A DNA stretch of 64,000 nt, from assembly GCA_934086315.1 (NCBI GenBank), contig CAKOHZ010000002.1, positions 168,464-232,463 on the forward strand, given 5' to 3'. Each line of letters opens with the position of its first letter. The stretch's first letter is position 1. The notes beneath the pieces are model-generated. The model saw only the letters and a program-made list of their open reading frames with translations. It made no database searches and was not told where the DNA came from. This document shows, in pieces, positions 1 through 64,000 of this stretch. Both the position numbers and the translations under genes were made by a program. This DNA comes from an uncultured Bacilli bacterium. GTDB lineage: Bacteria; Bacillota_I; Bacilli_A; RF39; UBA660.

Positions 1-447
1 ATTACAATCTTGTAATTTAAATATTTGATAAGAGTCGGAGTTAAAAGCAACAAATCCAAGTTTTCTATCAATACTACTATTTTGAGAACGAGCAGCAAAA
101 CTATCTATGAAATTATTACTTGCTTCTTTTGCAGCATCTAATCTTGTTTTTCCCGCACCAAGTGTTTGATTCATAGTATTTGAAATATCCATTACTATTA
201 CTACTGCTAAATCTGGATCAACAGCTCTATTTTTAGTTTGAACAGTTAAAATAATATCAAAGTAATTCTCTAATTCTGATGGATAAATATTCTTACTAAC
301 ACTTACACCATCTTCTTCATTACTATTACTTCCACCTTCTTTAACTATTTGATTGCTATTATCAGATACCGCAATTATATTAAAAAAAGGGCTAAAGCAC
401 ATTAAAAATGCAATAAGTAAGCCAAATATTTTCTTTATTTTTTTCAT
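1..447 (-). CDS. vWA (von Willebrand factor A) domain secreted/lipoprotein, partial. The 3' part runs off the window start.
   Basis: Hand translation of the reverse complement from ATG at 447-445 is open to the window edge. It reads MKKIKKIFGLLIAFLMCFSPFF (signal/anchor) then ...DLAVVIVMDISNTMNQTLGAGKTRLDAAKEASNNFIDSF, a MIDAS-like DxSxT motif and vWA-like core. It was missing from the ORF track only because it lacks a stop within the window. Confidence 0.55.
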   Translation of the reverse strand, partial: MKKIKKIFGLLIAFLMCFSPFFNIIAVSDNSNQIVKEGGSNSNEEDGVSVSKNIYPSELENYFDIILTVQTKNRAVDPDLAVVIVMDISNTMNQTLGAGKTRLDAAKEASNNFIDSFAARSQNSSIDRKLGFVAFNSDSYQIFKLQDCN

Positions 448-471
448 ATATTCCCCCTGAAAAAACAAATA

Positions 472-1092
472 TTATATTTTTTTGATTTTCTTTATTGGCC
501 AAACTTTAAATATAACTTTACCAATTATATTTTCCTTTTTGATTGTACCAATACTTTCACTACGTGAATCAGTTAATACATTTCTTTCATCACTTAGTAC
601 GAATATACTATTATCACTTACTTGCACTGGATATTTAATATCGCTTTCACCCTTTAAAAATTCTTTAACGTAATCTTCTTTTAATTCTTCACCATTAACA
701 TAAACAATTCCATCTTTATCTATATTAACAAAATCACCTTGTACTCCAATTACTCTTTTTACCAATATTTTATTTCCATAATAGAATGCAACTACATCTC
801 CAGTTTTAAAGCTATTACTTTTAATAGTTAGAACTATATCTCCATCTTCTACTAAAGGTTTCATACTTGAATCAGTTATTTCTATAACTGGCATGAATAA
901 TGTGGCTCCAACTGATGCAACTGCAACTATTATTATTAACACATATATAGTACTTCTAAGTAGTCTAGAAAAACTATGTTTATAATTTTCTCTATGTAAT
1001 TCTTTTTCTAAATTTTCAACAGTTAAATCTTTATATGTAAGTTTTTTTGTGTTTTTTTTCTTTTTTTTAAACATATATCTAAACTTATGCAT
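472..1092 (-). CDS. Type I signal peptidase, bacterial P-type (LepB/SipS-like), with a K-rich N-terminal extension and one TM helix.
   Basis: Box B SSMKP, box D VKRVIGVQGD (catalytic Lys type) and box E SDERNVLTDSR match the GDNRxxSxDSR consensus. It is translationally coupled to the upstream coiled-coil gene, whose stop overlaps its start at 1092. Confidence 0.8.
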   Translation of the reverse strand: MHKFRYMFKKKKKNTKKLTYKDLTVENLEKELHRENYKHSFSRLLRSTIYVLIIIVAVASVGATLFMPVIEITDSSMKPLVEDGDIVLTIKSNSFKTGDVVAFYYGNKILVKRVIGVQGDFVNIDKDGIVYVNGEELKEDYVKEFLKGESDIKYPVQVSDNSIFVLSDERNVLTDSRSESIGTIKKENIIGKVIFKVWPIKKIKKI

Positions 1093-1568
1093 TATTTTTT
1101 CCTTTTATTACTACCTGTTTTCTTTTTACTTTTTGAAGGATTTTTAATTGTTACCTTATTTACTTTAGAACTTGTTTTATTATTTGCTTTTAGTAAAGCT
1201 TCTTCTTTCTTTTTATATTTCTCTTCAAGTTCTATTTCTTTCTTCTTTAATTTTTCAGCTGTTTCCTTAATAAGTTTATTTCTTTGAAGTGTAGTTTCTC
1301 TTTTCAATGATGCTTCCATTTTCTTACAATTCTCTTTAAAATTTTCATAATATTGATCAACAGCCTTTTGAGCACTTTCAAATACTTCATTTAGTTTTAA
1401 TGACGCTTCAGCAATTGAACCACTTTCTTTAATTTTTATTTTTTTAGAATCTAACTCTTCCTGTACACTTTTTAGTTCCAATTCTAAATCTTCAATTCTC
1501 TTTGCTTGCTCAAGCATCAACTCTAATAGTTCTCTACGCTTAATTTTTTTTAAATCTTTACTTTCCAT
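1092..1568 (-). CDS. Coiled-coil protein with a lysine-rich C-terminal tail, function unknown.
   Basis: 158 aa, heptad-rich E/K/L composition with a KKKTGSNKRKK tail. Its stop overlaps the signal peptidase start. Confidence 0.45.
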   Translation of the reverse strand: MESKDLKKIKRRELLELMLEQAKRIEDLELELKSVQEELDSKKIKIKESGSIAEASLKLNEVFESAQKAVDQYYENFKENCKKMEASLKRETTLQRNKLIKETAEKLKKKEIELEEKYKKKEEALLKANNKTSSKVNKVTIKNPSKSKKKTGSNKRKK

Positions 1569-1720
1569 AAATCCCCCATGAAAAATTTAAAACATTACAT
1601 ACGAGAAAATATTATCTCTTTTGTAGTAATATATACTACACATTTTTAATTTTTTTGTCAACGAAATAATCTAAAAAAATTAACTTACTCTTAATTTTAT
1701 GCTAAAAATATTAAAAAAGA

Positions 1721-1753
1721 CAAAATAAAAAAGATATTTGTATAAAATATCTT
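1721..1753 (-). terminator. Rho-independent terminator after the 1761..2894 gene.
   Basis: Inverted repeat aagatattt/aaatatctt (9 bp stem, gtat loop) at 1731-1753, followed on the minus strand by TTTTATTTTG. Confidence 0.5.
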
Positions 1754-1760
1754 CTTCTTA

Positions 1761-2894
1761 TTATTGATTATTTTTTAAGTAATCTATAACTTCATTATAA
1801 ACATCCATTCTAAGTCCAGAAGTTACACTTGTTATTTCTTGAGGAATTCCTTTAATAGTACCACTAATCTTACTAACATCATAGTTTCCACCAGTGGTAC
1901 CTACTCTAAATCCATATCTTTCCCAGCTTCTTTGAGCAACTTCCTTATCATTAAATGCTTCTAATAATTTTTTACCATTATCATCAAAAGCAGCTATACA
2001 ATGGCTATTCCATATAGTTGGTGTTGGATATAAAATTCTAATTTTATCTTTTACTTGATTCCATCCATCAGGATTTGCATTAGCAAAATCTATAACACTC
2101 TTTTCATAATCGACTATCATAGGTTTAGCACCCATACCAGTTTTTAAGAACATAGAGAACAAATCAGCAGGTGTATTATTCATATATCCACTCTTTAAAT
2201 AGAATTCTTTTAATTTAGGAAGTGCTTCATTAATACTAACAGAATTTACATCTCCTCCAGCCATAATTGATAATAAAAGTCCATAATATGTAGCACCTGG
2301 TGAAGAAGTAACAGGATCTGTTGAACCAATATTTACTTGACCATAAATATTAAGACCTAGTTCATTCCATTTTTTACCCTCTAATATATAATTAATTAAT
2401 TTGTTCATATCAGTTATATAATAAACATCATTTTGAACAGTAACAATATTTTCTTTAATTAAAGCATCAGTTACTTCAGCCCAACTATAAATAACTATTG
2501 GAGTATTAAGAACTAAATCTCCAGCCACTACATAATCACGAGCTGCTTCATCTGCTTTAGGAGAAGTCTTAAAGTAATCATAATATCTTTGATCAGAGAA
2601 GAAAGCTAAATCATACTTGCTTCCATCTTTACGTACCAAACTCTCTTTAACAGTTTTACCATTACTCCAAGAATCTTGTACAAATTTAAATTTATATTTT
2701 TTAGCAAATATCTTATTTATTTCTTCATCAGCAAGTAAATCTTCTTTACCACCACCAACTGCACCATATATCTCAGTTACTGAATTAGTAAAATCTCCGT
2801 TCTTAATAAGAATAACTACTACTACAATTACAACTAATAGAACTACACCTATTATTTTTGAAATCATTCCTTCTTTTTTAAACATTTTTTTCAC
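1761..2894 (-). CDS. Membrane-anchored extracytoplasmic protein with a solute-binding-like domain, paralogous to the N-terminal domain of the 3485..5056 vWA protein.
   Basis: N-terminal TM helix. Blocks shared with 3485..5056 include YDLAFFSDQRYYDYF~YDAVWMSNSVWLYML, GSTDPVTSSPGATYYGLLLSIMAGG~TNTGLTAYLGFLNSLAGSP and KIRILYPTPTIW~TLYLLYPTDGVA. Confidence 0.5.
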   Translation of the reverse strand: MKKMFKKEGMISKIIGVVLLVVIVVVVILIKNGDFTNSVTEIYGAVGGGKEDLLADEEINKIFAKKYKFKFVQDSWSNGKTVKESLVRKDGSKYDLAFFSDQRYYDYFKTSPKADEAARDYVVAGDLVLNTPIVIYSWAEVTDALIKENIVTVQNDVYYITDMNKLINYILEGKKWNELGLNIYGQVNIGSTDPVTSSPGATYYGLLLSIMAGGDVNSVSINEALPKLKEFYLKSGYMNNTPADLFSMFLKTGMGAKPMIVDYEKSVIDFANANPDGWNQVKDKIRILYPTPTIWNSHCIAAFDDNGKKLLEAFNDKEVAQRSWERYGFRVGTTGGNYDVSKISGTIKGIPQEITSVTSGLRMDVYNEVIDYLKNNQ

Positions 2895-3483
2895 TTCCTT
2901 TTAACTCATCTTCATCAATATCCAAATCAGATGTTTTTTCAAAGACCTTCATCTCAAAATCTAATTCTTGATCTTTAGATTTAACTATTTCTTCTAACAA
3001 TCTATCACATTCATGTTCTACTTCTTTAATATATACTGACATCTTAAGTATAAGTTTATTTTCAACAAATGTTTTTTCTTCTTTACTTTCTGCTTCAATA
3101 TATTTAGTAACTATTCTAGTTGTAAATGGTAAATAATAATCTAAGAAATTATATATTTTAGTAGCATTTCTAGGTCTAGTTTCTAAATGTTTTGTTATCT
3201 TTTGTGATACATTTACTATTTTAGCAAGTTTTTCTTTTATAGTTTTATCTTTTATTCTTTCTTTATAGTCATTTAGTTTTGACATCTCAAAGTTATATCT
3301 TGCAAGTGCTTCTCTATCATATACTCTTATATCTTGCGATTTAAATAAGAATATACCAGCTATATATATAACTGCCGTAAGTATTAACGCAATCCATAAA
3401 TAGAAATCTAAGACTACATATAATATTATAAATGCTATTCCAGAAGTCAAAGCTGATAATAAATATCTTTTTTGTATATTCAT
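2878..3483 (-). CDS. Small membrane protein with two N-terminal TM helices and a cytoplasmic coiled-coil domain. Its architecture is XpaC-like, but this is unverified.
   Basis: 201 aa. TM helices at about 10-30 and 30-50, then a charged helical region. It overlaps the downstream gene by 17 nt and abuts the upstream vWA gene with a 1-nt gap. Confidence 0.45.
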   Translation of the reverse strand: MNIQKRYLLSALTSGIAFIILYVVLDFYLWIALILTAVIYIAGIFLFKSQDIRVYDREALARYNFEMSKLNDYKERIKDKTIKEKLAKIVNVSQKITKHLETRPRNATKIYNFLDYYLPFTTRIVTKYIEAESKEEKTFVENKLILKMSVYIKEVEHECDRLLEEIVKSKDQELDFEMKVFEKTSDLDIDEDELKGSEKNV

Positions 3484-3484
3484 A

Positions 3485-5056
3485 TTAATTATAACTCCTT
3501 ACTTCTTTAAAAGCTCTTATTAAACTTGTTCTTCCATCAAATACTTTAGCATTAGTTAAATTAGCAATATTAGTAAGTTCAGTTTCATCACTTTGTCCAA
3601 ACATAATACTATAAACTGGAATCTTATTTTTTAAATTTTGATAATAAGTAGATAAATCATACATCTTACCAACATTTGATAAACCATCTGTCATAAGTAC
3701 AACTGACTTCGTATATTCATTACCTAATTTATTTAATTCTTTAAGTGCATCAACAGAACATCCATATATATTAGTTCCACCAGTTGGTCTAGCCCCTTTT
3801 ATTTTAGTAATTAATGCTGATGTATCATCCCCCATAGAATACCAAGTACTTCTAACATTAGTATCAAATGGTATAACTATTATATTGTCATACTTAGAAA
3901 ATTGAAGTCTTTCAGAACTTGCTTGTTCTTTATCAAGAATAAATTCCATAGCATCTTTTAATTGTTTTTCTCCAGCACCTGCCATACTACCTGAATAATC
4001 TAAGCAAAACGCAACAGCCGCAGGCTTTCTAAGTTCAGCTATATAAAGTCCAATTGCTTCATTCATAACCTTTTTAGAAGGATACTTAAGTGGTATCAAA
4101 TATTTATTTGTATCAATTCCATAAGAAGTTTTAAATACATCTTTATCAGCATTAGAATTAGTTCCACCATACCAAGTTCTCTTACCTAATTTTTCTAATT
4201 CTTTTTGAGTATTTAAACTTAATAAATATGATTGTAATTTATTAAAATTTTCTAACTTATCTTGTCCTCTATCTACATATGCAAATGGACTATCATTAAT
4301 AGCAACACCATCAGTAGGATATAATAAATACAATGTATCTTCACCCTTACTTTCAAGTTGCTTATTAATTCTAATTAATGATGATTCAGTCGCAATAACT
4401 GCTTCATAATCAGTACTATTTAAAAACATATCTTCTAAGAATGAAGTACTTCCTGATACCCTTTCTACACCACTAAATAATGACTTTAAATTAGATATTA
4501 ATTCTTGATTATCAAGCATTTCACTAGTTAATATTTCTGGACTACCTGCAAGTGAATTTAAAAATCCTAAATAAGCTGTAAGACCAGTATTAGTTTTAGT
4601 AACAGAATTCATTACATATTTAAGTTTATTACTCTTAACAGCATTTAAAATGTCACTATTCTTTATTTCATTATTAACAAAGCCAAGTTCCTTTGCCTTC
4701 TTACTTTTAACTCCCATAACTACAGGATTAATACTAATAGACTTTGAATTAGTAACTTTAACATTATTTAACATATATAGCCAAACAGAATTACTCATCC
4801 ATACAGCATCATATTGATTGTTATCTTCTTCTAACATATCTAATGCTTCCAAATCATCAGCATAATCAACACTAACATTTATATGTTCTTTTTTAGCATA
4901 ACTAGTAAGTTCATCCATAAAATCTTTATTATCTGGATTAGACAAAATATAAAAACTTCTCTTACCACCTACCTTATATTCATCAATCACATATGACTTA
5001 ACACATATAAATACAAATATAAGTGCAACTACTAACAATAATATTTTTTCTTTCAT
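3485..5056 (-). CDS. vWA-domain protein with N-terminal TM anchor and solute-binding-like domain.
   Basis: C-terminal ...AVAFCLDYSGSMAGAGEKQLKDAMEFIL is a DxSGSM MIDAS motif, followed by ...VVLMTDGLSN. The N-terminal domain is paralogous to 1761..2894. Confidence 0.65.
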   Translation of the reverse strand: MKEKILLLVVALIFVFICVKSYVIDEYKVGGKRSFYILSNPDNKDFMDELTSYAKKEHINVSVDYADDLEALDMLEEDNNQYDAVWMSNSVWLYMLNNVKVTNSKSISINPVVMGVKSKKAKELGFVNNEIKNSDILNAVKSNKLKYVMNSVTKTNTGLTAYLGFLNSLAGSPEILTSEMLDNQELISNLKSLFSGVERVSGSTSFLEDMFLNSTDYEAVIATESSLIRINKQLESKGEDTLYLLYPTDGVAINDSPFAYVDRGQDKLENFNKLQSYLLSLNTQKELEKLGKRTWYGGTNSNADKDVFKTSYGIDTNKYLIPLKYPSKKVMNEAIGLYIAELRKPAAVAFCLDYSGSMAGAGEKQLKDAMEFILDKEQASSERLQFSKYDNIIVIPFDTNVRSTWYSMGDDTSALITKIKGARPTGGTNIYGCSVDALKELNKLGNEYTKSVVLMTDGLSNVGKMYDLSTYYQNLKNKIPVYSIMFGQSDETELTNIANLTNAKVFDGRTSLIRAFKEVRSYN

Positions 5057-5111
5057 AACTTCAACACCTTATCTTCATAAATAGTATATCATAATAATTT
5101 TTATAAGTAAA

Positions 5112-5732
5112 TTATAGAACTTCGGGTTGCAAAATATTTGTGAAAAAATCATAATACATTTTATATGATTTTTTGCCATCTTTATATTTAAATACTACAC
5201 TATAGTAATCAGTTTCTTTTACATAAGGATAAATATCCACTCCAAATTTACCTTTATATACTAATTCATTAACCTTATCAGATGTAATACCTATTCTTCT
5301 CACTTCTACTTCATCAATAACTATATTTTTCTTTTTAAAGTATTTAGTTTCACGATTACAAGTATCACTAATAAATTTATTTTTATAACACTTATACACT
5401 TCAAGATTTAATATTAAACTATTAGTATTTTCTGTATCTATAAGTACATATCTATCATTAGTATATTTATTATTTTTATCATACGTTGAAAAACTAAATC
5501 CATCTTTACTAACTTTAAGAATGCCTGGTATTAAATTATATATTCTATTTATATCAGTCTGCCCATGAATAGTTTCATCATTAAGAGTTACTTTAAAATA
5601 TAAATCTTGCTTTTCTCTTAAACTTGAATCTATAACTATAACACCATTTTTAATTCTATTAATTACTATTCCTAAAACAAAAATTACAATTATAATTATC
5701 AAAATTTTTTTATTAAATTTCTTCGTCATCAC
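5112..5732 (-). CDS. Membrane-anchored hypothetical protein, tandem paralog of 5713..6378.
   Basis: N-terminal TM helix. It shares the motif VYKCY...C(N/D)R(E/N)T(K/V)(Y/T) with its neighbour. Confidence 0.4.
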   Translation of the reverse strand: MMTKKFNKKILIIIIVIFVLGIVINRIKNGVIVIDSSLREKQDLYFKVTLNDETIHGQTDINRIYNLIPGILKVSKDGFSFSTYDKNNKYTNDRYVLIDTENTNSLILNLEVYKCYKNKFISDTCNRETKYFKKKNIVIDEVEVRRIGITSDKVNELVYKGKFGVDIYPYVKETDYYSVVFKYKDGKKSYKMYYDFFTNILQPEVL

Positions 5733-6378
5733 TTACCTCTAAATAAAACCATACAGTAGTTCTAGTAAACCATTTTTTATTATATATAGTTATTGTATAT
5801 TTTCCTTTTTCATTTATATACTCACCTATGTCACTTATAAGTTTTCCATCATATAAAACTTCATCTTCAGGATATAACTCTTTAACAATCTTAATTTTGT
5901 TTTTTACATCTACTTCTTCATATGTAACAGTATTACGATCACATTCCTCATTAACAGGTACACCAGCATAATTACTATAGCATTTATAAACTATAACTTT
6001 TAATTTACTATTATTATTTGTCTTTAATTTTATTACTTCTTCACTACCAACAGCATCTGAACTACCATCAACAATGTTAATCAAGAAAGGTACTAAAGGA
6101 AAACTAAAATCTTTACTAATTATATGTCCAACTTTTATAGAATCATCTATAAAAATATTATATCTTTCTTTTAATTCTATACTTTTTATATGAAATAATC
6201 TAAATCCAAATAAATCAGGATTCTCTCCTGGTAAAACACCTATAATGGTTTGAAAAGTTATCGCAAGAAATAAATATATTATTAAAATAAAAAGTACTTT
6301 TTTGTTTCTTTTTTTTATGTCTTCCTCTAAAGATTTATTTAATTCTTTTAGAGCTTCTTTTTGTGCTTTCTCATCCAT
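5713..6378 (-). CDS. Membrane-anchored hypothetical protein, tandem paralog of 5112..5732.
   Basis: Cytoplasmic charged N-terminus, one TM helix and a shared Cys-containing motif. It overlaps the neighbour by 20 nt. Confidence 0.4.
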   Translation of the reverse strand: MDEKAQKEALKELNKSLEEDIKKRNKKVLFILIIYLFLAITFQTIIGVLPGENPDLFGFRLFHIKSIELKERYNIFIDDSIKVGHIISKDFSFPLVPFLINIVDGSSDAVGSEEVIKLKTNNNSKLKVIVYKCYSNYAGVPVNEECDRNTVTYEEVDVKNKIKIVKELYPEDEVLYDGKLISDIGEYINEKGKYTITIYNKKWFTRTTVWFYLEVSDDEEI

Positions 6379-6436
6379 AATCTTCCTACCTTAAATTAAT
6401 TTTATCATAAAAAAAAGATTATTGAATATCAATAAT

Positions 6437-7732
6437 CTAAAATTTCATATTTTTCATTTGTTTCATCATTTGTTTCATTTGATCAAATTGTTTTAGTAAA
6501 CGATTTACGTCTTCTACTTTTTGTCCACAACCTTTAGCTATTCTTACTTTTCTATCAGCTTTAATTATTTCTGGATTACGTCTTTCTTCCGGTGTCATTG
6601 AAAGAACTATAGCTTCAGTTCTAGCCATTATTTTAGGATCTATATTTACTTTATTAAGTCCCATTTTAGATGCTCCTGGAAGTAACTTTAATAAGTTTTC
6701 AAGTGGACCTAACTTCTTAATTTGTTTAGTTGTTTTTAAGAAATCTTCAAGATCAAATTTACCTCTTTGCATTTTTTTAGCAGTACTCATCATTTCATCT
6801 TGATCAAGTTCAGCTTCAGTCTTCTCTATTATTGAAAGTAAGTCTCCCATACCAAGAATTCTATCAGCTATACGTTCAGGATAAAATTCACTTATACCAT
6901 CTAATTTTTCAGAGTCTCCAATTAATTTAATTGGTATATTAGTAAGATGTCTAAGTGATAAAGCAACACCACCTTTAGTGTCTCCATCCATCTTAGTAAG
7001 AACACAACCAGTAAGTTTAAGTTTCTCATTAAATCCAGTAATTACATTAATAGCATCTTGTCCCATCATAGCATCTATTACAAGTAACTCTTCATTTGGT
7101 TTAACTTCGCTTTCTATATTAACAAGTTCATCCATTAACTCTTCATCTATTTGAAGACGTCCAGCTGTATCTATTAATATATAATCGTATCCTTTACTTT
7201 TAGCATACTCTATACCACGTTTAGATATTTCAACAGGATTTTCTTTTCCTTCTTCATAAACTTCTATATTAAGTTGTTTTCCAATATCTTTAAGTTGATC
7301 TATCGCAGCAGGTCTATAAACATCACATGCGATAAACATAGGTTTCTTATGATGTTTCTTACGTACCATATTACCTATCTTACCTATAGTAGTAGTTTTA
7401 CCTCCACCTTGAAGACCAACAACCATAACTATAGTTGGATTCTTATTTACTTCTAAAGGAGCACTATCTCCTCCAAGAAGATTAACAAGTTCATCTTTTA
7501 AGATCTTAACAAACATATCTCCTGGTTTAATACTTTTTCTTACTTCTTCACCAAGAGCTTTCTCTTTAACACTATCTATAAATTCACGAACTATTTTAAC
7601 ATTAACATCAGCTTCTAATAAACAAAGTCTAATCTCACGAGTTATATCACTAATATTATCTTCATTTATTACACCTTTAGATTTAATATTACTAACTACT
7701 TTTTGTAATCTTTCACTCAAGTTTTCAAACAT
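6437..7732 (-). CDS. ffh: Signal recognition particle protein Ffh (SRP54 GTPase).
   Basis: N domain, G domain (GLQGGGKTTT P-loop, DTAGR, TKMDGD) and Met-rich M domain (QMKQMMKQMKNM). It is not followed by rpsP as in most Firmicutes. Confidence 0.92.
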   Translation of the reverse strand: MFENLSERLQKVVSNIKSKGVINEDNISDITREIRLCLLEADVNVKIVREFIDSVKEKALGEEVRKSIKPGDMFVKILKDELVNLLGGDSAPLEVNKNPTIVMVVGLQGGGKTTTIGKIGNMVRKKHHKKPMFIACDVYRPAAIDQLKDIGKQLNIEVYEEGKENPVEISKRGIEYAKSKGYDYILIDTAGRLQIDEELMDELVNIESEVKPNEELLVIDAMMGQDAINVITGFNEKLKLTGCVLTKMDGDTKGGVALSLRHLTNIPIKLIGDSEKLDGISEFYPERIADRILGMGDLLSIIEKTEAELDQDEMMSTAKKMQRGKFDLEDFLKTTKQIKKLGPLENLLKLLPGASKMGLNKVNIDPKIMARTEAIVLSMTPEERRNPEIIKADRKVRIAKGCGQKVEDVNRLLKQFDQMKQMMKQMKNMKF

Positions 7733-7806
7733 AAAATCTATCCTCCTGTATAAATATTATAACAAACATTACAATCTTTATAAAGAAAAATGTGCATTTA
7801 AGCACA

Positions 7807-9090
7807 CTATTTATTTCTTTTTATAATATCATTTCTATTTTCAATAAGTTTAATAATATTATCAATTTCTTCATTACTGCTTTTATCATTAAGTTTACTT
7901 ATTAATGAACTAATATTCTCTTCAATGTCTTTTATTATTTCATTACTAACTGGATCAGAGTATTTAAGTTTATCAATTAATTTATTTTTATATTCACTAT
8001 TTAATTTTGATATATTATTAATTTTGAATATCATTTCATCAATAAATTTAGTTTTATTTTTTGTATTAGTATCTAGTTCCATACTTCTCTTGTTAACAGT
8101 TATTAAAGTAAAGCATGCGATAATGAACATTATATCTACAATAACTGAATACATTAAAACATTATTACTTGACATATGACTAACATTATTAAATTTGTAT
8201 ATAACAATATAAATAATTATCAAATAAGCAAATGTTGCGATGTATAAAGGAGTACTAGTAAACTTTTCATTATCTGTTTTATCTTTAACAACAATAATTG
8301 CAATTGCTGTTAATACAAATGATATTATACTTGAGATTAGACAAGCTGTATAATTATCTTTTTCATTAATTGTTGCTGTAAATTTAGTAAACATATTTAT
8401 ACTTGTAACAGTATCAGGAATATAAATATTATTTAGTGATGGAATTATATCAAAGTTAACAGCTGTTACTTTCATACCATTAACAGTTGTTGGAATAATT
8501 ATGTTACTATCATTACCTGTGTATTTTACTATTTCAATCTTGTCATTTTTAACATTATATTCAAATGGAAATTCAATATAATTAAAATCAACAGTATCTG
8601 AATCATTTAATATATTAACATTTAGTTCATTATTATTTTTAAGTTCTTCACAATATTTACCTTTATAACAATTAATAGTAATATTTTTAAAATTCTTTAC
8701 TGGTAAATAGTTTATGTTATCTGAAATATATATATTTTTAACTTTATCATTTTTAAATGAATCACTTATTGATGCTATTTTAGTACCTTCATAATCATAT
8801 GGAATAACTAATGTTTCACTTATTCCTTTATATTCTGTTATTTCTAATGTATCATTAACTTTGTTATATGAAAAGCTTTCTATATTTTTTATATATTTAT
8901 CTTTTTCACTATCAGCTATTTTTTCACAGCTAACTCCATTAACTCCACTAGCATCAACATATCCAGTAACGTAATTATTATTATTATATTTAAATTTTAA
9001 ATTATATGATGGCTTTGTTTTAGTAAGTGAGAATATTAGACTTAATGTTATTACAAATGAAATTGCTATAAAAATTATTTTTTTCTTCAT
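7807..9090 (-). CDS. Membrane protein with an extracellular BspA-type leucine-rich-repeat domain (LRR_5-like), 3-4 TM helices and a cytoplasmic coiled-coil tail. It is the last gene of the TIR operon.
   Basis: LRR_5-like blocks read IEITEYKGISETLVIPYDYEGTKIASISDSF, IYISDNINYLPVKNFKNITIN and IEIVKYTGNDSNIIIPTTVNGMKVTAVNF. The track 'M1' is a GTG. ATG at 9090 sits 1 nt after the upstream stop, with AGGTGA 5 nt before it. Confidence 0.55.
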   Translation of the reverse strand: MKKKIIFIAISFVITLSLIFSLTKTKPSYNLKFKYNNNNYVTGYVDASGVNGVSCEKIADSEKDKYIKNIESFSYNKVNDTLEITEYKGISETLVIPYDYEGTKIASISDSFKNDKVKNIYISDNINYLPVKNFKNITINCYKGKYCEELKNNNELNVNILNDSDTVDFNYIEFPFEYNVKNDKIEIVKYTGNDSNIIIPTTVNGMKVTAVNFDIIPSLNNIYIPDTVTSINMFTKFTATINEKDNYTACLISSIISFVLTAIAIIVVKDKTDNEKFTSTPLYIATFAYLIIIYIVIYKFNNVSHMSSNNVLMYSVIVDIMFIIACFTLITVNKRSMELDTNTKNKTKFIDEMIFKINNISKLNSEYKNKLIDKLKYSDPVSNEIIKDIEENISSLISKLNDKSSNEEIDNIIKLIENRNDIIKRNK

Positions 9091-9091
9091 A

Positions 9092-10237
9092 TTACTCACC
9101 TACTTTCTTACCACAATATGGACAAAATGCTGCATCATTTGGTAACTTTTTACCACAACTACTACACACACTACCAGTCATATTATTACCACATTTAATA
9201 CAAAATTTAGTACCACTAACATTTTCATATCCACAATTACTGCATACTGTAGAATTATCATTTTTAGTAAAAGCGCCAACCACATTTTTATTAACTGTAT
9301 CACTTACTTTTGATGAAACACTACTCATAACGCCAAGTCCTACTCCCATATTAGTAAATTGACCAACTGCATTATTAGAAGCCATTTTATCAAGAACATT
9401 ATATTGTCTTTCATCTTGATAACTATATCCTTCAGTTTCTCTTTTATGAGCTTTAGCTTCACTATCAATCTTTGTACTCTTAGCTTTAGTTTCTTCATCA
9501 ATTAATGTTACTTTTTGTCTTAATTGAGCTTCTGCTACTGCGACACTCTGTTTAAAATATAATTCTTTAAATTCAAGATATTGTTTATCATCTTCAGGTT
9601 TCATAACAGTAGTTACAAAGAATTTTTCAAGTTCAATACCAAACTCTTCAAAGTCGCTAGCAAGTAAATTTTTAAGTTCTTCACTAAACTCATTTAAATG
9701 ACTATCAATTTCAAATATACTTATTTCATTTTTATTAATAATTTTAGCAATATAAGATTTAACTTTAACAAGTATAAATGAACTAAAGAATTCATCAATA
9801 TTTTCCCCGTCAAAATTATCTTTAATACCAACTAATTTTAATAATAGTTTTCTTGAATCAACTACTTTAAATCTCATTTCTCCACAAGCACCTATTTGTA
9901 TAGGAAACTTATATGTTGGTTCTAAAAATTCAATTTTACTACTAGTACCCCATCTTGATGATTTAATAGACTTATCTATAAAGTATACTTCACAATGAAA
10001 TGGACTTTTACCACCTGTAGGTAAATTAATTAAATTTTTAAGTAGTGGTATGTTATTTGTTTCAAGTGTATATCTTCCTGAACCAAATAAATCTAATGCC
10101 TTTCCATCCTTATAAAGTATAGCTTCCTGTGATTCATGTACAATTAGTTGACTACTTGTATTAAAATCAGTTTTAGGATACTTCCACACAATATTTTCAT
10201 CATCTTTCTCTTTCTTTATTATTTCAAATAAAGCCAT
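9092..10237 (-). CDS. SPFH/band-7 domain protein with C-terminal double zinc ribbon (B. subtilis YdjI-like, Band_7_1 family).
   Basis: The N-terminal region (FEIIKKEKDDENIVWKYPK...SQLIVHESQEAILYKDGK...) resembles YdjI. The C-terminus carries CSNCG...CIKCG...CSSCG...CPYCG, four CxxC pairs. ATG at 10237 has an AGGTGA RBS, and the track start 10246 is a GTG. Confidence 0.65.
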   Translation of the reverse strand: MALFEIIKKEKDDENIVWKYPKTDFNTSSQLIVHESQEAILYKDGKALDLFGSGRYTLETNNIPLLKNLINLPTGGKSPFHCEVYFIDKSIKSSRWGTSSKIEFLEPTYKFPIQIGACGEMRFKVVDSRKLLLKLVGIKDNFDGENIDEFFSSFILVKVKSYIAKIINKNEISIFEIDSHLNEFSEELKNLLASDFEEFGIELEKFFVTTVMKPEDDKQYLEFKELYFKQSVAVAEAQLRQKVTLIDEETKAKSTKIDSEAKAHKRETEGYSYQDERQYNVLDKMASNNAVGQFTNMGVGLGVMSSVSSKVSDTVNKNVVGAFTKNDNSTVCSNCGYENVSGTKFCIKCGNNMTGSVCSSCGKKLPNDAAFCPYCGKKVGE

Positions 10238-10261
10238 AATATTCACCTTTCCTTTTCTATA

Positions 10262-12076
10262 TTATTCTTTCTCTAATACTTCAACATAATCTTTATTATC
10301 AAATTTACCACATATCCAACCATTAACTTCAAAACTTGTTTCTATATTATACCATATTTCACATAATCCATTTGAATCCTTTCTACTATCAAGAACATCA
10401 TATATTTCATCTTTTCTAACAATTCCTTTTGCATAATAATAAACATCATCATTACCTCTTATATTAATATGATCAACAATTACTTTAATTTGATCTATTG
10501 ATGTATCTCTATCATTTGATTGATTGGGAAGTGGTGAAGTATTTATAATAACACTAATAATTCCTATTATAATTGGTAATATGTAGAAGAATATATTTAA
10601 TATTTTTTTATCTTTTGGTATATAGTTTTCAGTAAACTCTTTATTGTTTTTTAATATTTCTTCTTTTTCTTCTTTAGTAACAACAAGTGGTACTTCTTTA
10701 ATTCCCCAAGAAGGCTTCATAAATAATAGTGCAATATTAAGTAAGATTATAATATATGTAACAAATGTAGCTGTATTACCAAAGTTATGAAGTTTTAAAA
10801 TAAATAATAATTCTAAAAACACATTAACTATATACATATATTTAGATATTTTATTTGATTTTCTACTAGCAAATCCTAGAAAAAATGCAATCGCAGTAAT
10901 TATACTAACTAATAATTGATATGAATAAAAATTTTTACCTTCACTAATTAAACTATAATTTTCCCCAAGATAATTATAATAACAATATCCACCATTTAAA
11001 AGAAGCATGCATCCTGCCATCAAAGCCGATAACACAAATGTAATTATTATATATGGAGTTGAACACTTATCTCTTTTTTCCAAAACATCATATCTTTTAG
11101 ATAATTCTTCTTGTTTTTCTCTTTCTTCTTCAAGCATCATTTGTTTGAATTTTTGATACATATCACTATCAATATCAGTAGATTTCTTATTAATGATTTT
11201 TCCTACTGCTGTAACTAAATCTTGCATAGAACCAACTTTATCTATACATAGTGCTTGTAACATTGAAAACTCTTCTGGTAATTCATAAGCATCCATCTTA
11301 CTATAAACTGGAATCAATACTTTTTTCTTTTTATTTTTTATTAAGTCTAAATATCTACTCCATTCATTTTTAACCCATACTGAATTTAAATTATCAGCAT
11401 TAGTACCTACTACTAACATAACCTTTGAACTATTAAGTGCTGAAAAGATATATGGTTCATATTCTTCACCAAGTTTATCAGCAAGAGTAATTCTAGCAAA
11501 GAAAACTTTATAATTTAAATCAGTTAATTTATTATATATATCTTGAGCAATAACACTATCAGGAGTTCTATCTCCATTTTTATCTCCTTCTTTATAACAA
11601 ATAAAGATATCATAATCTTCTTCATTATTAGAAATTTCAAGTGCTTTCTTTTGAATATTACTAATAGTTTTTGCTTCTTCTTTATATATTTTTAAAGCAT
11701 CTCCATAAGCCTTACTAATTATTATTTTATAATCAGAATCAGTTAAAACAGATTCATACTTTGTTCTATGACAAGTAATCATTTTCTTTTTAGTTTTTGG
11801 ATCATCTACATATTCAACACCATATCTACAAAGTATTAGTCCCCAATGAGCTTCTAACTGATTTTCATCTATTTCAAGTATAGTCTCATATACACCATAT
11901 GCTTTATCAAATTCATTTGATAGTCTTAAATTATTTGCCCTATTATATAAATTTAAAAGTTTTTCATTATCAACACTTGGTAGAGTCATAGTGCTTTTGC
12001 AATATAAACATTTACCTATATTAGTACCTTCAACTACTTCTATATCTCCACCACACATCTTACATTTAAAGACCAT
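10262..12076 (-). CDS. TIR-domain membrane protein with N-terminal zinc ribbon, helical hairpin, cytoplasmic TIR domain, five TM helices and an extracytoplasmic SH3b-like C-terminal domain.
   Basis: TIR motifs are DYDIFICYKEGDKNGDRTPDSVIAQDIYNKL, KVFFARITLADKLGEEYEPYIFSALNSSKVMLVVGTNADNLNSVWVKNEWSRYL. N-terminal CKMCGG...CLYCKS is a zinc ribbon. Five hydrophobic helices precede ...DHINIRGNDDVYYYAKGIVRKDEIYDVL...NGWICGKF, which is SH3b-like. GGAGG sits 8 nt upstream of ATG at 12076. Confidence 0.65.
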   Translation of the reverse strand: MVFKCKMCGGDIEVVEGTNIGKCLYCKSTMTLPSVDNEKLLNLYNRANNLRLSNEFDKAYGVYETILEIDENQLEAHWGLILCRYGVEYVDDPKTKKKMITCHRTKYESVLTDSDYKIIISKAYGDALKIYKEEAKTISNIQKKALEISNNEEDYDIFICYKEGDKNGDRTPDSVIAQDIYNKLTDLNYKVFFARITLADKLGEEYEPYIFSALNSSKVMLVVGTNADNLNSVWVKNEWSRYLDLIKNKKKKVLIPVYSKMDAYELPEEFSMLQALCIDKVGSMQDLVTAVGKIINKKSTDIDSDMYQKFKQMMLEEEREKQEELSKRYDVLEKRDKCSTPYIIITFVLSALMAGCMLLLNGGYCYYNYLGENYSLISEGKNFYSYQLLVSIITAIAFFLGFASRKSNKISKYMYIVNVFLELLFILKLHNFGNTATFVTYIIILLNIALLFMKPSWGIKEVPLVVTKEEKEEILKNNKEFTENYIPKDKKILNIFFYILPIIIGIISVIINTSPLPNQSNDRDTSIDQIKVIVDHINIRGNDDVYYYAKGIVRKDEIYDVLDSRKDSNGLCEIWYNIETSFEVNGWICGKFDNKDYVEVLEKE

Positions 12077-12131
12077 TGTTACTGCCTCCATACTAAACAT
12101 ATTTTACCATAGATGCATTTATACTTCAATT

Positions 12132-12443
12132 CTAACTAAATGAAATTTTATTGTTTACGTTGATTTTTCTTTCTTCTAATATTGTATCCATAAGTTCATC
12201 AAATTCATAAAACATATCTTCGAGTGTCCACATTAAATCTTCTTTTTGATAATCTATACATTCATACATAAAATCACTTATATCTGCACAGCTATATTTA
12301 AAGTCTAATTTATATACATTTTTATAATTAACATATTGATAATATTGACCTACTAAATCACCTAAATATTTTTTTGCTTCATTTTTTATTTCTTTATCAC
12401 TACATATATTAATAACATAAAAAAAAGAAAACGCATTAAGCAT
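12132..12443 (-). CDS. Small acidic hypothetical protein (about 104 aa) between rpoC and the TIR gene. The start overlaps the rpoC stop.
   Basis: Open frame. The likely ATG at 12443-12441 overlaps the rpoC TAA (ATGCTTAA). There is no convincing RBS and the protein is D/E-rich. It may be real and co-transcribed, or spurious. Confidence 0.3.
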
Positions 12444-15400
12444 TTTCTTCTTCACTATCTTCATGAGTTGTTTCAGCCATTGCATCTACAACATCTTCAT
12501 TTTTATCATCAGATAAGAATTTTTCTTCTAGTACTTCAGCAGCATCATCATCTAAAAGTTCATTTTTTAAGATAACTTCGATATTGTTGTATTGTTTAGC
12601 ACCTGTACCAGCAGGAATTAATTTACCTAAGATAACGTTTTCTTTAAGTCCATGTAACATATCCATCTTACCACGAGTAGCAGCATCAGTTAAGATTCTT
12701 GTAGTTTCTTGGAATGATGCAGCTGATAAGAATGAATCAGTTTCTAATGAAGCCTTAGTTATACCTAACATAATTGGTTTTCCAGTAGCTGGAACTCCAC
12801 CTGATAAGATAACTGGTTTATTGATTTCAGCAAATTCTCTTAGAGGAACTGTAAGTCCTTCAATTAAATTTGTATCTCCTGGATCAACAACTTTAATCTT
12901 AGTAATCATTCTTCTAACAACTGTTTCAACATGTTTATCTGAAACATCAACACCTTGACTCTTATAAACTTTTTGAATTTCTTTTAAGATGTAACCTTGT
13001 ACTGTAGTTGGGTCAGTAACAGCAAGTAATTCTTTTGGAGAAATACTTCCTTCTGTTAATGGATCTCCAGCATTTACAACATCACCCTTTTCAACTCTAA
13101 GTTTAGCATTGTATTGAGTAACATGTTCACGAGTTTCAACATCGTTAGTAATATATATTTTAAATCTATTGTTCTTATCATCAGTAATCTTAGTAATCTT
13201 ACCATTGATTTCAGCGATAGTAGCTTTAGCTTTAGGAATACGAGCTTCGAAAAGTTCTTCAACTCTTGGAAGACCTTGAGTGATATCTGCAGCTGATGCA
13301 ACACCACCTGTATGGAATGTACGCATTGTTAATTGTGTACCTGGCTCACCTATTGATTGAGCAGCCATAATACCAGTAGCTTCACCTACTTCTACTAAGT
13401 TACCAGTAGCAAGGTTAAGTCCATAACATTTTTGACATACACCATTAGTACACTTACAAGTAAGTACACTTCTGATTTCCATCTTAGTAATTCCAGCTTT
13501 TTCTATCTTATCAGCAATCTTTTCAGTAATTAAAGCTCCCTTATCAACTAATACTTCTTTAGTTTCAGGATTTAATACTTTTTGATTTGAGAAACGACCT
13601 GTTATTCTATCTTTAAAGCTTTCAATAACAGCTCCACTCTTTTCATCAGTAAATGCTTCAACTTCAATACCTTGAATAGTTCCACAATCTTCTTCACGTA
13701 CAATTATATCTTGTACAACATCAACTAAACGTCTTGTTAAGTAACCTGCATCAGCAGTTTTAAGAGCTGTATCGGCAGTTCCTTTTCTAGAACCATGTGT
13801 TGATAAGAAGAATTCTTGAACGTCTAATCCTTCACGGAATGAAGCTAAGATTGGAATTTCTACTTGACCACCATCTGGTTTAGCCATAATACCACGCATA
13901 CCAGCAAGTTGTCCTAATTGGTTTGCAGAACCTCTGGCTCCAGAGTTAATAATCATTGATAATGGATTTTCTACATCTTGTTTTAGTAATTCACCTAATT
14001 TACCTTGAACATTATTTGTAGCATCTGTCCATAATTTAATAACTTTATTATGTCTTTCTTCATCAGTTATAAGACCACGTTTAAATTGCTTATTGATTTT
14101 TTCAATTGTTGCATTTGTTTCAGCTATAATAGCTTCTTTTTCATGGTTAACTGGTATATCAGAAAGTGAAATAGTTATACCAGATTTAGTACTATATTTA
14201 AATCCTAAATCTTTTAATTTATCTAAGAAAATTGATGTTTCTGTAGTTTTATATCTCTTAAATATTTGAGCAATTATTTTTCCTAAATCTTTTTTAATTA
14301 AAGCAGGAATTAAAGGTAATTTAGCAACTTCTTCTGGAAGATTCTTACCTTTTTCAATAAAGAACTTATCAGGAGTCATAACTTCAATATTTTCTTTACT
14401 TCCTTCATTAATATAAGGATAAGTATCTGGGAATATTTCATTGAATATTATTTTACCAGCAGTTGTTACTATATATTTATCTTTTTGCTCATCAGTCCAA
14501 ACTTTATGTTTAAACTCCTTAGTTGGAATACATACTCTAGTATGAAGAGTAATATCACGTCTTTCATAAGCCATTAATACTTCATTTGGATCTTTATAAG
14601 CTTTACCTTCATTAGGTTCACCAGCTAATTCTAATGTTAAATAATAGTTACCTAGAACCATATCTTGAGATGGTGTAACAATTGGTTTTCCATCTTTTGG
14701 ATCAAGGATGTTATTAGCACCTAACATTAATAATCTAGCTTCAGCTTGAGCTTCTTCACTAATTGGAATATGAATAGCCATTTGATCACCATCGAAGTCA
14801 GCATTGAATCCACTACAAACTAGTGGGTGTAATCTTAATGCTTTACCACTAACTAAAACTGGTTCGAATGCTTGAATAGAAAGTCTATGTAGTGTTGGAG
14901 CACGGTTTAATAATACTGGATGTTCACGAATAACATCTTCTACTACATCCCATACTCTTTCATCCTGTACATCTATTATCTTCTTAGCAGCTTTAATATT
15001 ATGAGCTATTCCTCTTTCAACTAATTGTTGCATAACATATGGTTTGAATAATTCAAGAGCCATATCTTTAGGTACACCACATTGATACATTTTAAGACTA
15101 GGTCCTACTACGATAACTGAACGACCACTATAGTCAACACGTTTACCTAATAGGTTTTGTCTAAATCTACCTTGTTTACCTTTTAACATTGAAGATAATG
15201 ATTTAAGTGGTCTATTTCCTACACCAGAAACACTTCTACCACGTCTTCCATTATCAATTAAAGCATCTACTGCTTCTTGAAGCATACGTTTTTCATTTTG
15301 AACAATGATTGTTGGAGCTTCAAGTTCTAATAATTTTTTAAGACGATTATTTCTATTAATAATTCTTCTATATAAATCATTTAAATCTGAAGTAGCAAAT

Positions 15401-16143
15401 CTTCCTCCTGGAAGTTGAATCATAGGTCTTAAATCTGGTGGTATTACTGGAAGTACATCTAGTATCATCCATTCAGGTCTTTGACCACTTTCAAGGAATG
15501 AATTTAAACAGTCAAGTCTCTTAACTAATCTAATTTTCTTTTGTCCTTGAGCTTTTTCTACTTCTTTCTTTAATTCTTCTACTTCTTTTTCAAGATCAAC
15601 TTCAGTAAGTAATTGTTTAATTGCTTCAGCACCCATACCTACTTTGAATTCATCACCATATTTTTCATAATATGCTCTGTATTCTTTATCAGATAATGTT
15701 TGCTTTTTAGCAAGAGGTGCAATTCCTGGATCAAGTACTATATAACTAACGAAATATAATACTTCTTCAAGTTCACGAGGACTAATATCAAGTACAAGTC
15801 CCATTTTAGGAGGTACACCTTTTGCATACCAAATGTGGCTAACAGGACTAGCAAGTTCAATATGTCCCATTCTTTCTCTACGTACTTTAGCACGTGTTAC
15901 TTCTACACCACATCTATCACAAATAACATTTTTATATCTTAATCTTTTATATTTTTTACAACTACATTCAAAGTCTTTAGTTGGACCAAATATCTTTTCA
16001 CAGAAAAGTCCATCTCTTTCAGGGTTTAAAGTTCTGTAGTTAATAGTTTCTGGTTTCTTAACTTCACCATAAGACCATTCACGAATCTTTTCAGGAGAAG
16101 CTATACCAATACGAATTCCATCAAATTCATTAACTTCCATCAT
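12436..16143 (-). CDS. rpoC: DNA-directed RNA polymerase subunit beta'.
   Basis: 1235 aa. Canonical beta' motifs include [10 protein letters not shown] (the catalytic DFDGD) and zinc-binding Cys clusters. The start overlaps the rpoB stop. Confidence 0.97.
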
Positions 16144-19100
16144 TATTCTTCACCCCTTTCATAAGCATCTTCTTGATAGTCATCAAGACCATACTCTTCT
16201 TCATATTCAAGATCTTCATCAGTTGGTTCTAAATCTTCATCTTCATCTTCATCTTCATCTTGAACATCTTCATAATCAGATTCATCTGTATTATCACTTT
16301 CAGTATCTTCTACTTTACTAATTTCTTCAATTGATACTGGAGTGTCTTCTTTATCTTCATCATCTTCAAGTTCTTTAACATCTTTTAGTGATCCATCTTT
16401 ATTAACTATTTGAATATCTAAACCTAATGCTTGGAATTCTTTAATTAATACTCTAAATGATTCTGGAACACCTGGTGTTGGGATTGGTTTACCTTTAACT
16501 AATGCCTCATATACTCTAACTCTTCCAACCACATCATCAGATTTAATTGTAAGAACTTCTTGTAAGATATGAGCAGCACCATAAGCATATAATGCCCAAA
16601 CTTCCATTTCTCCAAATCTTTGACCACCAAATTGAGCTTTACCACCTAAAGGTTGTTGTGTAACCATACTATAAGGTCCTGTAGCACGAGCATGAATCTT
16701 ATCATCAACCATGTGTACAAGTCTTATCATATACATGACACCAACAGATACTCTCTTATCGAATCTTTCACCAGTACGTCCATCATATAACCAAGTCTTA
16801 TAGTCAGGGTCAAGTCCAGCTTCAGCTACTTCTTCTTGAATATCTTTTTCAGTAGCACTATCGAATATTGGTGTAGCATAATGAACACCTAATTTCTTAC
16901 CAGCCATACCTAAGTGTAACTCTAAGATTTGTCCTAAGTTCATACGAGAAGGAACACCTAGTGGGTTTAAGATTACATCTACTGGAGTACCATCTGGTAA
17001 ATATGGCATATCTTCTGAAGGAAGAATTAATGAACAAACACCCTTGTTTCCGTGACGTCCAGCCATCTTATCTCCAACTTGAATCTTTCTCTTCTTAACT
17101 ATATATACACGAACTACTTTTGAAACTCCAGCAGGAAGTTCATCAGAGTTTTCTTTAGTGAATATTTGAACGTCGTGTACAATTCCTGAACATCCGTGGC
17201 TAACACGAAGTGACGTATCACGAACTTCACGAGTCTTTTCACCAAAGATTGCGTGTAATAATTTTTCTTCACTTGATAATTCTTGCATTCCTTTAGGAGT
17301 AACTTTACCAACAAGAATATCATTTTCTTTTATTTCAGTACCAATTCTTACTATACCATTTTCATCTAAATTCTTACGAGCATCTTCACTAATATTTGGA
17401 ATATCTCTTGTGAATTCTTCTGGTCCAAGTTTAGTATCACGGCACTCTATTTCTTTCATTTCAATGTGAACTGATGTAAGAACATCATCACGAACTATTC
17501 TTTCATTTAGAATAACTGCATCTTCATAGTTATAACCATTATAAGTCATGAATGCTACAACTAAGTTTTTACCTAAACCTATTTCTCCTTTATCAGTAGA
17601 AGGTCCATCAGCAATTATTTCTCCTTTATGAACTTGTTCACCTTTCTTAACGATTGGTCTTTGATTATAACAAGTTTCATTATTACTTCTTTGATAACTA
17701 ACTAGTTCATAAGTATGTTTTTCTTCTAAACCTTTAACTATGATCTTTTTAGCATCAACATATTCTACTACACCATCTAAGTCGCATACTACTGAACAAC
17801 CAGAATCACGAGCTATAGCAGCTTCTACTCCAGTTCCTACAATAGGAGCTTCTGTAATCATTAGTGGTACAGCTTGTCTTTGCATGTTTGCACCCATTAG
17901 TGTACGGTTAGCATCATCATGTTCCATAAATGGAATCATACTTGTTGTAACAGATACAATTTGTGATGGTGAAACATCTATATAATCTACCTTCTCACGA
18001 GGAACGATCATATTATCTTTATTATATCTAACTGGAACTGTTTCAGAACTTATATAGCCATTATCATCTACATCAATTGTAGCTTGACTAATGTAATAAT
18101 CTTCTTCTTCATCAGCAGTCATATATACTATTTCATCAGTTATTTTATTATCAACAACTTTTCTATATGGAGTCATTATAAATCCATATTCATTAATTCT
18201 AGCATAACTAGCAAGTGATGTAATAAGTCCAATGTTTTGACCTTCTGGAGTCTCAATAGGACAAATTCTACCATAGTGAGATGGGTTAACATCACGAACT
18301 TCCATACCAGCTCTATCTCTTGATAAACCACCTGGACCTAAAGCACTAAGTCTACGTTTATCATTTAATTCTGATAATGGGTTTATTTGATCCATGAATT
18401 TAGAAAGTTGACTGCTACCAAAGAATTCTTTTAAAGAAGCAGTAACCGGTCTAATATTAATTAATGATTTTGGAGTAACAGCATCAATCTCTTGAGTAGA
18501 CATCTTATCTCTAATTTGTCTTTCCATACGTGCTATACCAATTCTAAATTGATTTTGAATTAATTCTCCAACTTGTCTTACACGTCTATTTCCTAAGTGA
18601 TCTATTTCATCATACTTACCAACACCATATAATAAACAAATATAATATGAAAGTGATGCATAAACATCAGAAATAGTTAATCTCTTAGTATCAATAGTTT
18701 GATCATTACCAATAATCTTAATAACTTTTTCATCTTCATCATTAGAATATACAAGAACTTCTTGAATCTTATTGTATGTATCTAATTCTTCATTAATAGT
18801 TACTTCTTTTACTCCATATCCATTTTCAAAATATGGTTTAATATTTTCAAGAATATCTTTAGTAATTACTGTACCTTTTTTAACAATAACTTCTCCATCG
18901 ATTTCTATATCTTGAGCTATTTTAGCATTTAGAAGTCTATCTAATACATTAAGTTTTTTATTAAATTTATATCTACCAACTTTACCTAAATCATATCTAA
19001 ATTTATCAAAGAATCTAACGATTAATTGGTTTTTAGCAGAATCTAATGTAGCTGGTTCACCTGGTCTTAATTTTTCATATATTTCAATTAATGCTTCATC

Positions 19101-19787
19101 AGTATTCTTAGTAGAATCTTTTTCTAAAGTATTAATTAAATATTCATCTTGACCAAATAATTCTAAAATTTCATCGTCACTTGAAAGTCCTAAAGCTCTT
19201 AATAATGTAGTAACAGGAACTTTACGAGTTCTATCTATTCTTACATATAAGATTCCTCTAGCATCAAGTTCATATTCAAGCCAAGTACCTTTATTAGGTC
19301 TTACTTCACTTGTAATGATATTTCTACCACTCTTATCTACTTCATTCTTGTAATAACAAGATGGTCCCATAACAAGTTGTGAGTTAATAACTCTCTCTGC
19401 TCCATTAATTATGAATGAACCAGTATCAGTCATTAAAGGCATATCACCTAAGAATACTTCTTGTTCCTTAACTTCACCAGTCTCATTAATAAATAATCTA
19501 GCTTTTACTTTTAAAGGTGCAGAATATGTAACTTTTCTTTCACGACTTTCTTTAACAGAATATTTAGGCTCATCAAAATAATAATCACCAAATTCTAGTG
19601 ATAATGAACCAGAAAAACTTTCAACAGGAAAAATATCCTCAAATACTTCCTTGATTCCTTCCTTTAAAAATAAGTCAAATGAACTTTTCTGAATTTCTAA
19701 TAAATTAGAAAGTTCTAGCGTACTACGCTTTGTTGAGAAACTTCTTCTTTCTCTATGGTCACCAAATTTTACTGTTTTGTATGCCAC
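16143..19787 (-). CDS. rpoB: DNA-directed RNA polymerase subunit beta, with an acidic D/E-rich C-terminal extension.
   Basis: 1214 aa with beta-subunit conserved blocks (rifampicin-cluster region, [12 protein letters not shown], etc.). The C-terminal roughly 90 aa are extremely acidic ([20 protein letters not shown]). Confidence 0.97.
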
Positions 19788-19922
19788 TTTTTCACCCCAA
19801 TCCTAAATTTTTAAAGAACACAAATTTTAAAAATAAAACAAATGTACTGCAATATAAAATTTTACCACACTCTATTTCAATAAGTCAATTATTTTTTATT
19901 AAAAATGTCAAGCAATTTTATA

Positions 19923-20510
19923 TTATTTTACTTTAAATATAAAGTAACCTTTATCTTTGTTAATTATTTCTACTTTTCTTTGCTCTTCAAGAATCTTCTT
20001 TATTGATAAAGCACCTTGATCTTTACGAATAACGAAATATAATGTTCCATCACTCTCTAAATGATCAAAAGCACCCTCTAAAATCTCTAATAATTTAGTT
20101 TTACCTACTCTAATTGGTGGATTAGTAATAATTACATTGTATTTATTTTTAATATTTGAATATGCATCACTTATAAATGCACTTCCATTAAACTTAGGAT
20201 AACGTTTAATATTTCTATTTGTTAGATGGACAGCTCTTTTATTTACATCAATCATATCTACATATGAATTTGTAAGAACACTTACTACTATTCCTATAAA
20301 TCCATAACCACAGCCAACGTCTAATACATTAACATTAGTTATGTTCTCTTTTAGATATGTTTCTAATAATAATTTACTTCCATAATCGACATTCTTTTTA
20401 CTAAACACACCATTATCGCTATAAAACGTGAAAAAAGAAGAATCATATTTATAACTTAATTCTCTAATTTCACTCTTTAAGTTCATATCATTTTCGAAAT
20501 AATGACTCAT
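19923..20510 (-). CDS. ybxB: Class I SAM-dependent methyltransferase, YbxB/RsmC-like, at the conserved position between rplL and rpoB.
   Basis: Motif I VLDVGCGYGFIG and motif IV ITNPPIRVGK. Overall it is collinear with B. subtilis YbxB (TFYSDNGVFSKKNVDYGS, ...KDKGYFIFKVK). Confidence 0.75.
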   Translation of the reverse strand: MSHYFENDMNLKSEIRELSYKYDSSFFTFYSDNGVFSKKNVDYGSKLLLETYLKENITNVNVLDVGCGYGFIGIVVSVLTNSYVDMIDVNKRAVHLTNRNIKRYPKFNGSAFISDAYSNIKNKYNVIITNPPIRVGKTKLLEILEGAFDHLESDGTLYFVIRKDQGALSIKKILEEQRKVEIINKDKGYFIFKVK

Positions 20511-20520
20511 ACAATTCTCC

Positions 20521-20546
20521 TTCTCTTATATACGCAAAAAAGCCTT
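20521..20546 (-). terminator. Attenuator or terminator hairpin between rplL and ybxB-rpoB.
   Basis: Minus strand AGCCTTgttaaAAGGCT followed by TTTTTGCG. This is the classic position of the rplL-rpoB attenuator. Confidence 0.4.
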
Positions 20547-20567
20547 TTAACAAGGCTCATAGTTAAA

Positions 20568-20939
20568 TTAAGCTAATTCTACAGTAGCACCAGCTTCTTC
20601 TAATTTAGCTTTTAATTCTTCAGCTTCACTAGCAGGAATTCCTTCTTTAACATTTCCACCAGCATCAGCGATATCTTTAGCTTCTTTAAGACCTAATCCA
20701 GTAACTTCTCTAATTACTTTAATAACTTGTAATTTTTGAGCACCAGCAGCTTTTAATACTACAGTCTTAACTCCACTTCCTGCATTGTCCTCTTCAGCAG
20801 CAGCTGGAGCAGCAGCAACAGCAACAGCACTAGGATCAACACCAAATTCTTCTTTCATCATATCAACTAATTCTTTAACTTCAAGAATAGTTTTTTCTTT
20901 TAAAGCTTCAATAATATCTTTGTTTTCAATCTTTGCCAT
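20568..20939 (-). CDS. rplL: 50S ribosomal protein L7/L12.
   Basis: 123 aa with an Ala-rich hinge ([13 protein letters not shown]) and a conserved C-terminal domain ([21 protein letters not shown]...VKEG). Confidence 0.93.
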
Positions 20940-20940
20940 A

Positions 20941-21444
20941 TTAATTATTTCCTCCTTCTTCTAACTTTTCAGCATATAGATTTAATCCAATACTTAAATT
21001 TCTTACATGTTCCATTAAACCACCAGCAAACATTGTAAGTAATCCTTCCATACTTGGAATAGTTGCATATTGAGCAATTACATTGCTATCAGCAAATTCT
21101 GAATCAATGTATCCTACTCTAACTTCTAGAGCTGGGTGTTCTTTAGCAAACTTACTAACAACTTTGATAGGTTCAATAATAGAATCAGCAAAAAGATAAG
21201 CATTAGGTCCTTCCATGTAATCACTTAATTTAATATTCTTTTGATTTAATGCAATATTCATAAGAGTATTTTTATAAATTTTTACATCAGAATTAACTTC
21301 TCTTAAACTTCTTCTTAACTCTGCAAATTCACTAACTGTTAAACCTTGATAATTTAATAACAAGAATGTTTTAGAATTATCTAATTTTTTAGTTATTTCA
21401 TTTACAACAGCTTCTTTTTGTTTAAGTATCTCTTTACTTGCCAT
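20941..21444 (-). CDS. rplJ: 50S ribosomal protein L10.
   Basis: The L10 family sequence is clear. The true start is the internal ATG at 21444, with AAAGGAG 7 nt upstream. The track start at 21459 has no RBS. Confidence 0.9.
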
Positions 21445-21626
21445 ATAGTCTCCTTTCATAAATTAAAAAGTTTCCTCATGACAAGGAAACTTGTAATAAT
21501 CGTCATTATTAATTGTTTCCTCGGTAAGATTTACGCATCAAGCACTTACTGTCTTTGGTCACTTCACGAATTAGATTATACAATATTATTTTTAAGTTGT
21601 AAACCCCTTTTTTAATTTTTTTACGA
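21445..21626 (-). promoter_or_regulatory. rplJ 5' leader and promoter region, a possible L10-leader autoregulatory element.
   Basis: An untranslated region of about 180 nt lies upstream of rplJ. It holds the stable hairpin gtttcctcatgacaaggaaac at 21470-21490. Firmicute rplJL operons carry an L10(L12)4-binding leader here, but the covariance model was not checked. Confidence 0.35.
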
Positions 21627-23252
21627 TTATCCTACTATATATGGACTATCACTAGTTCCATCTCCAGTAACCTTAGCAGTTCCTGAGATTGAAATTACAG
21701 GTATAACTCCTACACCACTAGTAGTATCATCAAGGAAAGTACTAGATAAAGCACCAGTATCTGTTATATACCATATATAACCATGTTTATTATTTGAGTT
21801 TGGTGAATAGAAATCAAATGGTGACATAGTCCATGAATATTCTTTACTATATAAGAAATTAGTTTTATTATCTTCTTCTGTCAATCCAGCATATGCAGCC
21901 TCTTCAGCAGTTAATAATGCAATTGGATAAGTAAGTTTATTATTACCAAATAATTTTTTACCGCCATTATCTAGTGATAAAGTAAATTTATCATTTGTTT
22001 GAATACATTTATATTGAGGATTTGCGTTTTCAGAACTATAATCAGCATATATTCTACGAGATGTACCATAAAAATAGTTATTATAACCATATGCTTTGTT
22101 AGAATATGATGTACCACCAGCATTAATCGCACCACCACCACTTCTATCATTACAATAGATTGTATTTGCAACTAAAGCTTTTACATCATCACCCTTACTT
22201 AGAATATTATTAACATACCAATTATCTAAAACTGTTTTAATTGTACTATTATATTTATTACTATGAGCTGTCGCATATGAAGTACTATATCCAGTATTAT
22301 TTAAACCATTCATATATCCTACATATGAGTTATCATTACCAACTCTATTATAAACTGTAGTTCCAAGTCTAACAGAAGTACCTGTAGTAGAACATTTACC
22401 ATCTTGATAAGTTCCATTATATCTCAATTTTAAAGAACCATCTTCATTAGTTCTAATAACCTTCCAACAATAATCAGCAAAAACTAAATAATTGTTTGTA
22501 ACATTACCTCTATAAAAATATACTCTTTTACCATCCTCAGTTTTACTAATATCTGTTGTAAAATATAATCCTTTACCATTGGTATCACTTGATATTTCAC
22601 CAAAATTAATTCCAGTTTCACTAGTTACGTATGCACTACTAACATTATCTGCATATGGTTCTTCACTAGCAACCATTTTACATCTAATATCTTCACTACT
22701 ACTATTACATAAAGCAAACCATGGTTTATCTTCTTGTACGCCAAGAACACCACTGAATATTTTTCCTTGATTATAATCTTGAGGTTCAGTTGAATCTTCA
22801 AATGTAATAGTTATTGTATACTTATGAGTAACACCAACTTCTAAGAATATTTCATCTTTAACAGGTTCACCATTAATTACTCTCTGAGTTATATTTCCAC
22901 AAGTACCATTTTCGTTTCCATCCTTATCTATTCTAGTACAAGTTCCCGCTATTAACATTTCATCATTAATTATTTCATTAGTTAATTCTTGCCATATAAT
23001 TTTATAATAAACATCAAAAGTACCAACGTTTTGAACAGATAATTCTTTAGTAATTGTATCTCCAGGTTTAGCACCATTAAGAACAATTTCCGGAGAATCA
23101 GTATATATTAATTTAAGTGTTCCTGTTTCAACAACATTATCCTTTACTTCATTATTATCAAACGCAGCTTTAAAATATGCGTATGAAAAGCCTAAACTAG
23201 CTAAAAGAAGAAAAACAATTCCAATACCAAATATAATTTTTTTATCTTTCAT
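21627..23252 (-). CDS. Secreted protein with a TasA/camelysin-like N-terminal domain and SipW-cognate-type signal peptide, fused to a large Gly/Asn/Tyr-rich C-terminal domain.
   Basis: N-terminus reads MKDKKIIFGIGIVFLLLASLGFSYAYF|KAAFD...ETGTLKLIY...KPGDTITKELSVQNVGTFDV, which is TasA-like. The C-terminus ends YSWTMSP...GYIWYITDTGALS...GVGVIPVISI, shared with its neighbour. Confidence 0.55.
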   Translation of the reverse strand: MKDKKIIFGIGIVFLLLASLGFSYAYFKAAFDNNEVKDNVVETGTLKLIYTDSPEIVLNGAKPGDTITKELSVQNVGTFDVYYKIIWQELTNEIINDEMLIAGTCTRIDKDGNENGTCGNITQRVINGEPVKDEIFLEVGVTHKYTITITFEDSTEPQDYNQGKIFSGVLGVQEDKPWFALCNSSSEDIRCKMVASEEPYADNVSSAYVTSETGINFGEISSDTNGKGLYFTTDISKTEDGKRVYFYRGNVTNNYLVFADYCWKVIRTNEDGSLKLRYNGTYQDGKCSTTGTSVRLGTTVYNRVGNDNSYVGYMNGLNNTGYSTSYATAHSNKYNSTIKTVLDNWYVNNILSKGDDVKALVANTIYCNDRSGGGAINAGGTSYSNKAYGYNNYFYGTSRRIYADYSSENANPQYKCIQTNDKFTLSLDNGGKKLFGNNKLTYPIALLTAEEAAYAGLTEEDNKTNFLYSKEYSWTMSPFDFYSPNSNNKHGYIWYITDTGALSSTFLDDTTSGVGVIPVISISGTAKVTGDGTSDSPYIVG

Positions 23253-23272
23253 TGCTCATTACTCCTTTCGCT

Positions 23273-24496
23273 TTATCCTATTCTAAATGCAGGTGAAACA
23301 CCATAAGCATTATTAGCATCTCCAGCATTACCCCAACTACCTGAATCTGTTGCAAAGAAGAAACTACTAACATTATTAGAATAGCCAGTTCTAAACCACC
23401 AATATTCACTAGAAGTTCCTAACTTCTTTATAGCACCATCAGAATTATCAGCAGTTACGCCTAAGTTTTTATAATAATCTAATTGTCTTGTTAATTCATT
23501 GGCTGTGTCATAACTATAAGACCAACCACCATAAATTTCTCCAGGAGCTAATAAATATAATTTATCAGTAGAAGTAAAATTACTACTATCAGCTGCTCCT
23601 CTACCAGATACGCTAAATGTATCAATTATCCCATTTTTTATCACAGCAGGCATTGCATTATAAATATCATTATTTAAATATGTATACATTGAAGATGCTG
23701 GCCAACCACCAACAGTAGTAGCAGTACTATTCATATTATAAGTACTAATAATATCAGCAAATTCTATAACAAAACCACATGCAGTTTGTGAAAATCCATC
23801 ATTGCCACATTCTTCAGAAGTAGTATTATTAGCAACTCTAACTGTGTGTGTTCCAAAATTTCCTAATTCAATACTTTTAGTATCACCAACATTATATTCA
23901 CTACCTAATCCTGATTTTACAATATCAATAATATCTACCCAACTATCAGTAGCAAAATTAGGTTTAGTATATTCAGATACACCCAATACACCATTAAATT
24001 TCTTACCCTGATTATAATTTTGATCAGCATCTATGTTCTTAAAAGTAATTTTGATACTATACTTATGTGCAATATTAGGCTCAATATCTATTTTTCTCTT
24101 AAGAGCACCACCTGTTATAGCAGTAACATCAATGCCACTACAAGTACCACTTTCTTCATTAGTAGTATTATCTATTCTAATACAACTTGCCTCAATAACC
24201 ATTTCATCATTTTCTATTTCATTTGTTAATTCTTGCCAAACTAAATTATAGCTAGCATTCAAAGTTCCAGTATTTTTAATATTAATTTCTTTAGTTAAGC
24301 TATCACCCGGTTTCATATTTTCAAGTACTACTTGAGGTCCATCAACATAAGTTAATTCTAAAGTACCTGTTGAAACAACTTGATCCTTTACATCTTGATT
24401 TGTAATGTTATTACTAAAGTAAGCATAAGAAAAACCTACGCTAGCTAAAAAAACAAATGCTAATCCAATCCAAGCTAACATTCTTTTATTGTTCAT
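23273..24496 (-). CDS. Secreted protein with a TasA/camelysin-like N-terminal domain and SipW-cognate-type signal peptide, fused to a C-terminal WW(F/L)R(S/T)-GVSPAFR domain. It is a tandem paralog of 21627..23252.
   Basis: N-terminus reads ...MLAWIGLAFVFLASVGFSYAYFSNN...STGTLELTY...KPGDSLTKEINIKNTGTLNA. The C-terminus reads SEYWWFRTGYSNNVSSFFFATDSGSWGNAGDANNAYGVSPAFRIG. Start chosen at ATG 24496, preceded by GGAGGA. The track start is a TTG further upstream. Confidence 0.5.
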   Translation of the reverse strand: MNNKRMLAWIGLAFVFLASVGFSYAYFSNNITNQDVKDQVVSTGTLELTYVDGPQVVLENMKPGDSLTKEINIKNTGTLNASYNLVWQELTNEIENDEMVIEASCIRIDNTTNEESGTCSGIDVTAITGGALKRKIDIEPNIAHKYSIKITFKNIDADQNYNQGKKFNGVLGVSEYTKPNFATDSWVDIIDIVKSGLGSEYNVGDTKSIELGNFGTHTVRVANNTTSEECGNDGFSQTACGFVIEFADIISTYNMNSTATTVGGWPASSMYTYLNNDIYNAMPAVIKNGIIDTFSVSGRGAADSSNFTSTDKLYLLAPGEIYGGWSYSYDTANELTRQLDYYKNLGVTADNSDGAIKKLGTSSEYWWFRTGYSNNVSSFFFATDSGSWGNAGDANNAYGVSPAFRIG

Positions 24497-24590
24497 ATAA
24501 TAATCATCCTCCATCAATTATCTACCTATATTACAATTACATTATACATAGTTTTTACAAAAGTGTAAATGGTAAATAGTCAATTTTCAC

Positions 24591-24627
24591 AAGAAAGAAA
24601 AAGTGTAAAAATAATTTCTACACTTTT
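24591..24627 (-). terminator. Rho-independent terminator after cdaR.
   Basis: aaaagtgta/tacactttt (9 bp stem, 11-nt loop), followed on the minus strand by TTTCTTTCTT. Confidence 0.5.
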
Positions 24628-24632
24628 TTCTT

Positions 24633-26006
24633 TTACTTTTTAGCAATTATTACTTCTATTTTAGTAGTTCTAGATGAATAAGATAATTTTAAGTCACTAC
24701 CTGTTACCATTACTGGTACTTCATATGTACCTGGCTCTAAATCTGATAAATCAACGTAAGCCTTAATATCTTTAGAATCTAACTTATCTAATACTGATTT
24801 AACACCTTTAACTACAACATCAACTTTAGTATCACTTGCATTCTTGGCAAGAGGTTTGTATTTATTTGTATCTAAATGTTCGAACACTATTGGTATGTCT
24901 TTAAATTCTTTTGATGTTTCACCTTCCATTTTAACTTTAATAGTTATTGCTGTATCAGACATTGATCTAACACCTGTAGGTTTAACTATTGTTTCTTGGA
25001 AAGTCTTATCTTTACTAAGTCCATTTACATCTATTTCTACTTCAATTTCATTGATATCTTTAAGTACGTCTTCTTCACCATATAATGTAATATTATTTAC
25101 ATTTGATGTGATTGAACTAATAGCACTACCACTAGCTACATCTCCAACTGGAACAACCTTAACTGGAACTGTCTTACTTGGACTAGATATTTCTACTGTA
25201 GCAGTTATAGTACCTGGAACTATTTCTATATCCTTAATTTCAGTACCTTTTTCATCATATGCTATTAACTTAACATTTTCTAAAGTATAAGTACCAGCAC
25301 TATTAGCATTTAATGCATTTACATCAACTAATGCTTTAACACTAGCGACTTTCTCTAGTTTTTCTTTATATGATTTAATAATTACTTCATCTCTATCAAG
25401 TTTAATTGAACTAATTACTAATGTACTTCCAAGTTTATCTTTATTTAATATATCTGTTGTAACTGTACGAGAAGCACTAACTTTAGGATATATAACTATC
25501 GTAGCTCTTGATGGATCCACTTTATAATCTAATGATTTAATTGGATTATTATATTTAATACTTACTTTATGAGTACCAGCAGATAATCCTGTTAAATCTA
25601 AACTTAATTTATGATCTCCAAGTTGTTCTGCTAAGTATAAATCACTTTTTCTTCCCATAAGTACTATATCAGCACTTTCTGGTATTCCCTCTACTACATA
25701 TGCTTCTTCATTATATTCAGCAATTACTGGTTGATTTGATAAAACTATTGCTTCAGTTTCTACCAAATTAATTACTTTTCTATCAACTGCAAAGAATGCA
25801 GCAAACGCACATATTAATGAAACATATATAAGAGTATTAGGTTTATTTAAGAACTTGTCTAAATTACCATTTCTATTACTTAACTTATCTCCTACAAAGT
25901 AAACTGCTTTAGATATTGGTGTTACCAATATTACATCTATTATTCTATATAATACTTTAAATATTCTTGCGAAGAATTTACCTATTTTCTTAAATGTTTT
26001 TTTCAT
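24633..26006 (-). CDS. cdaR: CdaA regulatory protein CdaR (YbbR-like repeat protein).
   Basis: N-terminal TM helix then repeated beta-rich YbbR-like domains. It lies immediately downstream of and overlapping cdaA. The likely start is the internal ATG at 26006. Confidence 0.7.
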   Translation of the reverse strand: MKKTFKKIGKFFARIFKVLYRIIDVILVTPISKAVYFVGDKLSNRNGNLDKFLNKPNTLIYVSLICAFAAFFAVDRKVINLVETEAIVLSNQPVIAEYNEEAYVVEGIPESADIVLMGRKSDLYLAEQLGDHKLSLDLTGLSAGTHKVSIKYNNPIKSLDYKVDPSRATIVIYPKVSASRTVTTDILNKDKLGSTLVISSIKLDRDEVIIKSYKEKLEKVASVKALVDVNALNANSAGTYTLENVKLIAYDEKGTEIKDIEIVPGTITATVEISSPSKTVPVKVVPVGDVASGSAISSITSNVNNITLYGEEDVLKDINEIEVEIDVNGLSKDKTFQETIVKPTGVRSMSDTAITIKVKMEGETSKEFKDIPIVFEHLDTNKYKPLAKNASDTKVDVVVKGVKSVLDKLDSKDIKAYVDLSDLEPGTYEVPVMVTGSDLKLSYSSRTTKIEVIIAKK

Positions 26007-26820
26007 TATCTTCACCTTCGCTTTCAGTCGTATCAGCCTCATAGAATGTTTCTTTCTTTGGTTGTAATTCTTCTAACAATAACATTCTAGCATCATCTAA
26101 AGATAAATTATAATTTAAGTCACTTTGTATAGCTATTGATATTCTACCAGTTTCTTCACTAACTATAACTGAAATACAATCTGATATTTCACTAATTCCA
26201 AGAGCAGCTCTATGTCGAGTACCAAGTCTCTTAGATATATTAGGATTTGAACTAGTTGGGAATACACTACCAGCACAAGTTATCTTATCTCCTTGAATTA
26301 TTACACCACCATCATGAAGTGGATTATTCTTCCAGAATATTGATATTAATAACTCGCTAGTTATATCAGCATATAACTTAGTAGCTGGTTCTATATATTG
26401 AGCCAAACTATAATCTCTTTCTATAACTATTAAAGCTCCAATCTTATTTTTCTTTAAATAATCAAGAGCATTTACAATCTCATAAACTACTTTTTCTCTC
26501 TCATCTACAGTAAGAGTTTTATGTCTTCCTAGTAATTGACTTCTTCCTATACTTTCAAGAGCATTTCTAATCTCAGGTTGAAATATAATTATCAAAGCAA
26601 GAGGTCCCCAAGAAATAACATATTCTAAAATAATACCCACAGTATTTAAATTTAAAACTCCACTCAAGAACTTTAATAATACTATAATTATTACTCCTTT
26701 AAATATTAACGTTAATTTAAAATTATTTCTAGAATATTTAAGTAATTGGTAAAACATAAACCAAACTACCATAATATCTAAAACTTTAGCTGCAATTTTT
26801 AATATTGTTGTATATATCAT
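25990..26820 (-). CDS. cdaA: Diadenylate cyclase CdaA (c-di-AMP synthase).
   Basis: Three N-terminal TM helices. DAC-domain motifs HDGGVII (DGA) and GTRHRAALG (RHR). Confidence 0.88.
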   Translation of the reverse strand: MIYTTILKIAAKVLDIMVVWFMFYQLLKYSRNNFKLTLIFKGVIIIVLLKFLSGVLNLNTVGIILEYVISWGPLALIIIFQPEIRNALESIGRSQLLGRHKTLTVDEREKVVYEIVNALDYLKKNKIGALIVIERDYSLAQYIEPATKLYADITSELLISIFWKNNPLHDGGVIIQGDKITCAGSVFPTSSNPNISKRLGTRHRAALGISEISDCISVIVSEETGRISIAIQSDLNYNLSLDDARMLLLEELQPKKETFYEADTTESEGEDNEKNI

Positions 26821-26932
26821 TTGATACCTCCATCTATTAAAATATTATACACTAATTATTAATCTATTTCCATATATTTAAAATATGTTTACAAAATAAA
26901 TTATTTATTATATTTTATGATAAACTATATAT

Positions 26933-27454
26933 ATGAATAAGTTAGAACTAAGAGAAAAATATAAAATTATTAGAAAGAACATACAAAATAAAGAAGAACA
27001 AAACTCAATAATATTAAATAAAGTTATTACAAACAAAAAAATATTAAAATCATCTACTCTATTAATATATGTATCTTTTAATCATGAAGTTGATACTATA
27101 AATATCATAAAATATTTTCTAGGTAAAAAGAAAATCGCAGTACCAAAGATAGAGAATAATACTATGTCTTTCTATTATATAAATAGTTTAAATGATTTAA
27201 GAATAGGCCTTTATAATATATTAGAACCAACTACTAATAAGAAAGTAATAGATTTTAATAACACTACTTGTATAGTACCAGGTATATGCTTTGATACTAA
27301 CAATTATAGAATTGGCTATGGTAAAGGATACTATGATAGATTTCTTTCAAATAAAAATATTTATACTATTGGTCTTTCTTATAAAGAAACTTTAATAAAT
27401 AAAATACCAATAGATGAACATGATATCAAACTAAATGAAACAATTATTCCATAA
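26933..27454 (+). CDS. 5-formyltetrahydrofolate cyclo-ligase.
   Basis: 173 aa with the C-terminal 5-FCL signature ...CFDTNNYRIGYGKGYYDRFL. Confidence 0.75.
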   Translation: MNKLELREKYKIIRKNIQNKEEQNSIILNKVITNKKILKSSTLLIYVSFNHEVDTINIIKYFLGKKKIAVPKIENNTMSFYYINSLNDLRIGLYNILEPTTNKKVIDFNNTTCIVPGICFDTNNYRIGYGKGYYDRFLSNKNIYTIGLSYKETLINKIPIDEHDIKLNETIIP

Positions 27455-27484
27455 AAAAAAAGCAACTTAGTTGCTTATTTATTT
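27452..27484. terminator. Bidirectional terminator between convergent 5-FCL and spoVS.
   Basis: A9 run, then aagcaac-tta-gttgctt hairpin, then a T-rich run. Confidence 0.5.
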
Positions 27485-27747
27485 TGTACTAGAAGTTTAA
27501 TAGCAGTTTTCTCTTTACCATCAATAATCACATCATAAAATGCTGGTGTACAAATCAAATTCATACCAAGTGGTGCAACAAAACCTCTAGCTATAGAAAT
27601 TGCCTTAATAGCTTGATTTACTGCTCCTGCTCCTACAGTTTGTATTTCTACATCAGTACAACCTTCTCTAAATGAATTAGCTATACTACCCGCAACTTTT
27701 TGAGAAATACTTTTGCTTGAAACTTTTATTATATCCATTTCTTTCAC
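27475..27747 (-). CDS. spoVS: Stage V sporulation protein S.
   Basis: 90 aa. MKEMDIIKVSSKSISQKVAGSIANSFREGCTDVEIQTVGAGAVNQAIKAISIARGF is near-canonical SpoVS. Confidence 0.85.
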   Translation of the reverse strand: MKEMDIIKVSSKSISQKVAGSIANSFREGCTDVEIQTVGAGAVNQAIKAISIARGFVAPLGMNLICTPAFYDVIIDGKEKTAIKLLVQNK

Positions 27748-27791
27748 CTCACTAATTTATATGTAGAAAAGTAAAAAAAAATACTAAAGAT

Positions 27792-28475
27792 TTATTCTTT
27801 AGTATCATTTTTTATTTTTTTCTTCTTAATTTCTTTCAAAACTACTTTTTTATTTTTACTTTTCTTTTCATTCTCAATACCAAATATAGAAGTTAATTTT
27901 TTATCTATTCTAGGATTTCTCATTAATACCATAAATAATGGTTCTAATAGATTTACCAATCCAAAAGATACAAAATAATATCCCAATATTATATTAGCAG
28001 CACAATATTTTGCAAATAATGGCCCTACAATTAATAAACCTAACATTATTACTAAAATTGTACTAACCATCTTAGGATAAAAATTAATATCCCTATTATT
28101 AATAAGTCTATAAACATGATAAGATTTATTTAATACAACTGAAATAGTATAAAGTATTATAGCAGCACTCATAATAAATGCTTCATTTCCATAAAAACTA
28201 TTTATTGAAATATATGTAGCGGTAGTTACATTAATGAGTCCAAAAAATAAGTATTCATAATCATCAACTCTTCTATTAGCAAAATATGCAATTATTGCAA
28301 AAAAGCCAAAAACATAAAACAACACAGGAGCATAATCAACTGGACTCAACAACTCTGCTTCACTAAATCCAATCAATACATAACCTATTATTGTATAAAT
28401 AACATAAAGTATTATATCAATTGTTAAAAATGTTTTCTCTGATTCTTTAAATATCACCTTTTTCATAACACACAC
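27792..28475 (-). CDS. Polytopic membrane protein with a lysine-rich C-terminal tail, function unknown.
   Basis: About six predicted TM helices, then a KKSKNKKVVLKEIKKKKIKN tail. Confidence 0.4.
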   Translation of the reverse strand: MCVMKKVIFKESEKTFLTIDIILYVIYTIIGYVLIGFSEAELLSPVDYAPVLFYVFGFFAIIAYFANRRVDDYEYLFFGLINVTTATYISINSFYGNEAFIMSAAIILYTISVVLNKSYHVYRLINNRDINFYPKMVSTILVIMLGLLIVGPLFAKYCAANIILGYYFVSFGLVNLLEPLFMVLMRNPRIDKKLTSIFGIENEKKSKNKKVVLKEIKKKKIKNDTKE

Positions 28476-28526
28476 CTACTTATTCTAAAAATATTTTATA
28501 TCATTTATATAAGTATGTCAATTAAA

Positions 28527-28550
28527 AAGAATAGATATAAATCTATTCTT
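28527..28550 (-). terminator. Rho-independent terminator overlapping the stop codon of the AI-2E transporter gene.
   Basis: aagaatagat-ataa-atctattctt (10 bp stem), followed on the minus strand by TTTTAATTG. Confidence 0.5.
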
Positions 28551-29715
28551 CATCATTTTCTTCTCTATCTCTATATCCAAAGAAATTATATTTTTCATCA
28601 AAGAATACATATATAATTTTAAGAAGAGCAACTACTGGCGTAGCTATTACCATTCCAAAAATACCAAACATATATTCAAAAATCATTAATGATAAAATAA
28701 TTGTTATTGGACTTAAATTAAGTTTTTTACTCATTACTAATGGTTGAAGTACATTTCCATCTATAGTTTGAACTATTGCTATAAATACAAGAGTTAAAAT
28801 ACCGATTAGAGGACTTTGAGTAAATCCAATTGCACCAGCCACAGCAGCTCCCATATAAGGACCAATATAAGGTATTAAGTTAGTAATAACACACACAATT
28901 GTTACAAGTACTGGAGCGTTTAAACCTATTATAGAAAAACCTATTAATGAAGTTACAAATAGTAACAATGATAACCATAAAGTACCACTAACAAATGAGA
29001 ATAAAGAATCATCTAATTGTTCCATTAAATACTTAACTTCTTTTCTAGATTTTTTAGGAAATAGATTAACAAAACCTTCACTAACTTTATTAAAATCAAA
29101 TAATATATAGAAACCTAAAATTAAACTTAATGCTATTTTACCAATACTACTAGCTAAAGTAGATACTATATTCATAGCTATTTCAGGTATATTTGTTTGT
29201 ACATCACGAGCAAACATTTCTATTTTAGCTAAGAATGATGCTTTAATTCCATCTAAGTTTTCTAAACTTAAATTAGATAGTTTGATAAATATGTTATCAA
29301 TCCATCCTTTAACATCTTCAACCATAGCTGGTACAGAAGATACCATTTCAGATATTTGAGTTCCAAGTGATGGAATAGTAAATGCAAATAAAGCATATAA
29401 AACACCTATCAATAATAAATATGCTATAACAACACTAAGTCCTCTCTTAATTCCTTTTTTAGTAAGTTTTTCAACTAACGGATTTAATAACCAAGCAATA
29501 AACCAACCAATAAATAATGGAGATATTATTGATAATATTTTTCCAAAGAACGTAAGAATATGCCATTCTTTAAAAATTAATCCAAGAACATAAATTAAAA
29601 CTATTACAAAAAGTATGTACATAATTTTAAGTATTTTGTTGCCAGTACCAACTAATTCATTAATTTTTTTAGTACTAACTTTTTTATCTTCGCTTTTTTT
29701 TAATTTTTCAATCAT
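28543..29715 (-). CDS. AI-2E family transporter (YdiK/TqsA-like permease).
   Basis: 390 aa with about eight TM helices. The conserved central region and overall length match PF01594-type proteins. Confidence 0.7.
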   Translation of the reverse strand: MIEKLKKSEDKKVSTKKINELVGTGNKILKIMYILFVIVLIYVLGLIFKEWHILTFFGKILSIISPLFIGWFIAWLLNPLVEKLTKKGIKRGLSVVIAYLLLIGVLYALFAFTIPSLGTQISEMVSSVPAMVEDVKGWIDNIFIKLSNLSLENLDGIKASFLAKIEMFARDVQTNIPEIAMNIVSTLASSIGKIALSLILGFYILFDFNKVSEGFVNLFPKKSRKEVKYLMEQLDDSLFSFVSGTLWLSLLLFVTSLIGFSIIGLNAPVLVTIVCVITNLIPYIGPYMGAAVAGAIGFTQSPLIGILTLVFIAIVQTIDGNVLQPLVMSKKLNLSPITIILSLMIFEYMFGIFGMVIATPVVALLKIIYVFFDEKYNFFGYRDREENDEE

Positions 29716-29954
29716 ACTTTTTCACTCCTATCATCATAATAATAACACAAAATTTATTAAAAAAATAGTTCAATTTTAGAACTATTTTTCTTCTGATAAT
29801 GTTTTTGACATCTTTTGCATATAATTCATGATATCTTTTTCATACTTTTTATAAACAAGGCATGCACCAATACCCGAAGCAAAAGCAATCATATTTCCTA
29901 AAGTCTTAATAATATCACGCTCCTTTGATATTATTATTTATTATTTCTAAAATT

Positions 29955-32138
29955 TTATACGTATTTTAAATAAGTATTTCTATTAGCCCCATAATTAGTA
30001 CTTACACTTTTATTTAATGAATCTATACTACCAAGAATTATTAACGAACTCTTAGCACGAGTAACAGCTGTATATATTAGTTTATTATAAAACATTCTAT
30101 TGAAACTACGAGCAAGTATTATTACAACATTAGCATATTCACTTCCCTGACTTTTATGAATACTTACTGCATATGCAAGATTAAATTTATCAAATTCCCC
30201 ACTCTTATATTCTACTATATTTCCAGAATAATCTATTTCTACAACCATCTTTTTATCAAGGTAATATATATCTCTTATATATCCAATATCACCATTATAT
30301 ACATTATTATCAACATCATTTACTAACTGTATAACTTTATCATTAATTCTAAAGTATTTATCTCCAATAACAAACTTCTCACTATTAGGATTAAATATAC
30401 TAGCCATCATACTATTTAAACTATCTATTCCATTTAACCCTTTATACATAGGTGCAAGTACTTGAAAGTTTTCACTATGAATACCCTTTTCTACTGCTTT
30501 ATTAACTATCTCACTAAGATATTTCTTGATATCATCATCACTACTTTCAATAAACTTAAAATCACTATAGTTAGTTGGAAACTTATCAAAATGTTTTCTA
30601 TTCTTAATATCATTCGCAAGATATGTAATATAACTTCCCTCTTTAACTCTATAAATAGTATTTAAATATTTATTTTTAATAGTACTAATATGTAATAAAT
30701 CATTAAGTAAGTCCCCAGGACCAATAGATGGTAATTGATTAGCATCTCCTACTAGTATTAACTTAACATTAAGTTTAAGTCCTTTTAATAATGATGAAAA
30801 TAAGAATATATCTATCATAGAACTTTCATCTACTATAACAACCTTTTCAGGTGATTTATTATATTCATCAATTAAAAAAGATTCTGTTTCTTTATTCCAT
30901 TTTAAATATTTATGTATTGTATATGCAGGAGCTCCTACACTCTCAGCCATTCTCTTACTAGCCCTTCCAGTTGGTGCAAGTAAAGCAATATCTTCATGAT
31001 TTAAATTAAGGATATCCTTTAAAATCATAACAATAGCTTTAATAATAGTTGTTTTACCAGTGCCAGGACCACCAGTAATAATAAAGAAATTATTTTCTAT
31101 TGCACCCTTTATAGCATCTTTCTGATCATTATTAAATGTTATATTATTTATCTTTTCATATTCGCTAATATAAGTATCTATTTTATTAGTTTTAATATTA
31201 CTTTTTATATCATTAATCCTATTTATATCCATAAGAATAGATTTTTCTGTATTATAAAAGTCACTAAGAGTTACATATTCATTAAATAAGACTATTTTAG
31301 CTTTTAATGCAAGACTTTCTATATATTTAAGATATTCTTCTGCACTAAATACACCTCTGAAACATCTTTTCATCTTGATAAATAATTCATCCTTTAAAAT
31401 TAATGTATCACCATTCTCATAACAACTAGTATAAATATTATGAAGTATTAATGCTTCAATTCTTCTTTTATCCATTTCATCATTATTTTTTAAGAACATT
31501 AAATCAAGTTTATCAAAATTAATATATTCAACTAAATCATATATGTTTTCTTCTATAACACTATTTAATTTACTGCCATATACAGTTATTAAATCTATAG
31601 CTTCACGCACACTAAATCCAAGTCCATTCAATTTAAGTATCAAATCTTGATTATATTCATTCTCTACTATTTTATCATGCATTCTCTTAGCTTTAGTTAT
31701 AGTCATACCACTAACAGTAGCTACATCTTGATAATTTTCTTTTATTGTCTTAATTGTATCAATTCCAAATCTTTCAACAATACGTTTAGCAGTTTTAACA
31801 CCTATTCCTTTAAACATACCACTACTAAGATATAAAACTAAACTATCTAAATCACTTGGAGCCTTAATTTCATAATTTAACACTTCATACTGACTACCAT
31901 ATTTAGGATGTTCTACAAGCCTTCCATATAATATATAATCTACGTCCATATTTACTTCAGCAAAACTACCAGTAAAACCAATAACTTTATTAACATATTC
32001 TTCCATCGCATCATCATTAGTTTCACGCACTTTAAAAATACCAACTTTATATGGTCCATTATTACTCTCATAAATAATCTTTCTAATATTTCCAAGTATG
32101 TATTTCTTCATACAAACTATATTAACACAAATACCCAA
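29955..32138 (-). CDS. recD2: ATP-dependent RecD2-like DNA helicase (SF1, RecD/TraA family).
   Basis: 727 aa. An N-terminal OB/HhH-like region is followed by a helicase core with Walker A GGPGTGKTT, motif II VIVDESSMID, and C-terminal SH3-like and motif VI regions. Confidence 0.8.
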   Translation of the reverse strand: MGICVNIVCMKKYILGNIRKIIYESNNGPYKVGIFKVRETNDDAMEEYVNKVIGFTGSFAEVNMDVDYILYGRLVEHPKYGSQYEVLNYEIKAPSDLDSLVLYLSSGMFKGIGVKTAKRIVERFGIDTIKTIKENYQDVATVSGMTITKAKRMHDKIVENEYNQDLILKLNGLGFSVREAIDLITVYGSKLNSVIEENIYDLVEYINFDKLDLMFLKNNDEMDKRRIEALILHNIYTSCYENGDTLILKDELFIKMKRCFRGVFSAEEYLKYIESLALKAKIVLFNEYVTLSDFYNTEKSILMDINRINDIKSNIKTNKIDTYISEYEKINNITFNNDQKDAIKGAIENNFFIITGGPGTGKTTIIKAIVMILKDILNLNHEDIALLAPTGRASKRMAESVGAPAYTIHKYLKWNKETESFLIDEYNKSPEKVVIVDESSMIDIFLFSSLLKGLKLNVKLILVGDANQLPSIGPGDLLNDLLHISTIKNKYLNTIYRVKEGSYITYLANDIKNRKHFDKFPTNYSDFKFIESSDDDIKKYLSEIVNKAVEKGIHSENFQVLAPMYKGLNGIDSLNSMMASIFNPNSEKFVIGDKYFRINDKVIQLVNDVDNNVYNGDIGYIRDIYYLDKKMVVEIDYSGNIVEYKSGEFDKFNLAYAVSIHKSQGSEYANVVIILARSFNRMFYNKLIYTAVTRAKSSLIILGSIDSLNKSVSTNYGANRNTYLKYV

Positions 32139-32167
32139 AAAATGACATAATAAAAGAAAAAATATTT

Positions 32168-34675
32168 CTACTTTTTCTTTATAAATTTTAATAAATTTTT
32201 ATGATAGTAAAGAACATATATAACTACTCCAATAAAACTCATAATAAGTCCTAATTTTTTAAATGGAGCTATGTATTCTATAACTATATTATGTTTACCT
32301 TTAGATAATTTAAAACCAACGTAAGCAGTGTTTACTTTTTCATAATCTACTTTTTTACCATCTACTTTTATGTTAAAACCTTTATCATATGGAAGTGTTG
32401 TTACAAAGTAACCATCTCTCTCTGTTTCTACTGAAGCATATATTTTATCACCTTTAGTTTTATCACTAATATTTACTTCAGTAACTTTATCTTTGACATC
32501 CTTTATATCATTATAATCCATATAATATATTTTAAGATTATCTATTTTATAGTTTCCTTTAAAGAAACTAATTTCCATATTATTAGAAGTATCTCCACTA
32601 ACAACATAATTAAATGTAGTATTACCATTATAATATTTCCATTCTCTACAAGTAAGTTTATTTAAGTTTCCATTTATAGTAATTCCTAAATCTCCAACTT
32701 TACAAGATTGAGGTGTTAATTCAAAACTAATAAATATTATTTTATTACGAGCTTCATCTGGTATATCTACTAACATTCTACTATTATCTTTTTTTACATT
32801 AATATTATTACCATCAATTATTATATTTGAATTAGTATATATAATATCACTTTGTCTTATAAATGTTTCTTTTATTTTAGTTTCAAAATTATTATTAGTA
32901 TTTTCAGAAGTAACAACATTATTTAAAAGTACTTCATTATTATATGGAAAACTTATCTTACTAAATTCTTTATCATTAAAGTTATTATAACTTACATACA
33001 TAAATGGAAGTACATCTGTGTTTTCATATAAACTAGCATTACCTATACTATCTATTTTTTTATATCCAGTTATATCTATATTATCTCCAATAAAATATTT
33101 ATTATTTGAAAACATTAAATACATTAAATCTTTATTAGCACTTATAATTAATCTATTTCTAGATTGCATTGGCACTTCAAAAGTATTAAACATAAATATA
33201 TTATATTCTGAATTACCTGTGGAAGAATATATGTAATCAGAATATACATTTAAGTTACCATATATATTATTAACATTTTCTAGTTTTAGATTATATAAAG
33301 TTGTATGATTGTAACCTTCGGGTATCTTTTTAACTAATGCTTCTTGATTCTTATTTTCACTATTATATATATCTTCTTTATTAACAAGAGTATCCTTACT
33401 ATTAGCTCCCAAACTATATATTGTAAGTATCACTATAGTAAATATTTTAAGTAAATATTTTGATTCAACTTTTATAGATAAAATTATCACTAGTAAGGTA
33501 ATTATAAAATCTAAATAAAATTGATCAACATAATTACTCTCTCCAATATATATTATAAGTAAAACGATTACAGATACAATTAATAATTTCTTGATATTTA
33601 TTTCCTTATCATATATTTTTTTAAACATTAGAGTTATAACATAAACATATATAGGCATAAAAGGTATTAATACTTTAGCATCTATATACATCATACCATT
33701 TAATAAATAATTTATAATTGGAAATACTATTAAACTCATTAAACAAATAAATAAAAATATATTTTCACGTTTCTTATCAAGTAATAATACTATTAGACCC
33801 ATTAATGCAAATGATGTAAGACCTATTCCATAAGAATGATACATTAGATATTTTATATTAATTTTAGGAATTAATAAATCTTTTAAACTTATACTTATTT
33901 CATTAGGTAATCTTCCATGTAATATGGCATAAAATGTTGGTACTAATAGAATGCTAGTTATGAGAATACCAATCATTATAGGTATTAAAAACTTAATACC
34001 ATCTTTCATAAAACTTTTAAATGTGATTTTTTTATTTATTATTATATATTTATAAACGCCATAAACTACTATAGACATTAATGCCGGTATACTATAATAA
34101 TAACTCATAAGTATAATAAGTATACTTGATATACAAAGAAGTCTTCCATCATTCTTTTCAAAATACTTATCTACTCCAAATAAAGCAAGTATTAAAAATG
34201 GCATATAATTCATAAACATAATATGTCTATGTGAATGAAATAATAATGGTGTCGCAGTCATAAATACAATACTTCCAAGCAAACATATATCACTACTAAA
34301 TTTATTATGTTTTAAGAAATAATAAAATAATATAACACTACTATATACAAGAACAATACTACTTACTTGTATATAACTTTTCATACTAACAAATGGAAAG
34401 AAATATGACAAAACAATAACAGGATTAAAAAGTCCATAATAACTATAATTATATATATTTTGTCCACTTCCTAAATTCAGAGCGAAATCTGGAAATATAT
34501 TTAATGTTTTATAAAATAAACTTCTAAAGTATTCAGGTATTACTGAATGTTGAGTATTCCAATCTAAAATGCTTCCATATAATGTATTATTTCTTAATAT
34601 AAAAACTATTATGCCTATAAATATAATAGTAATAACTAACAAATTAATTTTGTCCTTCTTATTAATTTTTTCCAT
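32168..34675 (-). CDS. YfhO-family polytopic membrane protein, a putative cell-envelope glycosyltransferase.
   Basis: 835 aa. About 12-14 TM helices in the N-terminal 430 aa are followed by a large extracytoplasmic beta-rich domain and a C-terminal TM helix. Confidence 0.55.
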   Translation of the reverse strand: MEKINKKDKINLLVITIIFIGIIVFILRNNTLYGSILDWNTQHSVIPEYFRSLFYKTLNIFPDFALNLGSGQNIYNYSYYGLFNPVIVLSYFFPFVSMKSYIQVSSIVLVYSSVILFYYFLKHNKFSSDICLLGSIVFMTATPLLFHSHRHIMFMNYMPFLILALFGVDKYFEKNDGRLLCISSILIILMSYYYSIPALMSIVVYGVYKYIIINKKITFKSFMKDGIKFLIPIMIGILITSILLVPTFYAILHGRLPNEISISLKDLLIPKINIKYLMYHSYGIGLTSFALMGLIVLLLDKKRENIFLFICLMSLIVFPIINYLLNGMMYIDAKVLIPFMPIYVYVITLMFKKIYDKEINIKKLLIVSVIVLLIIYIGESNYVDQFYLDFIITLLVIILSIKVESKYLLKIFTIVILTIYSLGANSKDTLVNKEDIYNSENKNQEALVKKIPEGYNHTTLYNLKLENVNNIYGNLNVYSDYIYSSTGNSEYNIFMFNTFEVPMQSRNRLIISANKDLMYLMFSNNKYFIGDNIDITGYKKIDSIGNASLYENTDVLPFMYVSYNNFNDKEFSKISFPYNNEVLLNNVVTSENTNNNFETKIKETFIRQSDIIYTNSNIIIDGNNINVKKDNSRMLVDIPDEARNKIIFISFELTPQSCKVGDLGITINGNLNKLTCREWKYYNGNTTFNYVVSGDTSNNMEISFFKGNYKIDNLKIYYMDYNDIKDVKDKVTEVNISDKTKGDKIYASVETERDGYFVTTLPYDKGFNIKVDGKKVDYEKVNTAYVGFKLSKGKHNIVIEYIAPFKKLGLIMSFIGVVIYVLYYHKNLLKFIKKK

Positions 34676-34747
34676 AACAAATCACAACAACATTTTACAT
34701 AAATACATTAAAAAAGTCAATCAAACTAAAAAGACTATTTCTAGTCT

Positions 34748-35446
34748 TTACTTAGCACCACCCACAGCAACATAGCTGTTTTTAGAAGTTTTAACTCTAC
34801 CGTAACTTCCATTATTAAAGAAATATTTAAATTCAGCAGGTTCATCATCATAATTAGTAATTATGTATAATACCCCATTATTTACTCTAACAGATTCTAT
34901 TTCTTGATTAGTAGCCCCATCTTCAAACCAAGTCCTATAATACTCACTAACATTAGTTAGTTCTTTTATTTCATCATTTTTTATAGAGTATACTTTATCA
35001 TATGTACCATCATTTATAACAAAATATTTATATTCACTATCTTCACCTTTTAGTTCTACAAATTTATATTCTTTACAATTATCATTGAAATTCTTAACAT
35101 CTTTTTCGTTTAAATGATCATAAGTATGTGTTTCATATAATTCCTTATTATTTGCATTTAGTAATTTATACCTCAAAAAATTATTTTCATATGTAATTAT
35201 ATATTTATATCCTTTTAAAATACCAATATCAATATTATTAGTACATATGATATTTTTTTCAAGAGGTAACACTTCTTCTTTATTATCATCTTTCTTAGTA
35301 TTATCATCTTGTTTATTATCTTTTAATTCATTATTTTCTGTAACTTTATTAAATCTAGTATCATAAACAATATAACCACACAATCCAACTAAACATAATA
35401 CTAATACTATAACTACTACAATTAATTTTTTGTTATTACTTTCCAT
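34748..35446 (-). CDS. Membrane-anchored hypothetical protein, tandem paralog of 35459..36250.
   Basis: N-terminal TM helix and a K/D/N-rich linker. The shared C-terminal block is YIITNYDDEPAEFKYFFNNGSYGRVKTS versus YAIMFVDNSVIEYKYVFKDGSYSREKVS. Confidence 0.4.
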   Translation of the reverse strand: MESNNKKLIVVVIVLVLCLVGLCGYIVYDTRFNKVTENNELKDNKQDDNTKKDDNKEEVLPLEKNIICTNNIDIGILKGYKYIITYENNFLRYKLLNANNKELYETHTYDHLNEKDVKNFNDNCKEYKFVELKGEDSEYKYFVINDGTYDKVYSIKNDEIKELTNVSEYYRTWFEDGATNQEIESVRVNNGVLYIITNYDDEPAEFKYFFNNGSYGRVKTSKNSYVAVGGAK

Positions 35447-35458
35447 TTTTACACCTCA

Positions 35459-36250
35459 CTACATATCTGGATATAATTCTTTGTCATAAGTATAAGCATC
35501 AGTGCTTACTTTCTCTCTGCTATAACTTCCATCTTTAAATACATATTTATACTCAATTACCGAATTATCAACAAACATTATAGCATACAAATCACCATTT
35601 TGAATTCTTACATTACTAACAGTTTCTTTTGTATTTTTATTATAAAATTCATCAATAGTACCATTATAACCATATACATCATCTAAATCTAATATTTGAG
35701 TAAAAGTATTATTCTTAATATAATAAATTTTTTCTCCAAAACCTTCATATATATGCATTTTAAAATATACTTTATCTTTATCAATAGAATTTAATTTAGT
35801 CATAGTAAGATCTAAATCATTACATTTAACTTTCTTTCCAAAATAATTATTTTCAAGATCAAAAATATCACTATATTTAAAAGTATAAAGTATATCACCC
35901 TTTTCATCTGTTATTTTTAAAATATATTCTTCATATTTACTAACTACATAATATTTATATTTTTTACCATCAAAACTTGTTTCACATTGAAGAAGTTTAT
36001 CTTTGTCTTCATCTTTTTCAGCATTAACTACTTCATCTTTTTTATCATTTTGATTATTATTTTCTTTATTATTATCTACTTGATTAGTAACATTACTCTT
36101 ATCAAAAAATTTATAATATACAATGTAACCACTTAAAGATATAATACAAACAAGTAATACTCCTATTAAAATTTTTAACCCCTTACTTTCATTCATAAAA
36201 CACACCTCTATTCTATGAAATATTTTATCAAATTCTATTTTTAAATACAA
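35459..36250 (-). CDS. Membrane-anchored hypothetical protein, tandem paralog of 34748..35446.
   Basis: Same architecture as its neighbour, with a low-complexity N/D/K linker. Confidence 0.4.
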   Translation of the reverse strand: MYLKIEFDKIFHRIEVCFMNESKGLKILIGVLLVCIISLSGYIVYYKFFDKSNVTNQVDNNKENNNQNDKKDEVVNAEKDEDKDKLLQCETSFDGKKYKYYVVSKYEEYILKITDEKGDILYTFKYSDIFDLENNYFGKKVKCNDLDLTMTKLNSIDKDKVYFKMHIYEGFGEKIYYIKNNTFTQILDLDDVYGYNGTIDEFYNKNTKETVSNVRIQNGDLYAIMFVDNSVIEYKYVFKDGSYSREKVSTDAYTYDKELYPDM

Positions 36251-36300
36251 TATTCTTTATAAAATAAATCAGGTATGATAAAATTAATATGGTGAAGTAA

Positions 36301-36540
36301 ATGAAAGATAAATTAACATTCAAATTAACAGAAGATGGAATTGAAAAAGAATACTTTATTATCAAAATGTTTACATATAATAATAAAGATTATATGATTT
36401 ACACAGAAAATAATGATACTAAAGATGTATATGCAGCTAAATATGAAATAAAAGATAACGAACTTAAACTATATGAAATTGAAACAGATGAAGAATGGAA
36501 TTATGTAGACAGCATATTATCTAATATAGGAGAAAACTAA
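36301..36540 (+). CDS. DUF1292/UPF0473 family small protein.
   Basis: 79 aa. The C-terminal LYEIETDEEWNYVDSILSNI matches the family hallmark (...IETDEEWDMVEEVL...). Confidence 0.55.
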   Translation: MKDKLTFKLTEDGIEKEYFIIKMFTYNNKDYMIYTENNDTKDVYAAKYEIKDNELKLYEIETDEEWNYVDSILSNIGEN

Positions 36541-37919
36541 TGAACGGAATAAGATTTATAGTAGATGACTATGATAGAGTCATAAAATGTGTATTTTCAC
36601 ATGATATTTATAATGAAGGCTTTAGACCACTAAGAATGGAAGCTGGAAAATTAAATTCTTTAGTCAAATTATTTGCAGATGAATATCAAAGAATAGATGA
36701 ACAAATCAACGAAGATAATATTATTTTATCTTTTTATGACGTAGATGATATGGCTCTTACAGAACTTGAAAAAATTAGCAAGGAATATGAAAAAAGATTA
36801 GAAAGAATAAGAGAAAAAGCAAGACTAGAAAAAAAAGAAGAAAAAATACATGTAGATTACACATGTAATAAGGATTACATAAAAGGTAAAAATAAAACAG
36901 TTACAAGAAATGCAAAAAGAAAAACAAGTCCAGTAGTTGCAACTATCTCTGCTCTAGCATTATCAACTATTATACTAATAGGAGCAATGCCTAAAGCTAA
37001 CACTGAAATTATTGAAATAAAAGAAGAACCAAGTATTTCTTATTCACAAAATATAGAAAATGATATTAATAAAGAGTTCAATACTCCAAAAATAGAAGTA
37101 ATTGAAAGTAATCCAAATGAGTTAAATAATCAAGATACAGAACCAATTCAAATAGAAACCAAAGAAGAGACGCAAGAACAAGCACCAGAAGAAACACAAG
37201 AAGAAACTATATCTATGAGTGAAAGTTTAGTACATTATGAAGCACCTGAAGAAGAATTAATTAACCCATTTGAAGTTAGTACAGAAGACTTAACAGAATC
37301 AGATAAATATCTAAATTGTAAAGATAAGTATTATGATTTAATAGAAAAATATTCAAAAAAATATGGAGTAGATCCAATGGTAATGCTAGCAATAGCAACG
37401 CAAGAAAGAGGAAAACATTCTGATATTGTAGATGCCAATGGCGGACTTGGATTATTTCAAGTACAAATTGAAGGTAATTGGAATTGGGATAACAAAAACG
37501 TTGTTGTATTTAATTATGATACAAACGAAAAAGAAAGAATAACAATAACAAAAGAACAAGCAAGAACATTAGAAGGTAATATAAAATTTGCCTGTGCCCT
37601 ATTTCAAAATGCGCTTAAAGAACAAAAATATAATATACCTAGAGCTATACAAAGTTATAACTACGGAACTACTTATATGGCAAATGTAATAAAGGCATGT
37701 CAAAATAACACAGGATTAACTAAAGAAGCTCTAAGTGATCCAACAAATTTAATTTGGATTAATTACAGAAATGTAGTTAGTGGTGGTGACTCTCACTATT
37801 TAGAAAATGTACTTAGATATTTACCAAACGAAACACAAATAGAAATGAAAAAACCTGATGGTGATGTTGTAATCATGACCTACGAAAACCCAACAATAGA
37901 ACATAATATGTCAAGATAA
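36540..37919 (+). CDS. Membrane protein with a C-terminal lytic transglycosylase (SLT) domain.
   Basis: Cytoplasmic N-domain, one TM helix (PVVATISALALSTIILIGA) and an E/Q-rich linker. SLT motifs are DPMVMLAIATQERG and GGLGLFQVQ. ATG overlaps the upstream stop (TAATG). Confidence 0.55.
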   Translation: MNGIRFIVDDYDRVIKCVFSHDIYNEGFRPLRMEAGKLNSLVKLFADEYQRIDEQINEDNIILSFYDVDDMALTELEKISKEYEKRLERIREKARLEKKEEKIHVDYTCNKDYIKGKNKTVTRNAKRKTSPVVATISALALSTIILIGAMPKANTEIIEIKEEPSISYSQNIENDINKEFNTPKIEVIESNPNELNNQDTEPIQIETKEETQEQAPEETQEETISMSESLVHYEAPEEELINPFEVSTEDLTESDKYLNCKDKYYDLIEKYSKKYGVDPMVMLAIATQERGKHSDIVDANGGLGLFQVQIEGNWNWDNKNVVVFNYDTNEKERITITKEQARTLEGNIKFACALFQNALKEQKYNIPRAIQSYNYGTTYMANVIKACQNNTGLTKEALSDPTNLIWINYRNVVSGGDSHYLENVLRYLPNETQIEMKKPDGDVVIMTYENPTIEHNMSR

Positions 37920-37956
37920 AAAAATACTTAAGATTATTTCTTAAGTATTTTATTTT
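37917..37956. terminator. Bidirectional terminator between convergent genes.
   Basis: Perfect 12-bp inverted repeat aaatacttaaga/tcttaagtattt, flanked by an A-run and a T-run. Confidence 0.6.
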
Positions 37957-38252
37957 AATTCTAAAGTTATATTCTTTTTAGTTAATATATTTTTAACATC
38001 TTGAGCTCTATTAAATGGAACAACTACAATATCATATTCCCAAGCATACAAATCATCATCTAAAACATCAATAGAACAAGATCTATATATTACTCTTTCA
38101 TTTAAATTAGTCGCAAATGTTTCACCAGACTTGGTATAATAACTCATTCTAGAAATAAGAGCATTCTTAAGACCACTATCACTTACATGTCTTACTGGGC
38201 AAAACTTTTTTACTTCCTCAAATTGTTCTTTTGTTAATTCTAAAAATTTCAT
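37950..38252 (-). CDS. Hypothetical protein (about 100 aa).
   Basis: Internal ATG at 38252 with AATGGTGA RBS. The longer track ORF would overlap the tRNA gene, so it is trimmed. Confidence 0.4.
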   Translation of the reverse strand: MKFLELTKEQFEEVKKFCPVRHVSDSGLKNALISRMSYYTKSGETFATNLNERVIYRSCSIDVLDDDLYAWEYDIVVVPFNRAQDVKNILTKKNITLELK

Positions 38253-38275
38253 AATATCACCATTAATAAATAATA

Positions 38276-38352
38276 TGGCGTCCATGATTGGAATCGAACC
38301 AACGACCTATCGCTTAGGAGGCGATTGCTCTATCCTACTGAGCTACATGGAC
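38276..38352 (-). tRNA. tRNA-Arg (anticodon CCT), with encoded CCA.
   Basis: Hand-folded cloverleaf with acceptor GTCCATG/CATGGAC, D-arm GCTC...GAGC and anticodon stem ATCGC/GCGAT. The loop CTCCTAA gives anticodon CCT. T-arm is GTTGG-TTCGATT-CCAAT, discriminator G, then CCA. Confidence 0.85.
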
Positions 38353-38391
38353 ACAATATTATTGTAACACTAAAAAAGACTAGATACTAGT

Positions 38392-38880
38392 CTAAATTAA
38401 TTTATAAATAGATAGAACAGTATAACAAAAATTAGCTTTAATCTCATATCTAAAAAATTCATAAAAACTTACTAACTTATCACACAAACTTACTAATAAT
38501 GATTCTTTATACTTTGGTTTAACCCTAGTAATTGGATACATATGAGTAAGTATTATATCCTCTTCTACTTCATTTATCTCAAAAAATCTTGACGCATTAT
38601 TTAATGCTTCTTTTGGATGACTCTTTAAAAAATCTTTATATCTACTATCAGTTTTATTTATATCATCAAGCGTAAAAAAATCATGCATTAGAGCACCTCT
38701 AGTACATGATATATAATCAAGACCTAATCTATATGAGAAAAAGAAACTCATCTTTGCTACTCTATTAATATGATTGAGTCTATTATCACCATGGTGCATA
38801 ATAGACTTTAACATTCTAAATTTATTCACACTATAAAACTCACTATAAATTTCATAGTATATACCTTTTCTATAATTCAT
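38392..38880 (-). CDS. HD-domain phosphohydrolase family protein.
   Basis: 162 aa. H...HHGDNRLNHINRVA...LMHDF gives the H, HD and D residues of an HD domain. Confidence 0.5.
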   Translation of the reverse strand: MNYRKGIYYEIYSEFYSVNKFRMLKSIMHHGDNRLNHINRVAKMSFFFSYRLGLDYISCTRGALMHDFFTLDDINKTDSRYKDFLKSHPKEALNNASRFFEINEVEEDIILTHMYPITRVKPKYKESLLVSLCDKLVSFYEFFRYEIKANFCYTVLSIYKLI

Positions 38881-38907
38881 TTTTTATTACCACACCTTAT
38901 TTTTTTA

Positions 38908-39279
38908 TTAAATCCATCTAGGAATATACAAATTTCTTGTAAATCCATCCATATATTTACTATATTCGTTTAAAATTGTTTTAACAATAACACCTATAAC
39001 ATCAGTTTCTTTTTTAGAAACTTTTAAAGATGTTAAAGCATTAATTAACATAGTTTTAAACTCTCTATCATCAATATATCTAACAACAGCTTTATTTAAA
39101 TCGTTAACCTTTTTTAATTCTGTTTTTTCCTTTATATTTACTTTAAATATATATGACTGAAAAATAGTTATTATTTTATCAGTCATATAATCAAGTTCAG
39201 AAAATTCTTCATTTATTATTCTATAATAATCAGGACAATATTTAAGAATAACTTTATTATCTAAATATTTATTTTTCAT
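38908..39279 (-). CDS. Hypothetical protein (123 aa) coupled to rseP.
   Basis: Its start is immediately adjacent to the rseP stop. No recognisable motif. Confidence 0.35.
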   Translation of the reverse strand: MKNKYLDNKVILKYCPDYYRIINEEFSELDYMTDKIITIFQSYIFKVNIKEKTELKKVNDLNKAVVRYIDDREFKTMLINALTSLKVSKKETDVIGVIVKTILNEYSKYMDGFTRNLYIPRWI

Positions 39280-40341
39280 TTACTTCACCACAAGTCTAGT
39301 TATATCATTAAATGTTACGTACAACATTAATAATATCATTAATGCAAAACCAACATAATTAAGTATTAATTCTAGTTTATCACTTGATTTTTTTCTAGTG
39401 ATTTTTTCTATTAATAATATAAGTACACGACCACCATCAAATACTGGTATAGGTATCAAATTAATAACAGCGACATTTATACTTAAATAAGCAGTTAAAT
39501 ATAACAATGTATTAAATCCTTGTGATTTAACATTATCTACTAAAGAATAAATACCCACTGGTCCACTTAAACTTTTAACCGGAACTTCACCAGTAAATAA
39601 ATTACCCAATATTTTTATTATTGTTTTAAAATTTGTATAGAATCCTTCAAATGCATATATAAAAGCATTTTTAAAACCTTTATAATAAGTAGTTCCACTA
39701 GATTGAATTCCGAACACTTTTACTTCTTGTCCCTCAGCCTCTTGAACTTCAGGAACTAAACTATATTCTTTAATTTCTCCATCAGCTTTTTCAATTTTAA
39801 ATATATATTCACTTTTTAACTTTTTAGCAGAAGCTTCAAGTAAGAAGTCATCCCAAGTATTAATTTTAACACCATTTACTTCAAGTATCTTATCTCCTGC
39901 TTCAAGACCAGCTTGTTCAGCAGCCATACCTTCTACTACATTATGAATAACTGGTTCACTTACAGGTCTTCCATATATTAAACCACTTACAAAAAATAAA
40001 ACTATCGCAAGTATACAATTAAATAATATACCATTTATTAATACTAATAATTTTCTTCCAAAACTTTTATTTTCAAGCACTTGATTCTTTTTTATTTTTT
40101 TATTATCAGGGTCTTCCTTTTCAGCCATAGAAACAAATCCACCAATAGGAAATGCTCTTAATGAATAAGTTGTCTCACTTTTTTTAGGTTTATATTTAAG
40201 TAATTGAGGCCCCATTCCCATAGAGAACTCATCAATATAAACTCCACCTTTTTTAGCCGCAATAAAATGTCCAAATTCATGGACAATTATTATTACACTC
40301 AAAATTATAAATAATATTAGTAATGTTATCAAGAAATTCAT
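39280..40341 (-). CDS. rseP: RIP zinc metalloprotease RseP (site-2 protease).
   Basis: HEFGHFIAAK (HExxH) in TM1, a PDZ domain and a C-terminal LDG motif (NLIPIPVFDGG). Confidence 0.88.
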   Translation of the reverse strand: MNFLITLLILFIILSVIIIVHEFGHFIAAKKGGVYIDEFSMGMGPQLLKYKPKKSETTYSLRAFPIGGFVSMAEKEDPDNKKIKKNQVLENKSFGRKLLVLINGILFNCILAIVLFFVSGLIYGRPVSEPVIHNVVEGMAAEQAGLEAGDKILEVNGVKINTWDDFLLEASAKKLKSEYIFKIEKADGEIKEYSLVPEVQEAEGQEVKVFGIQSSGTTYYKGFKNAFIYAFEGFYTNFKTIIKILGNLFTGEVPVKSLSGPVGIYSLVDNVKSQGFNTLLYLTAYLSINVAVINLIPIPVFDGGRVLILLIEKITRKKSSDKLELILNYVGFALMILLMLYVTFNDITRLVVK

Positions 40342-40350
40342 TTATACCTC

Positions 40351-41148
40351 CTAAAAGAAAGCAACAGCAAATGTAAATGCTAACATAGCAAATAATAAAC
40401 TATCTACTCTGTCTAATACTCCACCATGTCCTGGCATAATATTACCATAATCTTTAACACCATATTTTCTCTTAATTGATGAGAAAAATAAATCACCAAA
40501 TTGAGCCATAATTGACAAAAATAATGATATTAACACTATAGCTATTATATGTGCATCTATCTTAATAAATGTCATAAAGTAAATAACACCTATAAAAGTA
40601 CCAAAGAAAGTACCCCCAAGAGCTCCTTCAACAGTTTTATTAGGAGATATTTTTGGACATAATTTAATCTTACCTAATTTAGTACCAAAGAAATGAGCAA
40701 AAGTATCAGTCATAAATGTTACTAACATAATATAAATGAAATAATCTAAACTCATATTTCTAATAGTAATCAAGAAATTAAATGTAATTCCTAAAAAGAA
40801 TACTCCACCTAATATATAGAATGCATCATCAGCATCAAATTTCTTTTGATCTGGATATGACAATAATGGTAACAAACATAACAAAATTGATAATGTTAAA
40901 TATCTATAATCAATTTTAAACATATATGTATTATTAACAGCAGACATCATTAATATAACAAATGCAGCCATTGATAAACATTTAATAAGAATTGGAATTT
41001 TCTTATTCTTTTCACGAACTTGTAAAAATTCATTAAACCCAATTACTCCTATTATGCATGCTCCTATATAAAACCAATAACCACCTAAAATTAATAATGG
41101 TACTACAATAATTAAAGCTACTATAGCACTTATTACTCTCTTTTTCAT
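40351..41148 (-). CDS. cdsA: Phosphatidate cytidylyltransferase.
   Basis: CdsA C-terminal signature SSIKRKYGVKDYGNIMPGHGGVLDRVDS. The likely start is the internal ATG at 41148 with a GGTGA RBS. Confidence 0.85.
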   Translation of the reverse strand: MKKRVISAIVALIIVVPLLILGGYWFYIGACIIGVIGFNEFLQVREKNKKIPILIKCLSMAAFVILMMSAVNNTYMFKIDYRYLTLSILLCLLPLLSYPDQKKFDADDAFYILGGVFFLGITFNFLITIRNMSLDYFIYIMLVTFMTDTFAHFFGTKLGKIKLCPKISPNKTVEGALGGTFFGTFIGVIYFMTFIKIDAHIIAIVLISLFLSIMAQFGDLFFSSIKRKYGVKDYGNIMPGHGGVLDRVDSLLFAMLAFTFAVAFF

Positions 41149-41220
41149 ATACTTCACCATAACAATTATATCACGTAAAAAACACATAAACAAGAAAAAA
41201 GAGAAATTACAATTTGTAAT

Positions 41221-41940
41221 TTACTCTTCACATAATTTATTTACTGAATCTTCTTTATATACAAGTGTCGAATCTTTATATTTACCACACCATTCATCAT
41301 CTAGTTTTAATTTGAAATAATTTTTACCACAATTGCCATCACTATACCTAGTAAAATATTCTACTTTATCTCTTACTTCCATACAATACAATCTATCAGT
41401 ATATTCTTCTTCGTAATGCCAATCATATTTACCATCGACTTTTACAAATTCAGGGAAAATAACAACATAGTTTTTTTCATCAACCATTATTTCATTTCCC
41501 TTATTATCTAATTTCTTTTTATAAACTAATCTTCCATAATTAGAAGCAACATAAATAGCATCATTAACTTCTTTTTGATCTTTCATTGCTTCTACCATCT
41601 CACTTGTATATATACCATTTTTAGTGATTAACTCTAAATCCTCTTCTTTTATTTTAAGCCCAGAAGAATTAGTATAATATCCATCTACATATTCATAATT
41701 TTTAGGACATATCGCATCTGGGTCATCATAGCCACCTATTATTATTGATTTGCTATCTTTACAATACCAAACTTTGTAAAAAGGGGCACTATATACTATA
41801 AAATCTTTCTCTTCTTTCTTTAAAGAAAATTTAGGTACTTTATTATTAGTCTTGACAAGAAAATAATCTATATAAGCAAGCGCAGATAAAATCAAAAGTA
41901 ATGTAAAAACTATTATAAATATTTTCTTAATCAACTTCAT
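41221..41940 (-). CDS. Secreted cysteine-rich hypothetical protein.
   Basis: N-terminal signal/anchor and 8 Cys in the mature part. No recognisable motif. Confidence 0.35.
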   Translation of the reverse strand: MKLIKKIFIIVFTLLLILSALAYIDYFLVKTNNKVPKFSLKKEEKDFIVYSAPFYKVWYCKDSKSIIIGGYDDPDAICPKNYEYVDGYYTNSSGLKIKEEDLELITKNGIYTSEMVEAMKDQKEVNDAIYVASNYGRLVYKKKLDNKGNEIMVDEKNYVVIFPEFVKVDGKYDWHYEEEYTDRLYCMEVRDKVEYFTRYSDGNCGKNYFKLKLDDEWCGKYKDSTLVYKEDSVNKLCEE

Positions 41941-41961
41941 TTTAAAACTCCCTTACTTTAA

Positions 41962-42954
41962 TTAATCTTTAAGTGTTGCATACATAACTGCTTTGATAGT
42001 ATGCATTCTATTTTCTGCTTCATCAAATACTACAGAATGTTCACTTTCAAACACTTCATTAGTTACTTCCATTTCTGGAATACCAAATTTATTATAAATA
42101 TCTACTCCAATTGTAGTATTTTGATCATGGAAAGATGGTAATGCATGCATAAATATTGCATCTTTTTTAGCCATATTCATTTTCTTCATATCTACTTGAT
42201 ATGATTTTAATAAGCTAATTCTCTTTTTCCATATTTCATCAGGTTCACCCATAGATACCCACACATCTGTATATATTGCATCAGCATCTTTAAATGCTTC
42301 TTCTACGTCTTCTGTTTGAGTTATTGTACAACCATTCTTTTCAGCAATAACTTTTGCTTTTTGAATGATTGCTTCATCTCCCCATAACTCTTTAGGTCCA
42401 CAAGCGACAAAGTTAACTCCCATTTTAGCACTCATTACTAATAATGAATTTGCAACATTATTTCTTGTATCACCAACAAACACTAATTTTAGACCTTTTA
42501 AATGTCCAAAGTGTTCTTCCATAGTCATAAAGTCTGCTAATACTTGTGTTGGATGAAAAGTATCAGTTAAACCATTCCATACAGGTACTCCTGAATACTT
42601 AGCTAAATCATTAACTGATGCTTGTTTAAATCCTCTAAATTCAATACCATCATACATCCTACCAAGTACTCTTGCTGTATCAGCAATACTTTCTTTCTTA
42701 CCAAGCTGACTACCACTTGAATCTAAATATGTAGTATGCATACCTAAATCATAAGCAGCAACTTCAAATGAACATCTAGTTCTAGTACTAGTCTTTTCAA
42801 ATATTAATGCAATATTTTTACCTTTTAAATATTCATGACTTATATGATTATGTTTTTTTTCTTTAAAATCCTTTGCTAAATCTAATAAATATCTAATTTC
42901 TGTTTCTTTAAAATCAAATATCTTTAAGAAACATTTTCCTCTTAAATCAACCAT
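41962..42954 (-). CDS. arcB: Ornithine carbamoyltransferase (catabolic ArcB-type, by context).
   Basis: STRTRCSFE carbamoyl-phosphate binding motif, HALP and DVWVSMGE. It lies immediately downstream of arcA. Confidence 0.85.
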
Positions 42955-42957
42955 TTT

Positions 42958-44181
42958 TTAATCCTCTCTTTCTAGTGCCATACTCATGCAGTGAGGTCCA
43001 CCTCTACCACGAGATAACTCACTACTTGGTATTTCTATTATTTTTATACCAGCTTGTCTAAATACTTCATTACTTACATGATTTCTATCATACGCTATTG
43101 CTACTCCTGGTCTAATTGTAAGTAAGTTAGCTCCATCACTCCATTGTTCACGTTCTGCAGGAATTCTCTTTCCTCCACCACATTTAATAAGAGTAACTTT
43201 GTCAATGTGTAAATATTTTTCTAATAATTTATCAAGTGGCATATCAAGCTCTACTATATTTAAATCATCTTCTGTTTTTCCTTTAGATAATTCAAATACT
43301 TTAGTTACATGCATAACTTGACTATGAACAGCAAACTTATCTACATCTAATCTAGTCATAACTGTATCTAAATGCATAAAACTTCTTTCATCGGGAATAT
43401 CAAATGCTAAAACATATTTAAATTTATTACCTTTACTAGCAAATATATTTTTAGCAAGTAAATTTATCGCATCAGGTTCAGTTCTCTCAGAAATACCTAT
43501 TGCTATTACTTCATCACTTAATACTTGAATGTCTCCTCCTTCAATATGATAAGCATTATATCTATCATAATATCTAGGAGTATCTTTGTATTCTGGATGA
43601 TATTTAAATATGTATTCTGCAAATATTGTTTCTCTTTGACGAGTTACTGAATACATTCTATGAATACTTACTCCATCTCCAATTGAAGCAAATGGATCAC
43701 GAGGAGCATATAAATTAGGAAGCGGATCTAATATCATTTTTCCTATATCACGAGTAGCAAAGAATCCACTACTTGGTCTATATCCTTCTAAATCTTCACT
43801 ATCTATACCTGTTATACATTTCTTAATTAATTCACGATTATCTTTAAATTGATTTAAATATTTGAATACTAAATCAAATACTATTGGAGAAGTAACTCCT
43901 CCTTCTTTAATAAATTGTTTTAAAAATTTTTCTCTTACTTTAGGATGTGTATCTAATGCTTCAGCAGCTAAATCTACAAGATACACAACTTCAACCCCTT
44001 CAGCTCTAAGAGCACCAGCAAACACATCGTGTTCTTCTTGAGCTTTTTTCAAATATGGTATATCGTCAAATAAAAGTCTTTCTAAAGTATTAGGAGTCAA
44101 ATTCAAAAATTCATCTCCAGGTCTATGTAATAAAACTCTTTTTAGAGGCTTTATTTCACTATATACGTGTATACCTGACAT
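42958..44181 (-). CDS. arcA: Arginine deiminase.
   Basis: 407 aa. Amidinotransferase-superfamily fold with C-terminal catalytic Cys (GGPHCMSMAL). Confidence 0.88.
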   Translation of the reverse strand: MSGIHVYSEIKPLKRVLLHRPGDEFLNLTPNTLERLLFDDIPYLKKAQEEHDVFAGALRAEGVEVVYLVDLAAEALDTHPKVREKFLKQFIKEGGVTSPIVFDLVFKYLNQFKDNRELIKKCITGIDSEDLEGYRPSSGFFATRDIGKMILDPLPNLYAPRDPFASIGDGVSIHRMYSVTRQRETIFAEYIFKYHPEYKDTPRYYDRYNAYHIEGGDIQVLSDEVIAIGISERTEPDAINLLAKNIFASKGNKFKYVLAFDIPDERSFMHLDTVMTRLDVDKFAVHSQVMHVTKVFELSKGKTEDDLNIVELDMPLDKLLEKYLHIDKVTLIKCGGGKRIPAEREQWSDGANLLTIRPGVAIAYDRNHVSNEVFRQAGIKIIEIPSSELSRGRGGPHCMSMALERED

Positions 44182-44262
44182 ATATCTCTCCTTTCCATCT
44201 TTATCCTCATAATCATTATATCTTTAAATAAAAAAAAAGTAAATGTATTTTAAAATTTTCAC

Positions 44263-44970
44263 TTACTCTTTTCCTAAAAATTCTCTTACCTCGGGATTTT
44301 TACTATTTAGTATTTCCATCTTTGTTCCATATTCAAGAACTCCTCTATCTTTTAAGAATAATATCTTATCAGCATAGTTCTCTATTAAATCCATTTCATG
44401 ACTTACAACAACAACAGTAGTAGTCTTAGATAGTTCATCTAGTAATTCTAATAAATCATTTACAGCACCTGGATCCAATGCACTTGTAGGTTCGTCAAAT
44501 AAAATAACTTCTGGCTTAGTAGCAAGTGCTCTTGCAATAGCAACTCTTTGTTTTTCACCACCACTTAATCTTTTAGGATAACTATTTATTTTATCAAGAA
44601 TATGTACTTGATTTAAAAGTTCACGTACACGTTTATTTATTTCTTCCTTACTCCCAATTTTTAATAATCTAGGAGCAAGCGCTATATTTTCACCAACAGT
44701 TAAATGGGGAAATAAATTAAAATTTTGAAAAACCATTCCAACTTTACTCTTTAAAGTTACATCATCTATATCTTCAATATTAACACCATTTAAACTTATT
44801 TTACCTTGATTAATATCTTCAAATCCATTTAAACACCTAATAAGTGTTGTCTTACCACATCCAGATGGACCAATAATCAATAACTTTTCATTATCTAATA
44901 TTTCAAAACTAACATTTTTCCATATATATTTTTTATCAAACTTTTTACCAACATTTTCTATCTTAATCAA
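44263..44970 (-). CDS. Polar amino-acid ABC transporter, ATP-binding protein.
   Basis: Walker A GPSGCGKTT, signature LSGGEKQRVAIARAL and Walker B ILFDEPTSALD. Confidence 0.85.
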   Translation of the reverse strand: MIKIENVGKKFDKKYIWKNVSFEILDNEKLLIIGPSGCGKTTLIRCLNGFEDINQGKISLNGVNIEDIDDVTLKSKVGMVFQNFNLFPHLTVGENIALAPRLLKIGSKEEINKRVRELLNQVHILDKINSYPKRLSGGEKQRVAIARALATKPEVILFDEPTSALDPGAVNDLLELLDELSKTTTVVVVSHEMDLIENYADKILFLKDRGVLEYGTKMEILNSKNPEVREFLGKE

Positions 44971-45662
44971 GCTACATCCAACTTCCTTTCTATCTTCTTC
45001 ATAAGTTTACTAAGAAGTCCTGTTATCATTAAATATATAATAGCAATCATTATTAAAGGAAAGAAATAATCATAAGTATTAGATGCTATTATATCAGATG
45101 CTTTTGTTAAATCAGTAATTCCAATATAACCTGCAATCGCAGTCTCTTTTACAAGAGTTATAAATTCATTACCCATAGATGCTAAACTATTTTTTATAGC
45201 TTGAGGTATTATTATATATACTAAAGTTTGTCTAAAACTAAGTCCTAAAGCAAGACCTCCTTCTACTTGACCATCATCTATACTATCAAAACCACTTCTA
45301 AGTATTTCAGAACAATATGCTCCTGAATTAATTCCAAACGCTAACATACCAACAATTACAGGATTTAAACTTGAAGTCTTAAATATTATATAGTACATAA
45401 TCATTAATTGTAAAACACTAGGCGTACCTCTTATAACAGCTACATAAAGTTTTCCAATAGCTGTAAGTAACTTAAATTTTTTAGTATGTTTATTAGTATA
45501 TCTTATAATAGATATTAAAGCTCCAATAAATATTCCAATAGCTAAAGCACCTAAAGATATAATAATAGTATTTTTAAGTCCTTCAAGTATTAATTGATAT
45601 CTATTATCATATATAACAGTTTTATAAAAATCATTATAAATATTATTTAAAAAATCACTCAT
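44967..45662 (-). CDS. Polar amino-acid ABC transporter permease (HisM/GlnP-like).
   Basis: Five TM helices, with an EAA-like loop. It is coupled to the ATPase by a 4-nt overlap. Confidence 0.8.
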   Translation of the reverse strand: MSDFLNNIYNDFYKTVIYDNRYQLILEGLKNTIIISLGALAIGIFIGALISIIRYTNKHTKKFKLLTAIGKLYVAVIRGTPSVLQLMIMYYIIFKTSSLNPVIVGMLAFGINSGAYCSEILRSGFDSIDDGQVEGGLALGLSFRQTLVYIIIPQAIKNSLASMGNEFITLVKETAIAGYIGITDLTKASDIIASNTYDYFFPLIMIAIIYLMITGLLSKLMKKIERKLDVA

Positions 45663-45668
45663 AACACA

Positions 45669-46397
45669 CTAAGAAGAATGATTAATAACATACTCTTCTA
45701 TTTTTCCTTCCTCTATTAATCTTTCTAAAACTTCATTAATTTTATTTAATAATTCAGTATTACCTTTTTTAACAGCAATCGCATATTTATCAGTAAATAA
45801 ATCTATACTTAATATAGTAAGTTCACTATTATTTTTAACTAATTCTTTTGCTGGTAATTCATCCATTACAATACAATCTGCTTTACTTGCCTTAACATCT
45901 TCAGCAGCACTTAAAAATTTCTTTTGACGAACTATTTTAGCATCTTTAAATTCTTTGCTAACATAACTATCCGCAACACTACCAAGTTGAACAGTAATAG
46001 TTTTATTTTTTAAATCATTAACACTTTTAATAGAATTATACCCTTTTTTAACAACAATCACTTGTTTACTAGAAACATATTCTATAGAAAAATCTACTTC
46101 TTTTTTTCTCTCTTCAGTTATACTCATACCTGCAGCTGCAAAATCCGCTTTACCGGAATTAAGTTCATTAATAATTGAATCAAATGCTACATCTTTAATT
46201 TCTAATTCTTTTCCCATTGATGCAGCAATTTCACGGGCAATGTCAACATCTACACCAATAATTCCGCTACTATCTCGATATTCATATGGAGCAAATCCAG
46301 CCTCAGTAACCATAACTAATTTATTATCATCTTTACCACATCCAAATAATAAAAATGATACTCCAAAAACAACTAACAATTTAAATATTTTTTTCAT
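45669..46397 (-). CDS. Polar amino-acid ABC transporter substrate-binding lipoprotein.
   Basis: Start at internal ATG 46397 (TAGGAGAA RBS) giving MKKIFKLLVVFGVSFLLFGC, a lipobox. This is followed by a type-3 SBP fold (GVDVDIAREIA...). Confidence 0.8.
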   Translation of the reverse strand: MKKIFKLLVVFGVSFLLFGCGKDDNKLVMVTEAGFAPYEYRDSSGIIGVDVDIAREIAASMGKELEIKDVAFDSIINELNSGKADFAAAGMSITEERKKEVDFSIEYVSSKQVIVVKKGYNSIKSVNDLKNKTITVQLGSVADSYVSKEFKDAKIVRQKKFLSAAEDVKASKADCIVMDELPAKELVKNNSELTILSIDLFTDKYAIAVKKGNTELLNKINEVLERLIEEGKIEEYVINHSS

Positions 46398-46484
46398 ACA
46401 TCTTCTCCTATAATAAATTATAACATTAATCGTTAAAAACAAAAAGAAAAAATTTAACAAAATAAAAGATACTTACGTATCTAT

Positions 46485-48251
46485 TTATTTAACAGTGAAT
46501 TTTAATGTATCAGGTATGCCAGTTAAACTACTATCATTAAATTTATCTGCTATAACTTGATCTTTAGCATATCCAACTGTAGCTTGAACATCGCCAAACA
46601 TGCTGTCTACATTTGAAACATTGCTAATATCAAAACTACTTAAATCAAGGCTTGTCGCCTTACTATTTGCAAACATCCATCTCATATCAGTTACATTACT
46701 TGTATTAAAACTACTCAAATCTAGTGAAGTAGCAGCAGCCCCATTAAACATAAACCCCATATTAGTTACTTTACTTGTATCAAAATTTTTTAAATCTAAT
46801 GACACTAATTTTGAATTTTGGAACATATTACTCATATTAGTTACATTTGAAGTATTAAACTTATCTAAACCTTTTATAACCGTAGCCCCAGAATCTCCAA
46901 ACATAATTGACATAGTTGTTACTTTACTTGTATCAAAACTACTTAAATCAAGCGTAGCAGCAGAACTATTATAAAACATATTACTCATATTTGTAACTTT
47001 ACTTGTATTAAAACTGCTTAAATTTATAGTTTCTGCTTGACTATTGGCAAACATACTATACATATTAGTAACATTACTAGTATCAAAATTTCTAAGATCT
47101 AAACTCTTAATATTTGTAGAGTGAAACATATAACTCATCGTAGTTACTTTAGATGTGTTAAAATTACTAACATTCAACTCTTTTATTTTTGTATAACTAA
47201 ACATACCATTCATCGCAGTAACATTGCTTGTATTAAATTTGCTAACATCTATAGAATCAACAGATGAACGTAAAAACATATAAGCCATATTAGTAACCTT
47301 ACTAGTATCAAAACTACTTAAATCAAGTGTAGATACAGAACTTTCATAAAACATTCCGCCCATATTAGTTACATTTCTAGTATCAAAATTATTTAAACCA
47401 ACTATTGTTGTAGCTTTAGAGCTTTCAAACATTATACCCATATTATTTACTTTACTTGTATTGAAATTACTTACATCTAATGTTTGAAATTGACTATAAG
47501 AAAACATAGCATTCATATCAACAACATTACTTGTATTGAGACTAGTCAAATCAACACTTTTTGCATTAGCTTTATAAAACATTGATCTAGTTGAAACCAA
47601 TGGCTTTCCATTTATATACGTACACACCTTACTAGTAACAGGTTCTGTACTATCTTTATCAGTTAATGTAACGCCCCAACCTTCAGATGATATATTTCGC
47701 CATTCAATATAAGCTGAATTATTAGCGTTTTCAGCAGATTGCATATATCTATAAGTATATTGGCCATTTACATACTCTGCACCTTGTTTTAATTCTCCAT
47801 CAAATGTACAATTCAATGGTTCTGGAATTGTTGGCGTATTATTACTACAATTATATTCATCTAAATTTCCATCAGTTAAATCATCTGTTGTTAAATCTTC
47901 TATTTGCTTATTTCCATCTAAACTCGCAATCCATTGTCCATTAGAGACTTTCATACTTTTAACATTGCCACTATTATCTAAAATAATGCAGTACTGTAAC
48001 TTTTTACCAGTCATATCTAGTTTAGATTCATCTTCAGAGTTTATTACTTTTACTGGAGATCCACTAATTGAAGAAGTTACAAACTTTTTACCAGCCTCTG
48101 TATATATTTTCTTTGCTTCTGTTATAAATGTTTGTTTTCTAGCTTGATTATATGTATTAATAATATTTGGTAATGCTAGAATTACCAAGATTGCTAGAAT
48201 TGCTATAACGGCTAATAATTCTATTAATGTAAACCCTTTTTTATTTTTCAT
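46485..48251 (-). CDS. Type IV pilin-like protein with a prepilin leader, fused to a large C-terminal DUF285/BspA-like leucine-rich repeat domain.
   Basis: Start at ATG 48251 (AGGTGA RBS) gives MKNKKG|FTLIELLAVIAILAILVILALP, a class III signal with G-1, F+1 and E+5. The C-terminal half has about 13 tandem 22-aa repeats of the form (L/V)DLSSF(D/N)TS(K/N)VT(N/T)M..MF. Confidence 0.65.
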   Translation of the reverse strand: MKNKKGFTLIELLAVIAILAILVILALPNIINTYNQARKQTFITEAKKIYTEAGKKFVTSSISGSPVKVINSEDESKLDMTGKKLQYCIILDNSGNVKSMKVSNGQWIASLDGNKQIEDLTTDDLTDGNLDEYNCSNNTPTIPEPLNCTFDGELKQGAEYVNGQYTYRYMQSAENANNSAYIEWRNISSEGWGVTLTDKDSTEPVTSKVCTYINGKPLVSTRSMFYKANAKSVDLTSLNTSNVVDMNAMFSYSQFQTLDVSNFNTSKVNNMGIMFESSKATTIVGLNNFDTRNVTNMGGMFYESSVSTLDLSSFDTSKVTNMAYMFLRSSVDSIDVSKFNTSNVTAMNGMFSYTKIKELNVSNFNTSKVTTMSYMFHSTNIKSLDLRNFDTSNVTNMYSMFANSQAETINLSSFNTSKVTNMSNMFYNSSAATLDLSSFDTSKVTTMSIMFGDSGATVIKGLDKFNTSNVTNMSNMFQNSKLVSLDLKNFDTSKVTNMGFMFNGAAATSLDLSSFNTSNVTDMRWMFANSKATSLDLSSFDISNVSNVDSMFGDVQATVGYAKDQVIADKFNDSSLTGIPDTLKFTVK

Positions 48252-48260
48252 ACACTTCAC
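47930..48260 (-). repeat. Segmental duplication, 5' part of pilin-like gene 1 (partner 49520..49850).
   Basis: By eye there are long near-identical stretches, for example ...cagtactgtaactttttaccagtcatat... against ...cagtattgtaactttctccctgtcatat..., and gtttgttttctagcttgatta is shared exactly. Confidence 0.6.
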
Positions 48261-48285
48261 CTATTCTAATTATAACATAATAATT

Positions 48286-48318
48286 TTCAGATTCAATTAA
48301 AAAGGTATTGATTACTCA
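48286..48318 (-). terminator. Rho-independent terminator between the two pilin-like genes.
   Basis: aaaggtattga/tcaataccttt (11 bp stem), followed on the minus strand by TTTTTAATTG. Confidence 0.5.
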
Positions 48319-48329
48319 ATACCTTTACT

Positions 48330-49841
48330 TTATTGTTTTAATGTGAAATATCCAGGATTTGAAGTTCCTCCATCTATACGTGCATAAGATGCATCTACAT
48401 TATTACTATCATACACTGTACCTGCACCACCTACTAATTTTGTAGAATTGTAAAATACATAGTTTTTGCGTTCTTCTTCATTAAGACTACTCGTAACAAA
48501 CTTATTACTAACATAGATAGTTGTAAGATTATCATTACCTACAAACATAGCACCCATGCCTGTTACCTTACTAGTATCAAAACTACTTAAATCTATAATT
48601 TTAAGCTTTGTGCCACGAAACATGTTTGTCATATTAGTAACATTAGATGTATTAAATTTGTCTAATCCAGTTATTGTAGTAAGATTACTAGCAAAGAACA
48701 TACCAGACATGCTTGTTACTTTTGAAGTATCAAATGCACTTAAATCTAAAGTGGTTACATTAGTGCCTGAAAACATTGCACCCATGTCAGTCACATTTGT
48801 TGTTTTGAATTTATTTAAACCTGTAATTATTGTTGCTTTGCTTCCATTAAACATTTCACTCATATTTGTTACTCTACTTGTATTCAAATTACTTACATCT
48901 ATTGTTGTTGCGTTTGTCCCCATAAACATTGCTTGCATGTTTGTAACTTTACTTGTATCAAAACCACTTAAATCTATTGATGCTAATGAACTACCTAAAA
49001 ACATTGCAAGCATATTAGTAACTTTACTTGTATTCAAATTACTTATATTTAAATTATTTCCCTTAGTACCACTAAATGTAAATTCCATATTTGTGACATT
49101 ACTTGTATTAGAATTACTTAAATCAATACTTGATGCATTACTTTTGCTAAATGCATAACTCATAGAAACAACTGGTTTATTATTTATTGTTGTACACAAA
49201 ACACTAGTTACTGCATCTGTACTATCTTTATCAGTAAGTTTTACTCCCCAACCATCAGTAGATATATTAACCCATTCTAGAGGTTTGATTGTAAATTTAT
49301 CAGTTAAATCATCTTGTTCTTGCATATACCTATAAGTATATTGTCCATTTACATACTCTGCACCTTGAATAAGCTCTCCATCAAATGTACAATTTAATGG
49401 TTTTGGAGTATTAGACTGTTGTCCTCCATTATTAGTACAATTATAACCATCAAGATTTCCTTCTTCTAAATCATCAATAGTTAAATCTTCAACAGCTTTA
49501 CCATCAACTAAACTTGCAACCCACTCACCATTAGAAACTTTCATACTTGTTACATTACCACCATTATCTAATATAATACAGTATTGTAACTTTCTCCCTG
49601 TCATATTTAATTTAGAATCATCTTCCGAATTAATGACTTTTACTGGTTTACCACTAATTGAAGAAGATACAAATTTTTTCCCAGCTTCTGTATAAATCTT
49701 TTTTGCCTCTGTTACAAATGTTTGTTTTCTAGCTTGATTAAACATATTAATTACATTTGGTAACGCTAGAATTACCAAAATTGCTAATATTGCTATTACT
49801 GCTAATAACTCTACTAACGTAAAACCATTTCTATTTCTCAT
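48330..49841 (-). CDS. Type IV pilin-like protein with a prepilin leader, fused to a DUF285/BspA-like repeat domain (tandem paralog).
   Basis: MRNRNG|FTLVELLAVIAILAILVILALP. The N-terminal roughly 210 aa are about 85-90% identical at nucleotide level to the neighbour, and the repeats (I/L)DLS.(F/L)(D/N)TS(K/R)VT(N/S)M follow. Confidence 0.65.
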   Translation of the reverse strand: MRNRNGFTLVELLAVIAILAILVILALPNVINMFNQARKQTFVTEAKKIYTEAGKKFVSSSISGKPVKVINSEDDSKLNMTGRKLQYCIILDNGGNVTSMKVSNGEWVASLVDGKAVEDLTIDDLEEGNLDGYNCTNNGGQQSNTPKPLNCTFDGELIQGAEYVNGQYTYRYMQEQDDLTDKFTIKPLEWVNISTDGWGVKLTDKDSTDAVTSVLCTTINNKPVVSMSYAFSKSNASSIDLSNSNTSNVTNMEFTFSGTKGNNLNISNLNTSKVTNMLAMFLGSSLASIDLSGFDTSKVTNMQAMFMGTNATTIDVSNLNTSRVTNMSEMFNGSKATIITGLNKFKTTNVTDMGAMFSGTNVTTLDLSAFDTSKVTSMSGMFFASNLTTITGLDKFNTSNVTNMTNMFRGTKLKIIDLSSFDTSKVTGMGAMFVGNDNLTTIYVSNKFVTSSLNEEERKNYVFYNSTKLVGGAGTVYDSNNVDASYARIDGGTSNPGYFTLKQ

Positions 49842-49850
49842 ACACTTCAC
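49520..49850 (-). repeat. Segmental duplication, 5' part of pilin-like gene 2 (partner 47930..48260).
   Basis: See the partner entry. The shared leader and RBS (tacacttcacctatt) are also duplicated. Confidence 0.6.
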
Positions 49851-49941
49851 CTATTGTAATTATAGCATATATAAAATGTAAGTAAATAAATAAAATTTGA
49901 TTAATAATTAAAAATGATTTATAATGTTTTTGGTGAAGATG

Positions 49942-50577
49942 ATGAAAAAATTATTTTTAATAACACTACTTATATTTAATGTATGTAATGTTAAAGCTTA
50001 TGAAAATGAATATTTTAAGATTGATATACCAGAAAATTATAAAGAAGAAATCATGGAAAATGGTACATATAAATGGACAGATACAAAATCAAAAAATAAT
50101 GATAATATTATTATTACAATAAGTAAAAATGATTCTGAAAATAAATATAATATTGAAAAATACACCGATGAAAATATAAATGAATATAAAAAATATTTAG
50201 AAGATGAAATTAACAAACAACTTGAAGAATATAATTTAAAAGTAGAAGTTAAAAATATCAAAAAAGAAACTTTAAACAATATACCTACTATCAGTTATGA
50301 TGTAATTTGGCCTACCAAAGAATCAACTGGATACGATATTAGTCAAAAAGGATATGCATTCACTACTGAAAACTATATTTATGTTTACACTTTTAGTAGT
50401 GACTCAGACTTAACAAACAATGAAACATTAAAAAGTACTATTTCAAGTTTTGAAATACTAGATAAAACTATCGAAGAAAAAGGAATATTAAATAACAAAT
50501 TATTGTTTTCTCTTATAGTAGGAGCTAGTATTGGTCTTATAGGTTTTATCATTTCCATAGCAATTAAAAAACACTAA
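49942..50577 (+). CDS. Secreted hypothetical protein with N-terminal signal peptide and C-terminal TM anchor.
   Basis: MKKLFLITLLIFNVCNVKAYE... signal, and a C-terminal LLFSLIVGASIGLIGFIISIAIKKH. It is the only + strand gene in this region. Confidence 0.4.
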   Translation: MKKLFLITLLIFNVCNVKAYENEYFKIDIPENYKEEIMENGTYKWTDTKSKNNDNIIITISKNDSENKYNIEKYTDENINEYKKYLEDEINKQLEEYNLKVEVKNIKKETLNNIPTISYDVIWPTKESTGYDISQKGYAFTTENYIYVYTFSSDSDLTNNETLKSTISSFEILDKTIEEKGILNNKLLFSLIVGASIGLIGFIISIAIKKH

Positions 50578-50590
50578 AAAGTGTTTTTTA
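50562..50590. terminator. Bidirectional terminator between convergent genes.
   Basis: aaaaacact-aaaa-agtgttttt (9 bp stem), followed by T-rich sequence. Confidence 0.5.
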
Positions 50591-51223
50591 TTATGCACAA
50601 ATATTGGATTTCATTCTACTTAGTATTAACTTTTCTTGTCTTGATACTTTTACTTGACTAACACCTAAAGCATCTGCTGTTTCACTTTGAGTATATCCTT
50701 GATAATATCTATATTCTATTAGATTTCTATCAAAATCATCCATAGAAGAAAGTTCATTTTCTAAAAGTATTTTATTATCAATCTCCTCTCTCTTGTCATT
50801 TCCATAATCATAATCACTTTCATCTGTACTCTTAGTAAATGATATAGTTTCAATTACATTACGAAGTACTCCTTCATCTATTTCCATAAACGAACATATT
50901 TCACTAAATGAAGGTTCTCTTTCTAATTTACTAGTAAGTAATGATCTAATACTTAAATATTTTTTATATAATGACATATATTCTTCACTAACTTTAATAT
51001 TTCTATCACATCTTATAAATTCAATAATCTCACCTAATATATATTTATAAGCATAAGTACTAAATTTAACAGATGTATCTTTCTTATAGTTTTTATATGC
51101 TTTTATTACTCCAATAGAACCCACTTGATATAAATCTTCGATACTATAATAAATAGAATATTTACTAGCTATTTTATATATAAGTCCCTCACTTTCTTTA
51201 ATTAGAGTTAAATACTCACTCAT
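50591..51223 (-). CDS. Sigma-70 family sigma factor of the SigF/SigG/SigB group.
   Basis: Region 2 DLYQVGSIGVIKAYKNYK...KFSTYAYKYILGEIIEFIR and region 4 HTH QSETADALGVSQVKVSRQEKLILSRMK are present. ATG overlaps the stop of the STAS gene (ATGA). Confidence 0.75.
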   Translation of the reverse strand: MSEYLTLIKESEGLIYKIASKYSIYYSIEDLYQVGSIGVIKAYKNYKKDTSVKFSTYAYKYILGEIIEFIRCDRNIKVSEEYMSLYKKYLSIRSLLTSKLEREPSFSEICSFMEIDEGVLRNVIETISFTKSTDESDYDYGNDKREEIDNKILLENELSSMDDFDRNLIEYRYYQGYTQSETADALGVSQVKVSRQEKLILSRMKSNICA

Positions 51224-51561
51224 ATACTAAATACCCCAGTACTATATTTTTCATCACGAGACTTAAAGCAATAATCAAATAAATCACTATTCTTTAAAGT
51301 TAATTTAATTTTATCATTAATGCCACTTATAACTACCTTCCCATCATACCTACTAACAACATTAGAAATTTTGATTATAGAATCTATTCCACTTTTATCA
51401 ACAAACTTAACACTTGATAAATCAATATTTATTTTATCAAGTGACATTCCAAGTATTAAAGGAATAACTCTACTTTCAAATACTCTTGAAGTGTTATCAT
51501 AAAAACTACCATTTAATCTAACAAATAAAATCCCTTTTTTGAACTCAATATTTGTTGTCAT
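51220..51561 (-). CDS. STAS-domain anti-sigma-factor antagonist (SpoIIAA/RsbV-like).
   Basis: 113 aa. The pattern ...LFVRLNGSF......IDLSSVKFVDKSGIDSIIKI is STAS fold, with the phosphorylatable Ser in the DKSG context. Confidence 0.65.
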   Translation of the reverse strand: MTTNIEFKKGILFVRLNGSFYDNTSRVFESRVIPLILGMSLDKINIDLSSVKFVDKSGIDSIIKISNVVSRYDGKVVISGINDKIKLTLKNSDLFDYCFKSRDEKYSTGVFSI

Positions 51562-51563
51562 AA

Positions 51564-52604
51564 TTAGATAATACTATAATTATTAAATGATATGTTGCGT
51601 TTCGACAAAACTAGATATTTTTTTATTATTAAGAATATAATTGATATAAAAGAACTACTATATAAAAATATATTATCATTCGTTTTTGGATTTTCTATTT
51701 CTTTGTTTTGATATTTAATAAAACATGCTTCTTTACTGCAATAACTATTATCACGAACTACTTTATTATCTTTATCTAAAATTATATAATCATTCATAAT
51801 GAACCTATAGTATTTTTTTAAGGTAGATTCATCTTTTATATATCCATCTAAATTACTATAATAGTCATCAGTATATTCTTTTTCTGATTTATATGTTTTA
51901 TACAATTTATCAGTATATTCATATATAGAAATGTATTGATTTCTATAAGATTTCAAATTATCAATTAATACTTTCTTAGTACAACCATCACACTTTTCAA
52001 AACTTATTTTATCACTATAAACATTATATCTATCACCAGCTCTATAAGAGATATCAATAGTTTCATCAGATACACTATTATAATGAATAAATAACTCCAT
52101 AGATTCGTTAAATTCACTTATACCAATTTTAATATTTTTATCTTTATAATTAATAAATTCATACTTACCATCAATTAATTCTTTGTGAGAACTATCAAAT
52201 TTAAATTTATTCTTATTAAGATATATTTCCACTTCAGATATGTTGATATTGCCTATATTATTAAATAATATACCATCTATATCAAAATTACTAAATACAT
52301 AATCTTTAAATATTCTTTTATATGTCCTCTCTTTATACTTAATAGGTTCTGTAAACATATAATTGGTTTCATACTTTATATCATTAGAATCATATTTAAT
52401 ATAATTGCCTATATCGTCAATTCTCATATACTTTATATCTTTTTCTACTTCCCTATACCATAAGAATCTATCCTCCTCTTCTATAAATATTTCATCCTTA
52501 ACTTTCCCAGGATAAATAGGACTCCATTCACTATATTCATATTCAAAAGCATAACACTCACTAAATATAAACATAGTAATTAAAATTAAAAATATTTTCT
52601 TCAT
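51564..52604 (-). CDS. Secreted hypothetical protein with C-terminal TM anchor, immediately upstream of the STAS-sigma pair.
   Basis: Signal peptide MKKIFLILITMFIFSECYA, a Tyr/Lys/Asp-rich body and a C-terminal hydrophobic segment. Its stop is 2 nt before the STAS start. Confidence 0.4.
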   Translation of the reverse strand: MKKIFLILITMFIFSECYAFEYEYSEWSPIYPGKVKDEIFIEEEDRFLWYREVEKDIKYMRIDDIGNYIKYDSNDIKYETNYMFTEPIKYKERTYKRIFKDYVFSNFDIDGILFNNIGNINISEVEIYLNKNKFKFDSSHKELIDGKYEFINYKDKNIKIGISEFNESMELFIHYNSVSDETIDISYRAGDRYNVYSDKISFEKCDGCTKKVLIDNLKSYRNQYISIYEYTDKLYKTYKSEKEYTDDYYSNLDGYIKDESTLKKYYRFIMNDYIILDKDNKVVRDNSYCSKEACFIKYQNKEIENPKTNDNIFLYSSSFISIIFLIIKKYLVLSKRNISFNNYSII

Positions 52605-52681
52605 TTAACCCTCCTATTATTATAGTTAGACATAAATTCAGAAAACACTTCTTTTTTTATCAAAAAATTTTACAAAGTTAA

Positions 52682-52705
52682 AAATAGACTATTTCTAGTC
52701 TATTT
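52682..52705 (-). terminator. Rho-independent terminator overlapping the leuS stop.
   Basis: aaatagacta-tttc-tagtctattt (10 bp stem). Confidence 0.45.
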
Positions 52706-55114
52706 AATAACAATATTAACTATCTTATTAGGAACAACTATTTCTTTAATAATTTCATGTCCTTCAATATGTTTAATAACATTTTCTTGTTCCTTAGCAA
52801 GTTTTAATAATTCATCCTTATTTGTATCTTTAACTACTGATATAGTTGCTCTTAGTTTACCATTTACACTACATGCTATATTAACAGTCTCATCACTAAT
52901 TTTATTTTCATCATAAACTAACCATTCACTCTCACAAATTGGTTTACCAAGATTTAACATTTCATTTAATTCTTCTGTTACATGTGGAGCTATTGGATTT
53001 AATAATACCAATAATGTTCTATAATCTTTTCTACTAATAGAATCTAATTTATCATAAGCATTTGCTAAGATCATTAATGCACTAACAGCGGTATTATAAT
53101 TCATAGTATCTATGTCTTCAGTAACTTTCTTTATAGTTTTATTAATTAATATTTCTAAAGATTCAGTATATTCATTACTATCATTTACTTTATCTTTCAT
53201 TCTATATATTTTATCTATAAATCTCTTACATCCTTTAAGACCATTTTCACTCCATGCTGCATCTTTTTCATAGTCACCTATAAACATTTCATAAACTCTT
53301 AAAGCATCTGCTCCATAGGCTTTAACCATATCATCTGGATTAACAACATTACCACGAGATTTACTCATTTTTTCATTGTTATCACCTAAAATCATACCAT
53401 GACTAATTCTAGTCCATATCATTTCTTTATTTGGAACAAGTCCTATATTATATAAGAATTGTACCCAGAATCTAGCATATAATAAGTGTCTTGCTGTATG
53501 TTCCATCCCACCATTATACCAGTCTACTCTTTGCCAATATTTCATAGCATCCATTGAAGCAAATTCATGATCATTATGTGGATCCATAAATCTTAAGAAA
53601 TACCAACTTGATCCAGCCCAGTTAGGCATAGTATCAGTTTCACGTTTTGCATCTCCACCACATTTAGGACATTTACAATTTACCCATTCTTCTATCTTAG
53701 CAAGTGGACTTTGTCCATCTTCAGTAGGTTCATATTCAGCGATATCAGGAAGCAATAATGGTAAATCTTTTTCATCCATTGGTTGCCATCCACATTTTTC
53801 ACAATATATCATAGGTATTGGTTCTCCCCAGAATCTTTGTCTTGAGAAAATCCAGTCTCTCATTTTATAATTATTTACTTTACGAGCAATACCTCTATTA
53901 ACAAGTTTTTCTGTTATAGCTTCTTTAGCTTCTTCTACAGTCATACCAGTAAATTCTTCACTATTAATAAGTTTATAACCTTTACCTAAATAATCTTGTT
54001 TTTCAAAAGCACATTCATCTATACTTCTTCCATCAATTACTTGAATCATATCTAAATTATGTACACTTGCATATTCATAATCTCTTTGATCATGAGCAGG
54101 TACAGCCATAACAGCTCCAGTACCATAACTACCTAAAACAAAATCACCTAAGAATATTGGAACTTCTTTTCCATTAACTGGATTAATTGCTTTAATTCCT
54201 TCAATCATACATCCAGTCTTTTCTTTATTTAATTCTGTTCTATCCATATTACTCTTCTTAGCTGTTTCTTCTATATACTTTTTAACTTCATCTTGATTCT
54301 TAATTCTAGGCATTAACTCTTTAACAAGTTTACCATCTGGTGCAATTACAAAGAATGTAATACCATATACTGTTTCAATACAAGTAGTAAATATAGAAAA
54401 TTTACCCCCACCTACTATATCAACATCAAGTTCTATTCCACTACTTTTACCAATCCAATTTATTTGACCTAATTTTACTTTTTCAGCAAAATTTGTATCA
54501 TCTAAACCTTTTAATAAGTCTTCTGAATAATCACTCATTCTAAGCATCCATTGACTCTTTTCTTTTTGAGTTACTGCTGTTCCGCATCTTTCACACACTC
54601 CACCTGAACTATCTTCATTAGAAAGTACTGTTTTACAAGTAGGACACCAGTTAACAGCAATAGTATCTTTATAAGCCATTCCATGTTTATAGAATTGTAA
54701 GAATTGCCATTGAGTCCATTTATAATACTCAGGATCACTAGTAGCAAACTCTCTATCCCAATCAAATGAATAACCCAAATTCATCATTTGACCTTTAAAT
54801 GTCTTAATATTCTCTTCTACTGCTTGTTTAGGATGAATGTGATTCTTAATAGCGTATTGTTCAGCAGGTGAACCAAAACTATCAAATCCCATTGGATACA
54901 AAACATTATATCCTTGCATTCTCTTTATTCTAGCCTTAGCATCTTGAGCAGTATAACTTCTAACATGACCTACATGAAGACCACTACCACTAGGATAAGG
55001 AAATTCTACTAATATATAATAATGTTTATCTCCACCATTATTAACAGCTTTAAATGTTTTATTATCTAACCAATATTTTTGCCATTTTTCTTCTATCTTT
55101 TTATAATCATACAT
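52700..55114 (-). CDS. leuS: Leucine--tRNA ligase.
   Basis: 804 aa. HIGH-type motif GSGLHVGHVRSYTAQD, KMSKS motif KMSKSRGN and a CP1 editing domain. Confidence 0.96.
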   Translation of the reverse strand: MYDYKKIEEKWQKYWLDNKTFKAVNNGGDKHYYILVEFPYPSGSGLHVGHVRSYTAQDAKARIKRMQGYNVLYPMGFDSFGSPAEQYAIKNHIHPKQAVEENIKTFKGQMMNLGYSFDWDREFATSDPEYYKWTQWQFLQFYKHGMAYKDTIAVNWCPTCKTVLSNEDSSGGVCERCGTAVTQKEKSQWMLRMSDYSEDLLKGLDDTNFAEKVKLGQINWIGKSSGIELDVDIVGGGKFSIFTTCIETVYGITFFVIAPDGKLVKELMPRIKNQDEVKKYIEETAKKSNMDRTELNKEKTGCMIEGIKAINPVNGKEVPIFLGDFVLGSYGTGAVMAVPAHDQRDYEYASVHNLDMIQVIDGRSIDECAFEKQDYLGKGYKLINSEEFTGMTVEEAKEAITEKLVNRGIARKVNNYKMRDWIFSRQRFWGEPIPMIYCEKCGWQPMDEKDLPLLLPDIAEYEPTEDGQSPLAKIEEWVNCKCPKCGGDAKRETDTMPNWAGSSWYFLRFMDPHNDHEFASMDAMKYWQRVDWYNGGMEHTARHLLYARFWVQFLYNIGLVPNKEMIWTRISHGMILGDNNEKMSKSRGNVVNPDDMVKAYGADALRVYEMFIGDYEKDAAWSENGLKGCKRFIDKIYRMKDKVNDSNEYTESLEILINKTIKKVTEDIDTMNYNTAVSALMILANAYDKLDSISRKDYRTLLVLLNPIAPHVTEELNEMLNLGKPICESEWLVYDENKISDETVNIACSVNGKLRATISVVKDTNKDELLKLAKEQENVIKHIEGHEIIKEIVVPNKIVNIVIK

Positions 55115-55116
55115 AA

Positions 55117-55473
55117 TTATTTACCTTCCCTTCTTTTTAACATTCTACCAGCTATTTCATATAAAGCATATATAAGAGCCATCATAACAGCGAATCCAAC
55201 TAATACACCCCATATCATGCTTTCTATATTAATAACTAGTACTGAACAAAATGATATAATAAATGAATTAATAATAGTTTCAACTCTAAGTACAGTTTCA
55301 TACTTAGTTTTTTTCATATCTAAATTATATCTAGCGATAAAGATTTTTATCATATCATTCTTTTTTATTTTTTTATATTCTTTTCTATTTTTGTTCAGAA
55401 ACACAGAATACACAATAAACACAAGTAAAAATATAAACACAAAATCATACAAACAACCTAAAAACTTATCCAT
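55117..55473 (-). CDS. Small membrane protein (118 aa, 3 TM helices) encoded between the T-box leader and leuS.
   Basis: Strong RBS GAGGAGGAAAAG before ATG 55473. Three hydrophobic helices. Its stop overlaps the leuS start (ATGA-type coupling). Confidence 0.5.
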   Translation of the reverse strand: MDKFLGCLYDFVFIFLLVFIVYSVFLNKNRKEYKKIKKNDMIKIFIARYNLDMKKTKYETVLRVETIINSFIISFCSVLVINIESMIWGVLVGFAVMMALIYALYEIAGRMLKRREGK

Positions 55474-55695
55474 CTTTTCCTCCTCAAAATAAAAGCTTTA
55501 TAACTTAAGGATGAGTAAAACCCACGGTACCACCTTAATTCATAAAGCTTATGCATCTCTTATCTTTATCGCAGAACTGCGTTATTTCTAAAAAAGTAAG
55601 TTCAGTATATATTATTATTAGTTTACACCTACCACTAACTCTCTTTAAATTTTTCTATACTTACTACTCTTTTCTTCAATCGAAATATGAATGTA
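55474..55695 (-). promoter_or_regulatory. T-box riboswitch leader (Leu-specific by context).
   Basis: Minus strand carries AATTAAGGTGGTACCGTGGG, the conserved T-box sequence. Downstream is the terminator AAGCTTTAT...ATAAAGCTTTTATTTT. A stem I-like AGAGAGTTAGTGG precedes it, and a candidate specifier GAACUUAC holds the Leu codon CUU. Confidence 0.75.
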
Positions 55696-55700
55696 TTATA

Positions 55701-58103
55701 CTACACCTCTGCTATATATTCAAGTAACTTTAAGAACATTTTTCTAAATACACTTGGAAGACTTCTAAGTCTTCTAATAGCAAATCTCTTATCTTTGATA
55801 CTCATATCACTAAATAATATTTTATCTACTTTTTCTTTTAACTCAGTAGTTATATTTAAATCACTAATGATTCCTTCAATATCTTCATTAATAATTCTCT
55901 CAGCATTTATTTCTATATCTTTTCCTTTACAATATACAAATACTTTACTCATAGTTGGTATTTCATCAAACTCAATTACAAAATCATTTTCATCTACATA
56001 TCTTCTATATGGAACATTTACCTCATCTTTAAATACTTGTACATTTTCAGTAAATTTAGTATTTCTAAATCTTATTTTATAATTACGAGTTGCTGGTATA
56101 ACACCTTCTACTCCTTCAACTGGTTGTATTGCAACTGAGAAATCATTTTCTTTATAATAATAATTTATCTCTGTCGTGAAACTTTGTCCTTCTTTATACA
56201 TTTGACTAGTTCCATCATCTTCATATAACTTATATGTGTTACTTCTTCCAGGGAATATTTGTATTTCTAAATTCTTTGGATTACTTGTATCATTTATATT
56301 ATCAGGATTTAATCTTGCAAGTGGTATTATAGCACCAGTTTTAGCATATACCGGATAGTCTTCATCTTTATAGAATGTTACATATCTTTTTCCACCAGGG
56401 AACTTCTTACCAGTTTTAAAGTCATACCATGTACCATTTGGTAAGAATATCTTATGAACTACTCTATTCATTACATTGTCTTTAGGATCAACTATAGGTG
56501 CAACAAATAATTCACTTCCATAATAAAATTCATTTTTATAAAGTGGTTCATCATATGTTTCAGGATATTTATAGTAAAGAGGTTGTATTAATGGAGAACC
56601 AAAACTAGAATATTTCTTAGCTTCACTATATAAGTATGGTATTAATTTGTGTCTAATTCTTAAATAATCATGAACTATTTTTAATGTCTTAGCATCCCAT
56701 CTCCATGGTTCTCTCTTATAATATTTACCAAATGTACTAGAAAGTCTTAAAATTGGACTATATACACCTAATTGTACATATCTAACATATAGTTCAGAGT
56801 CTTCAGTACCACCTTTAAATCCACCTATATCATGACTCCACCAACTAATACCTATATTAGCAGCAGTACTATTATAGAATGGTAATAACTTTAAAGTTCT
56901 CCAACTAACATTAGTTTTTCCTGAATATAGAATTGAATATCTATGAGGATTAACTCCGAAGTTACGACTCATAATAAGAGGTCTCTTAGCCTTATTAACT
57001 GCAAGAGTATTATATAAATAATAATTCATTACAAAGCTTCTAAGAGTATTTTCTTTATTGTAATCATCTACCCATAAGAAATCTATTCCACTACTCATTA
57101 AAGGATTAATAATACCCTTCATAAATGCATCTATTAATTTATTATCATAAACATTAAGAGGTATATTTTTACCATTATCTCTTCCTAACAAATTAGAAAA
57201 TGTTTGATAATTTTCTTCTTCTACACTAATAATACCCTCAGTCTTTATATTAAGCCCCAAATGAACACGACTATTATGTAAAAATTCACTTAAAGCAGGA
57301 GTACTTGAGAAGCCTACTTTATTAAGACTAAAACTAAGTGTACTATATTTATTCTTAGTTCTCTCATATTCACCAAGTAACATTACAGAAAGAGGTAAAT
57401 CATACTTTTTAAAATTATATACTAATTTTTCTATTTCACTTGAATTATAAGCCTCATTTTTATTCCACCAAACACCTAAAGCATATCTAGGAATTAGTGG
57501 TGGTAAACCAGTTAAGTTAAAATAATCACGAAGACCTACTCCAAAATCATTGTTATATATAAATAAGTATGTATCTATATTTTTATAATTAGGTGCAATA
57601 ATATTACCATATTGATTTAATATTGGTGTTCTTGAGTCATCAAATGTAGTAAAACCATCTAGTGAAAATAATCCTTTATCTAAAGATACTCCACCACCCT
57701 TATAATCATCTAAACTATAAGCACTACCCTTAAAGTTTCTAACTTCAGGATGATTAAAATACCATATCTTTTCAGTACCAATAATACTTACTTTTAAATA
57801 TTGATCAGGTAAAAATTTACTTCCTACATATGGTTTTTCTTTATTATATTCTATTATAAATTTACTACTTTTAATAACTAATACATTATTATCTTCTTCA
57901 ACAGTTATTTTTGGTTTACCAAAACTTCTATTAGTAGCAAAAAAAGTAGGATAATCATTAAATGCACCAGTTTCACTATATTCAAAACGTATTAACGCAT
58001 CAGATAAAATACTTATTCTATAAGTCTTACCCATGAATACATATGATGATGGAGTTTTACTCTTAGTCATATCTATATAAAATTGTGAACCAAAATCATA
58101 CAT
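55701..58103 (-). CDS. Glycoside hydrolase family 31 alpha-glucosidase/alpha-xylosidase.
   Basis: 800 aa. GH31 catalytic region GIDFLWVDDYNKE (nucleophile Asp) and WSHDIGGF (acid/base region), with an N-terminal beta-sandwich. Confidence 0.82.
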   Translation of the reverse strand: MYDFGSQFYIDMTKSKTPSSYVFMGKTYRISILSDALIRFEYSETGAFNDYPTFFATNRSFGKPKITVEEDNNVLVIKSSKFIIEYNKEKPYVGSKFLPDQYLKVSIIGTEKIWYFNHPEVRNFKGSAYSLDDYKGGGVSLDKGLFSLDGFTTFDDSRTPILNQYGNIIAPNYKNIDTYLFIYNNDFGVGLRDYFNLTGLPPLIPRYALGVWWNKNEAYNSSEIEKLVYNFKKYDLPLSVMLLGEYERTKNKYSTLSFSLNKVGFSSTPALSEFLHNSRVHLGLNIKTEGIISVEEENYQTFSNLLGRDNGKNIPLNVYDNKLIDAFMKGIINPLMSSGIDFLWVDDYNKENTLRSFVMNYYLYNTLAVNKAKRPLIMSRNFGVNPHRYSILYSGKTNVSWRTLKLLPFYNSTAANIGISWWSHDIGGFKGGTEDSELYVRYVQLGVYSPILRLSSTFGKYYKREPWRWDAKTLKIVHDYLRIRHKLIPYLYSEAKKYSSFGSPLIQPLYYKYPETYDEPLYKNEFYYGSELFVAPIVDPKDNVMNRVVHKIFLPNGTWYDFKTGKKFPGGKRYVTFYKDEDYPVYAKTGAIIPLARLNPDNINDTSNPKNLEIQIFPGRSNTYKLYEDDGTSQMYKEGQSFTTEINYYYKENDFSVAIQPVEGVEGVIPATRNYKIRFRNTKFTENVQVFKDEVNVPYRRYVDENDFVIEFDEIPTMSKVFVYCKGKDIEINAERIINEDIEGIISDLNITTELKEKVDKILFSDMSIKDKRFAIRRLRSLPSVFRKMFLKLLEYIAEV

Positions 58104-58135
58104 GAATTTTTCCTCCTACTTTATTTACTTATCAT

Positions 58136-59896
58136 TTATTGTTTTAATTTTACCATCCAGTTATTATATATTTCGCAGTTAGCACTTGTTGGTGGTGGAT
58201 CAGCTTTTTCCATCTTCACAATCATTGGTATTTTAAATATTCTACCAAAGGCTACACAAGTACCAGCCTGTAATGTCTTTTGCTTTTCAACAACATCTTC
58301 ACTCATATTTGGTACTGATTTAGATATATATTCTAAGTCAGCCGGATGATTTATTTTAAATATTAAGAAGTTCGCACATTGACTTATAACATTTTCATTC
58401 AAGTCAGTTGGTCTTTGTGTAATTAAATCTAAAAGTAAACCATATTTACGACCTTCTTTAGCAATTCTTTCAAATATGTTATATCCAAGAAGTGCTTTGT
58501 CATCTCCTTCTAAAACATAACGGTGAGCTTCTTCTAATATCATATGTATTGGGAATGTAGCTCTTTCTTGTAATGCTCTTGTAAATTTCATGAACATACG
58601 TCCAAAAACTTTAACAATACTACGAGCAAATCTATCATCAACATCTTCTAAATTAAAGTTAACAATTTGACATTTTTTATTACCACTTATTTGTATTTTC
58701 TTAATATATTCATCAACAGTAGTATAACCATCATCACTAAAGAATACTGAATTTTGACGAGTAGCTAAATCATGTAGTCTTACTTTTAAACTCATAGCTG
58801 AGTCATACATAGCTTCATTTAATAAATATCTTTCACTATATAATGTGAAATTAAGAGCAACTTCTAAATCATGAAGAGAATAACTTACTCCTTCAGCATT
58901 ATAATTCCACTTACGTGAGTCATCTATAAATCCTTTGATATAATCTGAGATAATTTTACGTTCAGCAAATCTTCCTTCACTATCTATATCAAAGCAGTTT
59001 CTAAACATACGTGTAAAACCAATACCAGGAACCTCAGTTTCTAAAGAAAGTTCTGGTGTATTAGTTTCTGATAATATTTCAAATATTTGATCTCTAATCT
59101 TACTAGAAGTTTGATTAGTATACATTATATTAATAATAGCTTTTGCTAATATATGATTTTTATAATCTTGAGCTTCTTTATCTTCACGAGCAAACATTTT
59201 AACATAAACAAGAGCTGTTTCAATCATAGCTATTTGAGAAAAGTTAGTCGCATCAAGTAAGTTAAGTATGTCATCTAGTTCTAAAAGACATACTGGTATT
59301 CTAAGTTTCTCATATTCTTTTTTCATATTAGTAGTTATTACTTTAAATGCATAATATGGATTATTTTTACTTAAATCTTTAAATGCATTCATATATTCAC
59401 CATAACTATCAAATATAAATATATTAGCATTATATGGAATTATTTGAGAATTAGGAAATATATTTTGAATAATTCTACATATACCATATGTTTTACCACT
59501 ACCAGTATTACCAAATATAGCAGTATGGTTTGAGAATAACTCATCTATACTAACATTTAATGGAAATTCATTATATAAAGGACTTACTCCAAGTCTAATA
59601 CTTCTATTTTCTTCACCAGTAAGTATTTTTAATTCTTCTTGATTAATAATTCTAACGTTCGCATCAAGACTAGGTTTTTTAATAAGACCACCAATAAAAT
59701 CATGATCAGTAAGTTCTCCCAAGAAACTTATTTTAATTGTATCTTGTTCAATAGAATCTACTTCTCCTAAAATTCTTTTATCAGAATCTTCAAATACAAC
59801 ATGTAAGTTAATTAAATCTTTGATACCAGAAATAGCTTCTTTATTAACACTTACAATAGCACTATTCTTAGTAATAGTAAGAACCTTTCCAAGCAT
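58136..59896 (-). CDS. HerA-like (DUF87) P-loop ATPase, orphan.
   Basis: N-terminal HerA-type beta-barrel, Walker A AIFGNTGSGKTYG and Walker B ILEEAHRY (EEAH-type). Confidence 0.6.
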   Translation of the reverse strand: MLGKVLTITKNSAIVSVNKEAISGIKDLINLHVVFEDSDKRILGEVDSIEQDTIKISFLGELTDHDFIGGLIKKPSLDANVRIINQEELKILTGEENRSIRLGVSPLYNEFPLNVSIDELFSNHTAIFGNTGSGKTYGICRIIQNIFPNSQIIPYNANIFIFDSYGEYMNAFKDLSKNNPYYAFKVITTNMKKEYEKLRIPVCLLELDDILNLLDATNFSQIAMIETALVYVKMFAREDKEAQDYKNHILAKAIINIMYTNQTSSKIRDQIFEILSETNTPELSLETEVPGIGFTRMFRNCFDIDSEGRFAERKIISDYIKGFIDDSRKWNYNAEGVSYSLHDLEVALNFTLYSERYLLNEAMYDSAMSLKVRLHDLATRQNSVFFSDDGYTTVDEYIKKIQISGNKKCQIVNFNLEDVDDRFARSIVKVFGRMFMKFTRALQERATFPIHMILEEAHRYVLEGDDKALLGYNIFERIAKEGRKYGLLLDLITQRPTDLNENVISQCANFLIFKINHPADLEYISKSVPNMSEDVVEKQKTLQAGTCVAFGRIFKIPMIVKMEKADPPPTSANCEIYNNWMVKLKQ

Positions 59897-59960
59897 ATTA
59901 AAAAACCTTCCTCTCTATTCTTAAGATAATTTTATCACAAATATTTTTCTCATACAACAT

Positions 59961-59986
59961 AAAAAGTGTTATTGCCAACACTTTTT
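59961..59986 (-). terminator. Terminator hairpin after truA.
   Basis: aaaagtgtt-attgcc-aacactttt (9 bp stem). The T-run on the minus strand is weak. Confidence 0.4.
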
Positions 59987-59989
59987 CTA

Positions 59990-60712
59990 TTAATATTCTA
60001 TTTTATTTAAATAAAGTCCAACAGGACTAGCACATCTACCAAGAGAAGTTCTGTTTTCACTTTTAAATATATCTTCTATATCGCAAATACTTTTTTTAGA
60101 ATCATTTATATCAAGTAATAAACCAACTATATTTCTAATCATATATCTAAGAAAACCACTAGATTCAAATCTAAGATATAATACTTTCTTAGAAACTTTA
60201 TAATCTATAATAACATCTCTTTCATAATTACCATTATCTTTATCTGAAGTAAAACTTCTATAATTATGTTTTCCTTTAAATTGATTAACAAATATATCTA
60301 ATAATTCTTTATCTATATTTTTACAATATTGATATACATACTCACTTTCTATAGGATTATATTCTCCCATATTAATTTTATAAACATATTCTTTTCTCTT
60401 AACATCATGTCTTACATTAAAATTATTATCTAATTTTTTAATACTTTTAACATAAATATAATCACTTAATAACGAATTAACACTATGAATTAACTTTTTA
60501 GGGTTTATTTCTTCATCTACTTCAAAAGTACAATATTGATTTAATGCATGAACCCCTCTATCAGTTCTAGAAGCTCCTATAGTATTAATACTTCTATTAA
60601 ATATTTTAGATAATACTTTTTCAAGTTCTCCTTCAACAGTATCTTTATTCTTTTGAATTTGATATCCATAATATTTAGATCCGTTATAACTTAAATTAAC
60701 TAAATATTTCAT
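59990..60712 (-). CDS. truA: tRNA pseudouridine(38-40) synthase.
   Basis: 240 aa with the catalytic Asp motif GASRTDRGVHALNQ. Confidence 0.85.
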   Translation of the reverse strand: MKYLVNLSYNGSKYYGYQIQKNKDTVEGELEKVLSKIFNRSINTIGASRTDRGVHALNQYCTFEVDEEINPKKLIHSVNSLLSDYIYVKSIKKLDNNFNVRHDVKRKEYVYKINMGEYNPIESEYVYQYCKNIDKELLDIFVNQFKGKHNYRSFTSDKDNGNYERDVIIDYKVSKKVLYLRFESSGFLRYMIRNIVGLLLDINDSKKSICDIEDIFKSENRTSLGRCASPVGLYLNKIEY

Positions 60713-61473
60713 TGTATTGATATTACTCCTTTTTGAACTAAATAAGCATATACAAGTACTAAATGAAATGCAGTATAAAATATATCATAAAATCCTATTC
60801 TATTAGTTCTATAGTTAGTTCTATATCTTTTCATATTATAAAGTCTTAATTCTGAAGCAAATGCCATATCTCTACTTTTCCTTTTAGTAAGAGCAAGTAT
60901 ATTACCATATATAGTCCCCACTGCATTCATTCTACCAAATATATTAGAATGAAAATAATCTATTCCCCTACTAGCTTCTGCCTTTAAAGTTTTATATTCT
61001 ACTGTTAACATAAGTGGAACGTATCTTAACATCTTATTTATTTTAAAAGCAAACTTAGTAATTGGTAAATATAAAAAATTAAAATATGATAAAAATTTTT
61101 CTATACCATAAGCGCTTTCACTAGGACTAGTAGTATAAGCAAGTATATTTAAATATTCTACTATAGTTATAAGTTTAACTATATAAACAACAGTCTGTGT
61201 TATATTAAGTCTAAAATATGCACAAATAAATGCTATTAAAATATAAATATATCTTAAAGACCAAAATGTTCTAAAGTAATATTTAAATGGTACAAAACTT
61301 AATAACTGCATACATAGAACTAATCCAAATAGAAATAAATTTATATATAAAGAATCAGTAAGTAACATAAGTACAATAGCTACTATAAAATCAAATAATT
61401 TAATTACTGGATTTAATCTATGTACTGATGAATCTACTGGATAAAAAGAACCAAATGAATTTCTAGAATACAT
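60709..61473 (-). CDS. ecfT: Energy-coupling factor transporter transmembrane protein EcfT.
   Basis: 5-TM protein with the coupling-helix motif KAEASRGIDYF (ARG-type). It sits at the conserved ecfA-ecfA'-ecfT-truA position. Confidence 0.7.
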   Translation of the reverse strand: MYSRNSFGSFYPVDSSVHRLNPVIKLFDFIVAIVLMLLTDSLYINLFLFGLVLCMQLLSFVPFKYYFRTFWSLRYIYILIAFICAYFRLNITQTVVYIVKLITIVEYLNILAYTTSPSESAYGIEKFLSYFNFLYLPITKFAFKINKMLRYVPLMLTVEYKTLKAEASRGIDYFHSNIFGRMNAVGTIYGNILALTKRKSRDMAFASELRLYNMKRYRTNYRTNRIGFYDIFYTAFHLVLVYAYLVQKGVISIQ

Positions 61474-62305
61474 CTCTATATACCCCCTTTATAAGGTCAA
61501 GTATATTGTCATAGTCATGTATATATCTTCCTTTTTTCTTACATTCATCTATAAATGTAACTATCTTTGGTACTTCTACTCCAATTTGATTTAACGCATC
61601 AATATCTCTTAATAATTCTTTACCACCAAATGCTACTAATTTAGTTAAATTCATTAGGTATACATAATCTGTTATTTGATAACAAAAATTAGTATCTTTA
61701 CTAAGTAGTATTATTGTCTTTTTATATTTATTTTTTAAGAGCCTTAGTAATCTTATTAATTCTTTTTTGTCATTTGAATTAAGTCCAGCTGTATATTCAT
61801 CAAGTATTAATATACTTGGATTATAAACAAGAGCACACGCAAGAGCTACCTTTTTAGCATCTACTAGTGTTAATTCATGTGGATTCATATTTAAGTATGA
61901 GTCATCTAACCCAACTAACTTTAAAGCATCACTAGCTCTTAAGTCTATTTTTTCTAATTTATACTTGAAATATTTCATTCCAAATTCTATTTCACTTTTA
62001 ACAGTTTTATTAAAGAACATATCATATGGATTTTTAAATACATATCCAGTTTGAAATCTAAGCTTATTTATATTCTTTATCATTCTACCATCATTAATAA
62101 ATCTTCCTATTTTAACTCTACCACGAGTAGGCATTATTAAAGCATTTATTAAGTCTCCAATAGCTGTCTTACCACTATTACTTCTACCAATAAATGAATA
62201 TATACCAGGATTCTTTATTTCAAATGTTATATCACTTATAATAGTTTTTTCTAAAGGAGTATATGCATCTATAACAAAACTTACATGATCAAATCTTATT
62301 TCCAT
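61463..62305 (-). CDS. EcfA2-like ABC ATPase with intact Walker A/B but degenerate Q-loop, signature and H-loop.
   Basis: Walker A GRSNSGKTA and Walker B ILILDEYTAGL. At the LSGGQ position it has NPHELTLVDAKKV. The Q-loop reads TGYVFKNPY and the H-loop position reads LLSKDTN. Confidence 0.6.
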   Translation of the reverse strand: MEIRFDHVSFVIDAYTPLEKTIISDITFEIKNPGIYSFIGRSNSGKTAIGDLINALIMPTRGRVKIGRFINDGRMIKNINKLRFQTGYVFKNPYDMFFNKTVKSEIEFGMKYFKYKLEKIDLRASDALKLVGLDDSYLNMNPHELTLVDAKKVALACALVYNPSILILDEYTAGLNSNDKKELIRLLRLLKNKYKKTIILLSKDTNFCYQITDYVYLMNLTKLVAFGGKELLRDIDALNQIGVEVPKIVTFIDECKKKGRYIHDYDNILDLIKGVYRDVF

Positions 62306-63063
62306 AATGCACCTACCAATTCTTTATCATCTAAATAATATTTATTAATAAGTCCATAATCCATTAAATATCTATTTAATTCAACTATAAATGGAAGACC
62401 TAAACCAAGTCTTTTAAGTATTTTTTCCTCATTTAAAACACTTAATGTTTTACCTTCACAAACTATCTTTTTTTCATATACTACTATTATTTTATCTCCA
62501 TATAAAGTTTCTTCCATATCATTAGTAAAATTCATTACTATACCACCATCTTTAACATATTCTTTTAATATATCAAAAACAAGTAATTTATCTTCATAAT
62601 CTAACTCACAAAGTACATTATCTATTACTAATACTTTAGGTTTAACTATTAAAGCAGATAATATTTTCATCTTCACTCTATCACTAGCCCCCAAACTATT
62701 AGGATCTCTTATTAATAATTCTTTTAATTTAAAATGTCTACTTTCACTATCTATAAGTTCTCTAATTTCATTCTTTTTCATAGCTAAACTTTCAAGTCCA
62801 AAAGCTATTTCATCTTCTACAGTTTCGCCCACAAAAATATTTAAATGTTTATATAAAACAAAACTCATTCTTCTTCTAATAATATCTAAAGTCTTAGGAC
62901 TAAAACTAGTATCTCCTACTTCTATAGTAGCTTTTTTATTTCCATGTAAAAGAGTATGAATTATTAAATCATTATTATCTCCAATAATAGATACAAATTC
63001 ACTAGGTTTTAAATTAATACTAATATCTTCACCAAATGTATATTTAAAGTAAACATCTTCCAT
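62296..63063 (-). CDS. EcfA1-like ABC-fold protein lacking all catalytic motifs (pseudo-ATPase).
   Basis: Walker A position reads IIGDNNDLIIHTL with no GK[ST], signature position reads SLGASDRVK, Walker B reads VLVIDNVLCELD with no DE, and H-loop reads NFTNDM. It is collinear with EcfA in length and position. Confidence 0.55.
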   Translation of the reverse strand: MEDVYFKYTFGEDISINLKPSEFVSIIGDNNDLIIHTLLHGNKKATIEVGDTSFSPKTLDIIRRRMSFVLYKHLNIFVGETVEDEIAFGLESLAMKKNEIRELIDSESRHFKLKELLIRDPNSLGASDRVKMKILSALIVKPKVLVIDNVLCELDYEDKLLVFDILKEYVKDGGIVMNFTNDMEETLYGDKIIVVYEKKIVCEGKTLSVLNEEKILKRLGLGLPFIVELNRYLMDYGLINKYYLDDKELVGALWK

Positions 63064-63123
63064 AATAATACTCCTTACTAGAATTATACTATATTTTTAA
63101 GCATTAAAAAAGATTTTATAAAC

Positions 63124-63747
63124 TTAATTTTTATAAAATCTATTATAGTATAACGCTATTAAAATAGAACCAGTTGAATTACCAAGTAACATTATAAGTA
63201 TATAAAGTAATGATTTTAAACTTAATAAATTTGCTACACTTATATAATACATATTAGCTATACTATGTTCAAAACCACTAAGTATAAACACCATTACACA
63301 CATAAATATGCAGGAGTATTTACCTATTTCATTATTTATCTTTTTATAATTGTTTACTGCTATATACATAAGTATTCCACATAACATAGATAAAATAAAT
63401 ATACTTAACAAGTTATCATTTAATTTTAAATTTACTAAATTTACTGCTTTATCACTAACACTTTTAAATCTTGTTAGAAGCACTAATCTTGCTACCAAGA
63501 ATGTACCAATAAAGTTACCAACTATTGTTATTAATAACTCATGAATATAATTAAATTTATTTATAAGTATATAGCCTATTTTACCAGTAAATAAATTCAT
63601 ACCATACATACATATAACAAGAAGTCCTATTGAAAACAAGAACGCACCAAATAAGTTATTATCTACTCTTAAATATACAGTACCAGCAATACCTATCATA
63701 ATACCGGCAAATATACTTTTAATTAAACAATCTATATATTTTTTCAT
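63124..63747 (-). CDS. Formate/nitrite transporter (FNT) family-like membrane protein, unusually short.
   Basis: FNT hallmark motifs are present, NLFTG (L/FTG) and SGFEHSIANM (FEHSIAN). It is only 207 aa, with about 5-6 TM helices. Confidence 0.45.
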   Translation of the reverse strand: MKKYIDCLIKSIFAGIMIGIAGTVYLRVDNNLFGAFLFSIGLLVICMYGMNLFTGKIGYILINKFNYIHELLITIVGNFIGTFLVARLVLLTRFKSVSDKAVNLVNLKLNDNLLSIFILSMLCGILMYIAVNNYKKINNEIGKYSCIFMCVMVFILSGFEHSIANMYYISVANLLSLKSLLYILIMLLGNSTGSILIALYYNRFYKN

Positions 63748-63763
63748 GACTCACTTCAACTTT

Positions 63764-64000
63764 CTAAACTTCATTCCATTTAGCTTCTAAAGTAATATTA
63801 CCACTTACAACTTTATCAAAATTATACTTAATATCGTTATAATACCAACCATCAAATGTATAACCATCTTTTACAGGTTCTTTTGGTGCTATAGCCATTT
63901 GGTTTTCAAGTACTTCTTGTGTTGTGTTTTCTTCTCCATTGTTATATACAAAAGTAACAATAAATTTTAATCTATATTCAGCTTTTAATGTAGTAGTATT
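63764..64000 (-). CDS. C-terminal end of a surface protein with a Listeria-Bacteroides (Flg_new) repeat. It is partial, and its 5' part lies beyond the window end.
   Basis: Hand translation reads ...AEYRLKFIVTFVYNNGEENTTQEVLENQMAIAPKEPVKDGYTFDGWYYNDIKYNFDKVVSGNITLEAKWNEV*. The GY.F.GWY...TL.AKW pattern is typical of PF09479. Confidence 0.55.
   Translation of the reverse strand, partial: NTTTLKAEYRLKFIVTFVYNNGEENTTQEVLENQMAIAPKEPVKDGYTFDGWYYNDIKYNFDKVVSGNITLEAKWNEV

Follow-up and report, generated by a model that had tools for sequence, protein, structure and literature searches.

The stretch of DNA analyzed here, 64,000 nucleotides from an uncultured Bacilli bacterium (the window), carries three adjacent genes, B, C and D, which form a real, widespread and apparently undescribed TIR-SPFH membrane module. 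An earlier note on this DNA had proposed that the combination works as one unit and has not been described as a system. The first point is borne out by recurrence of the triad in other genomes and, for the second, we found no name for either D or the triad in Pfam, NCBIfam, PADLOC or the literature searched. Taken as a whole, the triad looks like a bacterial receptor system.

The locus and the distribution of the triad

Six genes lie on the minus strand in the order rpoC (12436-16143), ORF A, B, C, D and ffh (6437-7732), so that the genes previously placed between rpoC and ffh are real and correctly oriented. The spacing given for them also reads from the sequence, with 24 nt from the B stop to the C ATG and 1 nt from the C stop to the D ATG, as do the RBS of AGGTGA/GGAGG type upstream of the starts. 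A hairpin scan returned 3 terminator-like sites against 0.5 expected, and two hairpins bound the region. XpaC-like and VWA membrane proteins are encoded downstream of the cassette in the source genome. The genes and boundaries are:

12421..12453, minus strand: terminator-like hairpin (14-pair stem and T run) at the end of rpoC, whose stop codon is 12436-12438; upstream boundary of the region
12132..12464, minus strand: gene A, a small acidic ORF and strain-variable neighbor; likely start ATG 12464 or 12443, overlapping the rpoC 3' end
10262..12076, minus strand: gene B, 604 aa, with zinc ribbon, TPR hairpin and TIR predicted in the cytoplasm, then about 5 TM helices, and a tail of SH3b-like type predicted outside
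9092..10237, minus strand: gene C, 381 aa, of the YdjI/SamI family, a soluble SPFH/Band_7_1 protein ending in a double zinc ribbon
7807..9090, minus strand: gene D, 427 aa, predicted to be anchored at its N-terminus, with an ectodomain, 3 TM helices and a conserved helical tail in the cytoplasm
7789..7808, minus strand: terminator-like hairpin directly after D (hairpin scan and sequence); downstream boundary of the B-C-D unit

Gene A had been counted as a member of the unit, and this was not borne out. Profile searches gave it no Pfam or NCBIfam match, and homologs with 60-67% identity mark it as a real small-ORF family. Its position is after D in strain loci L001-L004 but before B in L007; L005, L006 and every distant locus lack it. 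Gene A is a strain-variable neighbor outside the conserved module.

Through B we found 74 genome loci, with the C gene in 51/74 and the D gene in 41/74 within 8 kb; where the flanks were each 4 kb or longer, C was present in 18 of 24 loci. Starting from D, 3/3 loci had C immediately upstream, with TIR_2 genes beside them, and the same C-D-TIR arrangement occurs at locus L084. Often several tandem B genes stand next to a single C-D pair, the C-D gaps being mostly -38 to +27 nt (2/38 reach 66 and 107 nt), and no recurrent extra gene family was found near the triad in the loci examined. About one quarter to one third of the B loci have no C within 8 kb, and these may represent contig ends or trans-acting pairs. 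The earlier note had set down beforehand that the idea would fail if B, C and D never co-occurred elsewhere; they recur widely, and the refutation fails decisively. Insertions at the rpoC-B junction vary from strain to strain, which could suggest that unrelated genes were inserted side by side at rpoC–ffh by chance, but the three families neighbor each other in dozens of unrelated genomes, and their C-D junctions overlap or nearly do. Chance adjacency is ruled out by this recurrence and by the D-seeded loci, and we give it practically no probability.

The triad occurs in Clostridia and Bacilli and also in Treponema and Anaerolineae MAGs, and every locus traces to an organism of the gut or rumen. 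In each of the seven strain loci (L001-L007) the cassette occupies a fixed site in the core genome. Neighbors of the triad are mostly housekeeping genes, with no enrichment beside defense genes. The module had no match in plasmid or phage collections, and viral contigs gave only 3 matches in 2.9 million. In PADLOC-DB v2, C and D had no match while A and B drew weak single-gene candidates only.

Domain architecture of B, C and D

The start of B at 12076 agrees with the conserved M-x-F-KCKMCGG start of its homologs. Its current annotation reads only 'TIR domain-containing protein'. We divide it as follows:

11969..12076, minus strand: B residues 1-36, Cys4 zinc ribbon (C5, C8, C23, C26) with a nearly invariant KCKMCGG
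11612..11968, minus strand: B residues 37-155, with a single TPR unit, the conserved beta-hairpin GVEYVDDP...TCHR and a long helix (TPR matches; secondary structure pLDDT 66-92)
11177..11611, minus strand: B residues 156-300, the TIR domain, which contains DIFICY (beta-A) and SVWVKNEW (S-x-W-x3-E, E238)
10532..11056, minus strand: B residues 341-515, predicted membrane region of about 5 helices with a Lys-rich loop ahead of the last (hydropathy and AF2)
10265..10531, minus strand: B residues 516-604, beta domain of SH3b-like type, predicted to lie outside the cell (ortholog alignment)

The zinc ribbon claimed for the B N-terminus held up, since its four cysteines are invariant columns in the family alignments. 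It aligns with that of B. subtilis YdjG over 41 residues (hhalign probability 88%, E 3.5e-6), whereas beyond the ribbon B is unrelated to YdjG. The helical hairpin described earlier corresponds to the single TPR unit, and W78, G86, Y89, D92, P93, T101 and R104 are invariant in this TPR/hairpin region. The TIR call was confirmed by the Pfam TIR_2 profile (PF13676; 41 bits, cutoff 28, residues 157-273), which all 61 relatives scanned also match, and by a TIR fold in the AF2 model of residues 1-300 (pLDDT 70-92). The top Foldseek PDB matches of the B head are all TIR domains, namely those of L7, AbTir, RPS4, MyD88, MAL, TcpB and SPARTA (TMt 0.6-0.73). The conserved catalytic-type Glu that the earlier note had asked to be checked is E238 of SVWVKNEW, which aligns with the Glu of the TcpB 'WPARE' motif and, like W234, N237 and W239, is invariant across the family alignments. 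From this NADase-type motif we infer NAD+ cleavage, though the TIR may instead be a scaffold. The TIR domain follows a Cys4 zinc ribbon and has no TM helix before it, in agreement with the cytoplasmic side predicted for it.

The TM helices attributed to B were confirmed, AF2 giving five (339-362, 380-406, 409-429, 434-452 and 488-513; pLDDT <50) and hydropathy four strong segments. Within the species, this membrane region is ~9x more variable than the N-terminal module. The proposed SH3b tail stands in part. It aligns with orthologs on the SH3b motif and SH3_3 is matched in 7/61 B relatives (P0128 at 1e-26), but the tail of the source genome has no Pfam SH3 match in a profile search, and its AF2 model is of low confidence. 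We regard the outer part of B as probably an SH3b-like, wall-binding domain.

The B family comprises 6666 representative clusters that share ~55% identity across residues 1-300 while their C-termini are unrelated, and tandem paralogs repeat this pattern of constant head and variable tail, their heads being 57-100% and the remainder 25-50% identical. The C-termini consist either of TPR, often a cytoplasmic TPR alone without a TM helix, or of TM followed by SH3b (SH3_3), BspA-type LRR_5, RCC1 or DUF6273, with Sel1 also among the outer domains; P0156 and P0130 have TIR, TM and LRR_5 in a single chain. At L084, a DGR mutagenizes the DUF6273 domain of a gene adjoining a B gene, and a DGR is absent from the window's own locus. 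These outer domains (BspA-type LRR_5, SH3b, RCC1, Sel1 and the lectin-like DUF6273) are typical of Firmicute surface proteins and DGRs typically diversify proteins that bind ligands, which, together with the gut or rumen origin of the loci, could point to receptors that serve surface recognition or adhesion toward host, glycan or neighbor-cell ligands, with outer domains that bind gut targets and a TIR/SPFH part that clusters receptors or signals inward. However, many B-family members have only cytoplasmic TPR tails and no TM, and the conserved NADase-type active site would be left without a reason, so that we find such a role very unlikely.

The tandem arrangement also bears on a Thoeris-like scheme, in which the B proteins would be alternative TIR sensors that produce a signal derived from NAD, with the one C-D pair as the shared membrane effector that it activates. 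In Thoeris loci a single thsA can be accompanied by several thsB genes, a layout mirrored by the several tandem TIR genes beside one C-D pair, and the catalytic Glu is conserved. TM effectors are frequent in newly predicted Thoeris types (bioRxiv 10.64898/2025.12.03.692087). Against this, no SLOG, Macro, SAVED or STING nucleotide-binding domain is recognizable in C or D, NCBIfam ThcB4 reaches 20.6 bits where the cutoff is 220, PADLOC finds no Thoeris system (only PDC-S66 at 22 bits) and the module is not enriched beside defense genes. Further, the TIR heads of the paralogs are nearly identical, whereas divergence would be expected among sensor TIRs, and we consider the scheme quite unlikely.

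For C and D the domains are:

9572..10189, minus strand: C SPFH (Band_7_1) domain, residues 20-225 of the 384-aa ORF
9101..9244, minus strand: C double zinc ribbon (DZR 335-379, Zn_Ribbon_1 361-382)
8344..9021, minus strand: D residues 24-249, predicted beta-rich ectodomain with two 'IEI..Y.G....IIP..i.G..V' units, weakly BspA-LRR-like
7810..8100, minus strand: D residues 331-427, helical bundle predicted to be cytoplasmic, in which Y377-S-D-P-x-S is nearly invariant, with a terminal R419-N...K427

Profile scores support the description of C as an SPFH/band-7 protein with a double zinc ribbon (Band_7_1 133 bits, DZR 44 bits, Zn_Ribbon_1 52 bits), and hydropathy found no TM segment in it. It had also been said to match B. 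subtilis YdjI closely; because the two share 22% identity (E 3e-17), they are homologous, but 'closely' is too strong. In D, the N-terminal anchor, three further TM helices and a confidently modeled helical tail agree with the earlier description, but the LRR_5 call does not, as a Pfam search found no LRR_5 in the source D at E ≤ 0.1 and the best of 10 D orthologs reached 22.3 bits, below the 27.7 cutoff. Profile searches place D in no Pfam or NCBIfam family. The core of the D family is a ~230-aa protein with 4 predicted TM helices and without an ectodomain, and the ectodomain of the source D is a lineage-specific insertion. D belongs to a new family of predicted 4-TM proteins that is always found beside C.

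The earlier note had offered a pspA-ydjGHI operon as an alternative origin. This is partly right, in that C belongs to the YdjI family and the B zinc ribbon is like that of YdjG, but PspA and YdjH are lacking. We detected no PspA in the window or in the ORFs of L001-L083 (the query being a 131-aa C-terminal fragment from L085) and no YdjH homolog at any locus examined. YdjH is of UPF0603/TPM type, and the YdjGHI analogy is only partial because D shows no similarity to it (hhalign probability 0.2%). The cassette could still be a non-immune envelope-stress or membrane-homeostasis derivative of YdjGHI/SamGHI, with a regulatory or scaffolding TIR head that tunes metabolism or signaling upon wall or membrane perturbation. 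Such a function would fit the shared architecture of C and YdjI, the YdjG-type zinc ribbon in B and in long C forms, the core-genome, housekeeping-flanked site fixed in the species, the SH3b-like wall-binding tail and the XpaC-like and VWA proteins downstream. Yet besides the absence of PspA and YdjH, the massive paralog expansion, the hypervariable outer domains and the DGR-targeted neighbor at L084 are unusual for homeostasis, and the invariant catalytic motif argues for enzyme activity. We hold this function to be unlikely.

Proposed function of the module

We prefer, with a confidence slightly short of even, a membrane module in which B would be receptor plus enzyme, C the scaffold and D the membrane dock. 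The analysis shows its domains, topology logic, conservation and pattern of constant head and variable tail; its contacts, NADase activity, trigger and outcome are what we infer. The constant cytoplasmic head of B, joined via membrane helices to a variable outer part, would combine reception and catalysis, C would be a soluble oligomeric SPFH scaffold of the YdjI type, and the conserved cytoplasmic helical tail of D would dock this scaffold at the membrane. In B. subtilis, the soluble SPFH protein YdjI is recruited by YdjG/YdjH (PMC8581546; bioRxiv 10.64898/2026.02.06.704340), and after this model D and the zinc-ribbon head of B may together keep C bound to the membrane. The SPFH assembly might then corral the TIR heads and keep them apart or inactive. 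A change outside or in the envelope would be sensed by the variable part of B, and in the source lineage also by the D ectodomain, whereupon the TIR heads would be released or clustered and NAD+ cleavage turned on; clustering could have this effect because TIR enzymes form their active site by self-association. The outcome may be NAD+ depletion or a nucleotide signal that leads to growth arrest, defense or an envelope-stress response.

An anti-phage or abortive-infection role is a hypothesis. The points counted against a defense reading are the housekeeping neighbors, the absence from plasmids and phages, the fixed core-genome site and the missing PADLOC match. More broadly, it is possible, though on the unlikely side, that the B family is a large unrecognized class of transmembrane TIR receptors that would sense extracellular events, with variable outer ligand-binding domains (LRR, SH3b, RCC1, lectin-like) and a constant enzymatic TIR under SPFH/4-TM control, as a prokaryotic counterpart of Toll-like receptor signaling.

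To our knowledge, bacterial TIR proteins have been studied so far mainly as cytoplasmic anti-phage enzymes. A module present in hundreds of gut and rumen species, with a catalytic-type TIR at the membrane, swappable outer domains and a flotillin-like scaffold, points to outside-in TIR signaling, and it suggests a new job for SPFH proteins in the control of enzyme assembly. It would offer a tractable route to the gating of TIR oligomerization at membranes and to the role of YdjI-type SPFH proteins. All three families need names, and D has no Pfam or NCBIfam model.

Comparison with known systems

The triad shares with PspA-YdjGHI (SamGHI) a soluble SPFH protein of Band_7_1 type that ends in a zinc ribbon and is encoded beside membrane proteins, one of which begins with a YdjG-type zinc ribbon. 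It differs in having neither PspA nor a TPM-domain YdjH, in the new 4-TM family of D, and in a zinc-ribbon membrane protein that carries both a TIR and a variable outer domain, frequently in tandem copies. Its likeness to TIR defense systems (Thoeris ThsB, TIR-STING, SPARTA and the AbTir/TcpB NADases) consists of the TIR fold, the catalytic-type Glu and multiple TIR genes beside a common partner. Unlike these, it has no ThsA-type or other signal-binding effector and no PADLOC or NCBIfam match at threshold, and its TIR is predicted to be membrane-tethered with extracellular-type domains and lies outside defense islands, plasmids and phages.

The earlier note had likened the locus to a split Toll-like receptor with the extracellular LRR supplied by D. 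That comparison is weak, given a D LRR that is sub-threshold, a lineage-specific ectodomain and a family core without one. The source B, with ~5 TM helices and an SH3b-like tail, does not have the layout of LRR, single TM and TIR in one chain either, which only P0156 and P0130 show, and in reverse. With animal Toll-like receptors, the B family shares chains (P0156, P0130) that join a cytoplasmic TIR, TM and an extracellular LRR, and a multi-paralog set with variable ectodomains. It differs in its reversed order, with the TIR N-terminal and the ectodomain C-terminal, in LRRs of the BspA type, in an enzyme-type TIR motif and an SPFH partner, and in the lack of adaptor TIRs; at the source locus, B has an SH3b-like tail rather than LRR and the LRR-like segment of D falls below threshold.

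A last parallel concerns diversification. The DGR-diversified putative antigen sensors of multicellular bacteria are reportedly cytoplasmic STAND/NLR-like proteins. Locus L084 resembles such sensors (PMC10907252) in that its DGR hypermutates a lectin-like DUF6273 beside a TIR of the B family. Its target differs in being a TM-anchored extracellular domain, and its setting in being gut Firmicutes.

A three-gene unit between rpoC and ffh

Four minus-strand ORFs, A to D, lie between rpoC and ffh in the window, in the following setting:

16143-19787, minus strand, rpoB
12436-16143, minus strand, rpoC
12453-12421, minus strand, terminator-like hairpin directly 3' of rpoC
12132-12443/12464, minus strand, small ORF A
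10262-12076, minus strand, gene B
9092-10237, minus strand, gene C
7807-9090, minus strand, gene D
7808-7789, minus strand, terminator-like hairpin directly 3' of D
6437-7732, minus strand, ffh

The tight coupling that the earlier note described is borne out by the sequence, in which 24 nt separate the stop of B (10264-10262) from the ATG of C (10237), a single nucleotide separates the stop of C (9094-9092) from the ATG of D (9090), and GGAGG or AGGTGA-type ribosome-binding sites lie 5' of the starts. Three terminator-like sites were observed versus 0.5 expected from shuffles. Given this spacing and the hairpins after rpoC and D, B-C-D looks like a single transcription unit. GC content is about 25% across the window with no compositional break, and near-identical loci came from human-gut metagenomes and MAGs labelled 'uncultured Bacilli bacterium'.

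A scan covering one genome per GTDB species gave at least 563 relatives of B, and 79 loci were fetched, in which ORFs were searched with the window proteins and all ORFs were clustered. Exactly three families recur near B loci, namely B, C and D. A C gene lies within 8 kb in 51 of 74 loci and a D gene in 41 of 74, and C is present in 18 of the 24 loci having at least 4 kb on both sides; by our estimate, chance would place a Band_7_1 gene in about 1% of 16-kb windows. The genes are arranged either as B(n)-C-D or as C-D-B(n), B being present in as many as five or six tandem copies, and C and D almost always overlap or are separated by no more than 27 nt. A reverse search from three D-family proteins, each on its own contig and based on independent gene calls and precomputed Pfam, found Band_7_1 directly upstream and TIR_2 genes adjacent in 3/3 contigs, and the same arrangement, with C directly upstream of D and TIR genes adjacent, is seen in locus L084. 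This recurrence from both starting points rules out chance adjacency; B-C-D is a conserved triad. Its carriers include Lachnospiraceae, Oscillospiraceae, Ruminococcus, Acutalibacteraceae, Christensenellales and Erysipelotrichaceae, along with single Treponema and Anaerolineaceae MAGs. Cultured isolates carry it too, among them Pseudoflavonifractor capillosus An827 (L037), Diplocloster hominis CSJ-3 (L045), Eubacterium sp. MSJ-21 (L056) and Lachnospiraceae NE2001 (L069).

Neither the clustered neighbour ORFs nor Pfam on 133 neighbours yielded a fourth component or a defence-island signature around the triad; the only extra partners that came up were ABC transporters or polysaccharide-deacetylase-like genes, in single lineages only, and a few resolvases and DUF2971 genes. 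Gene A, earlier counted as part of the unit, lies before B in strain locus L007, after D in L001-L004 and is missing from distant loci, so it is a neighbour rather than a component. The junction between rpoC and B is itself a hotspot of insertions that differ between strains (compare L006:4979-7977 and L007:5705-7977 with window 12077-12435); its 0.2 to 3 kb hold, depending on the strain, gene A, a YhcG/DUF1016-type PDDEXK nuclease or other small unannotated ORFs. In the window (12421-12464), the conserved start of gene A (MKI..., ATG 12464) reaches back over the final 29 nt of rpoC, whose terminator-like hairpin falls inside the 5' coding region of A. The first ~25 residues of A are unlike those of its homologues, so this copy may have undergone rearrangement or be expressed only poorly.

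Downstream of ffh, on the minus strand at 1761-5056, we also observed genes for a VWA-domain membrane protein, an XpaC-like (Halogen_Hydrol) protein and a 377-aa protein with no Pfam match. This group is kept in all strain loci and may be another envelope-associated cluster, and two small membrane ORFs at 5112-6378 occur in some strains only.

Gene B and its TIR family

The TIR domain proposed for B is well supported, as B scores 41 bits against Pfam TIR_2 (cutoff 28) and the best solved-structure matches of its AlphaFold2 model are all TIR domains (L7, AbTir, RPS4, MyD88, MAL, TcpB and SPARTA). The model, built from an input of 36 sequences, is confident over residues 1-300 (pLDDT 70-92), here called the head, and poor over the rest. 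Sequence searches of PDB chains gave only weak TcpB matches with B and only TPR designs with a profile of the head. The N-terminal zinc ribbon is confirmed by an invariant Cys4 set (C5, C8, C23, C26), and the 'helical hairpin' corresponds to one TPR unit. The S-V-W-V-K-N-E-W motif (W234, N237, E238, W239) is invariant family-wide, and E238 aligns to the Glu of 'WPARE' in Brucella TcpB, the catalytic glutamate position of TIR NADases.

The five TM helices read earlier in B appear in the AlphaFold2 model, and hydropathy shows four strong TM segments. This pattern, with a Lys-rich loop just before the last TM helix, is consistent with a predicted N-in/C-out topology, the TIR being cytoplasmic and the tail external. 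The SH3b-like tail aligns to orthologues with the SH3b pattern but has no Pfam match in the window copy. In a Pfam scan, 7 of 61 B-family members matched SH3_3, and P0128, a protein of orthologue type that shares the multi-TM layout of window B, matches it at 1e-26.

With B as query, 1.84 billion representative proteins were searched exhaustively, giving 6666 clusters (3801 below 1e-30). Nearly all of these align to residues 1-300 only, at ~55% identity, and continue into unrelated C-termini of 100 to 1300 residues. TIR_2 was present in 61/61 B-family proteins scanned with Pfam, alongside TPRs, DUF6273, SH3_3, LRR_5/LRR_8, RCC1, Sel1 and ankyrin repeats; the NCBI label is 'TIR domain-containing protein' only. 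Among 120 strain variants of window B, the head is ~9 times less variable than the TM/tail part, and tandem B paralogues are 57-100% identical over their first 300 residues and 25-50% beyond (100% vs 48% in L014, 95% vs 30% in L046). Many tails are TM-anchored and of extracellular type, for example:

P0156: TIR 158-280, TM 561-579, LRR_5 from 675
P0130: TM 680-698, LRR_5 804-933
P0160: TM 600-618, then RCC1 repeats

The Toll-like-receptor-like logic suggested earlier is therefore real for the family, where TIR-TM-LRR_5 proteins such as P0156 and P0130 carry it in B, but it is not carried by D.

Tandem arrays of 3-6 B paralogues occur in L009, L014, L017, L037, L046, L048, L065, L081 and other loci. 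Their 5' thirds are nearly identical (as much as 100% identity at the protein level over 300 aa), with divergent 3' parts, which suggests gene conversion or a cassette-like exchange of sensor ends. In P0149 (1217 aa) the zinc-ribbon/TIR head is internal (residues 383-687) rather than N-terminal, and two B-family members matched the Ribosomal_L12 C-terminal domain. Further, a diversity-generating retroelement adjoins the triad in L084 (11606-14267; NCBI GCA_964261755.1 contig). Here a TM-anchored DUF6273 gene, located directly 3' of a TIR gene of the B family within a C-D-x-B cluster, carries at its 3' end a 127-nt repeat (12433-12559) whose second copy lies upstream of an RVT_1 gene (12911-13037; 83% identity). 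Those mismatches in the repeat that were inspected are at adenines in the RT-proximal copy.

Genes C and D

C was correctly read as an SPFH protein with a double zinc ribbon (Band_7_1 133 bits, with DZR/Zn_Ribbon_1 also matched). Hydropathy gave no TM segment in C, and a sequence search of PDB chains returned zinc-ribbon fragments only. The family has a short form, as in the window, and a ~600-aa Clostridial form (L035:10916-12766, L056:4628-6496, L044:5426-7270) whose extra N-terminal zinc ribbons are matched by B. subtilis YdjG (E 5e-7). In effect, the long form joins a ribbon of YdjG type to an SPFH domain of YdjI type.

Much as first described, the N-terminal anchor of D is followed by a beta-rich ectodomain of ~225 aa and then by three TM helices; on the cytoplasmic side is a helical bundle, which is modelled at pLDDT 88-96. 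The LRR_5 domain assigned to its ectodomain was not confirmed: Pfam did not detect it in window D and found it sub-threshold in 2/10 orthologues (best 22.3 bits vs cutoff 27.7), so the LRR call is a lead rather than a finding. The family core is a ~230-aa protein of four TM helices and a cytoplasmic tail with a nearly invariant Y-S-D-P-x-S...E and a terminal E-R-N-x2-C-K-x2-K; the window ectodomain is an insertion between TM1 and TM2, seen only in the Bacilli lineage and one other locus. No Pfam or NCBIfam model covers the family, Clostridial D proteins included, its source annotation is 'hypothetical protein', and D had no match in a sequence search of PDB chains.

Possible roles and known relatives

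Among readings of the observed domains, topology logic, conservation and diversification pattern, a platform-gated TIR receptor module is the best supported, though we hold it at somewhat less than an even chance. For the protein contacts, enzyme activity, trigger and physiological outcome, which we infer, a membrane platform, formed by D as anchor and C as SPFH scaffold, would control self-association of the B TIR heads, with input coming through the variable outer part of B. Two rival readings, Thoeris-like signalling from the TIR protein to a C-D effector and surface-recognition receptors for host, glycan or neighbouring-cell ligands, are each quite unlikely.

The hypothesis that the module is a defence system draws on the catalytic-type TIR motif, the variable-sensor/constant-enzyme design of the B family, the multiple TIR genes per shared C-D pair, occasional mobile/defence neighbours (AbiH, reverse transcriptase and integrase in L084) and the five resolvases and five DUF2971 genes among the 133 neighbours. 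However, most neighbours are housekeeping genes and the cassette sits at one core site in every strain locus examined. By tblastn the B head was matched in none of the 72,556 plasmids and none of the 50,697 phage genomes searched, with matches in only 3 of 2.9 million viral contigs (IMG/VR), and PADLOC and NCBIfam scans of A-D gave no match to a defence model above threshold.

As an alternative, the earlier note had derived the unit from a pspA-ydjGHI operon. We compared it with a B. subtilis-type locus, L085, fetched via a published primer sequence (PMC8581546). Over the SPFH domain, C and YdjI share 22% identity (E 3e-17), and both carry a C-terminal zinc ribbon. B shares with YdjG only its 41-residue N-terminal zinc ribbon (hhalign probability 88%). 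D is unrelated to YdjH (hhalign probability 0.2%), which rules it out as a YdjH relative, and no homologue of YdjH or PspA (the latter searched with a 131-aa C-terminal fragment from L085) was found in ORFs of the window or L001-L083. The derivation fits C and, by resemblance, the ribbon of B but not the whole, and the triad is not a Psp operon; a pure envelope-stress module is, in our judgement, unlikely.

Functionally, the nearest precedent for recruiting a Band_7_1 scaffold to the membrane, as the favoured platform-gated module would do, is YdjG/YdjH-YdjI, in which the membrane proteins YdjG and YdjH recruit soluble YdjI, which organises PspA (PMC8581546; bioRxiv 10.64898/2026.02.06.704340). 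In keeping with the earlier note, no description of the triad was found in Pfam, NCBIfam, PADLOC or the searchable literature, nor of the module in a 2025 Thoeris-expansion preprint and a 2020 TIR survey. The TIR and YdjI-type SPFH parts are of known kinds; what appears to be new is the way B, C and D are combined, the D family itself and how large the receptor-like TIR family is.

Follow-up and report, generated by a model that had tools for sequence, protein, structure and literature searches.

Organization of the gene pair

The 64-kb stretch of DNA that was analysed, referred to here as the window, contains two tandem open reading frames on its minus strand, which is also the strand of the parts of the pair given below with coordinates. 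The ORF call gives both of them GTG-initiated extensions (48330–49850 and 46485–48260), and the trimming of these to downstream ATG codons, as proposed in an earlier sequence-only reading of this DNA, is justified because each GTG falls within the ribosome binding site (RBS) 5′-AGGTGA (49852–49847 and 48262–48257) and the ATG follows 5 nt after it. On six public contigs, gene prediction carried out independently chose the same ATGs, and the N-termini of homologues nearly all have the form M-x(3–5)-G-F-T-L; RBS position and public gene calls both speak against a true start lying further upstream. The upstream gene (48330–49841, ATG at 49841) encodes a 503-residue protein annotated from ORF, Pfam, NCBIfam and AlphaFold evidence as a modular type IV pilin, arranged as leader, pilin module, linker, beta cap, eight PARCEL/DUF285 repeats and C-terminal tail. 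The downstream gene (46485–48251, ATG at 48251) encodes a 588-residue putative paralogue with 13 PARCEL repeats, as judged from the ORF, Pfam and TIGR02167.

An extended −10 box, TGnTATAAT, lies upstream of both genes. The promoter-like site of the upstream gene (49859–49886; TTTACT, 16 nt, TG-n-TATAAT) scores 10/12 plus the TG in a promoter scan, and that of the downstream gene (48269–48296; TTGAAT, 16 nt, TG-n-TATAAT) was recognized by scan and by sequence, each being a consensus match only. The suggestion that each gene has its own terminator holds well for the upstream gene, on the 3′ side of which the terminator scan finds a hairpin and T-run (48301–48326; RNA fold −12.8 kcal/mol, z −4.78), but less well for the downstream gene, where the terminator-like hairpin AGATAC-GTAA-GTATCT with its T-run (46455–46482) is a weak one (−6.1 kcal/mol, z −2.5) that the terminator scan did not pick up.

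A class III leader and a pilin-like carrier module

The upstream gene begins with the leader MRNRNG (aa 1–6, 49824–49841; predicted prepilin-peptidase cut after Gly6) followed by FTLVELLAVIAIL, also given as MRNRNG followed by FTLVELLAVIAILAILVILALP, and the downstream gene with MKNKKG (aa 1–6, 48234–48251) followed by FTLIELLAVIAIL, also given as MKNKKG followed by FTLIELLAVIAILAILVILALP. The prepilin-type class III signal that had been noticed by eye is borne out in both proteins by Pfam N_methyl (PF07963; 31.7 bits for the 503-residue and 34.0 bits for the 588-residue protein, cut-off 21.2) and NCBIfam TIGR02532 (IV_pilin_GFxxxE; 26.5 and 29.7 bits, cut-off 16.3), and a six-frame scan of the window finds the motif G-F-T-L-[IV]-E in these two genes only. 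Three alignments (A1, A3 and A5, with 19, 34 and 74 relatives) show little or no variation at Gly−1 (G6), Phe+1 (F7) and Glu+5 (E11) or in the hydrophobic stretch, and among hundreds of diverged relatives the glycine, the phenylalanine and the charged glutamate within its hydrophobic helix do not vary, a degree of conservation that would be unexpected of a plain membrane anchor. The proteins were also compared with Com pseudopilins, an identity that was rejected: the matches are limited to the N-terminal helix and do not reach the NCBIfam equivalog cut-offs for ComGE (34.7 and 29.9 bits, cut-off 49), ComGC (30.4 and 27.2 bits, cut-off 75) or ComGD (29.9 and 27.4 bits, cut-off 70).

The leader is followed by a predicted pilin, or carrier, module of aa 7–136 (49434–49823 in the upstream and 47844–48233 in the downstream gene, the two being 79% identical in amino acid sequence). 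In the AlphaFold model of the 503-residue protein (pLDDT 86.1, pTM 0.70) the carrier consists of a 54-residue helix (9–62) and four strands (69–71, 86–91, 97–103 and 107–112), and the module modelled alone has the same topology (pLDDT 85.4). A sequence-profile search of the PDB with the module matches pilins only, through the alpha-1 helix, and a Foldseek search of the PDB yields no significant match, the best pilin being 5vxx_A (E 1.2, TM 0.28). Of 116 close homologues, 112 have exactly two cysteines in the carrier module, the second staying near residue 135 while the first varies in position among 88, 108 and 69/70; this pattern counts as support for extracytoplasmic folding, and in the modelled upstream protein a Cys88–Cys135 disulfide probably staples the module.

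The leucine-rich repeat cargo

In the upstream gene the carrier is joined to the remainder of the protein by the linker TNNGGQQSNTP (aa 137–147, 49401–49433), of which residues 137–143 are modelled with pLDDT below 50 between two confident domains, and it is at this linker that homologues change to other cargos. A beta-rich N-terminal cap follows (aa 148–237, 49131–49400; NCTFDG...GQYTYRY...GWGV...C216), with AlphaFold strands at pLDDT 90–98, and is conserved among the DUF285-type members of the family. The repeat arrays occupy aa 238–441 of the upstream protein (48519–49130) and aa 232–560 of the downstream protein (46572–47558), as delimited by repeat register, TRF and TIGR02167, which recognizes 7 and 12 stretches respectively. 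The upstream array is modelled as one short strand per repeat with pLDDT above 90, and the C-terminal tail beyond it (aa 442–503, 48333–48518; ...GGAGTVYD...NPGYFTLKQ; pLDDT 53–88) is missing from the downstream gene in a pairwise alignment.

Both proteins score far above the cut-offs for DUF285 (PF03382; 199.9 bits for the 503-residue and 239.3 bits for the 588-residue protein, cut-off 25) and for the PARCEL repeat (TIGR02167; 143.8 and 270.7 bits, cut-off 30). The earlier description of 10–13 copies of a 22-residue repeat in each needs correcting, as register and TRF give a period of 25–26 residues (75 nt) and copy numbers of 8 and 13, and the accompanying label 'BspA-like' is only loosely apt: the DUF285 assignment stands, but the LRR_5 profile (PF13306) has no match at E≤0.01 in either window protein. 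Antisense ORFs of 124 and 200 residues lie within the arrays, each with its own repeat pattern, in keeping with the open antisense frame that is typical of PARCEL repeats (PMC2996958). In the AlphaFold model helix, four-strand sheet, linker, beta cap and LRR solenoid succeed one another; the full model gives only weak structural matches to LRR ectodomains (E 6.7e-3). This two-module organization of pilin carrier and adhesin-like solenoid fits the published modular pilins (PMC8179133), and the proteins match the definition that Raynaud et al. (2021) give of such pilins in that they combine N_methyl with DUF285 and have a low-confidence linker between confident domains.

Duplication and strain variation

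The 5′ parts of the two genes had been described as near-identical DNA and the product of a recent duplication, which is overstated since identity there is at most 81–85%. It amounts to 83–85% over nt 1–300, about 73–74% over nt 300–540 and about 56% over nt 540–660 (81% over nt 1–420), and in the 5′ flanks only some 35 nt, comprising the −10 box and RBS, are conserved. A syntenic relative (L011) has a single gene at the corresponding site, and the duplication itself seems, from this comparison, to be specific to the present lineage. The 503-residue protein is identical on 12 public gut-metagenome contigs and the 588-residue protein is found exactly on three; both are identical or nearly so across strains of several human cohorts, while the flanking DNA differs by up to 3%. 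One strain (L002) has a 43-nt patch of differences in repeats 1–4 of the downstream gene.

The carrier family and the type IV pilus machinery

The carrier module is not confined to this pair. One search returned 2601 matches, there are 818 representative clusters at E≤1e-10, and at least 13 complete copies are present in the nearest reference genome. Raynaud et al. 2021 (PMC8179133, Dataset S1) moreover list about 22 proteins in which N_methyl is fused to DUF285 (IPR012902-IPR005046), so that the architecture cannot be called rare, as it had been. The cargos of 74 carrier members, all fused at one common point, include DUF285 (23), DUF6273 (11) and LRR_5 (5), together with PT-HINT, dockerin, beta-helix, PMP and others; P0047 also carries LRR_5, a truncated variant of 275 residues (P0001) belongs to the family as well, and fragmented copies are present in other genomes. 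The family is large and specific to uncultured, low-GC, small-genome Bacilli of the gut and rumen. Because the modular-pilin design is already catalogued and very common in this bacterial group, the window pair is a sound but fairly ordinary instance of it, in an uncultured human-gut bacterium.

No type IV pilus (T4P) gene was found across the 64 kb of the window, in agreement with the sequence-only reading, nor, in six strains, at a distance of up to 10 kb from the pair. PilB, PilC and PilD are absent from the DNA of the species that was read (64 kb plus about 40 kb) and likewise from the surroundings of three further members of the family, which belong to this species or lie close to it. In one relative (L041) a PilB gene (T2SSE, 415 bits) is divergent from that of a 173-residue pilin, 2–3 kb from family members. 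This proS-pilin<>pilB-pbp-lexA arrangement is found again in L059 and L092–L095, and RUG840, the genome with the L059 pilB locus, shows synteny with the window (L057, L068). In another relative (L018) a family member has PilC (T2SSF, 169 bits) and PilD (A24_N_bact 99 bits, Peptidase_A24 47 bits) at a distance of 3 kb, and related 'Bacilli bacterium' MAGs contain PilB and PilC homologues in very large numbers. Since PilB, PilC and PilD adjoin family members in related genomes, it is plausible that the machinery is encoded in trans.

A TasA-like carrier in the same species

Cassettes with DUF285 and DUF6273 cargo are also found in this species fused to a TasA/camelysin-like N-terminal module. 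TasA-like neighbours of the window pair lie at 21627–24517, and at one further locus (L090) the beta-cap/cargo cassette of the window is present behind a TasA-like carrier with 50% identity over 189 residues. The TasA and BsaA models match the TasA-like proteins at scores under their curated cut-offs. This module looks like a second carrier displaying cargo on a polymer, and the occurrence of common cargo cassettes on pilin and TasA-like carriers in one species is the more novel point to emerge from the locus.

Interpretation

We consider it likely that the two genes encode paralogous modular type IV pilins, each consisting of a pilin carrier and an adhesin-like LRR cargo. Each gene would be transcribed from its own promoter, to judge by the consensus sites, and the protein inserted into the membrane through the hydrophobic N-terminal segment of alpha-1. 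A PilD-type prepilin peptidase would then cut after Gly6 and methylate Phe7, as suggested by the invariant G/F/E motif and the presence of PilD in relatives, leaving a predicted carrier of about 130 residues composed of the alpha-1 helix and a four-strand sheet, which may be taken up by PilB/PilC machinery alongside a small major pilin (164–173 aa). The short, flexible linker would hold out a capped solenoid of 8 or 13 PARCEL/DUF285 repeats, and by analogy with other LRR surface proteins this cargo would most likely bind a ligand on the host, on mucus or on other microbes. Such bulky cargos would favor a location at the filament tip or on short pseudopilus-like stubs; both tip location and adhesin function are inferences. 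The tandem duplication, not seen in the nearest relative, would have been followed by divergence of the arrays in number and sequence, giving two display variants of one adhesin type. A filament tip accommodates few subunits, and the scattered, monocistronic paralogues with unrelated cargos, at least 13 in one genome, do not look like the classical minor-pilin set of a pil operon.

This abundance bears on an alternative in which the class III signal is a general route of surface display or secretion, and the PilD-processed proteins end as single membrane-anchored molecules or as pseudopilus stubs that push cargo through the thin wall, with no long adhesive filament; archaeal binding proteins with class III signals and the T2SS-like use of T4P genes in Gram-positive bacteria would be analogues. 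The very different cargos, pretoxin-HINT and dockerin among them, and the fact that most family members are unlinked to pil genes accord with such a route, as do the cargos common to a second, unrelated carrier, which suggest that the carriers are display devices. T4P-associated secretion has been reported in the Gram-positive C. perfringens (PMC11580942), and a lack of sortases has been reported for two related orders, RFN20 and ML615J-28 (PMC10868615). Nonetheless, the conserved small pilin that adjoins pilB in relatives suggests a real filament, the carrier is modelled by AlphaFold as retaining a full pilin head beyond the signal, and PilB of S. sanguinis provides a precedent for bulky modular pilins joining true pili (PMC8179133). 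We regard this alternative as unlikely, though it agrees with the modular-pilin interpretation on every step through PilD processing and differs in the final location only.

A link to T4P would be dispensed with altogether if the N-terminus were an ordinary Sec signal or uncleaved signal-anchor mimicking a prepilin signal and the proteins were conventional membrane-anchored LRR surface proteins. Although no pil genes lie near the pair or in the species DNA read, and the N-termini that target known PARCEL proteins to the membrane are of many kinds (PMC2996958), this seems very improbable given HMM scores above curated cut-offs, the invariance of Gly−1, Phe+1 and Glu+5, a start that does not lie upstream, the predicted 54-residue helix with a pilin-like sheet after it, and the possession of PilD, PilB and PilC by relatives that bear the family. 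It is scarcely credible that the genes are silent or decaying copies serving as an unexpressed reservoir of PARCEL repeat variants for recombination, even though PARCEL arrays have been proposed as variant reservoirs (PMC2996958) and the recombination-like patch in repeats 1–4, the fragmented copies elsewhere and the truncated P0001 speak for such a role: both reading frames are intact, an extended −10 box and a well-spaced RBS precede each of them and a terminator-like hairpin follows, and the proteins are conserved across cohorts despite the differences in their flanks.

Extending the modular-pilin interpretation beyond the pair, it is possible, if short of probable, that in these small-genome gut Bacilli one conserved type IV pilin module and one TasA-like module are interchangeable carriers of a shared cargo pool, and that the T4P machinery is the main surface-display pathway for at least a dozen large proteins per genome rather than the builder of one pilus with a few minor pilins. 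Such a pool may comprise DUF285 and DUF6273 adhesin-like domains, BspA LRRs, pretoxin-HINT, dockerins and flagellin D0/D1-like segments. If this is true, the window genes are one node of a combinatorial system.

Comparison with known systems

The N_methyl-DUF285 proteins in Dataset S1 (PMC8179133) have the identical architecture, with 1 to 9 DUF285 matches and in some cases PF08428 as well, and constitute a catalogue entry only, with no analysis of proteins, hosts, copy number or machinery. The repeats themselves are of the 25–26-residue family (TIGR02167/PF03382) found in the PARCEL/DUF285 lipoproteins of Mycoplasma, for instance M. mycoides LppQ (Roeske et al. 2010, PMC2996958). The window pair resembles these also in its presumed display on the surface, in a copy number that varies and in an antisense frame that stays open; the Mycoplasma proteins, however, have an N-terminal lipid (lipobox) or TM segments as their anchor, and a prepilin-type N-terminus is absent from that PARCEL survey, in which the word 'pilin' occurs 0 times. 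BspA-type LRR_5 (PF13306) proteins likewise form an LRR surface solenoid, whereas that of the window pair is of the DUF285/PARCEL type. ETEC CofB, Thermus ComZ and T2SS GspK also carry extra domains on a pilin module (a beta-solenoid in ComZ) and are thought to lie at the filament tip (per PMC8179133), but these domains belong to no recognisable database family and the genes are encoded within pilus or secretion operons. TasA (B. subtilis) and BsaA (C. perfringens, PMC11580942), SipW-dependent fibre subunits, are the counterpart of the TasA-like carrier with shared cargos; they differ from the pilin carrier in fold, export and assembly route and are relevant to the neighbours at 21627–24517, not to the window pair.

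The closest parallels are PilB (pilin + vWA) and PilC (pilin + lectin) of S. sanguinis, which likewise have an IPR012902 signal and small pilin module, a short loop and a bulky non-T4P domain. [quoted passage not shown] 2021, PMC8179133; Shahin et al. 2023, PMC9934059). In contrast to these, the window proteins have as their cargo a predicted LRR solenoid with 8 or 13 PARCEL/DUF285 repeats, their genes lie outside a pil locus, and their carrier is lineage-specific and reused on dozens of cargos per clade.

A tandem pair of genes with prepilin signals and PARCEL repeats

The window has a GC content of about 26% and carries almost all of its genes on the minus strand, including two adjacent ORFs that open with GTG codons, at 46485–48260 (the downstream gene) and 48330–49850 (the upstream gene). 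Judged from the sequence, the true starts are the ATG codons at 48251 and 49841, which give predicted proteins of 588 and 503 aa. An AGGTGA ribosome binding site, which includes the GTG, lies 5 nt before each ATG, the same two ATGs are used by the gene calls on six public contigs (503 and 588 aa), and homologues have starts of the same kind. An extended −10 box, TGnTATAAT, is present about 20 nt farther upstream of each AGGTGA. The suggestion that each gene has its own terminator holds for the upstream gene, which is followed by a strong predicted hairpin and T-run (−12.8 kcal/mol, z −4.8), but the hairpin after the downstream gene is weak (−6.1 kcal/mol, z −2.5). Just upstream of the divergent gene that adjoins the pair, at 50591–51561 (minus strand), a 113 aa STAS-domain protein and a 210 aa factor of the sigma-70 family are encoded by genes with a 4 nt overlap and no anti-sigma kinase between them.

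The sequence-only reading had proposed a class III signal joined to DUF285 repeats, and the domain models bear this out, with both proteins exceeding the curated cut-offs of four models. The 503 and 588 aa proteins score 31.7 and 34.0 bits against Pfam N_methyl (cut-off 21.2), 26.5 and 29.7 bits against NCBIfam IV_pilin_GFxxxE (cut-off 16.3), 199.9 and 239.3 bits against Pfam DUF285 (cut-off 25), and 143.8 and 270.7 bits against the NCBIfam PARCEL repeat (cut-off 30). In a six-frame translation of the 64 kb window the motif G-F-T-L-[IV]-E occurs only at these two genes. Matches to Com pseudopilin models are confined to the N-terminal helix and are below the cut-offs in both proteins. The repeats themselves differ from the initial description (10–13 copies of a 22-residue unit), as the period is 25–26 residues (75 nt) with eight copies in the 503 aa protein and 13 in the 588 aa protein; they are BspA-like only in a loose sense, since neither protein matches the BspA-type profile LRR_5. 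On their antisense strand the PARCEL arrays also contain ORFs of 124 and 200 aa (46600–46974 and 48556–49158, plus strand) with a repeat of their own, VTLLVSKLLKS; this agrees with the published dyad symmetry of the DNA that encodes PARCEL repeats (PMC2996958), and the ORFs are probably not genes.

Predicted structure

An AlphaFold model of the 503 aa protein, based on 34 homologues (mean pLDDT 86.1, pTM 0.70), predicts a helix at aa 9–62, four strands between aa 69 and about 111, a low-confidence linker at aa 137–143, a confident beta-rich cap at aa ~148–237, a solenoid to which each repeat contributes one short strand (aa 238–441), and a tail of lower confidence C-terminal to aa 441. The repeats are thus modelled as a solenoid beyond the pilin module (aa 7–136), with the linker in between, a possibility that the sequence-only reading had raised. 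When aa 1–141 are modelled alone the topology is unchanged (pLDDT 85.4). The module contains exactly two cysteines in 112 of 116 close homologues and 49 of 74 members from reference genomes, the second being fixed near residue 135 and the first varying in position (88, 108 or 69/70). A disulfide stapling the end of the module would account for this pattern, and would imply folding outside the cytoplasm. Compared with PDB sequences, a profile of the module finds type IV pilins only, via alpha-1. The predicted fold of aa 7–136 thus agrees with that of a pilin but falls short of proof, because Foldseek searches of the PDB gave no significant pilin match for the module alone, and for the whole model only weak matches to LRR ectodomains and no close structure.

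Duplication and strain variation

Nucleotide identity between the two genes is 83–85% over nt 1–300, about 73–74% over the next 240 nt and about 56% beyond, so that their 5′ parts are not near-identical as initially described. The nearest reference relative, MGYG-HGUT-04102, is syntenic with the window at 79–92% nucleotide identity and has a single 417 aa gene (10001–11251 of its locus L011) in place of the tandem pair at 46485–49841. The duplication thus appears specific to the lineage of the window, although, contrary to the initial view, it is not very recent. In a strain from Hadza gut (locus L002) the pair is nearly identical to that of the window outside a patch within 47000–47999, where 43 nt (18 aa) differ in repeats 1–4 of the downstream gene; the patch looks like recombination or gene conversion. 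Unusual conservation of the pair between strains had suggested a selective sweep at the locus, which we rejected after a 500 nt sliding comparison: identical stretches alternate with divergent patches across the whole region, and thus there is no special signal at the pair. On a 274 kb contig from another assembly of the species, a 275 aa protein (P0001) with an almost identical N-terminus is a truncated variant of the downstream gene, and could represent a premature stop or a phase-variable state.

A large family of carriers with diverse cargos

With the N-terminal 225 residues as query, 2601 proteins were found at E≤1e-3, nearly all of them gut-metagenomic. When the 141-residue module was searched exhaustively against 1.84 billion representatives, 7449 matched at E≤1e-3, of which 818 reached E≤1e-10 and 31 reached E≤1e-30; among 140 representatives new to this search, the class III motif is present in 135, and 93 have a length of 250 aa or more. 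A protein of 2581 aa (P0380), with 16 weak matches to residues 80–125, is an unrelated repeat protein and was left out, and two short matches that appeared to be pilins only (P0035 and P0088) were rejected as operon major pilins, both being fragmented fusions. Across the homologues the carrier ends at the second cysteine, beyond which various cargos are found. We surveyed these with Pfam in an alignment (A5) of 74 members, drawn from reference genomes (loci L010–L089) and the window. DUF285 is the cargo in 23, DUF6273 in 11, LRR_5 in five, PT-HINT in three, intein-splicing domains in three and dockerin in two, with Gly_rich_2, beta-helix, PMP and GLUG in one each; at least 23 of the 74 have no recognized cargo. 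The pretoxin-HINT and intein-splicing domains (three members) and the dockerins (two) hint that the same carrier may also serve toxin delivery and cellulosome-like attachment. At least 393 carrier loci were confirmed in the reference genomes scanned, at least eight of them in MGYG-HGUT-04102, with at least 13 complete genes. Among the matches listed, the MAGs are labelled Bacilli, Mollicutes, Mycoplasmatota, Tenericutes, Erysipelotrichaceae or (mis)labelled Clostridium, and come from human gut, rumen, rabbit and chicken.

Type IV pilus genes are dispersed

Reading all ORFs of at least 100 aa and scanning for motifs revealed no type IV pilus (T4P) gene in the window, as was noted at the outset. 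None are present in the 10 kb flanks of the pair in six strains, and there are no pil genes around three family members of the same species or genus (P0032, P0037 and P0040). In searches of the protein collection, homologues of the L018 PilC and the L041 PilB abound in 'Bacilli bacterium' MAGs, and none of them was tied to this organism's own genome. Relatives, in contrast to the window, do carry such genes. At L041 (a Hadza gut MAG, 6117–8272) a PilB-type ATPase gene (T2SSE, 415 bits) is divergent from that of a 173 aa pilin, and carrier-family members flank them on either side at 2–3 kb. This proS-pilin<>pilB-pbp-lexA arrangement recurs in the rumen MAG RUG840 (L059, ~5516–7267; PilB 72% identical) and in L092–L095; the small pilin is 149–173 aa in three related genomes, and RUG840 is syntenic with parts of the window (L057 and L068). 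At L018 the genes after lepA encode PilC (T2SSF, 169 bits) and PilD (A24_N_bact 99 bits, Peptidase_A24 47 bits), with a carrier-family member 3 kb away. The T4P genes of this clade are dispersed and do not form one operon. Directly after pilD in L018 (8970–11630) is an 886 aa protein with a signal-anchor and no NCBIfam match, whose C-terminal part resembles, by eye, a 541 aa TasA-like protein of the window.

Cargos shared with a TasA-like carrier

This 541 aa protein and one of 414 aa are encoded in tandem at 21627–24517 (minus strand) and have TasA/camelysin-like N-termini (PF12389, E 2e-8 and 1.6e-11), with BsaA/TasA NCBIfam matches below the cut-off. Over 231 aa, the DUF6273 domain of the 414 aa protein (23273–24517) shares 62% identity with the cargo that P0032 bears on a pilin carrier, and thus the same cargo is present on two different carriers. 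Likewise, in L090 (same species, ERZ28615073 scaffold_34) a gene at 20031–21110 encodes a TasA-like N-terminus followed by an NCTFDG...GQYTYRY cap and PARCEL repeats, 50% identical over 189 aa to those of the upstream pilin gene, and in both proteins the junction of carrier and cargo is at the NCTFDG motif. In L090 (1–4732), three genes of about 630 aa also lie in tandem, each combining a pilin module with two flagellin D0/D1-like segments (PF00669; up to 117 bits against flagellin NCBIfam models, below the cut-offs), and similar fusions are present at L098 2869–4737, in an organism in which no flagellar genes have been seen so far. Sortases are reported to have been lost in the related orders RFN20 and ML615J-28 (PMC10868615). 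Together, the shared cargos, the pilin-flagellin fusions and this loss suggest, without proving it, that surface display may depend on pilin and TasA-like carriers in place of sortases. A combinatorial system of carriers and cargos, run by the T4P and TasA-like pathways, is a tentative idea that we lean somewhat against; if cargo sharing is general, it would mean that domains are shuffled between two filament systems that are unrelated. Elsewhere in the window (9092–12100, minus strand), a 612 aa protein with N-terminal zinc-ribbon-like CxxC pairs and a TIR-type-like stretch (YDIFICYKEGD...) is followed by a 384 aa protein ending in several zinc-ribbon motifs; judged by eye, these could be a defence-type pair.

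Possible function

According to the best-supported explanation of the pair, both proteins are type IV pilins of the modular kind. Each would be cleaved by PilD behind Gly6 and, by virtue of its pilin module, taken up by the PilB/PilC machinery along with the small major pilin, and the linker, as modelled, would hold out an LRR solenoid that presumably binds some ligand. Of the initial view of these proteins as pilins with an LRR adhesin, the class III processing motif and the modular domain layout are seen in the sequence or in the model, whereas we infer the cleavage, polymerization, location and ligand. The nearest rival keeps the processing and denies incorporation into long pili, so that the class III route would serve surface display in general; the abundance of scattered paralogues and the diversity of cargos speak for it, but a conserved major pilin adjoining pilB and a complete pilin head on each carrier argue against it. 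It is unlikely that the N-terminus is a plain Sec signal-anchor, or that the genes are silent copies.

If modular pilins of this kind are displayed, the carrier-family proteins are likely to be major determinants of attachment to host, mucus or other microbes, and are possible antigens. The clade has expanded the design to 818 representative clusters, with many cargos and many copies per 1.3–1.5 Mb genome.

Comparison with known systems

Modular pilins were defined from PilB of S. sanguinis by Raynaud et al. 2021 (PMC8179133), who found 264 architectures in 1219 InterPro proteins. The architecture of the pair corresponds to their IPR012902-IPR005046 (N_methyl-DUF285), with about 22 proteins and one to nine DUF285 hits in each; 29 further proteins are IPR012902-IPR026906 (BspA LRR). 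The arrangement is thus not rare as first thought, being already catalogued (PMC8179133) and having a carrier with 818 representatives at E≤1e-10. The only papers that a full-text literature search found on DUF285 in combination with pilin were two unrelated ones on Lactococcus, and the 'conserved pilin' of TANB77 (PMC11680825) belongs to a Tad-type pilus in Clostridia that is unrelated to the carrier family. The PARCEL repeat was described in lipoproteins of Mycoplasma, with membrane-targeting N-termini of several kinds (PMC2996958) but, in contrast to the pair, no prepilin signal. The pair is therefore an example of a known and catalogued but unstudied kind, and opens no new category. The concept of modular pilins, a recent proposal for the way in which simple filaments acquire many functions, has only a handful of studied examples. 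To these the pair adds a well-defined one, a pilin with a PARCEL LRR solenoid from abundant uncultured Bacilli of the human gut.
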